The notes under the pieces are model-generated. The model was not told where the DNA came from, searched no databases, and was given only the letters and a program-made list of their open reading frames with translations. A DNA stretch of 54,615 nt, filler included, from Porpidia crustulata (Eukaryota), in assembly GCA_964255105.1 (NCBI GenBank). It is 5 parts of 5 records of this genome, joined end to end, with 100 filler letters (N's around TTAATTAATTAA, not from the genome) between each part and the next. Parts side by side here need not be neighbours in the genome. Positions count along the whole stretch, not along the records: positions 21,939 to 32,784 come from CAXUWE010000722.1; 4 more parts are not named here. One strand, 5' to 3'. Positions 1 through 54,615 of this stretch are shown one piece after another. Every line of letters begins with the position of its first letter. Within the stretch, counting starts at the first letter, position 1. The position numbers were made by a program, and so were the translations under genes.

Positions 1-2
1 GT

Positions 3-1115
3 GGGATGGTGGTGTGGTAGGGAAGAAAACTGAGTTGGTCGAGGTTCTTTTTTGATTCGAGGCGAAAGAGAAACATCGTCGGTATTCGGAAGCGTCGTCC
101 GAGAATGAAACGCAACGTCATCGAGGCTCCGCAGCTCCCGCATTTCCTCTTTGACGTGCACGTCGTCCCTATCCTCATCCTCGCAGACCCGGATCATCCC
201 CCGCCCTTTCGTGTCGAGCAGTCGCGTACCATCGAGATCCCTCGCTTCCTCCTCCTGCTTCAGCGCCGCGTCCTCGTAATCGCTCTCGCTCTCGCTCTCG
301 CCGCTTCGCCCCTGCTCTTCTTCCTTCTTGACCCCGTCGTCTTTCGCGTCGGAGAACCGGGCCAGTGCCGCTGCGGCGCGGAGTTCGCGGCCTCGGGCGC
401 TGCCGGCGACACGGGGCTTACCTTTTGGTTTTTTGCCGTTTTCGAGTTTGAGTTTTGTTTCTGCGTCGTCGCCGAGGGCGATACCGTTGGTCCCGAATTT
501 TCGTGCGATTCGCCGTTGCTGCCTTTCCGCGTAGGTCAAGCTGGTCGTTGCGCTAGGCTCTGTGCCCTTTCTCTTTCTCTTCCTCCCTCTGCTACTCCTG
601 AATGTTCCGCCGCATAGCCTCTCCGCCACGACATCCCCCTCCAAGCTCCCAGCGCCCTCATACTGCTCGCTCAACACCGTCTTCCCTCTTCCCCAGAACC
701 CGTCCCCGGTATAACCTTTTCCCCAAAGATCCCTTAGATCCCCCGCATACAGATTCCGCACCTTCCAAAACGCCCCCGAATGATTCATCTGCACGCAATG
801 CGCCAGCTCATGCATCATGACCATCTGTACGCTTCGAAACGGCAGCCAATGCCCTGTATGCTGCGCCCTGAGCACGAGCTGAATGATCTCACCGGCATTG
901 AAGTTCCGTCCGACGAATTCCCGGTTCGGGGGGAATTCCTCGAGGGCCATGATGGAGAGGTGGTGGGCTTTCATGATAGGGTGGCATATGGCAGCGATGC
1001 GTTCGAGAAAGTCTTGGGCGTAGGAAGCGGTGGCGCCCGGAAGGGGCTTAATGAAGATGATGCGGGAATTTGGTTGCTGGTGGCGGGCATTGAGGCGTTG
1101 GATACCGAGTGGCAT
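3..1115 (-). CDS. WLM-domain (Wss1-like) zinc metalloprotease, 3' end runs off the window
   Basis: Not in the ORF track because it is open at the edge. Manual translation from ATG 1115 gives MPLGIQRLNARHQQPNSRIIFIKPLPG...ALEEFPPNREFVGRNFNAGEIIQLVLR...WLPFRSVQMVMMHELAHCVQMNHSGAFW, with an HExxH motif in WLM context. The plus-strand ORFs 105..1220 are shadows. Confidence 0.88.
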   Translation of the reverse strand, partial: MPLGIQRLNARHQQPNSRIIFIKPLPGATASYAQDFLERIAAICHPIMKAHHLSIMALEEFPPNREFVGRNFNAGEIIQLVLRAQHTGHWLPFRSVQMVMMHELAHCVQMNHSGAFWKVRNLYAGDLRDLWGKGYTGDGFWGRGKTVLSEQYEGAGSLEGDVVAERLCGGTFRSSRGRKRKRKGTEPSATTSLTYAERQQRRIARKFGTNGIALGDDAETKLKLENGKKPKGKPRVAGSARGRELRAAAALARFSDAKDDGVKKEEEQGRSGESESESDYEDAALKQEEEARDLDGTRLLDTKGRGMIRVCEDEDRDDVHVKEEMRELRSLDDVAFHSRTTLPNTDDVSLSPRIKKEPRPTQFSSLPHHHP

Positions 1116-1565
1116 TTTGACGGATCCGAGAATGGTATTAGAGGCCTGCGACGTGGGTTTTCGATGGTCCTGGCTCGGACGCGCTGGCCCGGAAGATTGA
1201 GGTGGCTACATGATTGTTGACGGTTAAGGTGGTCAAAGAATCAGAATATGATGCCCTAAACTCGCTAACCCAAGACTAGCCTGATCTGGAAATTTGTCAT
1301 GAAAAGGTGCTCTACAACGAATAGCAATTTTATTTAAATTTATTAAAACCTAATACATGTCAGCAAAAGCTATCATATCTATCATAGAAACACTATAGAT
1401 GGAAATAATAGGAATAGTCCAGCCCTAATCTATTGGATAGCTTCGTACTTATACGCTATGTAATTATCGAGCTATAAAATATCTAGTAACTGCCCCCTTA
1501 CCTACGGCATCCAGCAATTCTCCGTTAAGATTCCTCCACTAGAGTCACACTACCGACCACAACTC

Positions 1566-3193
1566 CTAGTATCCCATGCCGTAGCTCTTGACACGACTCC
1601 AGAAGAATGCCTTGTCATTTCGAAGTCCAAATTCTGCCCAGTCATCGGTCAGCTTATTGTAGCTCCAAAAGCCTTTCCAATTCAATTTGTTATTCCTTGT
1701 GCCACCAGCTCTACCAGCACTTTTTAGTTCCAATTCCATCTTGTAGATGTATTTGTCAGGATGAACGCCTTCGGTCTCAATATGGACGGTTCCTTCTTCC
1801 TCGTCCTCTTTCCCTTGTTCGACATCGTCTCTGCTAGCCCGCACATTGCCACTGAGTCTCCATCTCCCCTTCAATGCATGCTTCATGACCGCACTGGGCA
1901 GAGCCCCTTGCCCATGTTCGTATGAGTGCATGTTTTCCTTTGATATATAATGAACCACGTCCCCCGGCTCAGTGGTCGTAAGCAAGCTGCAGCAAGACCC
2001 GTCACGAAAGAACCGTAGGTAGCGGTAATAAGTCACAATATGGACTGGCGTATTCCAGGACACCTGGGAAGCTGTAGAGGCACCAGGGCGAATGTAGTTA
2101 ACGGTGCTAATATAACAGCCATTGAAGCGGATGCGGGGGCGCCGGCGGAACATGACGGCGTAAGTAGGGTAGGCGGGGCTTAGTGGGAACGGAGACAATG
2201 GTGCGGTGAGATCAGGTTCAGGATAAATAGAGAGAGAGGCGAGAGAGAGTGGTTCTAAGTTGTGCAGTAGTGAGTTGCCCGATATGGAACAGCTCCAAGC
2301 GTACTGCATTGCACTGAAACCATATTCAGAGCCTAGACAAATGCGCCTCCAGATCTGATCTTCGGTAGCCACAAGGTACGCGAAGCGCTTGCTCACAATG
2401 GAAAGGCGAGCAAAAGACGCAATGTCGATGATGGCGGTCTGTGCGAGAATATCAATGAGGATTTCTGACGGGGTAGTTGCAATGGGGCAAGGTGGCGGAG
2501 GAGCCCCTTCGATTGGCGGTTCTGCTGGAACTACTAGAGAGGAAGCAAAAGAAGTAATAAGCTGTGAAACTGTAGATTCGGGGGGCCCGCCTAGGGAGTG
2601 ATGGGCAGTACTTGGGACTGTAACAGAAGCATTGGAGGGATTGGGATTCGTCGGTTTCGACTTGAACGAAGACGGAGGGAAATGCTTGTTCTTGTAGATT
2701 CGATCCACTCCTGCATCAAGCTGAAATTAAATCAACAGATCTTCAGATATCGTAAAACATGCTGAGTGTGTACCCTAAATGCTTTTCTGTAAAGATTGAG
2801 GCTATCCCCTAGATTGCCCTCAGTTTCTCTCTCAACAGCCTTTTCATAATGCTCCAACGCTGAGCTTGGTTCTCGAGCATTTCGAGTCTCTGGATGAATG
2901 CCACCACCTTCTTCACCCAACTTCCGCGCCTCATCTTTGTCTTCTAAATCATGATATGATTGCGTTTGGAGACCATCGTGGGTTTCTCCATCCTTTTGCG
3001 AATTGGGAAAGGACCATGACGAAGGAGCTTGAGATCCGGATGGTTGTTGTATCGAGCTTCCACTTCTTGTTGATCCTAATGGTCTTGCATCCCTACCATC
3101 TCCATTTGAGGATGCTCCTTTCGAGCGAGCAGTGACCTCCTCTTTCCATTGTTTACGGAAATTCTCGAGCTCTAAATCTGCTTCCTCGGCCAT
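1566..3193 (-). CDS. HRT3: F-box protein of the Hrt3/Pof7/FBXO9 family
   Basis: ELENFRKQWKEEV N-terminus; ALEHYEKAVERETEGNLGDSLNLYRKAFR; F-box-like PSEILIDIL...LSIVSKRF; C-terminal RPRIRFNGCYISTVNYIR and VTYYRYLRFF. Intron 2721-2773 (GT..CAG) joins the two ORFs. Confidence 0.85.
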
Positions 3194-3480
3194 CCTAAAG
3201 GTCTGTAGATTGCACTTACGGCTGAATCAGGACTATATTCCCCTACTTCTAGCAAGTCCAACAATTACTTTAGATATCAACGAACGTGCTTGAGTCATCG
3301 ATTAGATACCCTGTTGGCGCAAATAGCCGCGATGGTTTTGCGCGGCTTAGTTCCGCATCAAAAGAAGTTCGGAGGGAAAAAACCTCCCAATCTTAAATTA
3401 CATCATCCCATCACTAGGTAGATTTCCAGTCCTATAAACTAACAACATTGCGCCCGGTCAAGCTCTGTAGTAAGCGTTGG

Positions 3481-4886
3481 ATGTCCGCCTTTGTAACAGA
3501 GCCATTGAGGTCAGACGAGCATCTTTCTGCAAGGCAGCAGCATGGAGATCAGAGAGCTTGGCTCGGCACTGGTCAAGATGTTAATGAAATCAACCACATT
3601 GTGACCATGGACGAATCCAACGAGCCAGACCCTCAGATGGACATTTCGGCTGGGCAGAAGATGCTGTCCGCAGTGTCCGGCAGTCTTCTCACATCTCTTT
3701 TAGGTATATACCCTTCACACGTTACACATGTCTATCTACTGACACACATTGTCTAGTTACCCCCCTTGATGTCGTCCGAGTCCGTATTCAATCTCAACCT
3801 AATTCCACACCAATTCCTATTCGTACGTCAGCATCCCCTCCTTTCTCCTTCTCGAATCTACCTCCAAACCTTGGCGTCACCGCCTGCTGCCGCGAAGTTT
3901 TCTGGGTGAACAACGCCTCATCTTTCTGCATGGCCACCAGCCCTTCCGCCATATTCAGCTCCTCCGAAGCGTCAACTGCTGATTGTGCCGTGGATGAAGC
4001 TCGCCGTAAAACATTTAACTCTACCCTTGATGGATTGCAGAAAATCGCTCGGCACGAAGGTATTACATCTCTATGGAGGGGCCTCTCGCCCACCCTGGTC
4101 ATGGCCATTCCAGCAAACGTGATCTATTTTACGGGCTACGATTACCTACGTGCACATTCTCGAAGCCCTGTAAACACTTACGTTCCCGACGCCTATGCAC
4201 CACTCGCAGCTGGCTCAATAGCCCGTGTCGCAGCGGCAGCAGTCATCAGCCCAATTGAGATGTTTAGGACACGCCTCCAAGCCACAACTTCCAGCACTCA
4301 TGAAATGGGAGCATTCACAGAAACTCTCATTGGTCTCCGAAAAATGGTTCACTCACAGGGATATACTTCGCTCTGGCGGGGCTTGACCCTCACGATGTGG
4401 CGAGATGTTCCCTTCAGTGGCATTTACTGGTGGGGCTACGAAGCAATGCGGAATACCATACATAATATGCGGGACCCGCCGACTCAATTTTCACGGCCTC
4501 GCTCGGCCTCTATCAACGCCGAGAACCACACCGCTACCTTTGTAGACAGCTTTGTTGCAGGAGCTACTTCAGGTGCCGTAGCCTCCGTTATCACCACCCC
4601 TTTCGACGTGGGTAAAACCCGAAGACAGGTGCTCGAACACAGTGGCAGACCCGCAGAAGGAGTGTCTGGGAAAGTAGGCCTTAGACCAGAGGAACGGTCG
4701 ATGCCAAGATTTCTGTATCATATATGGCGGGAAGAGGGCGCTGCAGGATTATTCCGTGGTTGGGCAGCCAGATGCCTGAAGGTAGCGCCCGCGTGTGCGA
4801 TCATGATAAGCAGCTACGAGGTTGGGAAAAAGATGGCTAGAAATATGAATGAGAGGAAGGCGGAGGAAGGGGCAATGAACGCGTGA
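3481..4886 (+). CDS. MTM1: Mitochondrial carrier protein, Mtm1/SLC25A39-40-like
   Basis: Three Px[DE]xx[KR]xR signatures (PLDVVRVR, PIEMFRTR, PFDVGKTR); CCREVF insertion; APACAIMISSYE. Intron 3704-3756. Confidence 0.85.
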
Positions 4887-5877
4887 GCCGGTGGATGACT
4901 TTGAAGCCCAGAAGCTATCGTTCACCATGCCCTTGCAGACCGCCGTAAGATAGACAGCCTCGCTGATGGGAAAGCTTTACGAAGGATCTATCCTTACGGA
5001 ATGAGAATAGCGCTCTCAAGACAAATATGTCAACAGTCTACAGTCTACAACCATCTCACCCCTGGCAGTTCAAAATCACCATCAAACATAATGCTTTAAG
5101 AAGCCACAAAAGCGATCTAGAAGACTGATTGGCAAAATGGTCTCGACAAATATGAGCGCGTACGCAAGTCGAGTGTAAATATATTGGAGAAGGTCGAGGA
5201 TTGGTAATCGAGAAAAATGTAAAAGCATAGCGCGGTGTTTGGGATATTAATATTGCATGCGGGCTAGGAATCGTCAATCAATCTCAGTTCCACGTGTATG
5301 ATAATTTTGTACGTCTATGCTGTAGGTCATAAGTTCGTCTCATCTGGAACTCGTAAACTATGGGAACCAATGCGCGTTGTGATTCCTCATCTACGGCTCC
5401 AGCTCTGTCTTTTCAATGGTCCCCCATGTCCGTCTACCTTTCCGCATAAATATGCTTGAATAATAAGGTCAATCCCAGCCGGTATCGGGGGTATGATTGA
5501 CTTATGGCCTGATCAACGAAATCTTAAACCGTTGGACCAGATCAGGGGATAGGCACGAGCCGGACTGTCATATATACAGAGTGTTCACTCGTTGGCATTT
5601 AAGCTTCCGTGGCGAATTAGAGAGATATTGTGTTGAAGCTTGTCGAATAGCTAAGTCTGATTCTGCGCTCCTGTTTTCATAGGGATCTTTTGTGCCGTCA
5701 GGGATGGACATGAGATGTTCAAAAGGTCGCGGCTACAAACCGGCTCCCATTGACGCGGGATAAAGGTTTCCGAGAATGTCCGCACTCAACAATATCGCCT
5801 GTACACAAAGGCTAAGCCGCTGGTCGATTGAGGTTCCATGCGATCATTCGACTGCAACCAACCCTCGCGGTCTCCAC

Positions 5878-6735
5878 TCAAGCGTAAAACTTGAGACATC
5901 TATCCTCATCATGCGGGCCCTTGCACACAAGGCTGCAATACCTCGCTCCGCACCGGATACATTTGATCAGGCCCCAGTAGCCGCAGATCTCGCAGAAGTG
6001 TCGCTTCGGCTTCCCGGTCGGTGGCGCCGAACGCGCGGCGTTGTATGAGAGCGGCGGGGCGGAGAGGAGAGCTGCCATGACGGCTTCGGACGGTGCGGAA
6101 GGTATGTAGGATTTGAGCAGAGGGTCTTCGGCGCCTGGGTCCTTAGCTGCTACAGGTGCAGAAGTGGCTGGAGAGGGGTGGGAGCCGGTGGGAATTAAAG
6201 AGATGGATGGTAGGGGTTGTGTGTCAACTGCCACTGAGCGTTTCGCTGTTGATGCAGGTCCAGAGGCCTTTGATGTTGAGACACGAGGTGTTGATGGAGT
6301 TCCGGTAGGCTTGGAGATGGAAGCACGAGGTGCTGGAGCAACAGCAGCAGATTGGTTCGGAGTAGCGAGGGCAGCCTCCTCATCTGCCAGATGGTTTGCA
6401 AAGGTCTTTTGAGACATGAGTATCCGCCGGACATTCGACGTAGTCTTGCTTCTAGCCCCTCCAACCTTCGAAGCACTATCTTTGACCTTCGTCGGTATTG
6501 CGATTTGAACATCTCGATAATTATCCCTGTCTAAATCCGCAATGTGCTTTGCTATAGCGTTCTGCTGTCTCGTAGTGGCATTACCGCCAGTAATGCCGGA
6601 GGCCCTTGCGGCACGTTTCCGAGCGCCGGAGGGTTGGATGGCTGCCTTCGAGGGGTCGTAGCCATTGTCTGCGACGTAGGCCCAGCCCGGTGCAGAAATC
6701 GAGGTTGAATTGGGGACAACATCGACTTGAGGCAT
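5878..6735 (-). CDS. VPS71: HIT zinc-finger protein, SWR1 complex subunit Vps71/Swc6-like
   Basis: C-terminal FCEICGYWGLIKCIRCGARYCSLVCKGPHDEDRC; LDRDNY and RRILMSQKTFANHL motifs; ATG at 6735. Confidence 0.82.
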   Translation of the reverse strand: MPQVDVVPNSTSISAPGWAYVADNGYDPSKAAIQPSGARKRAARASGITGGNATTRQQNAIAKHIADLDRDNYRDVQIAIPTKVKDSASKVGGARSKTTSNVRRILMSQKTFANHLADEEAALATPNQSAAVAPAPRASISKPTGTPSTPRVSTSKASGPASTAKRSVAVDTQPLPSISLIPTGSHPSPATSAPVAAKDPGAEDPLLKSYIPSAPSEAVMAALLSAPPLSYNAARSAPPTGKPKRHFCEICGYWGLIKCIRCGARYCSLVCKGPHDEDRCLKFYA

Positions 6736-7325
6736 GTCGCGCAATTCTTTCTAGATATTATCATAGAGGAAGCATCCCGTGGACGCGACTATGATGGCAT
6801 TGAATCTTACCACGCAGTTCGACGAGTAAAAGACACATGACAGTCATATACCTAAGATGACAATCCCAAGCTGTTGAAGTGATTCATCTTCATGGTAATG
6901 AATGTGGAGATGCTACGATACGCAAAGATGTCTTACCGTAAGGAGAACTCCGCGCTAGTCCACTTATGTCAAGAAATCCTCGCCAAGGCCCAATCGGACA
7001 AGGGTAGGATAGAGGAGGTATTTATAGTATGTCTAATAGTAATGTGCAGTCAGACAAGTCAATTGTGGAGGCCAAGGTGACATGGGTGTCCAGCAGAGTT
7101 TCGAAAGAATTGCAATATGTGCTGATAGTGCAAAACAAAAGGCCCATAGCAGCGGCGGTTATGATCTCACGAGCTGGAAATTTGCGTAGTGGCCCACTTC
7201 TACTGTCATGCTACTTTCTTAATCCCCGATACATTTCCGTGGAGATTTCAATTCCCTTCATAACAACACAGAGCGAATCATGAATCATAGACAGGAGTTC
7301 AAATGCTTCGCCTTCACAGAGCACC

Positions 7326-7338
7326 CCGGCATCGCCCG
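7326..7338. promoter_or_regulatory. CCG-N7-CCG (CGG-N7-CGG) motif, candidate AOD2/AOD5 (AcuM/AcuK) alternative-oxidase induction site
   Basis: CCG-GCATCGC-CCG about 335 bp upstream of the AOX ATG; matches the induction motif described for the Neurospora aod-1 promoter. Confidence 0.55.
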
Positions 7339-7671
7339 ACTTCCCGGGATTTCCCTCAACACGAGACATTCCCATCGTCGAACAATGTATTTACCGCTAC
7401 CTTTTCCCCTAAATTCACCGATAGAATCCCGAACACAGATGACCTTGATGACCAACGTACCTTCTACTCCAGCGATTGGTGCATTCTCGTAAGGAACCGC
7501 TAAGGTACCCGAATGAACAACCACTGTAGACTTAGTAATCACAATTCTTCTCAGCCTCGCTCCAAAGTGGCACTTTAGATACTATTTCAAGTCTCTTTAC
7601 ACTCCAATCTCTATCAAATATTCCCTTCAACTTTTACCTTTCAACTCAACATACCCAAACGTTGAACATAC

Positions 7672-8885
7672 ATGTACGTATCAGCGAGGTCTACAGCAGC
7701 CTCGCTCGCCAACAGAAGGGCAGCTACAAAGCTCTCCCAAGTTGTCCAATATGCGGTGGACGACACACACGCTCCACTTCTTAGTCCCTGCTTGAACTGC
7801 TCTTTAGACCGTTCAAAGGGTCTCTCTTCTAGAAGGCCCTTCACAGCCACTGCCCGGACACAACTCAAGGAATTCTTCCCTCCTGCTACCGCACCGAGTA
7901 TCAAAGTCACTCCTCCAGCATGGCATCATCCAATGTACGCTTCCCACCAGATATTTCTGGTTCACTCCTTTGTAATAAAAATCATTGCTGACAGAATTTT
8001 AGCTACACCGAAGAGCAGATGAATGCCATCATTGTTGCTCATCGAGAGACCAAAAGCTGGGCCGATTGGGTAGCGCTCAGTATGGTGAAGCTCCTACGAT
8101 TTGGCATGGACACCGCGACAGGGTATAGCCATGCCAAGGAAGTGGCCAAGGGCAAAGAGGAGTCTGCCAAAGGAATCAGGCGAAACTGGTTTGCCATGAC
8201 CGAACGCAAATGGCTTGTCAGATTCCTTTTTCTTGAAAGCGTTGCAGGTGTACCAGGTATGGTCGGAGCTTCCGTACGACATCTCCACAGTTTGCGTCGA
8301 CTCAAACGAGATAATGGCTGGTGAGTTTGGTTGCCGGGAATGTCATGATTTTCCAAAAGCTTATATGATTTTAGGATCGAGACCCTTCTCGAAGAAGCAT
8401 ATAACGAGCGTATGCATCTCCTTACATTCATGAAGATGGCCGAACCGGGTCGTTTCATGAAATTCATGATTCTCGCGGCGCAAGGTGTCTTCTATAACGG
8501 CATGTTCCTATCGTACTTGATCTCACCTCGAATATGCCATCGCTTTGTGGGCTACCTTGAGGAAGAGGCGGTACTTACGTATTCCCGTGCCATCAATGAT
8601 ATCGATGCTGGAAAGCTGCCCAAGTGGGAAAATCTCGACGCGCCTGAAATCGCAGTCCGATACTGGAATATGCCAGAAAGCCACCGGAAGATGCGAGATT
8701 TGCTGTTATACATCCGTGCGGATGAAGCGAAGCACAGGGAGGTCAACCACACTTTGGGCAATCTTGAGCAGAAGAACGATCCAAACCCCTTCGTGAGCGA
8801 GTACGAAGATCCTGATAAACCTCATCCAACCAAAGGAATCGACAATATCAAACCCACTGGCTGGGATAGGAAAGACGTGGTCTAG
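7672..8885 (+). CDS. AOX1: Mitochondrial alternative oxidase
   Basis: [39 protein letters not shown] and [13 protein letters not shown] di-iron motifs; introns 7935-8002 and 8321-8374; Arg/Ser-rich targeting peptide. Confidence 0.96.
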
Positions 8886-9592
8886 AAAGAGAAAGGCGCT
8901 TCATATGAATATTTAGCGACACGGCGTTTTGCATGGTACTCCACTCTCAAGCTAGACACGGGTTTTAGGCGCTTTGTACGACGAGGCATTTTCACGGTGT
9001 CCAGGCAGGAATACCCACATGCTAAAAAATCAATAAGTAGATGAAAGAAATAGATTGCCCGAGCTGGGTTTTGCTTTGATGGGTGCTCTCACACGTGATG
9101 TCTAATCGGGTTTAGGTAGTACCTCTCAGTTTGGGGGGGGTGCGGTAAGGTACCTATCCCTCGATCTGGCTACGCCTAAGCCACTTGGAGCTCCCTGCAC
9201 CGAAGCTTGGAAGCTTCGACGGCAGATGCGAAGAATGACAGGGAAGCTCCAGCTATGAAACGACAAGGGGGAGCATTCAATGGGCGAGTCTGCCATTGTA
9301 CCTTCCCTCCAATCACCCCCCAAAATGCCCCTCACCCGCTAACTCGATAAGCTAAGCATAGAGTGGGTGAGTGAGTGGTCCCACATGTCCTGGCAAGCAG
9401 CAATGACCACACACATCTCACTCCCGAAAATGCATTCTAAACAATCATATTAATTACATTGTTACATAGCCAATTGATCTCTATACAGCTCGAGGAGTAT
9501 CCAATCAAAGCTTCCAAATCATTCGTTGACAATTGCGTGTGTGTTGTTGCTCTCGCTACCTTTCCGCCAGCCCGGCTTCCATGCGCCAGGCT

Positions 9593-10872
9593 ATGCCGCC
9601 TCGGGCATCCCTCACAAGCTCATTCTCCGCTTCCGATACCAACAACGAGGTCATTTGCCCGCTGACGAACCACGATGGTTTCAATTGCAGGAAACGCTGC
9701 GTTGGCGTGAGTGCCCTCGCTCATACAGTCTATTTGCATTGGCCGAGTTCTCGTTCCATCTGGTGAGTGGGAGAAATGGGTGGTGACAAGCAATGCAATT
9801 CAGGAGAAGCGCTATCGCTCGATGCAAGAGCACATACGGAGAGCCCACCCAGAGTACTATATCTCGAAGCTCCCCGCAACCGAGGAGAGCTTCCAGCTCA
9901 TGATCAATACTCCACCCTCGGAACGACCTCCACCTCCTCCACCTCCTCCACCAAATAATCCATTTAATGCAGGTGCGGAACAGCATTTGCTAGCATATCC
10001 AAAAAGGCTGACCTGAGTAGTTCATGGACACGATAGAGACGCCCCGCGACGAGATCACAGCCCGCCCGTACCACGAAGGACCTTGGAAGATGCGTATCCA
10101 GCGGCTGCAACGGCAGCTGTTGCGTTGGCACAACTCCATAATCATAGACCGGACTCGGATTGGGAGTCGGAAGCTGTAGGCAATATAAAAAATCACGATG
10201 AGTCTTGGCGATACAGCTAATTGCTTTGCGATAGGATAATGTTTCTGAGAATGAGGCTAAGAAATCACGGATGCAGTCATCTGTGGAACTTCCACCCATA
10301 CAAAACCACATAAACCGGCAGCCAGTATCTCCCTTTCACTCACCTAGGCCACGGGAGCTTTTACCCTCAATAATGACCAGCTCTCCCCCAGGACGTTCCT
10401 CCACATTACCTCCTCTCCAGAGAACCCATTCATTGCAGAAAACCGCGAAGCCAGCTAGACCGCGCAAATCGTCGATAACACAAAATAATAGTAAGCCGAA
10501 GCATGAAAGGACCAAATCAAAAGATCATGTACGTAGGCTCAGCATCGAGGGTAGAAAGGCATTTTCTGCAGAACCACCAACTCTGGCGGCCGTGGGCAAA
10601 AGATGGGAGGATCTTATTGAAGCAGCGACATCGGCCAATGAAGCTGACTCAGACCGGGATCTCACACCGGTTTGGCCCCACTCACGGGACATGGTATATA
10701 TGAAGCTAAATCTCCCCCCCAGATCCCCCAATCTCCCTCGTCCACCAAACGCGCCTCGCTCCCGCCATTCTCCTCGATCAACCACAGCAACGCAGAATCG
10801 TACAAGGCCTCCCCCCTCCAAAACGCCCTGACTCCACCTCCAGCCCGCGACCGCAGCGGCGTTGAGCCTTTC
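9593..10872 (+). CDS. Conserved fungal zinc-finger-like regulatory protein (resembles proteins annotated RfeD-type transcription factor); 3' truncated by linker
   Basis: Spliced ICPLTNHDGFNCRKRCVG|EKRYRSMQEHIRRAHP (Cys/His finger); RRLSIEGRKAFSAEP...GKRWEDLIEAATSA. Introns near 9707-9803, 9973-10020, ~10177-10234 and ~10670-10722. Confidence 0.7.
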
Positions 10873-10972
10873 NNNNNNNNNNNNNNNNNNNNNNNNNNNN
10901 NNNNNNNNNNNNNNNNTTAATTAATTAANNNNNNNNNNNNNNNNNNNNNNNNNNNNNNNNNNNNNNNNNNNN
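10873..10972. other. Artificial contig linker (N44-TTAATTAATTAA-N44)
   Basis: 100-bp spacer with a six-frame stop cassette. Confidence 0.97.
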
Positions 10973-11057
10973 GCGCCCAGTCCCCCCGGTAGGCCCGCAG
11001 CTTCGCGGGGGCGGCGGCCCGGCGGGGCCCCCCCCTGGGGGGGGGGGTATTTCTTCA

Positions 11058-13359
11058 TCATATTAATAAATGGGGCCAGGGATGAAAAACTGACCGGATT
11101 GCGAGCCAGCCGGACATGGGGAGGTCGGCCGTGTCTCTGTAGGGAGGGTCGCGGAGGTTGATCATAGACGAAGGCGCGGCATCGACGGAAGGAAAGGGGA
11201 ATTGTCCGCTTCCGGAGCCCAAGACCCAGAATTTGTGGCCATGAAGATGGATTGGATGGCCCATCTAAAGGAGATCAGCATCGTCAATACCGCGGAAGCC
11301 ATATTTTCCCACTGCAATGAGAATGACCAACCTTGTCCATGGAGTCGTCGGCAACTGCCATGATAATATCGATTGTCGAGTTGGAAGGTAGATGAAGGGT
11401 GGTATTAGCGCTCCAGCCGTCAGAAGAATTTCCGTAAAGAATCGGTATTGAAGCTTCTTTGTATGGGTCACGGTTCATGACCCATGTCACAACGCCGGTC
11501 TGGCTGATGTTCAGCACTGTAGACACATCTGCCTTTCCTGACGGTGGCGAGTCGCTTTGAAATGGATGGAGTAGAGTGGTGTCTAGCGTTGAGGCATTCA
11601 TCGTCGCGGAACCATTCTTGAGTATGTAGATGGGCATTGGATCTTCCCCTACTTCAATCGTGCGTTTGGACATTGTCGCATTCATCTAAGTTGTTAGCAC
11701 TGGTACAGAACAAGGATTCTGTAGAAGTCATACTTTGTACGACACAATTGCTTGTCCGTCCAGGACTTGCTGCATATCGCCCGTTGGGTAAGATGCGAAC
11801 CGCAGATAATAATCGCCAGGGGTTTGATCCAACTTGATCATGACTGAATATCGCTGGCCAATCGAGAGATAAAGGATCTTAATACAAGACTCATTAGTAC
11901 AGGCGTTGAAAGATTTATGAGTGGACTCAACTGACCTTGACCTCTTGTAAAGTGACATAGAGACCGTCGGCGGCATATATAAACATGGAGTGCGCATCGA
12001 GCGACACAGCAAGCCCACTAACGGCGCCTGAATTGACGAGATTGAGGGCTAACCATCCCTGCGTACTATTTGCCGGAATCGTCAACATTGGGGACGTCGT
12101 ATTTGCACATGTTGCAGGAGGAAGGGAATTGATGTTGAAGCCAGGTTTGAACATCATTGGTGGAGTACAGCCTTGTGCATTCAGTGGGCCCATATCTTGT
12201 GAGCTAGACATAGAAGCCATACTCGGCATTGGCGCCATACTTATCATCGAAGTGCTTAGCCCGGTCGAGCTCGAGGTCATCTGCATGGATTCTTCCGCCA
12301 CGGACATATCCATAGTCATCGTGTCGGTCGGCATGCTTGATCCGCTCATATCCATTCTTTTGCTCATTCCCGTCATGCTCGTTCCCATCATGCTCATCCC
12401 TGTCTTGCTCATCCCCATCATACTCGTTGAAGAGGTGCCGGTAGACATCGTCGAAGATGCATTGGTCATGGAAGGAGAAGAATTAAGCCCAAGACCTGTT
12501 CCTGCTTGCAGAATGTTTTCAGAGAGACATTCGACCCGTCCAAGCCCATTTGCGAGAAGGCTGTCGACACAGTTTGGAAACGCGCCAGTCTTGAAATACT
12601 GTGCATAGATCGTGTCCGAGGTGTCATGAGTCCAATCATTGAGGAGGATAGGAAGGGCGTCATGTTCAGTTTGGAGGAGTTTTGTGAGATCAGAATCGCT
12701 CTTGGCAAGTTTCTCAAAGGGCCGAGGATGTGTAGTTGAGGGGTGGATCATTAAAGGACCTCGAATAGCATCGTCGTAGTATGCTCGGAAATGAGAATGA
12801 TACCAGTAGAATCCATATTCGGTTCCAACGGAGAATCTATAGGTAAAATTTCCACCAGGAGCAATTGGGTACTGCGTTTTATTAGATTGTGACACCCGAT
12901 TCATCGTTGTTTGACAACTCACTTGTGTGACCCCAGGAACTCCATCCATCTGCGGTGATCCACGTTGAAGAAGACCTGATTGGATTTCTTAGTACCGACG
13001 TCCTGATCGATTTGACCGTTGCTCCGATATCGCATGTACGGCGTACGAGATATCGGATTACTTACCGTGCCAGTGGATAGTACTCTCCACTGGTAAATCA
13101 TTCTTCACAAAGACCTCGAGATCGTCTCCTTCGTCAATCTCTATCAAAGGCCCAGGCTGTTGACCGTTGATGAGGTACACATCTCGAGTAAAGCCATCTG
13201 GAAGTTCATTATAGAACACCTTTTGGCAGATATGCGATACGATGATCACCTACCAGGAGCTTTCGTGCCGGTATGTAAAGTAAAATTATAAGTACGTAGC
13301 GCCGCTTCAGAAAATCTGCTCGCAACAAGCCATAATGTGAAGAGATTGAACAATGTCAT
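11058..13359 (-). CDS. Secreted multicopper oxidase (laccase-like, AA1) with Met-rich insertion; last exon(s) lost at contig end
   Basis: Signal peptide [19 protein letters not shown] from ATG 13359; copper motifs IHWHG, YWYHSH and [16 protein letters not shown]; several GT-AG introns. The final HCH motif is not present before the low-quality contig end. Confidence 0.9.
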
Positions 13360-15254
13360 TGCCACAGCCAGTTTTCAGTGTAATTATGGACCGATGTGAT
13401 ATGAGATGGTGAGATGATAAGATGAGAAAACGAATACGATTCATTATTTCATGTCCTTCCAGTTCATCTAATACCAGTGAACACCGCATAATGCGAGGCA
13501 CTTTCGCGTGTTTTAGAACTGCAACGTTCCCTGCAGCTAAGGAGCCAAGCAATTGCTCTGGTATTTGAAGGGCGATCGCGTCCATCCTTGGATACGACTA
13601 GCATATGACAATGAAGCTAAAGTACGCACAAAGGCCTCAGGAGCTGTGCAGCCGCCAGTGCCGCTCTAGCCGCTGGTTTGCATAATTGTTGTTAAATATT
13701 TCAAGCAACAAATTCTTCGGGTTGAGGGTCAGCAAATAGAAGTGTCCTTTGGCCAACGTTTGAAATAACCCAGTAAACTCATGATTGAGCCCAATGGTGG
13801 CAATGCGAACACAAAAGCCACAGGTCACGCGGTTAATCATGACTGAGGCTTGTGTAATGCCCTTGATGAGCGATCTATACTTGGCACCGAAACCCTTACT
13901 TGTTGCCACATCTATCATGGACGTCTCTCTCTTTCTTGGAACTCAGGTTCTAGACCCTATGAAAGCTTCTTTCCAACCTGACTAGCTCCGCATCTTCTTG
14001 CCCGATCCCTTTGAGAAGGGTAGGTGGAAGGAAAATTTGAAGGAATAAAACCTTATGACCGAAGTATTGGAATAATATCATCGAAGGATCAACTCGTCCG
14101 GTGATGATTCTCTAGTAAGTCTTCCTAATAGTGCATTCGTCAACACCCTGAGTGAATTTCTACCGTAGAAGCAATTACGAAGGTAGAAGTTCGCCTCATA
14201 GGAAATTCTTGCCACGTCGAAAGTGACGGGTGAGGAATTATGGTACCACAAACGATGTCGCAGACCTGCAAAACTTGGGGCCAGTCAGGCACGGAATGGA
14301 TTCCACTGGAATAGCAATGTAATACCACTAAAGTAAGGTAAGCTTCTTGATTTAAAAGATTTGGCCTAATGACAATACCTTGAAGAGTAATGCAAAGAGT
14401 TCTGACCGAGCGAGATTTGTTCTCGGGCGAAAGAAGAAATAAGGCGAGATCAGTAGACTGGATTCTGGTAGTGTGTGCTGTACTTTGTTAGGTTGAGATG
14501 AGAAGAATTGATTAGATAATGTCCTGGATGTGTAAGGCTTCCCTATGGCATGGTAAGAGGGAAGGAGAGAAAAATTTGCTTGAGTGAGAATGGTATTAAT
14601 GTGAAAATCTGTAAAGGTGAGAAATATAGCGATATGCCTACTTGATTAGATATATAGTACATCAACCTTTGACCTAATGATTAAGGTCTAATCCGCCTTT
14701 TGACCTTGCAGAATCTTGGGATGCGTAAAGTTGTACCTGAGTGTACCTATATTGAGGCGTTTCAGACGTGAATTGAGACACCAGTCAGTCAGTCATGTGC
14801 GAGATGGAGCCCCGCTCTCTTCACCACAACATGTGCTCGATAACATTATTAGCATTGAGAAGGCTCTCTTTGCTATGCTTAGTCTAGTCATAGGCTTCGT
14901 GACTGCTCGAGGCAAACAAAACCCACAACGATAATTACTCGTAGTAAAGAGCAAACCAGGATCCCATGCAGAAGAGCTGCTACAGTGAAGGTCCGTTGGT
15001 CATCCGTCACAAAACCCTAATCTAAAAGTCCGAAAAGAAGTAAAGTGGGTATCACATATAGAGACATGAATGCTGGGAAGTAGTATTCCCCGGGTTGGAA
15101 GCAATGCAACGTAACAAACTCTAATACACGAAGTCCAGATGATTAGATTATTGTTGATCAGTGGACGTGAACGATCTCACGCAGCGTAGAAAAGCGCAAG
15201 GGGGCCATCCACTCGTCAGGAGTCCCGGAAGGTAATAATGGAGCAACACAGTCG

Positions 15255-16133
15255 CTAGAAAGTACTCCAACTCCAGTCTTTCGGCGCGCTGGTGGCCACC
15301 GTCCCCCTCTGGCCCTCCGCGCTCTCCCCAGCTGATGAATGGGCCGTGTTCCCGATCGGCAGTTCCGGTGTGGTTGTCGACTCCGAATCCAAGCTATTGC
15401 TCCTCGACACCCTTTCTGCTTTCCACTCGCGATACCGATCCCAACAGTGCTTGCAAGCACGTGACTGTGATCCATTGGGATGAAATTCGGCATGCTGATC
15501 GAGCGGCGTGGAATAAGCGGAATGGGTATTGCAGAAGACGAGGCCGCAGTGCCGGCAATGGTGTCGCCGCTCGAATAAGGAAAACGCCTTTTGGCAGACT
15601 GGCGCGTCGCAGATTAAAGCGACCGAGTCGGGCTTCCAGTGCTCGCGTGTGGGCAGTCCAGCCATCGTCGGTCGATCATCTTCGGCTACCCTCCCCAGTG
15701 TAGCTTTCTTCTTGCTATCGGCAGTCGAACGCCGGCTCACGGGGCGTCTGCTGTGGGAACCGTCCAAGCTTTCCATGCTTCCATGAACGCTGCGGGGTGG
15801 CGTGAGAGGTACCGGTCGGGACGGTCTTTCCGTCGGTCGTAGCGCAGCTGGTACATACATCGGTGATTTCGGCTTTTGCAGCTGCTTGGTTGCCAACGGA
15901 AGGTTTGGAAACATGGATGCATTTCGAGGTGATGACGGTGATTGATCCATGGGCGTACCCGATACCGAGTTGATGGGTGAGAATTGCTGACCGGCCTGCG
16001 GATACGGTTGTGGATAAGCGTGGGGATGCTGCGCGCCTTGATTGCGCCCTTGAGATTGCTGAGGCGGCGAAACGTACTCCTGTGAGTTGGGAGGCGTCGT
16101 GTATGGTTCGCGGTTCGGAAAACTCGTCGTCAT
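15255..16133 (-). CDS. FYVE zinc-finger protein
   Basis: WKPD...CDAPVC...FSLFERRHHCRHCGLVFC...RACKHC; C-terminal WSWSTF; first in-frame ATG 16133. Confidence 0.88.
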   Translation of the reverse strand: MTTSFPNREPYTTPPNSQEYVSPPQQSQGRNQGAQHPHAYPQPYPQAGQQFSPINSVSGTPMDQSPSSPRNASMFPNLPLATKQLQKPKSPMYVPAALRPTERPSRPVPLTPPRSVHGSMESLDGSHSRRPVSRRSTADSKKKATLGRVAEDDRPTMAGLPTREHWKPDSVALICDAPVCQKAFSLFERRHHCRHCGLVFCNTHSAYSTPLDQHAEFHPNGSQSRACKHCWDRYREWKAERVSRSNSLDSESTTTPELPIGNTAHSSAGESAEGQRGTVATSAPKDWSWSTF

Positions 16134-17619
16134 GATGAGGGCTTCAATGCGATCCACGAGACAGCGGTCGGACTACTCTACACTACGGTAGATGCTTTTC
16201 TGCTGAAGACTCAAGAGGGGTTGGATGAAAAAGCAAGGTCGAGGGGGTCGTATTTACACGTGATCATGAGTCGGAGATTATGCTGCATGTGGTGTTGTAC
16301 AAGGTAGAGTACAAGCTCGACAGCTGTCAATGCCACGTTTCCCAGCGTGCAGGAATGTGATAGCTCTTTTATGACCGACCATGTGTAATATATTGAAGTG
16401 ATGGAAGACGGCAAGAATCGGGGAAGGGAGCCGTCGAGAGATCGTTTGAGCGCTTTGAGGGGTTATGGGGGATCTTGAGACCTGACTTTTGTTCAAATGG
16501 GAAAAAAAACAACCGATAGGCGACTCTACGTCAGATACGAGACCTCTGATACTGAGTCTAATTTAACGGAAACAAAGCATTAATGATGATACTTCCGAAG
16601 AGAAGCGAGAAGGGGAAATTATGTACATGGTGAAGAAGGAAATCATGGAGACTCGGAGGGTGGATGTCGATGGGGGAGTGGATGTGGAAGTATGGGAATG
16701 GGGGGGGGATGCCACCAACATGCTCAATGTGTGTGGTAGGCTGTTAGCCTACCATGGATTTGGCAGTGGAGGCTTGAAAGAGACCCTTTTAGTCTATCCA
16801 CCTCCGACAATGGGGTCAAATCATCTGAGCCTAAAGGGATTTAGAGGCACACTAAGTAATTCCCGGGAAAGTCTGATAAGATTCGATGCGCCTTAGAAGT
16901 TGGACGGAGGATGAAGGAGAGCCGGCAGATGGAGTCAGGTAGTCACGATCGAGGCAATTCGGGGAAATTGTCGCATGCTATCAAATCACTCATGCAATCC
17001 GAGCGTCAGATCAGCATTACAGGGAAATGAATACACGATCGCCACTGCTGTCATTGTACGACAAGCGGAAAGATACGGAACAACATTGCTACATGCGACG
17101 ACGTCGTGGTTGTTGAATAAGGGATGTTGAATGTTGATCTTCCAGTAGTACTTCTAAATTGGCATCAGGAAGAGACACTCTCCCGTCCGCCCCGTTGAAA
17201 CACGTCGTCATCGCTGTCACTTGGGATCCTTGCAAGTGCGCTAGAACGACAACAGTCAGATAAGAACATCCCTGTCGCTCGTGGCCCTCCGACCCCGGTC
17301 GCATCAATCGTCAAACCCCCGCTGAACGCCTCTGAATGGCTGGACTGGCACTGCACGCTTATATGCGGATGTAACACCGGCATGTTGCTAACAAACCCCG
17401 AGTCTACCTCCCATCAATCAACGTCTACGCCGTATCAATCTTGGCTCTCAACAGCTCTTCGCGTATCGATCAAGCTTTTGTTCCCATCATGATGAAATGT
17501 ACTCGCGGTCTAGGATTTTCTTCGCAGCAAGTCTTGCTCTCCTGGGTTATGCTTTGGTTTTCTCCTTGACAAAAGTAGTTTCTCTTTCATAACTACTTCA
17601 CTGCTTCAAAGCACCCATC

Positions 17620-18594
17620 ATGACCGGGGGAAACAATCCTCCTGGAGAAGGTGGCTCCTGGCGACATCAACTTGGCTCAGACAGTTTCCCTGTTGAAGCA
17701 GACCGCTATCACCTCTATGTTGGCCTCTTCTGCCCCTTCGCCCATCGCGTCATGATAACCCGTGAGCTCAAAGGTCTTCAAGAATTCCTACCCATGAGTA
17801 TTGTAAAAGCCTACCCAAAAGACGGTGGGGGTTGGCGTTTCCCTGCCAGTAATGACGAATATCCTGGCAGCACAATTGATCACCTTTTTCACTCGGAATT
17901 CTTGCATGAAGTCTACTTCAAATCCTACAAAGACTACAAAGGCATATACTCCGTCCCAGTCCTGTGGGACAAAAAGACGAATCAGATCGTCAATAATGAA
18001 AGCGAAGATATCATGCGTATGCTCAATACCGCCTTCGACGACCTCCTCCCCAAAGGAAGTCTACAGCACGTTCTCAATTTTTACCCTGCCCACCTACAAT
18101 CTCAGATCGAAGAAATCAGCTCTTGGATGATACCCGATCTCAACAACGGCGTCTACAAGGCCGGGTTCGCCGACAGCCAATCCTCCTATGAGCAGAATGC
18201 CCGTACAGTCTTCCGCACACTCGACCGCCTCGAATCCATACTGAGCCAATTCCGCAAAACCTCCCCCTACCTCTTGCGCCAAATGTCAGAAATCGACATC
18301 AAACTCTTCACAACCCTAATTCGCTTCGACGTCGTCTACCAGCAACACTTCAAATTGATGCTGCGCAGCATTCGGCATGGATACCCGCACCTGAACCGGT
18401 GGATGAAGCACATTTATTGGAATTTGCCGGGCGTGAGGGAGACTGTCAATTTCAAGCACATCAAGGAGAATTACACAAAGAGCCACATAAGAATCAACCC
18501 GCTGGGAATCACGCCGCTGGGCCCGGAGCCGGAAGTGGAGATTTGGACCGAGGAGGATGAGAGGTGGCGGAGAGGGTTGTTTGGGGCACTTTGA
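17620..18594 (+). CDS. Glutathionyl-hydroquinone reductase / omega-like GST (Ecm4/YqjG family)
   Basis: RYHLYVGLFCPFAHR, VPVLWDKK, NNESEDI, NNGVYKAGFA, RFDVVY..HFK, HIKENYTKSH..INPLGITPLGP. Confidence 0.92.
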   Translation: MTGGNNPPGEGGSWRHQLGSDSFPVEADRYHLYVGLFCPFAHRVMITRELKGLQEFLPMSIVKAYPKDGGGWRFPASNDEYPGSTIDHLFHSEFLHEVYFKSYKDYKGIYSVPVLWDKKTNQIVNNESEDIMRMLNTAFDDLLPKGSLQHVLNFYPAHLQSQIEEISSWMIPDLNNGVYKAGFADSQSSYEQNARTVFRTLDRLESILSQFRKTSPYLLRQMSEIDIKLFTTLIRFDVVYQQHFKLMLRSIRHGYPHLNRWMKHIYWNLPGVRETVNFKHIKENYTKSHIRINPLGITPLGPEPEVEIWTEEDERWRRGLFGAL

Positions 18595-20933
18595 TGCGCT
18601 CGCCCTGCATTGATGCTACGATGCCACGATATGGTGTAACGACGTAACGATGATCCATTACGCAACGATCTAGAAATTAGTTTGTATAATTTCGAAACGG
18701 TTATCCATTGCCATATGAATCCTTATACGTACGTCTCCCTGCCTAGACCGCCACTTCACATCCCCCTTTGAACGAGAATTTTAGGACCTTTCGCAATGCC
18801 AGTGTACAGACATTGTTTCTAGCACAACAAAGACTATAGGGTGTCTATAGTGCAAAGGATATCAGCAGGTCACTAAAAACCAGCTTCTCAATCCTTCTCG
18901 GTTCTCTTGCCTCCTCTGGGCTGTTAGGCTCCTGCTTGATCCTCTCCTAAATCTGACTCTGCTGTTATGATCTGATTGGGCTTTGGTTTCGTGAATTGAG
19001 AAGAGGGATTGAATGGCATCCTTGAGCTCGGTCCAAAACATCAACTTGCCACTCTGTTTTCTTCTTCGTCTACAGCGTCTTTCTTAGGTGTCTGTGAATT
19101 TTTCACCGAATTGTTGAGCGATCCTGCGCAATTTTCTGTGATATTTGGCAATCCAATCGGGCTAGGCAATCTGGATTTTAAATCATCAATCAGATGTCAG
19201 TAAGTATTGACCATGGAAGAACTTCCGCACGACAGGGCAATCAAGGAATGCTTTCCTACAATGATATATCTATCTTCCGATATCTCTCAGGAAACTAACA
19301 ACATGGCGCAATCTAGAGTCTTCCATCAACCAGTGATACCGCAAGAACGTATGATCGACATCTCTACTACAATAGGCAGCGCGAATGGCCCAAATCGCTG
19401 TCTGTATGCCGTGGGACGCGGCAGCAACACAAAGCTTTTCAACATCTTGGAAAGACTCGTCAGCTCCAGGCGTGGACAGGCTACATACAGCGGTACGATC
19501 GAGTTCCAGCAGTCCCCCCAGGCCAATACCGCCCTCGAGCGTTGCCTTAATGATTTTCTTACTACGATCACAATTTTTGCCTTTTGACACTGCTTCTTTT
19601 GCTAGCTTGGCTGGTATGTCTCCATGATAGTACGTATTATCAACGATTGACTTGAATTTTCCTGCCATGCTAACCAACAATCGTAGAGTGACTGAGCTAC
19701 ACAGCCAGAGGCTTATAACCCTTGTCCTTCCTCAGGACTGACTAGTCATAGCACAAGTCGAAAGATGGGATCGGATGATTCTATGTGTCGGCGGATGGCA
19801 TAAACATGTGTATAGTCACTGATCATTTGCCAAGATTCATGAGCAGGAAATGATACCAAATCAGATATTCCTCTTGATATGGCAATTTCTAAGTCCCATA
19901 GATGTACATTAAACAAACCCAATGCGCCACAACGCGAGCCTCCCTTCATAATAAATTATAAGACGCCGACTATGAGCTTCAAGATATCCCCGTAAAGTAA
20001 GATGGCCATCTTCATATACTGCGTTGTTATACATCTATAAATTTCATAGCCGACAGCTGTGTTTCACCCAACGGTAGCATCACTATGGGAATATGCCATA
20101 TGCCTCAAATCTAGGTCCACCTCCTCCTTGTACCTGCATGTAGTGCACAGTATCCCAAGTACCAATGAAAATAGATTAGGTAGAAACTTCACAGATCGAT
20201 ACACTATTAAATAATTCAATCATTCCTCCTGCTAGGGTACTATCTCTAATGACCAGCCCACCCATGTTGGGACATGTATGAGAGTCTACTACGATTAGGA
20301 AGGGAATTGGTGGTCATGGGATATGATCGCTGTAGGCATGATTCGTTTTTGGAAATGGGGAGAGAGTGAGTTAATTGAGGCGTCGACCAAATAGTCTCAC
20401 TATAGTGTCCGAGCATAGAGAATGGGATAGAGCTTGAGCCTATGATGGAGGAAGTAGTAAGCATATTGTGACGCGGGAACAGGAATTAAGCCTTGATACC
20501 CAATGGTGCATGGAGAACTAGATTTCGTATCAACAGTTGCTACTCACACGGCCCTGGTTGAGCTCGGATGAAAATCAGCGGTTCGTCCGTAATTTGTTCA
20601 AATCGTCCGAAACACACGATTCAACATCGCCGTGACTGCATGGCTTCTAATCGACCTACTTCTGGGCTTAAATAGTCTACGCCTTACGCCATGAGAAGAC
20701 TGAAAACAACGGATTTGTCAGACCCGCGGACCATGGCGCATTCGGCCGACGTTCCTTCAGTGAGCAATACACTGGTTCCCCCAGGCCATCATTTTTGGGC
20801 AGTGTTGATATAAAGAACCTACATTCCCGTTCGCTATCTCATTACCGACAAGCCATTTAGTTCTCTTCTCCACAGACCTAAAGAATAGAAAAATCAAATA
20901 GTCTCGCAAAGTTTATTCTCACGACGCACAACA

Positions 20934-21838
20934 ATGTCGACTACCACCCACATCAAGAGCATCGTCATTGTAGGGGTATGTCCCTCCCTTTCTGGCAATA
21001 CTTGTAATCGAAACTTCCTACTAATCCTATTATCAGGCTACGGGCAACCTCGGAAGCCTTATCCTTAAATCGCTACTCGACGTCCCCAACCTTAGCGTCA
21101 CCGCCCTTACCCGCGCCGAATCCTCCGCCAAATTCCCTTCCCATGCCTCTCTCACCGTCAAATCCGGCGATTACAACTCCCCTGATTTCCTTGCGTCCGC
21201 TCTGAATGGCGTAGACGCTATAATTCTCGCCCTCCATTTCTCCGCCGTTGAAAAAACCCAGATCGCGCTCATCGAGGCCGCAGCCGAAGCAGGCGTCAAA
21301 TATATCGTCCCCTGCGAATTCGGCAGCGACAATGGCATCGAAAGTCTCGCCAATTCAATTCCCTTGACTATTCCCAAAATCGCCGCACGCAAGCGCGTCG
21401 AGGAGCTCGCAAAAACTCATCAAGGATTAAGTTGGATCGGGTTCGTGACAAACCCGTGGTTTGACTACGTAAGTTCTTTCTTCTGTCCCTCTTGTCCCTC
21501 TCTCAGCGCCCACCAATACCAAGCTAATACCTACCCTAGAGCCTCAAATCAGGCGCCTGGCACATCGTCCCCGAAACCCGCACCGCCACCCTCTACGACT
21601 CCGGCACCAATCCCTTCAACACCACCACCCTCCCCACCGTCGGCCTCGCCGTCGCCCGCCTCTTCGCCCTCCCGCGCGACACCCTCGACACCTTCCGCAA
21701 CCGCTTCGTCTACATCAGCTCCTTCCGCGTCTCCCAGCGCGACATCCTGGCCGCCGTGCAACGCGTCACCGGCACCACAGACAAGGACTGGACGATCGAG
21801 CACCGGGACGCGCAGGAGTGGATGGACGAGGGGAGGGC
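20934..21838 (+). CDS. NmrA-like / isoflavone reductase family oxidoreductase, 3' truncated
   Basis: Spliced IVIVG|ATGNLG Rossmann motif (intron 20976-21036); LIEAAAEAGVKYIVPCEFG; NPWFD. Second intron ~21469-21539; TATA-like ATATAAAG at ~20808. Confidence 0.88.
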
Positions 21839-21938
21839 NNNNNNNNNNNNNNNNNNNNNNNNNNNNNNNNNNNNNNNNNNNNTTAATTAATTAANNNNNN
21901 NNNNNNNNNNNNNNNNNNNNNNNNNNNNNNNNNNNNNN
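21839..21938. other. Artificial contig linker
   Basis: 100-bp N/TTAATTAATTAA spacer. Confidence 0.97.
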
Positions 21939-24900
21939 GAGTGAGGTAGTGCGTGTAAAGGATGCCTCTGTCGCGGAGGAGGTCTTGGGTGAGGTAGGGC
22001 ATTTTGGCCACGCAGGGACTTAGGTATATTTGGGCGTGTTTGAGATTGGGGGTGTGGACCTCTGGTGCTGTGGTGGTCATGGAAGAACGATCCGTAGGTT
22101 TTGGTGGCCCAGCTTCTGGGATTTTGTTGGCTGACATTGTACGATAGCCGGGAGGATAAACCATGCACATGTTAGGTGATTGAGTCCCAGAAGTTGATTT
22201 GGGGTTGGACCCTATTATATCAGGAGATGGTAACATGTGGCTAGTCCCAGGCGTTGCGATCTGCGATGGCCCTTCGCTAATGCGGTCAGGTGTAGTCTCC
22301 CGGTCTTGGGATGAGGTTTCAACGCCTACCCGATACCGTCTGGGTTTCTCATAGGCACCTATCGGGATCTTGGGGACTAGAAATCGTTCAGGGGTCGATG
22401 CTTGCATATGCCGTTCATCGGGTTTCATTGGAGGTGTCTCTCGTGGCCGAGTGGTGGTAGAGGGATTTTGAATGACTTTCAATGTTGCAGCAATTGAAGT
22501 ATCCAGCCGATGCTCGCTTTGATTTTCTTCAGCGTCAAAGGATCGCCTTGCCCTTTTCGATTGTATTGCTTCATCGCCGGAGGTAATCTCTCCACTAACT
22601 GTCTCTTCAATCCTGCGCTTACGGGAAATTTGACAAGATCCTTGGGCAAGATCTTGAAGGATTGTCGGTGGACCTCTTACGTCGGTGATCGTGGGCTCAA
22701 CTTCGTAATACTTAGCTCTGAAGAACCGCCTCGCCTTCTTGAATTGCGTCGCTTCGTCGCTAGAAGTGACCTCTTCACTGGAGATATCCGCAATCTTCCG
22801 TTTGACGTGAGACTTGTGAGATGTAGTTATTAGGCTGGGTAAGCTATGGTTTCTTGCAACACTATCTAAAGCTGCTCGAAATGGCGATGAAGTTGATAGC
22901 GTGATGTCGGTAGAGTCACTGGTCTCCAACTCCCCTGAAATAGATCTTTTCAAGACATTGCCATCCTCCAATCGATACTCTGAATTCTTCATTTCCTTGG
23001 TGTCCATCCGGATCATAGGTGGAACCTCTGACTTACTTCGACCACGACGAGCGGATCCTATAGCTCGATCATACTCCATCCCATCATCCATGTCTTGAGA
23101 ATTTTCCCATGCAGCAAGGACACCTGTAGCACCTCGGTCACCCTTTTTTAGCTGCTCAACCCATTTTGCAGTATCTTCAGCCAGATCGTCGGATGGGACT
23201 AGCTTAGCTGCATTAGCCATGTCTTGTAATTCATTAATCGTCACGGCATCTCTCCAGTCCCTATCCCAATGAATCTTCAAAACGCGTGGGAATCGTAATG
23301 AAAATGTTGTGCGGTTGCCTGCTTTCTCAAACCCTGCGCCCATAACCTCAAAGACAAAAGGTTCTTTGAATACTGCCATCATGTCAGAGACACCTTGCTC
23401 AAGCTTCATGCCAAGAGCCGCTGCCTCTGCCCGAGACTTCACTTCAACAGCTTTAAACTGACCTAGCTGATTCAGGCTTTTGATGTCTTCTGGCTTGATG
23501 CAGAGATTCAGAGCGTCAATGACAATGAAATGTGGCTTTGCACCATCCTGAATCACCTTGTCTTTATTTGTCAGACAGCCAATATGAAAATGAGTCCACT
23601 TTAGTTTTAGCCCGATAAATTTCTTGGCCTCAACAACGTCATAGCCTGCACCCACAACTGCAAAGTCCGCAGTATCTCCCAAGCCTTTGATGTAGTCCTT
23701 TTTCAGCTTCATCCAACAGCTGGGAAAACCACCAGCTGACGGCTTAGTGCTGATATAAGGTTCGTCGGACGGTTTCAACACAAGTCCTTCCCACCGCATT
23801 GCACAGGCGCGAGCCAGTGCTTCTTGCAGGTAGCTTGGACCGCTTGGTGAAGATAGATCAATCACGGCTCGGATACCCAATCCTGTGCGGCCTGCTATAG
23901 GTTCTATCAATTTCTTTAGATACCGTCTTCTGCGTCTATGTGGTTCATCAATAAGGGAATAATCGTCGACAAGCATAACGTCGTAGAATATAATCATAAG
24001 ATGCTCAAAATCATGGGGTCTAATGTAGTTTAGCTAGCTTATCAGATAATTGACATAGGAATTAACTCACTGGGAATCAAAATTCGTACCCAGAAAAGCA
24101 CCAGACCGAGAAACGTGCTTCCGTATTTTACAAAAATCAAGAATGTTTTTTTCCCTATCGCTCCAAACGACCAATTCCCCTTCCAGAATGCATTTCTTGG
24201 AAAAGATACAGTCTTCGTGGCCAATCCGGAGGCACTGTCTGATCGACTCGTGCAACCCGGCCCGATCGACAGTGGAATCCTTGCCGCTTTTGGAGAATAT
24301 CTTAATCCACTTCTCTCCAGCGTCGAGGTCAACATGAATTTGGCAATACTCGCCATCATACTTTCTCTCGACGCTCACATTCCGCCGCCCAAGCACGCCG
24401 ACGGCATGTTTGACGCTCCGACCCACAAGAAAACTAGGTCTACCAATCTTCATCCCAACCTTGGGCGTAAGAGCATGAGTCGTACTCGAAGCCAGTTGCA
24501 CCATGCCATTTGTTGCATCCGGGTGAGGGATGGACGTCGCGGAGCCGCGAAGCATGCCGATGGCCGCTTCGAAAGTATCGTAAACCTTTATATACTGTGG
24601 CAATTCCGGATGAAGGCACTTGAGAACCCACGTCAAAGGTAAGTCGAGAGCTCCAAGGTCCTTCATCAGTATCCTTGTGAACCATTTGGCCTCCCGGGAT
24701 TGTAATCGCCTGTAGATGGACTCCAAGATTTGATCCACCTCCTTTGGATCTTCGTTTTCTTTGCTCTCCCTCACATCGGGCGCAGAGAAACGATTTCTTG
24801 CGGCCAACTTCGCCAATGCACTATCTACCTGTTCCAAAGTGGCTTGGTTCTCAGGGTTCTGCATGGGAAATTCCGATTCCTTGAGTGCCCGCTCCACACA

Positions 24901-25236
24901 TTCCCCAAGGTCTCCTCGACCATGGTCGTTCCACTGGTCTAGCATCCCCCATCTCCCAACGCCTAGACACAGACATCTTCTTAGTCTTCTTGACAACGAG
25001 CGTGCTTTGAGGCTGAAGACACGGTCCGTCCTTCGCTCGGGAAAAAAGGTAGATAGCAGAGCTACCGGATCGATTTCGAGTGAGTGAAGAGTAATCCTAT
25101 GCCCAAGAAACCATTGCTTTGTCCTCTCCCGTATCCTATACTGCTTACGAGTAAGAGGAACCAAAGGTGGGTCACAAATGCAGTACGATTCAATGTCCGA
25201 CAATAGTGTACAAAAATCATAAAACTGAAGAGGCAT
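21939..25236 (-). CDS. ATP-dependent DNA ligase (divergent, ligase IV-related), 3' truncated
   Basis: Motif I ERKYDGEY, ILEGEL, IFYDV, WEGLVLK, WMKLKKDY, LRFPR; N-terminal DNA-binding domain. Intron 24020-24070; ATG 25236. Confidence 0.9.
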
Positions 25237-26242
25237 CACGAGAGTGCGCAATCACCAGATATCTTGTAATTGTGCAGGGCGTCTTTCAAACCCAACGACT
25301 GCAAAGAAAGCAAATGCGGTAGCAATATATACTGATAAGCCATACCGACCAAAAATATAATGAAAACACCCAAGAGAGGTGAGTCTCAATGTTGTGGAAA
25401 TGAAGATAGGTGATGGAGAAATGAAAGAAAAATAAGAATGAAGTGAAAATGTGGTTAACATCATGAAGACGTCTTTGTTTGGTAGCGGTATTCACGTGAT
25501 CATATGCTCCCGCTTAGCGCCATCGTATGCAGATTGCCAGATATCCAAAAGGGCAGGTGGAAGCGATATGGTGATAACTAATGTGTCAGTATAGGACCGT
25601 CAACGTCTACAAGGAAAAGACGTGGATTTACTTCAACACTACGATTCTAGTTAACGCATTCCGAGACACTGGCTTTCATTCATAGAAGCAGCTGTGACAA
25701 TCGGCAGCAAGTCGCCAATGTGCCGCATCCAAAGTTTCAAACCCGATTCACAGTTGACGAAGGAGCCAGTGTCATGAGTGAGATAAATCTCGCGATCACA
25801 AAGTCACTCAAGATTGAATCTGCACGAATTGGAGAAACATGATTGGTATCCGCAAGGACTAGAAACACCCATCCATCCACCCCGAAACGCCTGATTCCCT
25901 CGACAACCGGAAAATCCATCTAGGAATAACAAATCCCCCGTGATACGAATACAAGATTGACCCCGTCAGCGTGCTCCAAGATTTGCGCCTGTTTACCCCT
26001 GGTGATGCCGCCCTGAAAGTGATCGATTTTCGCACAACCAACTTGTCCGTTTTCTTGTATGCTGTCTCCCTTGAAAATTTTGTCAGAGCCCAATACCAAC
26101 AAACCCCGAGTGTCACCCTTCGTCAAGTAGTGCCTCCGACTATTCAGTGCAAGTCGGAAACATAAAGGTTAAACACCGCTGTGATCCTAGTCCCTAGAGA
26201 ATTTCATACCACGATTTGAACGCCGGGCCCTAAGCATTCTAG

Positions 26243-26376
26243 GTTCAACTCGCGGACATACACCGTAGTCAGTCACGCGAGGAACAGCTAAAGATTCTTG
26301 GGCCGAAGGAGATGGCGAGTGTTGTTTCGAGACTCAACCCGTGGACATGCACCGTAGTCAGTCACACGAGGAATCT
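26243..26376 (-). ncRNA. Two tandem copies of a structured RNA hairpin with cUACGg tetraloop (candidate cis-regulatory 3' UTR element)
   Basis: Copies at 26243-26285 and 26330-26376 share a 40-nt core with 36/40 identity; all differences are compensatory or wobble-compatible on the minus strand. Confidence 0.65.
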
Positions 26377-26743
26377 TAAAAAACGTGGGTGGGTATTGAG
26401 TGAAGGCAACGAAGGAACTAATAGAGGTGGATGTCCGTAGCTGGTGCTCAATTGCTGGGAGCGCTGCAAACATCTAAAGTTTAACGCGCAGAGCGTTTTT
26501 TTGGGGGATTTTCATTTTCATTCTTTTTTTGGTATTCGTAGTAATAGAAGGTCCAAGACGTCGACAGAGACGTAGTGATGGACGGGGCTGGAACAAGTAA
26601 GTATAGATGATGATGCTGTTGAAAGGTTTAGTGCTAGGAAGGTCGAGGTGAAGAGAAGCCGGTCCGAAAATTACTGAGCATGATGATAGTCATTTCCAGT
26701 GCCCAAGCTGAAGAAATGACATGAAGTTCCAATATGAAACTTC

Positions 26744-28135
26744 TCAGATCGAAGTAGCGAGGTTGGCGCCATCCACGATTGCAGGGACGTCAGTAACGAC
26801 CTGAAGAGCACAGACGGATGTGCTGGACCGAGCCAAGTCTTGAGTAACGTTGTCATTGTCACCCTTTACGCTCTCGCTCTCCCAGATCTCAACCTCGGGT
26901 TGCTCTTGAACAGCATTGTCATTCTCCATCGCAGCGTTGGTGGTACCCTTAACCTGGCTAGTCGAGGTCAGAAACCCGTTCCAACCACTTGCGTGTTCGG
27001 CATTGTTGTCAATGCTTGGTTGGTAAAGTGATGAGCCTACCACAGCTCCAGAGGTGCTGGCAACTTTCTCGTTGACATCAACAGCTTCTTCGTCGGCGGG
27101 GACAACGAAGAAGGATGAAGCATCACAGTCTTCAGAATAGAATTCTTCAGCGTTGAGGCTACCAAGGGGGGTGCGAGGCTCATCAGTCATGATGTCGGCC
27201 CTCGAGGTCGTGACGTTGCTAGAGGATGCAACGTAGCCAGGAGGTGGGATATTCTCCTTGCCGCGATCATTCTTCGCGGCAATACGGCTCTCATCTTCGG
27301 AGGAGATATCGAGAGTCTTGGTAGAGTGTTCCATCATGTTGCCAGCATACTGTTCGTCGGTGTCTTCATAAACATTGAATATCCATGTTCTCTTGACGGG
27401 AATGGCCGACTTCAAGTTGATGTCCTCGGCAAGCAGATTGGATTTGGAAATGGTGCCCGTGGAGGAAATAGCGGCATTCAGAGAGATAGGCGAGCGAATA
27501 TGAGAGTCAGCATTAGCGAAAGATGGAGGATCGACGCGGGAATAAGAGGCCGAAGACACACGACGACGTGACAATAGACCAATACGCTTCTTTGTGGGTG
27601 ATCTACCTGCAGGAGCAGGTGCCGACGAATGTTGGAGACGTCGGCTCTTATGAGCTCTATCCGAAACAACTGGTGTTGATGGAATCTCCGCTTTACGCTT
27701 CAGGAGCTTGGCGGGAATGATAATAGGCCGCTCAACGACAGCAGGGGTAGGAGAAGCGTTAGTAAGTACATAATGGTTCTTGTTGGCCTCGGCGTGGTCA
27801 TTGGCGAAAGTCTTAGCTTCGACATTGGAAGTCTTGAACTTCTTATTAGACAACAAGGACAGGATGGCAGGGTCAATATTTTCCGAATTTTCGTCCTCGA
27901 AGTCGTGCGGTGCATTTCGCTTGCGAGAGGATGGTTTTGCAGTGGCGTTAACGGTAAGAGCTGGACGTAGTGTAAGTAAACAATAAGAGTAACCTTGAAG
28001 AATATGGGTTATATTCAGTGAGCGAGTTAACATACCAGCTTGCTGGTTCTTAACATCTACCAATCTACGAAGCCTCCCACCACTCACAGAACCGAGAGCT
28101 TGTCTAGTCGAAAACATCTCGGCAAGCACTGACAT
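26744..28135 (-). CDS. Disordered protein with D-box, ABBA, KEN and D-box motifs; Acm1-like APC/C pseudosubstrate inhibitor candidate
   Basis: ATG 28135; in-frame intron 27961-28035. Motifs RQALGSV, FNVYEDT, GKENIPP, RTPLGSLNAEEF; Cdk site RSPTKK. Confidence 0.7.
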   Translation of the reverse strand: MSVLAEMFSTRQALGSVSGGRLRRLVDVKNQQAGMLTRSLNITHILQGYSYCLLTLRPALTVNATAKPSSRKRNAPHDFEDENSENIDPAILSLLSNKKFKTSNVEAKTFANDHAEANKNHYVLTNASPTPAVVERPIIIPAKLLKRKAEIPSTPVVSDRAHKSRRLQHSSAPAPAGRSPTKKRIGLLSRRRVSSASYSRVDPPSFANADSHIRSPISLNAAISSTGTISKSNLLAEDINLKSAIPVKRTWIFNVYEDTDEQYAGNMMEHSTKTLDISSEDESRIAAKNDRGKENIPPPGYVASSSNVTTSRADIMTDEPRTPLGSLNAEEFYSEDCDASSFFVVPADEEAVDVNEKVASTSGAVVGSSLYQPSIDNNAEHASGWNGFLTSTSQVKGTTNAAMENDNAVQEQPEVEIWESESVKGDNDNVTQDLARSSTSVCALQVVTDVPAIVDGANLATSI

Positions 28136-31040
28136 TTTGAGTATTGGTGTGTGGAAGTATTGACTTGATTGTAGAGTTGCAACAATCGTTTGTTGTGGTG
28201 AGGTTAGCGAGTGTAGTGTTAATGCTGCTAATAAACACAGTCTTAGAAGCAAATACAAAAACCTCGTCGAATTGATGATAGTGATTAAGGCAGTAGATCA
28301 CAACAAAAACAAAGGCAAGCGGTGGAGTGAAAGCAGTGCCTAAAGAGTGAGGAAGAAAGGTGGAAGCAAGCTGGATGTTATTGCTCCCAGAGCCCCCTTG
28401 GGAGTTTCACAGGCGCAGCGAGGCAGCACGTAGAACGTGGGGGGAGGGGGACACGCTATCGGGAACACGTACAATTGAGCGTGATGTAGCACTACTGCGA
28501 GTGAGTAGCCTCAGTTGGTAGAGCGCGTTCAAGCGTGAGTTGGCGTGGCTTTTCAGGTGTGGTCTAGGCAGCTGTAGGGGGATTGGCTATGTTGGCTTAG
28601 TTGAGAAGATTGGCAATGCTCGATGACGATGGGTAACCGCTGAGCTTGTTGTTACAGGCAACTTGGACAAGGGTAGAAACCTGGGAGAAAGTTATGTAGG
28701 AATGATGGAGGAATTCAGAGGTTCAGCAGGTTACAAGTAATGCCCAATGATTATGCTCCTGGTGTTGCCCATCTGGTGTTGTCCGGCATAGTATGGTACG
28801 GTACGGTTCGTTCACTGCTAACAGAATCTTACGCGCCGACGTCGCGTTTTATCGTCCAACACTTCCTTGCCTTCACCACATAAGTCACCACACACAGGCT
28901 TCGTCTGGTACTCACAATGCAGATACAGAAACTGCCTAAAGCTCGTTGCGTTCCAGTTCAAGAACCCAAGGTTTCGAACATAAGCCTCACACTTGTCTGC
29001 CTCAGGCGCCAATCCGTGGTCTCGAGTATCGAAAGTTTTGTAACATCGAAAAGCCCGTGTACGCTTGATCAATGCCAAATTCCAGAAGAGAGTGCCGTAC
29101 GGAATTGAAGTACATGTTGTTTGAAGCCAAGTTTGGCTCCTGATTACCGCCGCACTGCTATCTACGGGCAAGATTTTCTCTCTGCATGATATACTTTCTC
29201 TCATGTTCGATTCAGTGCCTGAATCCCAATAAGCTAACGTCAAACCATTCCAAGTGCCTTTGTGGCAGTTTGTGACGCGTTTGTGGAAACTTCTGGATGT
29301 CCCAGGTACACTTGATATTACTACAGCATGACCGCTCAACACTACGCGTTTCTTTTTCACAAGTCTTCTCAACCTTCATTGCCCACTACCAAGGCCCTTA
29401 CGATTCTTTGATTGTTGCAAGGCTCCCCTTCCCCCCCTGCGCCACGATATTCCGTGCTCCCGCATCGTGGCATACATCTCGTTCACGGGCTTTATTATTG
29501 GATCTCGTCTTTTCATTCCTATTATAGAAGACCTTCTTCCAGCTCTTCAAACCTATAGAATGTGTCTCTTTACTGTATCAGCGATAGTAACAGGCAAAGT
29601 GTAGCAATGATCCACTTGGAAAATCCTCCACAGCCTTTTGAACGAGATCGGGTTTCCAGAGTGTGTTGACGGGTCATGCATATTTTTTTAGCTGTCAAAA
29701 TGATGTTTGAAACTCCTTACCTTTCCTGAACGGTACTACCGTCCTCGATTTATATTCAGACTAACGAGTTCTTGGTACGGCCTCCTTTTTCAATTCGAAC
29801 TAAATTTTCGATTGACTTATCTCTGTTGACGCCGTAATATTGTGAAAAGCTCGTCTATAGCCTGGCACATATCCGTCAATGGATTGAAACAATAATTCTT
29901 CCTTGCTAATCCATCCTTGGTTGACATCTTCTTCCAAAACACCTATTACAACAGCTGTGCACCAACCCTGAGTGGAACAACCTACCACAGTACTGCCTGG
30001 TCCTGTCTCGAATGGTATAGGATGTGGTGCCCAATCGCTTCGATAGAGAGATTCCCAGAACCCTGTGCTACCGCTCTCCCTAAAGCAACGCGATCCATAG
30101 TTGATGTTGCCACAGACTTGCAGAATTTTAAACCAACTCCACACCAATCATCGATAGTCCATAGATGACGTGCCTTAGTACTACTTACTGCCGCGAGGTC
30201 ACATTGCCTCGCTGTACATGAATCTCCGGAATCATAATATGTTCTTTCGGATTTAATGCTTAGTCGGGGAAATGCTCGGTCTAGCTTGATCAGTTGCACA
30301 AGGAATTTCGGTTCGAGTTTGAGTACCGATATATGTTGAGATTCATCGGGTTTGGTGAATGTTTTACAGGGTGAGCTCATCGTTTCGCCATACAAACTGA
30401 GCACCAAGACTCCGTTAGCGTAAAGACAGGAAAGTATTGAATACTCCATCTTAAACTCCGGCCTGAGAATTTATGGTCACCTTCGTGTAGTAAAGCTTGG
30501 CTGTATATATTATTTTCGTCAGCAGCCTCAGCAATGATAGCTGCAGTAGGCCAGGGGGAGAAAGAGCGACATCAGAAACGTCATTCAGGAATTGAATAAC
30601 ATAGTTATGCATTATCAAAGAGAGCATCAGATACTCAAGTAATGAACAGCTTAGAATTTAGCATGATGTAGACTGCATCGCACCCTTCCTTTCTCACAAA
30701 CGCATATAAAGCTTCATGTCTTTCATCCTGTCGAAGGTAGCGATGAAAGTCTGTTGAAAGCGGCAAGACACGTAAGATCTTAGGTTTTCACTCTCTCGTT
30801 CTTAAATTTGATGATACGTATCTAAGACTTGCATTATGGATGGACCGTGATGCCGCTTGAGCAACCAAACGTCTACCGCCCAAAATTCGACGATAATAGA
30901 TTACCATAGGGTATCATACTAGCCTGTAATAGAAGTGTTTACAATCAACAATAGCATATGATATAATGACGCCCACACATTTCATGGCTCTCGACAAAGG
31001 GGATAGAAGAGAGGCTTGAGGATGGTCCAAATTTCTGACC

Positions 31041-32784
31041 ATGACGATGGAAAAGCTTCTGAGGGAGTGGCGGCAGGATGCCATCCACAAGCATCAATAC
31101 GAATCCGCCATATACGTTGGAGACAAGCTACTTGCTCTCACAGGTGAGCATTCCCAGGTGAATATCCAAATGACACGCTGATTTTCGCCAGGGAATGCCA
31201 ATGACGCATTCTGGCTTGCTCAAGTCCACTTCTCCACTGGCAATTACACACGAGCCCAAAGCTTCCTTGCGAAACACAACCTCATCGACCATAGCCCAGC
31301 TTGCAAATACTTAGCCGCGCACTGTCAGATCAAACTGTCCAAATTCGATGAAGCTCTCGATATTCTCGGGGATAAGGATCCAGCACACCTTCTTGCCACC
31401 TCGAGCAAGGCCAGACGGAAATTGCAGCACACGAGTGGGAACTTACGCCATGGTACACACAAAAATGGTAGAACCAGTGGCAAGCCTGACAGAATAGACG
31501 TGAGCGAGGAGAGGGAAAGAGAAAGCCTCTCGGACATCAAACATGAAGCAGCTATGTGCTACCTTCGAGGGATCTGTTATGCCAAGCAGAATGCCTTTGA
31601 CCGTGCCAAAGAATGCTACAAAGATGCGGTTCGGATAGATGTTCAATGTTTCGAAGCCTTTGACCAATTGATGAAAAACTCCCTCATGTCCCCAGATGAA
31701 GAATGGGCTTTCCTGGAATCTCTCGACTTCGACTCAATTTCCCCCTCCTCTGATCCCAATACTGCCCAGGAGGCGGCCCAGTTCGCCAAAATGCTCTATA
31801 CAACCCGGCTATCGAAGTACAAAAATCCCGCCGAATTTAACCACGCCACCGAGACCCTCTCTACCCATTACAATCTCGCATCAAATCCAGACCTGTTACT
31901 GTCAAAGGCGGATCTTTTATTTACTCAATGCCGATTCAAGCAAGCGCTTGCCATTACAACCTCAATCCTCAGCACGGACGAATACAATTTTGCCATTTAC
32001 CCCCTCCACCTCGCTTGTCTACACGAGCTCAACCAAACAAATAACCTTTTCCTCCTATCTCACCGTCTCGCAGACATGTACCCCGATGAGCCAGCTACAT
32101 GGCTCGCAGTCGGCATCTACTACCTGAGCATCCACCAAATCGCCGAAGCCCGTCGCTTCTTCTCCAAAGCGTCAATGATGGATCCCCACTTCGGTCCCGC
32201 CTGGATTGGCTTCGCTCACACCTTCGCTGCAGAGGGCGAGCACGACCAAGCCATTTCCGCCTACAGTACGGCCGCCCGCCTCTTTCAAGGAACCCACCTC
32301 CCCCAACTCTTCCTCGGCATGCAGAATCTCCAGCTTAACAACATGACTCTCGCGCAGGAATATTTGAACGCCGCGCACCAGCTCTGCCAGACTGACCCTC
32401 TACTCCTGAACGAACTCGCCGTCGTATTCTACCATCTCGACCACCTCCCCCAGGCCATCGAGCTCTTCCACCGCGCTCTCGCCACCGCCGCTGACATCAA
32501 CTCCGATCCCCGTGCCTGGATCTCCACGCGCGCAAACCTAGGGCATGCCTACCGCCGCCAACGTGACTGGGCCCTCGCATTGTCCGAATTCGAAGAAGTT
32601 CTCCGCCAAGGCGGTCCCGACGCGGGGATCTTCACCGCCAAGGGTCTCGTGCTCCTGGAAATGGGCCGATGCTGGGACGCCGTCTGCGCGTTCCACGAGG
32701 CGCTGGCGGTCGGGCCGCAGGATCCGATCGCCACGGATCTGCTGTCCAGGGCGCTGGAGGAGAACGCCAGCGAGCAAGGGTGGG
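31041..32784 (+). CDS. CDC16: Anaphase-promoting complex subunit Cdc16/Cut9 (Apc6), 3' truncated
   Basis: LREWRQDAIHKHQYESAIYVGDKLLALT (intron 31144-31191); TPR repeats ARRFFSKASMMDPHFGPAWIGFAHTFAAEGEHDQAISAY. Confidence 0.93.
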
Positions 32785-32884
32785 NNNNNNNNNNNNNNNN
32801 NNNNNNNNNNNNNNNNNNNNNNNNNNNNTTAATTAATTAANNNNNNNNNNNNNNNNNNNNNNNNNNNNNNNNNNNNNNNNNNNN
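32785..32884. other. Artificial contig linker
   Basis: 100-bp N/TTAATTAATTAA spacer. Confidence 0.97.
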
Positions 32885-33282
32885 CATCCGACGTTCGCTG
32901 CAGGTTCCAACATCCTGATACGCCTGTGTTTGATTACTTCCAGTGCATGCGCGCACAGGCCCTGATCCTCAATGAGGCCGAAGCAGCCTCCGATCCGCCC
33001 CGACGGTGGTCGCACTCCGCGTACCAACCGCCGATCCTGAGGAAATGGATTTCGGGCAGCTGCGAGATTATACTGCTAGCGGTGAAAGACTGTGACGATG
33101 AAGACACCTTTAGGCTATCCAATGTCGCCAAAGAGGCGTCCGTGATCGCGGGCGAATGTGTGTTGAGGTTGGTGCCGATGCTGGGAAAGGCGAAGGTGGG
33201 ATCGAAAGGGATTTTTCACGTCGTGGTTGGGCCGACGGGCGAATTCGGCAACAATTTGGATAAAGGTCCGGAAACTATTTGA
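32885..33282 (+). CDS. 3' part of a small Cys-containing, probably secreted protein
   Basis: Frame open from the contig edge: ...RCRFQHPDTPVFDYFQC...WISGSCEIIL...DEDTFRLSNVAKEASVIAGECV...VGSKGIFHVVV. The Cys spacing resembles fungal small secreted protein families; the N-terminus is missing. Confidence 0.45.
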
Positions 33283-33815
33283 AGAATTGCCTGCCTAGAG
33301 GGTGCCGCCCACTGGCGTGAGAAATTTTCAGCATTTAATGGTCCGACTGGCCAAGCGGAGGTGGATGAGCGAGAACGACATAGGCCTTGATGCTGTTAAT
33401 GCACTTCTGATCGCCTTCGCGATAATTTGAAGTTGAAAACGGACAACAGGTACATAGAGAAATACTTGCGGTGAGATCCTCAGTCATCAGACGTTGCCAT
33501 TGAATTATTGAGGCATTGCTTCCCAGACATGAGGGCTTAGAACAGAAAGGCAATTTCCTCAACGACCGAGGGGACAGAAAAAGGTAATTCGTTAGCTCCG
33601 TCAGGTGGATACTACCCCTTTTCATTTATTGACTGCCTTGTTCAGTAGTGAAATATATATGCACAATGGGTACGACAATGACGATTCAGAAGTTTTGATA
33701 TCTCCATTGCTGGTTAAAGCCTTTCGAAGACTTACCTTTTGAGCCCATATCCTGATAGGCAGTCGCAAAGAAGGCCTTGCTTTTTCGTGATCAAGGAAGC
33801 CACGATGCCCCGGGC

Positions 33816-34783
33816 TCATACATCGATCCCATCCACAGTAACGCCTTTATTCCAGCTGTACTGTAACACTCGCGCCACCTCCAATGCCGACTCATGAGAC
33901 ACCATCGCGGCAACAAGGTACAGACTCGCATCCAGCCCACTCGTGACCCCACCGCTCGTGATGAGCCTCAAGCCTCCCAGCCTTAGCGAGGACCTCCTCG
34001 TGAACGACTCGCGCCGCTTGACGCTCTCCTTCCACGCATTGCTGCCCTTGCGCGCAATCGACTTCCTCCTTCCATCCGGTCTCTTGCTCAAAATGAAGGG
34101 GTTCTCTTCTAGCTTCTCACCCAGGTCGAAGCGCGCGTTGTTGACGACGTAGTTCTCCTCCATAACGTCTGTCTGCTGTAAATCACCTTTTCTGGCAGCC
34201 TCTTTGCAAATGTTCTCCATCTGCGTGTAATAATCTGGGTGCGTGGTAGCCGCCAAACCTTGCAGAACGCCGGCTTGGGCGAGGATAAGGGAGCCAGTGC
34301 CGATAGACATGAGTGTACGTTCTTTGCTAGGATCGGTCTGCTGAAGAATACAGAAGGCTTTGATGAGCTTGATTGGCTCGGCTTCCTTCTTGAGGACCTC
34401 CTCTGCTCCGCTACCGCCAGGGACAATCAGGACGTCGTACTCTTTGAGGTCTTCGTGGGCGTTTTCGTAGTTGATGTCAGCTTTGACAGTAAGGCCGGAT
34501 GAGGAGGTGACGCCCAAAGAAGCTGCGGCGATGGTACACTCGAAGGCTTTGCTTGCTGAGTGCACATCAGCCGGGAAATTCATATCGTTAGATCGCGGAC
34601 AGGCACTCAACGTTGAGGGAGGGTCTGCGCATACTTACATGGGTCATTAATCTTATGACGAGAGTTCGCAAGTACCTCGAGAGGACCACATAGCTCTTGG
34701 GCTCCGAACGAGGGATGGAGAGCAAAGAGGACCTGGATCACTTCGATCGGGCCGTCGACGCTCTCTTCTTGAATTGCACTCAT
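33816..34783 (-). CDS. DJ-1/PfpI (ThiJ, isonitrile hydratase-like) protein lacking the canonical catalytic Cys
   Basis: ATG 34783; intron 34556-34638. Motifs ELCGPLEVL, YDVLIVPGG, MSIGTGSLILAQAGVLQGLAATTH, ITSGGVTSGLD. Confidence 0.88.
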
Positions 34784-35242
34784 CTTGTACGGGTACCTAT
34801 GATTTTTTGTTGATCGGACTGGATATTACAATACCATCAATTCAGAGGAGGATGCTATGGGTGTTGTGACAGGAGCTCAGCTCAGTGTTCCCCGCAATGG
34901 GGCCCCACATAGAGCTAGACCCTTTTGGATGCTGCAGGGTCCAGAGGGAAGAGCCGGGATTTCCTCCGTATTTACGGAATTATGTCAAGCTTTGTGATAC
35001 CATCAAGTTGGGTATGCTATAGAATCCTCTATACCAACCTCGTGGTCACCCATGGATTACTACGCGAGACTAGCATCTAATCATTGATGCATCCATAAAC
35101 CTACAGCATATCTCAATCCATCAAATATAATAAGTCTCATGTTTTGCCATTTATGCCATGTTATGCTCCTCCTTATCGACCTCTCTGACCTGCAGTAGTT
35201 TTAATTGATACTCCAAAGCAAACTCAACACCACACCCTAGGC

Positions 35243-35933
35243 TCAAGCAATTTTCCTCACCAACCATCCCCACTTTTCCGCCTCCTCAGGCGTCACAAGC
35301 TCACATAACCTCTCTATGAGCATGAAATCATGGTCCACATACTCAAAGCCCGGAACGACTGTCTAGAGAACGGAAAGTCAGCTTGCTAGTTTGCACGCAT
35401 CTACACGATTTCATTCCTTAGAGAAATATCGCAATGCGTACCTCACTGATCAGCAACCCCTCCTCGCCCTCTCCCAAAAAACTAGCCTTCCACTTTCCTC
35501 CTTCCACAATCCACTGCAATCTTTCTCCATTCTCTACATCCTCCCCAACACGAAACGTCTCCACTCTCCCCTTTCCCCCTGAGCCATCCGGATGAATGAC
35601 TACGTACGTTCCTCGTCCTTTATGCAACGTATGCACCGTCCTTCCCTTGTTCCTATGGAAAGATCCGAAGGGGGAACGCGGAGTCAGGAGGTAGAAGATA
35701 GTGGTTGAGGCGTTGCGGGTTGCTGATTGTATGGATTCTGTAATTTCGGCGTGCTGTGAGGAATGGGACGGGGGCAGAAATGGGTTGGGGATGAGAAGGG
35801 GATCACGATCGGTTTCGACAAAGTAGCCGCCTTCAATGTGGGGCGCTAGGTTGAGAGCTGCTATGAGAGAAGTGGTGGGTTGTGATTCGAAAATGGGGTG
35901 AGTCACTGAGAAGGAACGAATGGTGGGATCCAT
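35243..35933 (-). CDS. Cupin_5 (DUF985) protein, Cff1/YML079W-like
   Basis: LNLAPHIEGGYFVET, STTIFYLL, FHRN, LQWIVEGGKWKAS, LISE|TVVPGFEY; intron ~35364-35441. Confidence 0.88.
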
Positions 35934-36337
35934 TGCAGCGGACGAGGGGTTGATGCGTGTGGTATGTTTCATACGGGCTCAATGAGTGGGAGATGGGCTT
36001 TTATGCGATGACTCGCCTGGAGGAATGGCTGTCTGACATTGCTGACTGTAAGGATCAGGGGATGAGATGTCTAAAGTCAGCAAAGCGCTTCCCTTTATCG
36101 GTGGTTGGTAAGTTCAGATAAATGCTCCTTGATAAATCGAACATATATACATTGCTGATCCATCCGTGCGTGGAGGTAATTTTCCATTAACAGTGGCAAA
36201 ATGCTCAAGTCCAGAAAGAAACATATTTTATTGCCAGACTGTACCCACCTGATAAGGTAATATTCCATAACCGATCATCGAACGATCTTTTCCTATCATT
36301 ATACTGTAATCCAAAAACAAGTCGCTGCTTATTCATC

Positions 36338-37935
36338 CTACGAGATAATCACGTTCTTTTCCTCCGGCGGGATCACCTCATCTTCTTTCTCGCCCTTCAG
36401 GCCTGGCAGTTCCTTCATAGCACTGTCAATGATATTCAAAGCCTTCTGAATCTCCTGTTCAGTTATCACCAATGGTGGTGCCAGGCGAATGATGTTCTGG
36501 TGAGTTGGTTTGGCCTTCACGATATCAGCATCCTCCAAATTTTTAAAATGAGCAATCTTCAGAGCTCTGCCCACCAATAGACCCTTCTCCTTCATCAACA
36601 TGCATAGATCCCACGCACTGTGACCACCCGTTTTCGTTTCATCGATGACCATGGCATTTAGGAGGCCTTTTCCGCGAATGATCTTGATCATGGGGTTTTG
36701 CAAATCCTCAAGCCCCTTGCGGAATAATTGGCCTAGGCGCTCAGCACGCTCTACCAAATGCTCGTCTCGGACAATCTCAAGAGCGCGAATGGCGACTGCA
36801 CATCCAAGCGGATTTCCACCGTAGGTGGATCCATGAGTACCAGGCTCAATTGTCAGCATAATGTCCTTGCGCCCTAGGACGCACGATACGGGGTACATCC
36901 CTCCAGAAATGGCCTTGCCTAGGAGTACGAGATCGGGCTTGATACCGCTCCACTCGTGACATAAGAGCTTTCCTGTCCTTGCCACGCCCGTCTGAATCTC
37001 ATCACATATCAGGAGCACATTATGCTTGTCACAAAGCGCCCGGGCCTCCTGAAGATAGTCTGCATCTGGCACTACAATACCGGCTTCGCCTTGAATAGGT
37101 TCGACCAAGAAAGCCGCGGTTTTTGGTCCGTGTGCTTCAAGTGCGGAACGGAGAGCTGGTATATCGTTATATAACAGGGGCTGCTTTGTCTGTGGGCATG
37201 TTGAGCCAAGATTGGGCACGTAAGGACCGTAATTGTCTCTAGACTCAGGATCTGTGGACATGGATATCGCGGAGAACTAGGAGTTTCGTCAGAGGTCAAA
37301 TGTTCGAGCACGGTAGAGGGTAGTTCTGACAGTTCTTCCGTGAAAATTCTCCGTCACGCTCAGAATTAGAGCCTCATTTGATGGGATCCCCTTTGTCTTA
37401 TACCCCCATTTTCTCGCGATCTTCAATGCTGTCTCTACGGCTTCTGCGCCGGTGTTCATAGGAAGCACCATGTCGAAGTCGAAGAACTTGGTTACGAATT
37501 CGGCGAAGCGCGGAAACACATCGTTGTAAAAGGCCCTTGAGCTGAGCGTGAGTCGCGACGCTTGTTCCGTCAGCGCTTTAACTAGCTCAGGATGGCAGTG
37601 TCCCTGATTTACCGCGCTGTATGCGGATAAAAAATCAAGATACTAATTGAGGTGAGTCTCGAATCTTGATTGAGATCGAACGAAAGCGAAGTACTAGCCT
37701 CTTTTCCCTCTGGATCCCAGACAGAGGTGCCCGAGGCTCTAGCAAAGACTATCGGAAGGGGGTGGTAGTTGTGAGCTGCATATGTATGTTCGCTGTGTAT
37801 CGCCTCCTCGGTCGAATCAGAGTGGTATCTCGAGGGGTCGGGCGTGCCTGTGGGATGGAAAGAGGGTGCAGTTGCTTTCAGGGTAGTCGTGCCCCCGTTA
37901 GTATGGCCATTGAGGGCCGCCGCCACAGGGGCCAT
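36338..37935 (-). CDS. CAR2: Ornithine aminotransferase
   Basis: [67 protein letters not shown]. Introns 37643-37698 (GC-AG), 37277-37330 and ~36516-36573. Confidence 0.95.
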
Positions 37936-38824
37936 GTTGATATCAGGATGTCCTGCAACAGTACGCTCTCCTCTACGAGATGGACACAGCGCCAAACAAA
38001 TATTAGATGGCCTCGAAGTTCGCACAACCCCAGTATGTGCTTGAGTAAGACAGAGGATCTGCCGATCAGAAAATTTACGATGAACCGCTCTATGATGTAG
38101 TATTCGTTGATCTAACGTCTGAGTGATTCAATGTTTGCATTCAAAGAATATTCAGCAGAACAAGGGAAAGTATAGTATGAAATTTACAGAAGGATGTTTT
38201 TCTTTTTGCAGGATCGAACGATTGACGTGCGTCAAACTTGTGAGTACAAAGGTATCCTCTGTTGGTCACGAGTCGTCTAGAGACGAAGTAAAAATGAAAT
38301 TGGTCGTAGAATGCTCGTGTGGACCTGCTCTTAGGGGTTGACGATACGTAAATAAAAGGGACCTATGAGTGGGGGTAGTCCGAGTGGGAGAATCGGAAGA
38401 ATTCCTGAGAGTGGGGTCAGCCTTGTGGATGATACGAGTAATGGCCGAGAAATATTATCTATTATAGCCTATTACTGTAGCCTACGATAGCCGAAGGCTG
38501 TTGCCCTATAGTACTGTGTTGCGCCTTATGAGGCTCTTTTAAGGTAGGCACCCACGTACCTTATCAATAGGTAAGGTATCCAGCACGTACAATGCGCTCC
38601 ACTAGGATCACTACATATACGTGGATTCCGTTTCACTGCTGGCATGCTCTCTGTGTCAAGATGAGACCCCTCGCCTAGTCATGATGTACACGTCATACTA
38701 CTCTCGACAAGAAAGGCGCAAAGCCACCTAGCTTGAATTCTCGACATTTACGCCGCTCAGCTCGCTTGCAGACGGTCTCTGTTAACTGAACTTCGAATGT
38801 GTTTGCATGCAAGCCAGCTTTCTT

Positions 38825-40741
38825 ATGCCTATCTCGAAAGATAGCCACGACGTATACAATGATAATGTGCCATTGCGTGACTATGCTGCAGACCATGGCC
38901 GGCGGTCTAAGTCGCCCTCGCCAAAGCCAACACAACTAAATCCATATGGTGAACCCATGCCCGAGGCTCTCCATGCTGAAAGGCAAGATACGCTACAAGC
39001 AGCGGATTTTCTGCTGAAGCATCCTGGTATACGCAGATCTCCTCTCAATCGTTTAAAACCAAGTGTATTGGGCGTAGGCTTACCTCTGAAGAAACTCACA
39101 TACATCCGTCATCAACAGGATTTTCTGACCACAATCCGAATGGTCAGAAGAGAAAGGTCAAGGTAGACCACAACTTTCTAAAGTTGTTACTTCCTGGGCT
39201 GGTGAAATGCGCCATCAGCTGGCTTCTGATTGCTGCTTTTTACGTCTCCTTGTGGAAGTTCAAAGATAGGATTCTGGGTCCTAAAACTAAGTCCCTATCT
39301 GACGTTATCACGGTTGCGATAAGTATCGCTCTGGGACTAAACATCGCCAGCAGCTTGTAAGCAATTGCACTAGACCTAAGATGGTGAATCCTTAGCATGA
39401 AAATGAGAACTTCGCGAGAGGTACGTTCTACGAGGATGATGAGTACCGAGAGTCCCACTGACCACTCCGGTTAGGTCGATTTGATTCTACACTGCGATAG
39501 CATGACCGAGCTTGTTAAATTGGTTTGCGTAGCACCAAGACTCAAGACAGTGATCGCTTGTTTTTCCTGGCTGTCTCTGAACATAGTCAGCAACTCTACG
39601 GGTCTGTCTACGATTCAAGGCTGGTATTACCTAGCTTGCTCAAGTAATTGTTGCAATATTGGGTCTCACATACTCTGCCGTTCCAGGCCCTGGGGACATT
39701 TACCGAGCACCAGGATTGAGTGATGTCTCAACTCCAAATATGACAACTTTCGCACCCAAGCAGGGACGCTTTAGTGGTGGTAACAACCTAGAATCTTTTG
39801 CTGCCCATGTACTCGGAGATATTGGGAGTAGTTACAATTTTTCGATACTCCCAAATGAGGCTCTCGCCGGGACGCCTTGGGCGTCGAATCCTGCATCATT
39901 TTGGAACGGGACTGACCATTGGGAATACCACTTCCTCGACTCGGCGCCTGCACTCGGAAGTTCTGGAACCAACTCACTTTCAATCTACACAGATCACTTC
40001 GTCAGATCAACTGGGACCTGCGAGACACCACCCATCCAGGCCAACATCAGCAGTAATCTAGCTATCATCCAAGTGCTTACCACAAATAAGACGGTATATT
40101 TTCCTGCGCTAGCGTTAGGAACAGAGTCGATCTACTTTCTAACAGCACCCGTACTTTTACAAAACGACGGCAATGTCACATGCGGCGCAGGATGTCAGAA
40201 TGTGAAAGTCCTTGAGCCGGCAGCGGGACCGGATGGATCGCCTGGCGGAGGAACAAGCTCACCGTGGTTTTATTACGACTGCAATATCACAGTCTCATCC
40301 GCAACTAATGACCTTTCGCCACAGAATGCAGCAATAGCAGCCCAATCTACCGCACTCTCCGGACTGGTACATTCTGAATTCGAGGCCACCGGTGAAGCAA
40401 CCAATGAATACGTCGCGTATAGCTTCGGTCTGCCATTTGGAGAGCCTCAAAATAAAAGCAGTACAGGGATGGCAAGTCTTATCTCACGCTTCGCGATCGG
40501 AACCGTTGCTGCCGCGGCGCAAACCAACCCGCCAATGGTTGTCCAGTGTGGTCAGCCAACGCAAGGTGTCCGGCTAGGACTCGACTTACCTCTGGTTTTC
40601 CACTTCATTCTCGGGCTTATTGGAGGACTCCAATTTTTCTTAGTCCTAATTACAGCTATTCTAATTTACCGGCTCAAGGTTCCCGACGAAGTAGTCATAT
40701 CTCAGCAAGAAGAAGTACGGAAACGATTTGTCCTTTCATGA
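38825..40741 (+). pseudogene. Multi-exon membrane glycoprotein gene with two premature stops
   Basis: Exon reading ...ALGLNIASSL*AIALDLRW*ILSMKMRTSRE has TAA 39358-60 and TGA 39385-87; splice sites are intact; the 3' exon has N-glycosylation sites and a C-terminal TM helix. Confidence 0.65.
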
Positions 40742-41405
40742 TGGTGTTCTGATCTGCTTGGAATCTTTGCGGATTCTCGATGGTTATTGTACATGGAAGC
40801 ACAAGTGAGAAACACTGCAGAATTGGGCTTACACGAATAGGCTTCGAGGAGATACAGTAGGCCAAATTGGAGGCCGGTTCAAGCCATGCGCAAGTCTGTA
40901 CTCGGAATTGATTATGTAGAAGTAGCCAAGCAGTCTAGCAGTCCAGCAGTCCAATACGAGACTGAAAAGTGTATATAGCAATTATCTACAATATTAATTA
41001 TGTTACGGTTGTTAGATTGATTATCGATTACACATCTCGCATGTGACGACGGGATTTATGTATTAATTTCTATGATAGATCTGCGTGTTTCCGTCAAATT
41101 CGTGATATCGTGGAATCGAGATTAGAATTTTAAGATGTATCCGTCGACCTTTTGGGAAGTTTCAGCTTCTAGCCGAGTAGCTAGTAGTGGTAGGGCTGAT
41201 ATCTACTCGGTTTGACCGGGAGTACAAACTAAATGCATCGCAATGCTGGATAACTACCTATCTGCTCACCAATGATCGAAATAGTACGAGCAATGCTTCT
41301 AATTATCTATCGAATAGTAAATACCCAACGGTAACATCACCACACGGACCCACGTAGACGCTTCTTCAGCAGCATTTCACAACACACGACTACAACCTCT
41401 CCATC

Positions 41406-42665
41406 ATGCGCCGCACCGACCCACGCATCCGCCAGACTATCAATCACATTTCGCAGAACCTAGAGTCCGCTAACCTTTCTACTCAAGCCGGTATCTTCAC
41501 CTTCTCCCAGAGATACGTCTCCCCATGCCTCGCCTCGTTCCAGTCCTGCCTCGAAGCTTCATGCCAGCCTTGTTTCACGGCGCGCGATGAACAGCGACGA
41601 CCTCATCGTAATGCACGGCGTGGGCGCGAGGGATTCGGGTTCGATTTTTATGATAATTGGGAAGAGGACGAAGCAGACTGGGGAAATGACGAACTCGATC
41701 GCTTATTGGCGGGGAGCGATGAGCAACCGGGAAAATACGGCGGCATGAGTTATGGGTCTCGAGGTGGCAGAAGGAAGAGCTTTGGCTTACCGAAAGATGG
41801 AGGTGCGGACCCTACCGTCGTTCCGAGCTCCTCGATTTTTGGATTTTTGGAAGGGTTACCGTGGAGGTTTGGTTCTCGGGGAGTCAAGTATCGACCTTCA
41901 GCTGCGGATCTGCAGGAGAATGTAGGCCGCAGAAGAGGTGAACAGGAGCCTCTAGTTGAGGAGAGCGAAGAAAGCGGTACCGATGGGCGCCGTGGGAGGC
42001 ATGGAAGGAAAAGGAGCGGGACCACTACGTCAAGATCCACCAATAATTCCCTGAGTTCAAGGGGGGACCTTTTTCCCAGCGAAGATGAGGATGATGCAGT
42101 CCCTATCGACGACGAGTTTGCGATCATGCTGGGGCGAAGAACCACAGGTACAACATCCGATGACCACAGCAGTAGGAAGAATAGAGAGAGAAGACCCAAG
42201 GGATCTCGAGCATCTACAAAAACAGCTTCATCCAGAGGAACCAAAAGTACAAGGAATGATCAGCGAGGCACTTCCACTTCTAGTCAAAAAGAGCCAAGTA
42301 TTACCGAAACCGCCGAAGTTGAGGATGAAGTTCCAACCCTCGACGATCTGAAGCGGGAGGAGGAGCGCGTGCATAAGGAAGAAGAAGCAGAGGTAGAGCG
42401 AAGAAGACAAGCCGCACAGCACTTAGCTCTGCACCGAAGTATGGCCAGCAGGGATGATGCCACCAGCAGTACCGACGATCCGGGGGCAGAGATTGAAGAT
42501 GAGGAAGCGCCCGACCTCATCCCTGGCGAACCCGTTTCGGAAGAGCCTGATAGTCCTGCTCCTCCTACTGAGATTAATGCTCCCAGCTCTGAGCCGTCCA
42601 ATACTGATCTGTCACCCATTGGCAGTCCCGATTTCGAATTTAAACCTCCGGAAGAGCAGCCTTGA
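41406..42665 (+). CDS. Hypothetical fungal protein, largely disordered/acidic
   Basis: 419-aa single-exon ORF with motif-like segments (FDFYDNWEED, WGNDELDRLL, YRPSAADL, LSSRGDLFPSEDEDDAVP) and a coiled-coil. Confidence 0.75.
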   Translation: MRRTDPRIRQTINHISQNLESANLSTQAGIFTFSQRYVSPCLASFQSCLEASCQPCFTARDEQRRPHRNARRGREGFGFDFYDNWEEDEADWGNDELDRLLAGSDEQPGKYGGMSYGSRGGRRKSFGLPKDGGADPTVVPSSSIFGFLEGLPWRFGSRGVKYRPSAADLQENVGRRRGEQEPLVEESEESGTDGRRGRHGRKRSGTTTSRSTNNSLSSRGDLFPSEDEDDAVPIDDEFAIMLGRRTTGTTSDDHSSRKNRERRPKGSRASTKTASSRGTKSTRNDQRGTSTSSQKEPSITETAEVEDEVPTLDDLKREEERVHKEEEAEVERRRQAAQHLALHRSMASRDDATSSTDDPGAEIEDEEAPDLIPGEPVSEEPDSPAPPTEINAPSSEPSNTDLSPIGSPDFEFKPPEEQP

Positions 42666-42941
42666 GATAAAGGAACTTGTTTGTATGATATAACGCGTTG
42701 GTAATGATTCGACGATCCGAAGACACAACATTTGGTACATCACTTACTTACAGTGGTATGATTGTTATAATATGCAAGAAATCAATAGATGTTCCCCCCC
42801 AAAACAATCTAGAAGGCTTTGAAAGTGCAGAATATTTTACAATTCACATTTGGCGGTCAGCTGTGGAACATGACCTAGGATCGGTTATGTGATGTACTAT
42901 TTACAGTAAACCAGTATAGACAGGGAACGTTGGATTCCTCC

Positions 42942-43701
42942 CTACGACAAATACTTCTCGAACCACTCAATTCCTTGTTTGCACGCGTCATCCATGGCCT
43001 TCTTATCCTTTTCGCTGCTCCAGTCACTCCTCAAGGCAAAGCCGTGGATCTGGTCCTCATAGATCTATCCTCATTAATTAGCCCAGCATATCCACCGGAG
43101 GTGATGCTAAACCGAAGCACAACGAGAACATACCCTAAGTTCATGCGGAACCCCAGTCTTCTTCGCCATGACGTCCTGAATCTTGCCAACACTCTCATTA
43201 TCCAACAAGCTATCCCTCGTCCCCACCGCCAAACTCAACGGCTTCGCCACCGCCTCGAAATCCGCCGGCACCGCCACCAAACTCGGATGGCACGCGTACG
43301 CCGCATCCACCCCGCCCACGCTACTCCCGGCCCCATCCTTGGCCTGCCCGTGCGCCTCCAGGATCGCGTACCGGCCGCCCCAGCAGAACCCGACGGCGCC
43401 GACCTTGTCCGTGCCCGGCGTCATGCGCACGGCGTTGACGAAGCCGTCGATGATGGGCTTCGCGACCGCCTCGCGGTGCTTGACGAGCCAGGGCCCCAGC
43501 GTCGCGGGGATCAGGGCCGCGTTCTTGGCCTTGGCGGCGGCGCCGAGCTTCGCCTGGTCCGCGAGGCGGGGCTCGACGTTGGCGAGGAAGGAGATGGGGA
43601 TGGAGTCGCCTTCGTGCACGTCGGGCACGTAGGCGTAGAAGCCAGCGGCGGCGTATTGGTCCGCGAGGAGGCGGACGTTGGGGAATTCCCAGCCGAAGAC
43701 T
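42942..43701 (-). CDS. Dienelactone hydrolase family protein, 5' truncated
   Basis: GAVGFCWGG nucleophile elbow, ACHPS, last exon IYEDQIHGFALR ending at TAG 42942. Confidence 0.9.
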
Positions 43702-43801
43702 NNNNNNNNNNNNNNNNNNNNNNNNNNNNNNNNNNNNNNNNNNNNTTAATTAATTAANNNNNNNNNNNNNNNNNNNNNNNNNNNNNNNNNNNNNNNNNNN
43801 N
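43702..43801. other. Artificial contig linker
   Basis: 100-bp N/TTAATTAATTAA spacer. Confidence 0.97.
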
Positions 43802-44157
43802 GCTAGCAGAGTTTTCCTTAAGAAGCTCTGCCGCTCCCTTTCTACCTTCTTCATCCCTTAGAAAATCAATCTATCGGTTCCACCAAAGCCCTTTGTTCAA
43901 CAAAGAACGTCTTTCGATAACTGTTTTTTAAAGATGAAATTCGCGAACACGTCGAACGAATTATTATTTTAAAACACGCAGCTACTTTCTAGAAGCTTCA
44001 ATCGAAATATAGTTTAAAGTTATCGTAACATTTCAATTTCCATCTTTAACATCGACGAACAGACATGCAAATCACAAACTATAATCATCGACGCGTTAAC
44101 TTCGTTCTGTTTACAGACGCTCGATTCTAATATCTTTCAACACTTCGAAAATCTTAC

Positions 44158-44538
44158 TGTTAGACCCGCCCGAACCCTGTTCTTATAGCTACGCGGGTAG
44201 CGTGTAACCACAGGCACGCTCTGTAGGATCTGTCCACAGAGCAAGCAGAGCATGATGCTCTGCCCGCTCTAGTAACAGAGCAACCAGAGCAAGAGTTGCT
44301 CTGGGCGCTCTGCCCACAGAGCAACAGGAGCATAGGCTCTTGGCACGATTCTCCTATGTTTATATCATGAGAGTCATTCCCTTAGATAGGAACTTCGTGC
44401 TCAACTCATGTAATAGTCAATACAATCAGTTCTATTGTCTAAGCTATTCCCAGACCTGCAAGTCTAGTAGCTATAAGAGTTCGTTACTCGTTTGCATCTC
44501 TGTTTATATCTTGTGTTGTTATTAGAACAACCGTTACA
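44158..44538. mobile_element. Solo LTR (381 bp) with 5-bp target-site duplication CTTAC
   Basis: TGTTAG...GTTACA termini (TG..CA) flanked by CTTAC at 44153-44157 and 44539-44543; internal CAGAGCA/TGCTCTG repeats; AT-rich flanks. Confidence 0.8.
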
Positions 44539-44863
44539 CTTACGTACAAGAATGTCGAGAAGTCGAAAAAGCAGATAGACGAGAATTTATCGAGCTACAG
44601 AAGAAGATCGAGACGATATAAATCTGCTGACTCTGACGATGAACGGCTTTCAAGAAATTTTGATATATTTAACTACTTAAATAGTAATAACGATGATGGA
44701 ACCAGTTAGAAATGGGCTTGAGTTTTTTAAATTCGATATGTTACTCTTCGTTAACAACATGCATTTCAGACGTATGAACTTCCGAATCGAGTGGCTGCTC
44801 GAAATACCTACACCCTGCCCGCGGCTTTTCCCAAGGAATTGTTGCTCTTCCTGTTCAGTCACT

Positions 44864-46245
44864 ATGCGGACGGATATCTCTTCGACGGACAGACCGCAAC
44901 ATGTGTATTACTGACTGGACGATGTTGAGGATCTTGAAGGATATGTCACCGGAGGTTACCATCCAACACATCTCGGCGACGAGCTTTCGCAAGGCAGATA
45001 CCGAATACTTCATAAGTTAGGTTTCGGTAGTTATTCGACAGGCATGTAATCTTTATTCACTTCACAAGCCGTTTGTGCAGCAGCTGACATGTTCCTCAGT
45101 ATGGCTTGCCAGAGACCAGCGAGAAAATCGTTACGTTGCATTGAAGATCATCGTCGCCCACGCTTCGGCAGCGAGTTTAGAAGGCTCTATCCTGCGGCAT
45201 CTTCGCGGGGGCAACTCTGAGCACCCAGGACGGAGCAATGTTCAAATTCTCTTCGATGAATTTTTCACGAATGGGCCGAACGGAAGGCATCTCTACCTGG
45301 TGAGCGAACCTGCCGGATGCAGTGTGGCCCAATCAAAGGAAGCAAGCGCGAAATGGATGTTTCCAGTTAATATTGCCCGAGCTGTTGCTGCCCAGACAAC
45401 GATGGGTCTGGCGTACATCCACTCTTGCGGTGTCACTCATGGAGGTATGTTTCTAGCATTTCTGTCCACTCAACGCGTTGAGACTAAATAGCTGCCCTCG
45501 GTCAGATCTGCATCCTAATAACATCCTATTCCAAATTCTGAATTTCAATTTTTGGACCGTGGACGAAGTCTATAAGAAATTTGGTGAGCCTGTCCAGGTG
45601 CAAAATCGACGACTTGATAATGGTTCACTCGGCCCAGAGGTGCCATCATATTCCATCTTCCCTGCCGATATGGTAATGCCAGCGGATCAAGTTAAGGACA
45701 ATCATATCAAAATATCGGACTTCGGCGAGGCCTTCCTCACCAATCCACCCCAGGCCCTCCACACTCCAATGTTGCTACTTCCGCCTGAAACGTTGTTTCT
45801 CGAAAAAATTGGGCCCCCGGCCGACATTTGGACACTTGCCTGTACACTATTCGAAATCCTCGGCGAACGTGCTCTCTTCGAAGCTTTCATCCCAAACGAA
45901 GACGACCTTGTTGCAGAGATGGTCAGCACCTTGGGCAAGTTGCCGAGTCGATGGTGGGACCAGTGGCAGAGACGACCGTACTACTTCTTGGAGGATGGTT
46001 CTTGGAATCCAAAATTCAAAGGCTTCAGGTCCTCCGTCACAAGGCCCTTGAGGGAGCGACTTTGGGGCATGGGTCGGGGCCAAATCCCAGAGCAATGTGA
46101 ATTCTCTCCAGAAGGATTAGTGAGTTTGGAGAACTTGCTGGTGAAGATGTTGATGTACGAGCCTTGCGATAGAATGACGGCTGACGAGGCAATGCAGTCA
46201 GACTACATGCTACGATGGGGTGGCCCGGCCATTAACGTAATCTGA
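44864..46245 (+). pseudogene. SRPK/Sky1-like CMGC protein kinase with an in-frame stop near the N-terminus
   Basis: YY*LDDVEDLEGYVTGGYHP...YRILHKLGFGSYST|VWLARD, VALKI, HG|DLHPNN, DFG, PPE, ADIWTL. TGA at 44912-14; introns 45042-45099 (GC donor) and ~45445-45505. Confidence 0.75.
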
Positions 46246-47027
46246 TCTCCAGTTACTATCCTATTCTGTATCGTTCGTTTCGTTCGAACGTCACTTCGAC
46301 TCTTTGTAATATCATGATGAGTCTCGAGGTAAAAGAGAGCAAATAGAGTTCATAAGGTAGAAAGAACGTGTATGTTCCCTACGACAGTAATGGCGAAGAA
46401 ACGGGCTTGGAGGATGATGAGAGAGGAAAGTGGATGCGGAATTTTGTCCGGATTTCGCACAGAGTCGCGAAGTGGTAATCACGCGAAAATTCAAATGGTG
46501 TTGTTTCTATTCCTACCTCATCTCCTATAGCTTTAGTATAATGAGACAGCGAACACGACCTCTCGAGATGTTGTCGAAAGCTGACATATCCTAAGTGGAG
46601 TTTTGAGACGATATGGTAGAGTAGAGGTGTAGATATCTATTATCTAACGTGCACATAGCCCTTGAGTCTTGTCTCTACAAGAAGTAAATACATAGTGGAC
46701 AATAGCAGCAAGCAATCACTGGAGCTAAGGTATGACATTATCTAGTAGGCACGATAACTTGTAGTCTATCCATCCAATTGGAGTGACGGACAGATACTGG
46801 ACGAACTCGCTAGTGAAGAATGCTGAAAAGAGCGTTGGGCCACAAGATGGTTGAAAGGATGTGGAGGATGGTTGTGAACATTTGCATCGAGAAAGGTCGT
46901 GATCCTTATTTGACTGATGGTTGAATACGGTCATTCAAGGCAGAGTCTCGAAGGGTTTTCTCGGGATCTCGATTTTGAAATTTAGCGAAAACGATCAGGA
47001 AAACAGTCATTTTGAATCAAATTTGAT

Positions 47028-47275
47028 GTTCCATCCAATGCTTCCTTTAATACCCATCCAGTGATCCATTCAGTGCTCCATCTAGTGCTTTATTCAATCA
47101 ATATTGCACTTAGTGCTCCGTCCAGTACTCCTTCAATTTTCCATTTAGTGCTTCATCTAGAATTCTACCTAGTGCTCCATCCAATGCTCCATCCAGTGTT
47201 CCATCCAGTGTTCCATCCAATGTTCCATACAATATTTCATTCAATATTCCACCCGATGCTCCATCCAGTACTCCC
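47028..47275 (+). repeat. Degenerate 12-bp minisatellite (consensus GTGCTCCATCCA)
   Basis: About 18-20 imperfect units, mostly C>T/G>A variants; translates as SAPS or VLHP repeats. Confidence 0.85.
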
Positions 47276-47276
47276 A

Positions 47277-48848
47277 TGATCAAGAGGACAAGAAGCGAGA
47301 TCGACGGCGGCAACGACGATTATGAGCCATTAGCTGCCAAACGAAAGATTGGACGTCAAGCTCATGGCAATGTCTCTATGTAATCTATGAGTCCTTCCTG
47401 TCTTAACATGTTAACTGATGCGGGCCATATCAGGGAAATGCCTACTCAAGTACCTGATGCGTACCAACAGCGTCGCTCCCTATCTACAATCTCTCCACAG
47501 TCGTTTCTCGAAGCTTTGAAGCCACACTCGATTGAGTCGGCGATCCCTTCGACGTCAAACAACGACGAAGGGCACTTGAGTGCATTGGAGATCTAATGGG
47601 ATCGAGAACTCGCGGGAATTGGTCTTCAAGACTTGAGACAGAAAAGTCCGCTCAGGACTTCTGGTAGATATCCACTCTGACTGGTCAATGCTATGGACTG
47701 ACATTTATCTATAGATACCAACATGTCTGACAAGTTTGTAGCGCCAATGTCCCCAATTGTTACTAAACTCATTCAAGAAGCACGAAACGAGAGTCCCGAG
47801 TTAGCTACAAAACTTCCTGGCCCATGTGCTTGGAATGAATCTACTCGCGGATTCATCGCGGATCTTGTTTCTGAGGAAATGATGGAACGTATTGACGAAG
47901 CGACCCTTCCGGAAGCAAGACAAATACTTGGTGAAGACCTTCTTTCCGCCAAGGACTTGGTGGATCAAGTTCCTTGCTTTGAAGTGGGCGAACGATTCGG
48001 TGGGCCCTCAAAGCGAGTCATGGCGATATACATGATTGTCGGCAACCATATCAATGGCGACTATGCATTATATATTGGAGTCACTGAGGGGCTCTATAGA
48101 CGCCCGAGGGACCATACCAAAGGCATCGAGCACTATCGTCAAGGGACTCCGATTAAATCTTCTGGCAGTCAAAAGCACCATAAAGTCCTAGCGCAGCCTG
48201 GTTGGACTCACTCATACCGCGTCCTAGCCACATTTCAGCCTCATGTTGCTACAAAGTACGCTTATGCAATGGAGACCCTTTTCATGCTCCTGTTGTGTAC
48301 CTGCTCCCTGGAACCGAATCTTGGAAACATCTCCAATATAGCTTCAAGGGCCTTGATCCGTCGCCTGGAGCCAGAGCCATAGATAATTACTCCCTCCACG
48401 TCAAGCGACAGGGTTGCAATAAGCAACATGTTCCTCAGGTAATACGTCTCAATATGGCGTTGTCGATTTCGGCAAAGTTTCCTTCTCATGATAGTAGCTT
48501 TCTAAAATGTATTGTCTGCGGAATTTCGAGTGACTCAAGAGCTCAGTGGCATGGTCGTCACGATTCCGATGGAATTCCGAATCATACGTGCGGCACATGC
48601 TATAGGTATGCAGAAATAAACAACGGTGCGCAACGACCGGCAGAACCGATCACTCTTGATCGAGCCAGGAATCAATACCTCAAACCGACAGATGTCAATC
48701 CTGCGGCGTTTATAGTTCCGAGACCAGATTATCAAGATGTTTAGCAGCGGGAATGGTACTATGCAAAAGGGAAGGGCACTGCTTCAGTATGTATAATGAG
48801 CTTAAACCATTCCCTAGGCGAGATTACAACAACCCAAAAACGCTGTAG
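47277..48848 (+). pseudogene. Disrupted GIY-YIG nuclease-like gene with C-terminal GATA-like C4 zinc finger(s)
   Basis: AIY-x13-YIGVT..LYRR...H...E in ORF 47723..48382; a frameshifted continuation contains CIVC-x24-CGTCYRY...NGAQRP; a further shifted CQSC...VLC segment; stop at 47594-96. Confidence 0.55.
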
Positions 48849-49029
48849 ACCATTCCAAGGAAGATATGGGAAGGGGTTTGCTTCAGTGAGGCGGCGCATT
48901 ATGGAAGGGTCTGTGTTTTCGTGGTGTATGGATGTTTCTTTTACTTTGCTTTGCAGTTTTGTTTCACGAAGTTTGCTATCATTGTAGACATTACATACAA
49001 TCTCATATAAAACAACCCCAATTATAACA

Positions 49030-50553
49030 TAAAATGGTATTGATCACCATCACGGAATTTTGCGCGAGCTCAACCCAATCTGCAAAGAACCCAACCCTTC
49101 TGTCGTGGAAGAGTCCATGGCCTCCCCAGCCCTACCAGGCTAAGCCAACCGATTCGACCAATATGACTCTTCTAGCATGAGGCCCTGGAGGGCCCCCAAG
49201 GAATTATGTGGCTGGATGTAAGACGGTCGATCACATCAAATTCGTGCAACAATGTCATCGATGAGTCCATCTGTCCTTGGCCCACCAACGCTGGTGACTG
49301 GAGTGATAAGGCTCTTGGCAAAAAGGTAAGGTCTGATGACTCCTTGGCCACTTGGCCACGCATGCGTTGTCCTCAATGTCTAGGATTTTATTCGCAGCCA
49401 ACAGTCCCAAATCCCCAGGGCTCCTCAATCCATGGCGCCAGGAATGCGGTCATTGATGATATCGACAAAAACGCCGTAAGAGTTGCGACCCTCATGAGGA
49501 CGACTTCAATGGTCAAATTCTATGCACTGGTCAATCAAGATACCGACGGACTTTGCCAGGCATACAAGGTCGATGTGGAGGACGTATTCTATCTGAAGGA
49601 ATATCGAGACGAATTCTTGACAACGGTGGAGTCCAGGAGGAATAAATGGAACGGCATCATCTGACAGCACATCGCCTCTCATACCGCCAGCTTTCGTCTT
49701 GTCGTCTCAACCAAGCCTACGAGCTACATGACTGTCCCTTTTCCTCACAACTACCTGAGTGAAATAGAGGGCCTGCTCGATGCCTACGAGTCATGTGAAG
49801 AGCCCTGGATTCTGGGCGAGGTTAAAGAACTTCTCGAAAGATAGATCCAGATATGAGTTACAGCCCCAAGGTATCAATCACGCTTTGCACAAGATGCTCA
49901 ATGTTGAGAAAGGATTCGAACTGAGAGATGGCGAGAATGGCGTGAAGGAAGCGGAGGTATGCATCGCCCCTTGAGTCAAGCCCTTTAATACGACTATCTC
50001 TGACTTTCCTGCAGAGTATCTGGCCTGAATTGACCGACCTACACCTTGTAGCAGAAGATCTCGTTGAAATAGCGACGGCACTCAGGAATGAGCAAGTCAT
50101 ACTGGAGTATCGCCTGGTCCGAGCATTTGTGGTGGATTGGAAGATGAGACGGCAAGTACGAACAGATTCCGGCTCCGAGGCATTGGAGATCCGCAGGTAT
50201 GTCCTGCTTCAAATAGGCTCCACCCTTCCGGTCCTAAACGCCATTGGCTCTGTGGATTCATTTAACTTTCTCAAGACGCATGTTGAACAAATACGTGCCA
50301 TATTGTCTTACAATAAGAGATACCATGAAGCTATTCAACAGAATCTTAATGTTACATCCGCCACTCTATCTCCTAATGAGGCTAGCAGAGCTTTGCGAGA
50401 TCACCGATGTTGACAGCGCTCGAGAATGGGCCCTGGTAGTTTATCATTACGCAGTCCGAGAAATGGCTGCAAAAGACGAGGGGATAGCAAAAAATTATCA
50501 GAGTATCTAGCAAGATTAGAGAAGCTTGTCGAATCGTTGTCTTTCGTTGACTG
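49030..50553 (+). pseudogene. Fragmented coding-like region of unknown family
   Basis: Chain of 60-150 aa ORFs (49206..49664, 49780..49974, 50030..50413, 50244..50510) separated by stops and frameshifts; no recognisable domain. Confidence 0.35.
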
Positions 50554-53499
50554 AATCAACAGAGGAGGAGGACGGAGACTCATCGGGTGAGAACGATGAG
50601 GGAGGGAACGCAAGGGAAGTTGATATTTAACTGGACTGAACAAGGACCTTGATTGAATAAGCTACCTGTGCTTTTGTAGGTGCTTTTGTCGATCAGTCAC
50701 CTTATCGGAAAAGTTTTAATGTTTAGTAAATCGAAAAGAAAAAAAAAGCGTACTTGCATCAATATCATGACATTTGAATCAATCACCAACGAGGGATAGA
50801 AGTTTTGAGTATTCCCAACGGCCCAGTGGTGTCGGAAATATTGAACCAGTCGTGACTTATGGAATAACTGTAATTCGAAAGGCAGTTCTTGCAGGTACCA
50901 CAGTTCGATTGGGTAGGCAAAGTCCACAAATCTACCTGCTATGAAACGCCACACCTACGCCGAACGCACAGCCAATTCCACGAAACCGTAAACCCTCCAA
51001 AGCCAGATATCTCCGCCCTCGCCTTGCCTTGTTTCATTCGATAACAGGCAAGTCGCTGGAACTGACAATGGAAGATTCTTCCGACGACGTGTTTCGATCA
51101 TCTCGATCTATAATCTATTAAATAATGCTCAAAAGCCCCAGGTACAATGAAGGAAACTGACTCAATAATACCACCCAATCTGAATCCGTCTCCCGACCCT
51201 TCGCCGTCGGTGAATATTGTATTGAGAGTACCACAGCATTCTCCGAGACATGCCGACGCGTTCTTGTTCTCAATAGCCTTGTGCAATGCTCTTATGGCCG
51301 CTCTCTGTTTGTCAGAAAGAGATTGGCTCTGTTTCGTCGGTGGTGGTCTTTGGATGAGAACTTCTGTCGCTCGGCCTATAAGTTCGCGGTTGCTCCTCGG
51401 CGTCTGTGATATCTGATCCTTGGTACCAGAGGACGTTTTCGGCGCTTCATGTAAGCTTGTTCCGGTTTTACGAGTTGATGTAGCTTGGCAAGTTGCTCAT
51501 CTGTGGCAAGGTAAGGTTCTGTCTTCTCCGGGTGAGACTTTCCGGATTTCGACGATTTCATAATCCTTTTTTGAGAAGTCCGCGATGATAAAGAATCGGT
51601 GAATGTGGAAAGAGGGTTACAGACCGGAGGGAAACTAAGCGACATACCTTTTGGCTGTGGAGGAGAGGGGGGTTTCGGGAAGTCCGCGAGAATCGTGATC
51701 TTGGAAGCCTAGATGAACGTCAATTCAGTACCATTGTAGCTGGACGGTGCAATTCAAACTTTGATCCCCGATTTTTTTACCGAGCTTCCTCCGCCCTTTT
51801 TCGGCTTCGAAAGGTCACTCAAGGTCACTACGGGCATAGTTGCTGGACGTGTAATGATCGTGAGTAAGTTACTATTGAGAATCACCAAGCATGAGGTAGA
51901 AAACTCGTGGACTGGCAGGAGGTCGGAGAATAAGAAGGGTGTTCTGAAAATTGGTGAATGTAAAATTGACCCTAGGAAGTATATAGCATGAAGATTGTCT
52001 GGAAATTCGTGAGTATTCGGAGTGTTGAGGTTAATGCGAATGTAATAGAAATCCTGGTGGCCCTTGACTTTCAGCTAATAGTCAGACAAGGAGGACTATG
52101 AAGCTGGATCAAGTCAAGAAGGACCTTGTTCACCTATTACTCCGACAATAGACCGATCTGTATATCTCACTTTTTCCCTTAATACATGACACTTGAAGCG
52201 AGATAGATGAATACTAATGAACTCATAGTTCATCAAATATGTAATATCATTTCGCGCAAAGCAAGGTGACCGTTTCCTTTCCATGCCGCCAATACCATTC
52301 CCACTCCTTTGTTCTGGTAATCGTGAAGAACCGAAAAGCTTCATCGCGTGAAATTGATGCTTACAGAGAGGCCATCAGCAAACCGATGGTTGGGACTTAG
52401 GATATAACGGTGCTATCATATACTTACTATGCGTTCTTCTTAACTTCTACCTAACCAATCATGTACACGGTAAACCTTGAGTCGTAAAGGTAAAGCTTTC
52501 TAGGAGTTTGCTAGCTGCCAGGCACATCTGGTAATGTCCTTCGACCTCTCTTTTAGTCAAAGCCAATGATAGCATCTAGCCTCCATCATAGCCGCCCTCG
52601 TTGTCTCCCTTCTTTCAAGGTATAGATACGATAGTTTTCCCACGCCCCGACCCACCGAACGTCCCGCGCATCCTTCCGAAGTTGCGGATGATCGTGCCCA
52701 AATTTGCACGGCGACCACTTGCATGATTGCTGCTTTTCAAGTGAGAAACATGAACGTCGGATATGGACGAGACAATTGTGGATGACGTCGTTGAAGCATT
52801 TCTATAAATCCTGTGAGCTTGAACACATACATCAGAGAAAAGCTTGACGAACTTCTAATTCATATGCTTCACATATGTGAAAGACTGAAACAGCATGCAG
52901 CGGATCTGCCTTGACGCTGCATTTGATGCCTCGTAGATTGTCTGCACATGCGTATTGAATCATGTCCAGATAACTTTCTAAGTCCAACTCATTCCGATCC
53001 GCGGCTGATCTATTGTAATCTCCAGATTTCTTTGCATGATTATCAGTCATGCGCCATGTGTCGAAAGTTTGCGTTAAGCTGTTGACAGGTCAGGTGGTAG
53101 CAGTGCATGCAATTGGTCAATATGAAGCAATTGTAATGATCATACATGTGGTTTATATTGATGTAGATCGTATGTACGAAAGGGGGGCCTAGAGAGGTGA
53201 AAATTCTGCAGTCCCACTAGCGCCAAATAAGCGAATGTGATAGGGCCGGAGATTACCAACCCAAGGAAATCAGCACCATGGAGTGCTGGTATGCCAACAT
53301 AAGCTATGCCGAGCTCTTTTATTCGAGACTGATTCAGCGTTTGAACTCGAGACGACGACAGAAAATGACCGCTCGGTGATGAATTATCATGATGGTGATG
53401 AAGAACCTCGATTGGCGTCGTTTGACGTCAACCGAGAGCCTTCGTTATCAATCGATCTCTTGATGATTAATGTTAATGGTGGAGATGAAGGATCTCGAC

Positions 53500-53790
53500 T
53501 GATTCATTCAGTATTCCACCAAGTACTCCATCCAGTGCTCCACCCTGTGTTTCATTCAATATTCCACCCCAGTGCTCCATCCAGTGCTCCATCCAGTGCT
53601 TCATCCAGTGCTCCATCCAGTGTCTCATCCAGTGTTCCATCCGGTGCTTCATTCAATGTTCCAATATTCCACCCAGTGCTTCATTCAATGTTTCATTCAA
53701 TATTCCACCCAATGCTTCATTCAATGATTCACTCACTGCTTCATTCAGTGCTTTTTTTAATGTTTTATTCAATTATTATTTTCAATTAAT
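53500..53790 (+). repeat. Second array of the same 12-bp minisatellite, progressively AT-shifted
   Basis: Near-perfect AGTGCTCCATCC units at 53571-53620 degrade to ATGTTTCATTCA / ATTTTCAATTA toward 53800. Confidence 0.85.
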
Positions 53791-53930
53791 GTTTCAATTA
53801 AACTGAACAGAACGCGTACGAAGCAAAACAAAAAAATCAAGTTCAGTCACGTGATGAAATATGCTTGGCAGCAAACGACAGCCAATCAACCTTAAAAGTT
53901 AACGTATTATATAGATATTATATAGATAGT

Positions 53931-54521
53931 TGTCACGATAGCTTACAGTCTATATTGATTGGGGTTTTAGAATAGGGCTTAGGGGATCTTGTTAGTCAAA
54001 ATGGCTGTAAAGGGCCTTGAGTCGCGAGAAGGGTGGAAATTTGAGGAGTGATGGGAATATCTGCATAGAAGAAAGTCATGACCCTTGATTGGCTGATGAT
54101 TGGGACTGATAATTACGAGCATCGTCTTGACTAAGGATCAAGAGAGGTGGCAAGCGAACAGTATTGATTACCTAGATTCGAAGCACTGCCGAATTATTCC
54201 CTGCTAATGTACAATACACCCCAAGCAAACCCCACAACTCAAAGGAGTGTTCTCGTCCCTGTTACCTTCCAGACATCATCTCCGAACCACACCCCGCGCC
54301 CCGTGGGGCCGNNNNNNNNNNNNNNNNNNNNNNNNNNNNNNNNNNNNNNNNNNNNNNNNNNNNNNNNNNNNNNNNNNNNNNNNNCACCGTCACTCCTCCT
54401 CGCCCGAACGTCCCCGAATGTGACTAATCTAGTCATCACCACCCTCATATCCACCTTCCTTGCCCTTGTCTCCCTTCTTGCACTTGGGCTTTTTCCACCA
54501 ACCATCGAAATCATAGTGACA
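53931..54521. mobile_element. Possible LTR fragment
   Basis: TGTCAC...GTGACA inverted termini about 590 bp apart, spanning an N gap (54312-54384); no matching TSD seen. Confidence 0.3.
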
Positions 54522-54615
54522 AGAATCGTAGTAACTGTAATCTCTCAGTCAGTACATCTTGTGGTATCGGCTGGGGCCAGGTGTTTGGGGGGGCCGGGAA
54601 AGGGGAAGCCATACC

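Follow-up and report, generated by a model that had tools for sequence, protein, structure and literature searches.

In the 54.6-kb stretch of Porpidia crustulata DNA that was analysed (hereafter the window), a 1.5-kb non-coding stretch separates two ORFs on the minus strand: a 463-aa ORF at positions 26744..28135, with its stop codon at 26744-26746, and, downstream of it on the same strand, an ORF for an ATP-dependent DNA ligase at 24067-25236 that comprises the N-terminal and adenylation domains. Between 25237 and 26743, no ATG-started ORF reaches a length of 80 aa. Two hairpins, designated copy A and copy B, sit in this non-coding stretch, with copy A starting 368 nt past the end of the 463-aa ORF.

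The protein encoded upstream of the hairpins is a largely low-complexity but conserved ascomycete protein, whose best relative among the 120 listed is 57% identical. The named relatives among these 120 are all hypothetical proteins of lichen-forming fungi (e.g. Xylographa, Lasallia, Umbilicaria, Cladonia, Lepraria and Ramalina). The protein contains an ABBA-like motif (F253-N-V-Y-E-D258), a KEN box (K293-E-N295) and a D-box of the RxxL type (R321-T-P-L324), and residues F253, K293, E294, N295, R321 and L324 are invariant in the alignment of 17 relatives. All three motifs match the consensus given in PMC6534075 (ABBA, Fx[ILV][FY]x[DE]; KEN box; D-box, RxxL). A homologue in the Atlas gave a weak, sub-threshold securin lead (score 0.78 versus a line of 0.9) and otherwise unnamed ascomycete clusters. 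Judged from these short motifs, the protein is a candidate APC/C substrate or pseudosubstrate (of the kind of Acm1, Mes1 or securin), which the motif set would fit. The label of an Acm1-like, putative cell-cycle inhibitor, given to the gene in an earlier note on this DNA, is backed by the conservation of ABBA, KEN and D-box type motifs but not by a Pfam match, as no family was found for the window protein or its 16 relatives.

Copy A spans 47 nt (26330..26376, minus strand; predicted fold of -18.4 kcal/mol) and copy B 43 nt (26243..26285, minus strand; -18.2 kcal/mol). Copy A is built from a basal stem, a UU bulge, a covarying 6-bp stem, a U bulge, an invariant apical module and the loop UACG. 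The apical module comprises 20 nt in both copies, reading GACUGAC-UACG-GUGCAUGUC in copy A (26344..26363, minus strand) and GACUGAC-UACG-GUGUAUGUC in copy B (26255..26274, minus strand), and corresponds to invariant columns in the alignment of related hairpins described below. The spacer between the copies (26286..26329, minus strand) is unconserved between lineages in an alignment of the 3' flanks, and the distance from the start of A to the start of B, 89 nt in the window, amounts to 105-158 nt in other lineages. A repeat finder assigned the two copies to one two-copy repeat family, D1, with 85% identity over 48 nt. The 16-nt hairpin core occurs exactly twice in the window versus 0.28 occurrences expected, and a count of at least 2 was reached in 3 of 100 shuffles. 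When folded as minus-strand RNA, the copies gave z scores of -2.48 (A) and -4.05 (B); the corresponding plus-strand folds had energies of -11.3 and -16.1 kcal/mol and z scores of -1.06 and -3.93.

Both copies were thus found where the earlier note had placed a duplicated minus-strand hairpin, and their comparison agrees with its statements that every difference between them keeps pairing and that the loop and bulges are invariant. The copies differ at 7 positions, all of them transitions and all in paired positions, with no pair lost, and are identical in the loop and in the bulges. These differences amount to two double compensatory changes (A-U to G-C and U-A to C-G) and three wobble changes. 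In simulations, 7 random transitions all fell in pairs and left every pair intact in 0.6-0.7% of trials; when substitutions to any base were allowed, all changes fell in pairs and all pairs were kept in 0.0025-0.004% of trials. Given the result of the transition simulation, the two window copies by themselves are suggestive rather than proof of selection, and the strong evidence is supplied by other genomes.

Using a protein alignment with 16 relatives, we obtained 73 loci from metagenome contigs, with the gene oriented on the plus strand. These loci, which comprise 825,264 bases, were searched on both strands with a covariance model made from window copies A and B alone and with a second model rebuilt from the matches of the first. 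On the window itself, with filters off, the first model returned only copies A and B (72.4 and 70.2 bits; 61.6 and 60.5 bits under the second model), the next match scoring 11.1 bits. On the 73 loci it returned 33 matches in 21 loci, all on the sense strand of the gene. The second model gave 35 matches at E <= 1.6e-8, the window's two included, and 3 junk matches at E >= 5. Many of the loci represent one organism assembled repeatedly, and lineages were defined by hairpin sequence. Five lineages besides the window were distinguished in this way: L001-L008 (with L026), L009-L012, L013 with L029, L014 with L015 and L017, and L018 with L027 and L028. Together with the window, the 6 lineages contain 15 distinct hairpin sequences. 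A search of orthologue flanks with a model of both copies, as proposed in the earlier note, therefore recovers the structure, conserved and covarying, in 21 of the 73 loci. Immediately ahead of the core, where the window has one unpaired U, the relatives have a second unpaired base beside it.

In 20 of the 21 loci, the distance from the stop codon to the start of the first copy is 246-318 nt; the second copy, if present, starts at 399-423 nt. In the exception, L026, the first hairpin lies 2749 nt past the stop codon. This locus, an allele of the L005 locus with 92.6% identity to it, has a low-complexity insertion of ~2.5 kb at the end of the CDS; the inserted sequence (1757-4296) is minisatellite-like and open in several frames on both strands, after which the 3' flank with the hairpin resumes. 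The hairpin of L026 differs by one C-to-U change, with a G.U pair kept. In L025, the same insertion runs from 1757 to the contig end. The loci L001-L008 have a single intact copy, so two copies are not obligatory. A decayed-looking second copy was noticed by eye in L001 (~11797-11845), ~100 nt past the intact hairpin and below detection by the second model; the words of the basal stem and part of the 3' arm are recognisable there, and the invariant 5' arm is gone.

On the other 52 loci, the second model returned nothing significant. A weak candidate in L032 (1805-1852; 12.6 bits, E 5) was rejected, being without the hairpin fold. Scanning by hand for C-U-N-C-G-G in the 1 kb past the stop codon of hairpin-negative loci gave scattered matches, all without the invariant arms, and a filters-off search of the 3' flanks of L056 and L058 gave no copy. 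The exact 22-nt core pattern had no match in the metagenome contigs. We also noted a UUCG-capped hairpin ~190 nt past the stop codon in L054 and L056 (L056 ~11440-11480), composed of a 4-bp stem, a 2x2 loop, a 4-bp stem and an unpaired G. Given its different upper stem, we left it out of the count; a replacement of the element, a strongly diverged form of it and chance are all conceivable.

In the model-fitted alignment of the 15 distinct sequences, 94.4% of 268 cells were paired and 10 of the 19 pairs were changed on both sides (32 cells), counts that rest on 6 lineages and include paralogous copies within a genome, which are not fully independent of each other. None of 500 shuffles reached the observed values on four of five measures, and 35 of 500 did so on the fifth. 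When the partner was slid by 1-3 columns, pairing fell to 21-51%. An alignment made with MAFFT, independent of the model, had 90.9% of 285 cells paired and likewise 10 of 19 pairs changed on both sides, with 0 of 500 shuffles reaching the observed values on four measures, while 181 did so on the remaining one; its 13 inner pairs showed zero unpaired cells in the 15 sequences. The six-pair middle stem was found in at least 6 different complementary versions, e.g. CUCGUG/CACGGG, CUUGUG/CACAAG, UUCGUA/UACGAA, CUGGUA/UACUGG and CCUGUA/UACAGG. The 20-nt apical module, GACUGAC-UNCG-GUG[U/C]AUGUC, is invariant in the 15 distinct copies with few exceptions, namely loop position 2, the U/C position, the C-to-U change of L026 and a 2-nt insertion in copy 2 of L014.

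The consensus structure calculated with RNAalifold had an energy of -12.55 kcal/mol and 1 broken cell on the sense strand versus -8.14 kcal/mol and 15 C.A/A.C cells on the antisense strand, in line with the earlier statement that the G-U wobbles work on the minus strand of the window only. The covarying stem has zero broken cells on the sense strand, and the ~30 G.U cells of the sense strand are C.A mismatches on the opposite strand. This asymmetry indicates that selection acts on an RNA, or at any rate on one strand, with the orientation of the gene.

The loop U-N-C-G is closed by a C-G pair in all 15 distinct copies (C-U-N-C-G-G), and its second position is A in 4 copies, U in 9, C in 1 and G in 1, as expected of a UNCG tetraloop, in which this base is free. 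In the tetraloop register, which leaves a single unpaired G and a single unpaired U on the 3' side, no pair is broken in any of the 15 sequences. ViennaRNA favours another register, by 1.5-2.7 kcal/mol, in 13 of the 14 full-length distinct copies, copy B included, so that only window copy A prefers the tetraloop register. The other register consists of a 2x2 internal loop (UG/AU), A-U and C-G pairs and a six-base loop, U-N-C-G-G-U, and is broken once, by one A.C cell. The cUNCGg tetraloop described in the earlier note hence fits every sequence, but the energy model mostly prefers the six-base loop; the two apical registers are predicted to be close in energy.

The identity of the downstream neighbour varies between lineages. 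In the window, L001-8, L009-12 and L029, it is the DNA ligase gene, on the same strand; in L018 and L027 this gene is instead located 4-5 kb upstream, on the opposite strand. L014/L015 gave no match to it, the flank of L014 reaching ~9.9 kb past the stop codon. The next recognisable ORFs past the hairpins of L014 run convergently and resemble, as named by eye, a carbon-nitrogen hydrolase and a DEAD-box helicase. In L018, most ORFs within ~5 kb past the hairpins are on the opposite strand, among them the one that is by far the longest (550 aa). Among loci without the element, the ligase gene of L058-L060 was seen on the upstream side, on the same strand. Since the hairpins stay in place despite these changes of neighbour, the element goes with the upstream gene, at its 3' end.

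When six 3' flanks were aligned, conservation was confined to the two hairpins and to one small block close to the stop codon, and no conserved features were found between lineages further downstream of the hairpins. The near-stop block is the weaker of the two signals and lies ~45-60 nt past the stop codon (26689..26704, minus strand, in the window), with the sequence GGGCACUGGAAAUGAC in the window and GCGCUGGACGUUUGC in relatives. It was located at ~11428-11445 in L001, at ~11127-11142 in L009 and at equivalent places in L013, L029 and L018, and is absent at the equivalent place in L014. In several lineages, a weak hairpin with a five-base loop of the CNGGN type is possible there (-1.3 to -3.6 kcal/mol). 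We regard it as a separate conserved block that may be, as a weaker candidate only, a companion of the hairpins.

For the analysis of age and range, a protein tree of 66 rows was built, from which loci with a best matching stretch below 230 residues and identical proteins were excluded. The 15 hairpin-bearing rows all group with the 12 named Lecanoromycetes proteins in one clade of 32 rows (SH-aLRT 97), within which the hairpin-bearing rows fall in at least 3 sub-clades: next to Umbilicariaceae, inside a Lecanorales-like group, and the window together with L001-L008. Five rows of the clade had no match (L025, L054, L056, L058 and L060). L025 is uninformative, as its contig ends within the insertion, and the other four form a long-branch group whose placement was flagged as unsafe by the tree tool. 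Outside the clade, none of the 34 rows carries the element, and in 18 of these the flank is 600 nt or longer. Most simply, the element arose at the base of the Lecanoromycetes, or close to it, and was later lost in some lines. Copies 1 and 2 of L009-12 are the counterparts of copies 1 and 2 of L013/29, and the same copy 2 is also present in L018/27/28, so the duplication predates these lineages. In the window, and likewise in L014, the similarity between the two copies is higher, which suggests conversion or re-duplication.

Across the window and the 73 related loci, significant matches occur solely at the orthologous place behind the upstream gene. The idea that the unit is a dispersed transposon fragment, raised in the earlier note, finds no support here: there are 2 copies in the window and, in 825 kb of related loci, none outside the orthologous place. 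Among the contigs of run X1, the source contig alone covers the hairpins; its records are filtered, and the inference on dispersal that they allow is weak. Run X3, from a different organism within the same study, has two contigs (151 nt at depth 2 and 15,336 nt at depth 64) that match the hairpins only, with ~87-89% identity and unrelated flanks; the matches cover 26245-26283 with 5 other letters and 26329-26364 with 4 other letters. These contigs were considered as a sign of dispersal, which was dropped once the orthologous-locus matches appeared; they are probably the conserved hairpins of a further lineage, in diverged orthologous loci. A match to 25266-25301 in run X2 (6 other letters in 36) was set aside as being at chance level by estimate.

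The hairpins are a selected RNA structure that is strand-specific, tied to the upstream gene and old. In our best explanation, to which we assign a probability of about 0.6, they are a cis-acting RNA element of the sense strand, located most likely in the 3' UTR of the upstream gene and probably serving as a protein-binding site. An invariant, irregular top on a stem in which only pairing is kept is found in classic protein-binding mRNA hairpins, and for this reason the units are taken as docking sites. The lower stem, with free sequence and kept pairing, would present the apical module, and the latter would be the putative docking site for a sequence- and shape-specific RNA-binding factor. 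Tandem units would allow two factors, or a dimer, to bind cooperatively, and the outcome may be control of the stability, translation or location of the message. We infer, accordingly with this scheme, that the hairpins lie inside the mature mRNA, are bound by protein and have a regulatory effect.

The main rival is an entry site for a nuclease, with the hairpins being RNase III-type substrates at or beyond the poly(A) site that act in 3'-end formation, fail-safe termination or destruction of read-through transcripts. Tetraloop-capped hairpins serve as RNase III entry sites in yeast mRNAs, and the long stem (19 pairs) with a compact loop cap would be suitable for this role, as would the presence of the element with both co-oriented and convergent next genes. 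The distance from the stop codon is fixed at ~250-370 nt, which lies near the usual end of a fungal 3' UTR. However, the signal of the yeast enzyme is AGNN and the loop here is U-N-C-G, and the measuring of stem length needs no 20-nt invariant module with fixed bulges; we consider this explanation unlikely. Less likely is a reading as one or two small non-coding RNA genes in their own right, or as small RNAs cut from the tail of the transcript. A highly conserved core on a covarying stem is a feature of stand-alone structured RNAs, and no coding potential was seen (the copies differ at paired positions and there is no ORF of at least 80 aa), but in each of the 6 lineages the hairpins keep their place and strand with respect to the stop codon despite downstream rearrangement. 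Moreover, a 47-nt unit is short for a Dicer-type precursor, and inspection revealed neither an ACA tail past the second hairpin nor a conserved T-run terminator. With no Rfam match, snoRNAs included, and no ACA following hairpin B, an H/ACA snoRNA was rejected, and the small RNA reading as a whole appears improbable.

The remaining two explanations are less likely as well. The arms might mimic splice signals, with the hairpin masking or revealing them and thereby controlling a 3'-UTR intron or the recruitment of snRNPs: in most copies the 5' arm contains ACUGAC, which resembles the filamentous-fungal branch site, and the 3' arm GUAUGU, which resembles a 5' splice site, and two near-isoenergetic apical registers would suit a switch. 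This resemblance was noticed after the fact, window copy A reads GUGCAU and not GUGUAU, and inspection revealed no conserved 3' splice site past the branch-like word, where the first AG is a GAG in most copies and is missing in window copy B. A 3'-UTR intron was rejected for want of that site, and an intron from copy 1 to copy 2 could not be general since L001-L008 have one intact copy; we regard splice mimicry as very improbable. A DNA-level element, i.e. a palindromic transcription-factor site or a small mobile inverted repeat, is largely refuted. Each unit is indeed an imperfect palindrome, and in four groups this stretch doubles as the upstream region of the ligase gene, yet the element stays put where that gene has moved away, the half-site sequences covary rather than stay conserved, and the sense-strand G.U cells become C.A mismatches on the other strand. 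Copy number also speaks against mobility, with two copies in the window and none in the related loci outside the orthologous place.

Returning to a protein-binding element in the 3' UTR, a more specific version can be proposed tentatively, and we hold it to be possible rather than probable. The hairpins and a dedicated RNA-binding protein may form a regulatory pair across the Lecanoromycetes, with a logic like that of IRE/IRP or histone stem-loop/SLBP, that would act on the mRNA to set the timing or level of an APC/C-degron-rich (Acm1- or securin-like) cell-cycle protein, the two registers acting as a switch read by the protein partner.

Several known systems share part of this architecture. 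The IRE, an animal element read by IRP1/2, is likewise a small hairpin with an invariant apical part, a fixed unpaired base and a paired lower stem of free sequence; it also occurs in tandem copies in 3' UTRs, where IREs control mRNA stability through their binding protein. Its loop is six bases long and differs in sequence, and its bulge is a C in the 5' strand of the stem, whereas the hairpins described here have a U-N-C-G loop and an unpaired G and U on the 3' side. The SRE, recognised by Smaug/Vts1, is a 3'-UTR hairpin found in fungi too, with a CNGGN loop on a free stem, and pairs of SREs can act together. Our hairpins are similar in their probable 3'-UTR position, fungal host, paired occurrence and free stem sequence, but their loops are U-N-C-G and their conserved part is the upper stem; a CNGGN-like word is present in the separate near-stop block, whose stem is weak. 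With the substrates of Rnt1-type RNase III, whose signal is an AGNN tetraloop and whose hairpins in yeast mRNAs can trigger decay or termination, they would share tetraloop-capped stems in fungal transcripts; they differ in the U-N-C-G loop and in the invariant bulged upper stem, which has no counterpart there. The UNCG tetraloop class matches in the U-N-C-G loop and the C-G closing pair, with all four bases met at N, but this class defines a fold and not a function, and the energy model favours the six-base loop in 13 of 14 copies.

Searching window positions 25500-27500 against Rfam 15 with cmscan (E <= 10) gave 3 weak matches, none of them over the hairpins and with the IRE among the families that gave no match there, consistent with the remark in the earlier note that no described motif was recognised. 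Gao, Jones and Rivas (2021; PMC8216456) report 17 covariation-supported fungal structures, five of which are in 3' UTRs (thioredoxin, RING-finger protein, thioesterase family protein, GLY1 and MET13). These are similar to our element, which probably lies in a 3' UTR as well, in being gene-linked, single-locus structures of Pezizomycotina with compensatory changes and differ in the genes concerned, and the element described here is tandem and was found in the Lecanoromycetes clade only; the hairpin motif is not among the 17 structures tabulated there. A literature search joining Lecanoromycetes, UTR and stem-loop found no paper in the collection searched, and one on UNCG tetraloops in Pezizomycotina UTRs found, among the papers listed, unrelated work only. 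Based on sequence comparison, this marks the tandem hairpins as an undescribed motif and a candidate regulatory RNA of the upstream gene's message.

The proteins of the lineages that carry the invariant 20 nt are just 36-53% identical to that of the window. Twenty nucleotides unchanged across such diverged proteins, on top of a covarying stem, are a strong mark of function. To our knowledge, almost no post-transcriptional regulatory elements have been described in lichen-forming fungi. Other lichen genomes can be annotated for the element with the covariance model, and the hairpins offer a bait for isolating a new RNA-binding factor as well as a handle on the control of a probable cell-cycle regulator in slow-growing symbiotic fungi.

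Follow-up and report, generated by a model that had tools for sequence, protein, structure and literature searches.

Restraint of APC/C-Cdh1 is known to be exerted by Acm1 in budding yeast and by Emi1/Rca1 in animals, whereas in filamentous ascomycetes only control by CDK (PucA) has been described (Paolillo 2018). Since A. nidulans has no obvious homologue of Emi1, Acm1, or Rca1 (Paolillo 2018), the niche for a filamentous-ascomycete inhibitor is open. PucA alone was reported to be both necessary and sufficient for the inactivation of CdhA at G1/S in A. nidulans, with no redundant pathway (Paolillo 2018).

The architecture of Acm1 is laid out in He 2013. Its A motif occupies residues 61-70; a helix then runs to residue 80, and after it come a KEN box of the KENxxP form at residues 98-100 and a D-box (DB3) at residues 119-127. 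According to the same source, the N-terminal D-box (DB1) is a Cdc20-specific degron, 15 residues between KEN and D-box suffice for the binding of one Cdh1 molecule, and Acm1 with its central KEN and D-box mutated reportedly becomes a substrate. Residues C-terminal of the D-box, termed the D-box extension, reportedly block processivity via Apc10, as stated in a later study (eLife 2025, citing Qin 2019). Here we describe a gene of a lichen-type fungus whose predicted product carries the same classes of motif in the same order.

The gene and its predicted product

The gene was found in a window of 54,615 nucleotides (filler included) from Porpidia crustulata (GCA_964255105.1), which is the whole stretch of DNA that was analysed. 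All features described below lie on the minus strand, and the gene is adjacent to the Cdc16/APC6 gene. The ORF (26744-28135) is open throughout, with a read-through length of 463 aa. It contains a candidate in-frame intron of 75 nt with GT..AG ends (GTATGT...CAG; 28035-27961), corresponding to read-through residues 35-59, and the occupancy of its 25 codons among 86 aligned homologues is only 0.11. This low occupancy points to a mature protein of 438 aa. As delimited from the ORF and sequence, exon 1 (28036-28135) would start with the ATG at 28135-28133 and hold codons 1-33 plus one base, and exon 2 (26744-27960) would include the TGA stop. Homologues with annotated gene models read ...KNRQN-A[LTI]-P... 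across the predicted splice point. Residue numbers throughout follow the read-through numbering (463 aa) and include the intron codons.

The AlphaFold2 model of the protein is mostly disordered, with a mean pLDDT of 51.7 and 272 of 463 residues below pLDDT 50. Only two stretches are modelled with confidence: an ABBA motif with the helix at residues 260-273, and an extension that follows a D-box. No Pfam family matched the window protein at E <= 10. Foldseek likewise returned no match between the model and the PDB at E <= 10, which is expected because the model is disordered.

These properties bear on the name under which homologues are filed. UniRef names homologues as thymidylate kinase, and those inherited names are all that speaks for this reading. 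The preliminary description had warned that any such label would be wrong for lack of a P-loop, and we agree: none of 86 members matches any thymidylate kinase Pfam family, and a Walker A motif occurs in only 1 of 387 family proteins. The predominance of disorder, the empty Pfam result for the window protein, and the empty Foldseek result weigh against a kinase in the same direction. The thymidylate kinase reading is refuted as far as sequence analysis reaches, and the probability we leave to it is negligible. The database name should at least be corrected.

Motifs, conserved blocks, and their co-conservation

Read directly off the sequence, an N-terminal D-box, an ABBA motif, a KEN box, and a second D-box occur in that order and agree with the preliminary description. 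The N-terminal D-box RQALGSVSG (28079-28105) is a candidate true degron. Its family consensus is RQPF[AG]xLDG, and R11 is invariant in a 13-row cross-class alignment; in a tally over the family RQPFAPLDG was counted 62 times and the form in the window was unique. Adjacent to it is a conserved RLxxLxxxKNxQ block (28040-28075), in which L22, L25, K29, N30, and Q32 are invariant among 13 cross-class sequences. Beyond the predicted intron lies NSENIDP (27869-27889), a KEN-like xENxxP motif with the family form [DN]xEN[IV]DP, in which E85 and N86 show no variation over 86 rows and P89 is conserved in at least 90% of them. The KEN receptor is also used by NEN, GxENxP, and DQEN variants, according to sources that include He 2013.

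Two conserved regions separate these N-terminal motifs from the central ones. The AGRSPTKKRIGLLSRRR block (27560-27610) joins a conserved S-P site to a basic stretch; conservation is at least 90% at A176, G177, R178, S179, and P180, and G[RK]SP is present in 324 of 357 family proteins. The RVDPP ... P.S..AA..(G)T blocks (27458-27538) have a mean share of the commonest residue of 0.84, with R200, P203, P204, P216, S218, A222, L223, and T226 invariant or at least 90% conserved. The several SP/TP Cdk sites claimed earlier amount to six S/T-P sites in the window protein, at residues 128, 130, 154, 179, 215, and 322.

The central motifs begin with WIFNVYEDT (27359-27385), an ABBA or A-motif whose core FNVYED (27379-27362) fits the published Fx[ILV][FY]x[DE] and corresponds to F[DE]I[HY]E[DE] in the family. 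Its conservation share is 0.83, and across 86 sequences drawn from several classes conservation reaches at least 90% at W251, F253, I255, E257, D258, and T259. A helix is predicted by AlphaFold2 directly after the motif (residues 260-273; 27317-27358), and the residue blocks at 251-270 have mean pLDDT of 84-91. There follows an acidic and serine-containing block, TLDISSEDE (27290-27316), with L275, D276, S279, D280, and E282 at least 90% conserved. The KEN box RGKENIPP (27242-27265, with KEN at 27259-27251) fits KENxxP. The D-box RTPLGSLNA (27149-27175), within the region RTPLGSLNAEEF (27175-27140), has the family form RxPL[GA][DE][LM][DN][AV]; the published D-box consensus is RxxLx[D/E][hydrophobic]xN. 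Downstream of it lies the conserved extension EEFYSEDCDASSFFVVPA (27095-27148), and the residue blocks at 321-350 reach mean pLDDT of 77-89 in the AlphaFold2 model. Two aromatic residues at +11/+12 of the D-box are found in 354 of 369 family proteins. In the window protein, F253 and K293 are 40 residues apart and K293 and R321 are 28 residues apart.

The family to which this protein belongs is spread across Pezizomycotina. A profile gave 611 hits, including NCU07771, CTHT_0050460, and CHGG_10777, none of which was found mentioned in the paper main texts that were searched. Onygenales, Chaetothyriales, Sordariomycetes, and Dothideomycetes were among the groups represented by 20 members looked up by name; these were drawn from the 150 best-scoring of the 611 hits, and none was from Eurotiales or Aspergillus. 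When the central module alone was submitted to the ESM Atlas, the best hits among named clusters were retroviral SH3 and Gag-Pol clusters (0.82-0.84, 64-74 shared features), which we judged to be noise.

The central motifs form a cassette that is ordered across the family as WxF[DE]I[HY]E[DE]T, then KEN[IV]PP, then RxPLx[DE][LM]. Of 387 stored family proteins, 376 contained the corresponding pattern, F.[ILV][FHY].[DE] ... KEN ... R..L, a count of sequences rather than independent lineages because near-identical cluster members are included. The 11 proteins without it are fragments, gene-model gaps, or near-variants (FDIYEN, FDIRED, FEILEE). Across the 376 proteins with the pattern, the spacing from ABBA to KEN was 35-48 residues, with a median of 40. 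Co-conservation of the motifs in orthologues, on which the preliminary description had made its reading depend, was found across Pezizomycotina classes, and K293, E294, N295, P298, R321, and L324 were invariant in 86 sequences. The share of the commonest residue was 0.83-0.86 in the ABBA and KEN blocks, 0.37 in the linker at 299-315, and 0.26 over residues 348-410. Motif positions are invariant or nearly so, and linkers are poorly conserved.

Short linear motifs are degenerate, and the conserved islands might bind partners outside the APC/C, with the likeness to ABBA, KEN, and D-box motifs being coincidental. In separate shuffles, the single motifs did recur: ABBA in 139 of 7,740, KEN in 436 of 7,740, and R..L in as many as 5,576 of 7,740. 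However, three APC/C motif classes appear here in a fixed order, and the ordered pattern was obtained in 0 of 19,350 residue shuffles of family proteins. The flanks also fit the consensus of each class, with proline after KEN, P3 proline, P6 acidic, and P7 hydrophobic residues in the D-box, and E/D at P5/P6 of the ABBA motif. Coincidence is accordingly an unlikely explanation. The family protein is very probably an APC/C coactivator-docking protein whose cassette docks on the coactivator. Three APC/C-activator docking motifs in fixed order would make it a good candidate for a regulator or an early target of the APC/C.

The last conserved element is a C-terminal patch, EVEIWESESVK (26864-26896), and [ILVF][WFY]ExxS occurs in 327 of 369 family proteins. 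This patch raised the idea of a securin-like inhibitor of separase, either a second or the true securin. It would have D-box and KEN-like degrons at its N terminus, and the role of separase pseudosubstrate would fall to the Glu patch E[IV]E[IL]WES. Securins share only N-terminal KEN and D boxes and an invariant Glu in a conserved patch (Cromer 2019), and the pseudosubstrate of human securin is described in the literature as EIEKFFP. The family protein resembles securin in its disorder, its candidate N-terminal degrons, and its conserved Glu-containing patch. There is also a weak language-model resemblance, in that an Ascomycota cluster at rank 7 in the ESM Atlas (score 0.77, a lead only) has PF04856 Securin in 55% of its members. 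Nonetheless, the securin of C. globosum is XP_001225358.1 (Cromer 2019) and the family member CHGG_10777 is XP_001226044.1, so securin is a separate gene in that species. None of 86 members matches PF04856 at E <= 1. The separase-binding segment of securin, moreover, lies downstream of its pseudosubstrate motif according to published descriptions, whereas the family protein appears to have no long conserved segment there: beyond the EIWES patch only a short tail of low conservation remains (share 0.15, occupancy 0.52). We rejected securin as the main reading on the accession mismatch and the absence of a PF04856 match, and consider it even less probable than coincidence.

Inhibitor or substrate of the APC/C

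We propose that the gene product is an Acm1-like pseudosubstrate inhibitor. It would be a 438-aa, largely disordered nuclear cell-cycle protein whose central module (residues about 251-347) presents the ABBA motif and helix, the KEN box about 40 residues later, and the D-box with its extension about 28 residues further on. Given this spacing, one molecule could fill all three degron-receptor sites of one coactivator WD40 propeller. The partner would most likely be Cdh1, and binding as a high-affinity pseudosubstrate would keep APC/C-Cdh1 in check, the role that Acm1 plays in budding yeast. The N-terminal D-box and xENxDP motif may be real degrons that remove the protein in mitosis, presumably through APC/C-Cdc20. 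The conserved S-P sites could couple the protein to CDK activity. That inhibition of this kind, possibly convergent with Acm1, is the main role seems to us somewhat less than an even chance, and we rate the explanation taken as a whole about the same.

The presumed partner is consistent with this proposal. The residue equivalent to I311 of ScCdh1 is Ile in 32 of 32 Pezizomycotina Cdh1 rows versus 0 of 10 rows from other eukaryotes. At the K333 equivalent, 28 of 32 Pezizomycotina rows have R, K, or H, and at that of P374, 29 of 32 have Pro. These contact residues were mapped by hand on the alignment, and the mapping was cross-checked on published D-box receptor residues. On this mapping, Pezizomycotina Cdh1 retains yeast-type A-motif contact residues. 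In the Acm1 A motif, the P5 Glu is the partner of K333 of Cdh1, and at least 90% of 86 family rows have Glu (E257) at P5 of the ABBA motif.

The inhibitor model has no need of the AGRSP...RRR, RxDPP, PFSxDAAL.GT, and EIWESxSAK blocks, which counts against it, as does the reported sufficiency of PucA in A. nidulans. The presence of several conserved blocks outside the cassette fits a high-priority, early-degraded substrate of the APC/C, the true function of which would reside in the AGRSP...RRR, PFSxDAAL, and EIWESxSAK blocks. The A. nidulans genetics point the same way in leaving little room for a second sufficient inhibitor of Cdh1 (Paolillo 2018). Known substrates also offer a precedent: cyclin A2 and Clb5 are described in the literature as relying for their early destruction on an ABBA motif alongside D-box and KEN-like degrons. 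Further, 3 of 86 members weakly match PF16500, the cyclin-A APC/C-binding region, although these matches fall short of significance by any threshold (best E 0.018). Set against a substrate are the three motifs in the order and spacing of Acm1, followed by a conserved D-box extension. A second, N-terminal set of candidate degrons is already present, and no cyclin box or other effector domain was found, the window protein matching no Pfam family at E <= 10. We regard an early-degraded substrate as a serious possibility that falls clearly below an even chance.

Pseudosubstrate inhibition would have consequences beyond this locus. It is quite possible, though less likely than not, that filamentous ascomycetes have their own family-wide pseudosubstrate inhibitor of Cdh1 (or Cdc20), with the motif order of Acm1 but without detectable homology to it. 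If so, the family either diverged to an extreme degree from a shared ascomycete ancestor or assembled an ABBA-KEN-D-box inhibitory cassette convergently, and nature would offer in its conserved D-box extension a second instance of processivity blocking directed at Apc10. A conserved gene of single-exon scale that is uncharacterised and misnamed, present in Neurospora and Chaetomium as well as in many lichen fungi and pathogens, encodes a textbook tri-motif cassette, which opens the question to direct testing.

Comparison with known systems

Among substrates, cyclin A2 is like the family protein in that P4 of its ABBA motif is His (FTIHVD compared with FDIHED in the family) and in having a non-canonical xEN KEN box and D-boxes. 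Unlike in cyclin A2 and Clb5, no cyclin Pfam domain was found in the family protein, and the motif order differs. Among inhibitors, the ABBA-KEN-ABBA cassette of Mad3/BubR1 and the Emi1/Rca1 proteins are described in the literature as inhibiting coactivators through several pseudosubstrate degrons in a disordered region. In contrast to these, the window protein, with no Pfam families, has no TPR/Mad3-Bub1 domain, F-box, or zinc-binding region.

The preliminary description had suggested a distant orthologue or analogue of Acm1. Orthology was not borne out: a search of all PDB chain sequences with a 27-member family profile gave three matches at E <= 10, with neither Acm1 nor securin among them, although its HMMER filters may drop weak motif-only matches. 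The Acm1 chain of structure entry 4BH6 was presumably among the chains searched. The three matches were polyubiquitin (E 0.29, via KEGIPP), a 24-kDa NADH dehydrogenase subunit (0.6), and a deaminase (1.2), and we judged them to be at chance level.

Several features set the family protein apart from Acm1. Together with the lack of detected homology, its length, the missing CDK site at KEN, the sparse 14-3-3-type motif, and the extra blocks weigh against the inhibitor proposal. Acm1 is about 209 aa long, and the protein described here, at 438 aa, is about twice that length. Unlike in Acm1, no CDK site overlaps the KEN box, as KENIPP is without Ser or Thr. Whereas Acm1 has a phospho-dependent 14-3-3 site, RxxS/TxP occurs in only 129 of 357 family proteins, and the window protein lacks it; the idea of a 14-3-3 site (RRxSxP) was dropped because it is not conserved. 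The AGRSP...RRR, RxDPP, PFSxDAAL.GT, and EIWESxSAK blocks are strongly conserved extras. The KEN-like xEN motif is far N-terminal here, but lies between the A motif and KEN in Acm1.

The likeness to Acm1 resides in the motifs themselves. Both proteins have an N-terminal D-box, then an A/ABBA motif with a helix, KENxxP, and a D-box, so that the order proposed earlier on the model of Acm1 is confirmed. The spacing is similar as well, at about 37-40 residues from the A motif to KENxxP and about 21-28 from KEN to the D-box. F253, K293, and R321 stand where the Acm1 motifs start at 61, 98, and 119, a spacing resembling the central inhibitory region of Acm1 as given in He 2013. A conserved stretch after the D-box, disorder, and CDK sites are likewise common to both. 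Analogy or convergence with Acm1 is as likely as distant homology. Were inhibition to hold, the family would provide, beside Acm1, a second natural case in which to study how a substrate becomes an inhibitor through the order and spacing of its motifs and through D-box extensions.

The candidate gene and its neighbourhood

The minus-strand ORF at 26744..28135 starts with an ATG at 28135 and encodes 463 amino acids on read-through, the numbering used for residues here. The preliminary description had noted an N-terminal D-box (RQALGSVSG, 28105-28079), an ABBA motif (FNVYED, 27379-27362), a KEN box within RGKENIPP (27259-27251) and a central D-box stretch (RTPLGSLNAEEF, 27175-27140), all of which we located at these minus-strand positions in the window sequence; the several SP/TP Cdk sites it mentioned correspond to six S/T-P sites counted in the protein. 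A 75-nt in-frame stretch, GTATGT...CAG (28035-27961, minus strand), was read as a putative intron because its 25 residues are missing from homologues with annotated gene models; occupancy at these codons was 0.11 across 86 aligned rows. With the predicted intron removed, we read the mature protein as 438 amino acids.

The neighbours are ordinary housekeeping genes. Directly downstream lies an ATP-dependent DNA ligase (21883-25251, minus strand), which contains an intron because its two Pfam domains, DNA_ligase_A_N and DNA_ligase_A_M, are split over two ORFs. About 3 kb from the candidate gene's 5' end, on the opposite strand and pointing away, is an orthologue of Cdc16/Cut9/APC6, an APC/C TPR subunit (largest exon 31182-32840, plus strand; Pfam ANAPC3 and TPRs; E 1.5e-143 to S. 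pombe Cut9). Two minus-strand stop-to-stop ORFs between these genes, 28818-29375 (185 aa) and 29982-30470 (162 aa), had no Pfam match. At positions 1-20000, Pfam identified a WLM metalloprotease (3-1205, minus), an F-box protein (1566-2726, minus), a mitochondrial carrier (3588-4886, plus), a zf-HIT protein (5878-6750, minus), an alternative oxidase (8349-8885, plus), a multicopper oxidase (11927-12988, minus), a FYVE protein (15255-16172, minus) and a GST (17593-18594, plus).

Conserved islands and the ABBA-KEN-D-box cassette

Across the 86 rows of the family alignment, conservation formed islands separated by poorly conserved linkers. In order, these were an N-terminal, D-box-like RQPF[AG]xL; RLxxLxxxKNxQN; KR...[DN]xEN[IV]DP; AGRSP..KR.G.LSRRR; R.DPP; PFS.DAAL.GT; W.F[DE]I[HY]E[DE]T; a predicted helix at residues 260-273; LDIS.D.E; R.KEN[IV]PP; R.PL[GA][DE][LM][DN][AV] followed by ..[DE][FY][YH].[EDG]G.D..S...VP; and, near the C-terminus, E[IL]WES.SAK. 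Residues E85, N86, A222, K293, E294, N295, P298, R321 and L324 were invariant, and W251, F253, I255, E257, D258 and T259 were at least 90% conserved. The motifs are co-conserved in relatives, with the key KEN and D-box residues in the former group and the ABBA residues in the latter. The C-terminal patch (residues 414-424; window 26864-26896) was present in 327 of 369 proteins and matches no known motif class.

These forms were compared with published motif definitions (He 2013/Alfieri 2017/Zhang 2019). The family ABBA form, F[DE]I[HY]E[DE], can be set beside the defined Fx[ILV][FY]x[DE] and cyclin A2's FTIHVD, with His at P4, and KEN[IV]PP beside KENxxP. The upstream [DN]xEN[IV]DP recalls the NEN, GxENxP and DQEN variants described there as sharing the KEN receptor. 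The central D-box, RxPL[GA][DE][LM][DN][AV], departs at P9 from RxxLx[D/E][hydrophobic]xN, where small A/P/S residues are favoured at P3, but agrees with it at P1, P3, P4, P6 and P7. At the N-terminal D-box (28079-28105, minus strand), P4 is Phe in almost every relative, within RQPF, whereas the window protein has Leu. In the family tally of this motif RQPFAPLDG occurred 62 times and the window's RQALGSV was the sole canonical RxxL form; RQALGSVSG is a lineage-specific shift towards the textbook D-box.

We searched for the ordered cassette as F.[ILV][FHY].[DE], 20-70 residues, KEN, 10-80 residues and R..L. We found it in 376 of the 387 collected family proteins, a count of sequences, with near-identical cluster members included, and not of independent lineages, and in 0 of 19,350 residue shuffles of family proteins. 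Where the cassette was present, ABBA and KEN were 35-48 residues apart (median 40). The 11 remaining proteins were N-terminally truncated fragments, had gene-model gaps or carried close variants (FDIYEN, FDIRED, FEILEE). It is unlikely that the islands serve to bind partners other than the APC/C, given three motif classes in a fixed order, each with its own flanking preferences. Judged from these motifs, the cassette probably docks on an APC/C coactivator. The original observation is confirmed, and its significance strengthened.

Distribution and naming of the family

The window protein had no Pfam match at E ≤ 10, while a word-seeded search returned 446 relatives at E ≤ 1e-3. Among the best 120 of these, the closest non-self relative was 57% identical, and all 17 organism-named rows came from lichen-forming genera such as Xylographa, which belongs to Lecanoromycetes, and Lasallia, Cladonia and Umbilicaria. 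A 27-member family profile scored against 1.84 billion representative proteins gave 611 matches at E ≤ 1e-3, of which 325 reached E ≤ 1e-30. Named representatives among the best 150 of the 611 (Elasticomyces, Geosmithia, Remersonia of the Chaetomiaceae, Trichoglossum, Trizodia, Vezdaea, Phylliscum, Fonsecaea and several Onygenales) show that the family spans Pezizomycotina classes. All named representatives of these best 150 matches fell within Pezizomycotina, and no Eurotiales species was among them. Model-species members are NCU07771 (N. crassa), CTHT_0050460 (C. thermophilum) and CHGG_10777 (C. globosum), none of which was mentioned in the literature texts searched.

Many homologues carry the UniRef name thymidylate kinase, and one carries it at NCBI. 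This identity is refuted: 0 of 86 members matched thymidylate kinase families at E ≤ 1, a Walker A pattern was found in 1 of 387 family proteins, the AlphaFold2 model (86 sequences) had a mean pLDDT of 51.7 and scored under 50 at 272 of 463 residues, and Foldseek found no PDB match for it. The earlier view that there is no P-loop and that the label is wrong was borne out, and nothing found supports the name.

Probable coactivator docking and comparison with Acm1

On the receptor side, we back-translated a short Cdh1 WD40 motif and scanned metagenome contigs, which yielded an intronless Cdh1 ORF. Among the relatives of this ORF are Cdh1 proteins from named Lecanoromycetes; one of them, P0468 of Xylographa bjoerkii, matched human FZR1 (E 7e-159) and yeast Cdh1 (1.5e-134) more strongly than Cdc20 (about 1e-108). 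Positions were taken by eye from the alignment to full-length yeast Cdh1; as a check, the published D-box receptor residues R253, L255, D256, P258 and F286 aligned with K/RVLDAP and F/Y, as expected. At the A-motif contacts that tell yeast Cdh1 from Cdc20, 32 Pezizomycotina rows had Ile at I311 (32/32, against 0/10 in other eukaryote rows), L, F, Y or M at L325 (32/32), R, K or H at K333 (28/32), T or S at I344 (30/32) and Pro at P374 (29/32). K333 partners the Glu at P5 in the Acm1 motif (Alfieri 2017/Zhang 2019), and the family has Glu (E257) at P5 in at least 90% of the 86 rows. These residues are compatible with Cdh1 as an ABBA receptor in these fungi, short of proof. A second metagenome Cdh1 ORF (L012:1554-3596, plus strand; 681 aa) has a Ser/Pro/Leu-rich insertion of ~55 residues that separates the GGGTADR blade from DTGSQVC in its WD40 domain; this is either a genuine loop or an in-frame intron left unspliced.

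We tentatively favour the sequence-based reading of family members as mainly pseudosubstrate inhibitors. They might instead be mainly APC/C substrates, a reading nearly as likely, in which true function may sit in the non-cassette blocks: cyclin A2 and Clb5 are destroyed early through an ABBA motif joined with KEN-like and D-box degrons (Alfieri 2017/Zhang 2019), and 3 of 86 members weakly match the cyclin-A APC/C-binding region. A securin-like role is very improbable. N-terminal degrons and a conserved Glu patch agree with the loose definition in Cromer 2019, and a language-model search gave an Ascomycota securin cluster at 0.77, a lead only; against this, PF04856 matched 0 of 86 members, the C. 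globosum securin of Cromer 2019 and the family member carry different accessions, and the tail beyond the Glu patch is short and unconserved, whereas in securin the segment that binds separase comes after the pseudosubstrate motif. As to inhibition, Paolillo 2018 reports no obvious Emi1, Acm1 or Rca1 homologue in A. nidulans, and therefore the inhibitor niche is open. The same paper reports the cyclin PucA alone as necessary and sufficient for inactivating CdhA (Cdh1) at G1/S, no other pathway acting redundantly, so any inhibitor's contribution there would be limited unless PucA-CDK-dependent.

In He 2013, Acm1 has an N-terminal DB1 acting as a degron specific for Cdc20, an A motif (61-70) with a helix after it up to residue 80, NEN (90-92), KEN (98-100) with P103 and the CDK site S102, DB3 (119-127), a 14-3-3 site (pT161) and a K motif; a 15-residue gap between KEN and DB3 is sufficient for the two to reach a single Cdh1 molecule. 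Unlike Acm1, the family has no S/T-P site overlapping its KEN box, a 14-3-3-type site of the form RxxS/TxP was found in just 129 of 357 family proteins and is absent from the window protein, and the latter is longer, with extra conserved blocks. A search of PDB sequences with the family profile recovered no Acm1 chain at E ≤ 10, and membership by homology is therefore not established. For the proposed distant Acm1 orthologue or analogue, this search gave no support to orthology, while motif order (F253, K293, R321) matched and spacing was similar (40 + 28 residues in the window protein versus 37 + 21 in Acm1). As in Acm1, there is a separate N-terminal D-box motif, here a candidate degron, and the ABBA motif precedes a confidently predicted helix; the ABBA motif with its helix and the stretch after the central D-box are the only two confidently modelled segments. 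That conserved stretch has paired aromatic residues at +11/+12 in 354 of 369 proteins, and the Acm1 D-box extension is reported to block processivity via Apc10. The resemblance is, on sequence features, architectural: these are conserved, uncharacterised and mislabelled Pezizomycotina proteins with a central ABBA-KEN-D-box module of Acm1-like order and spacing.
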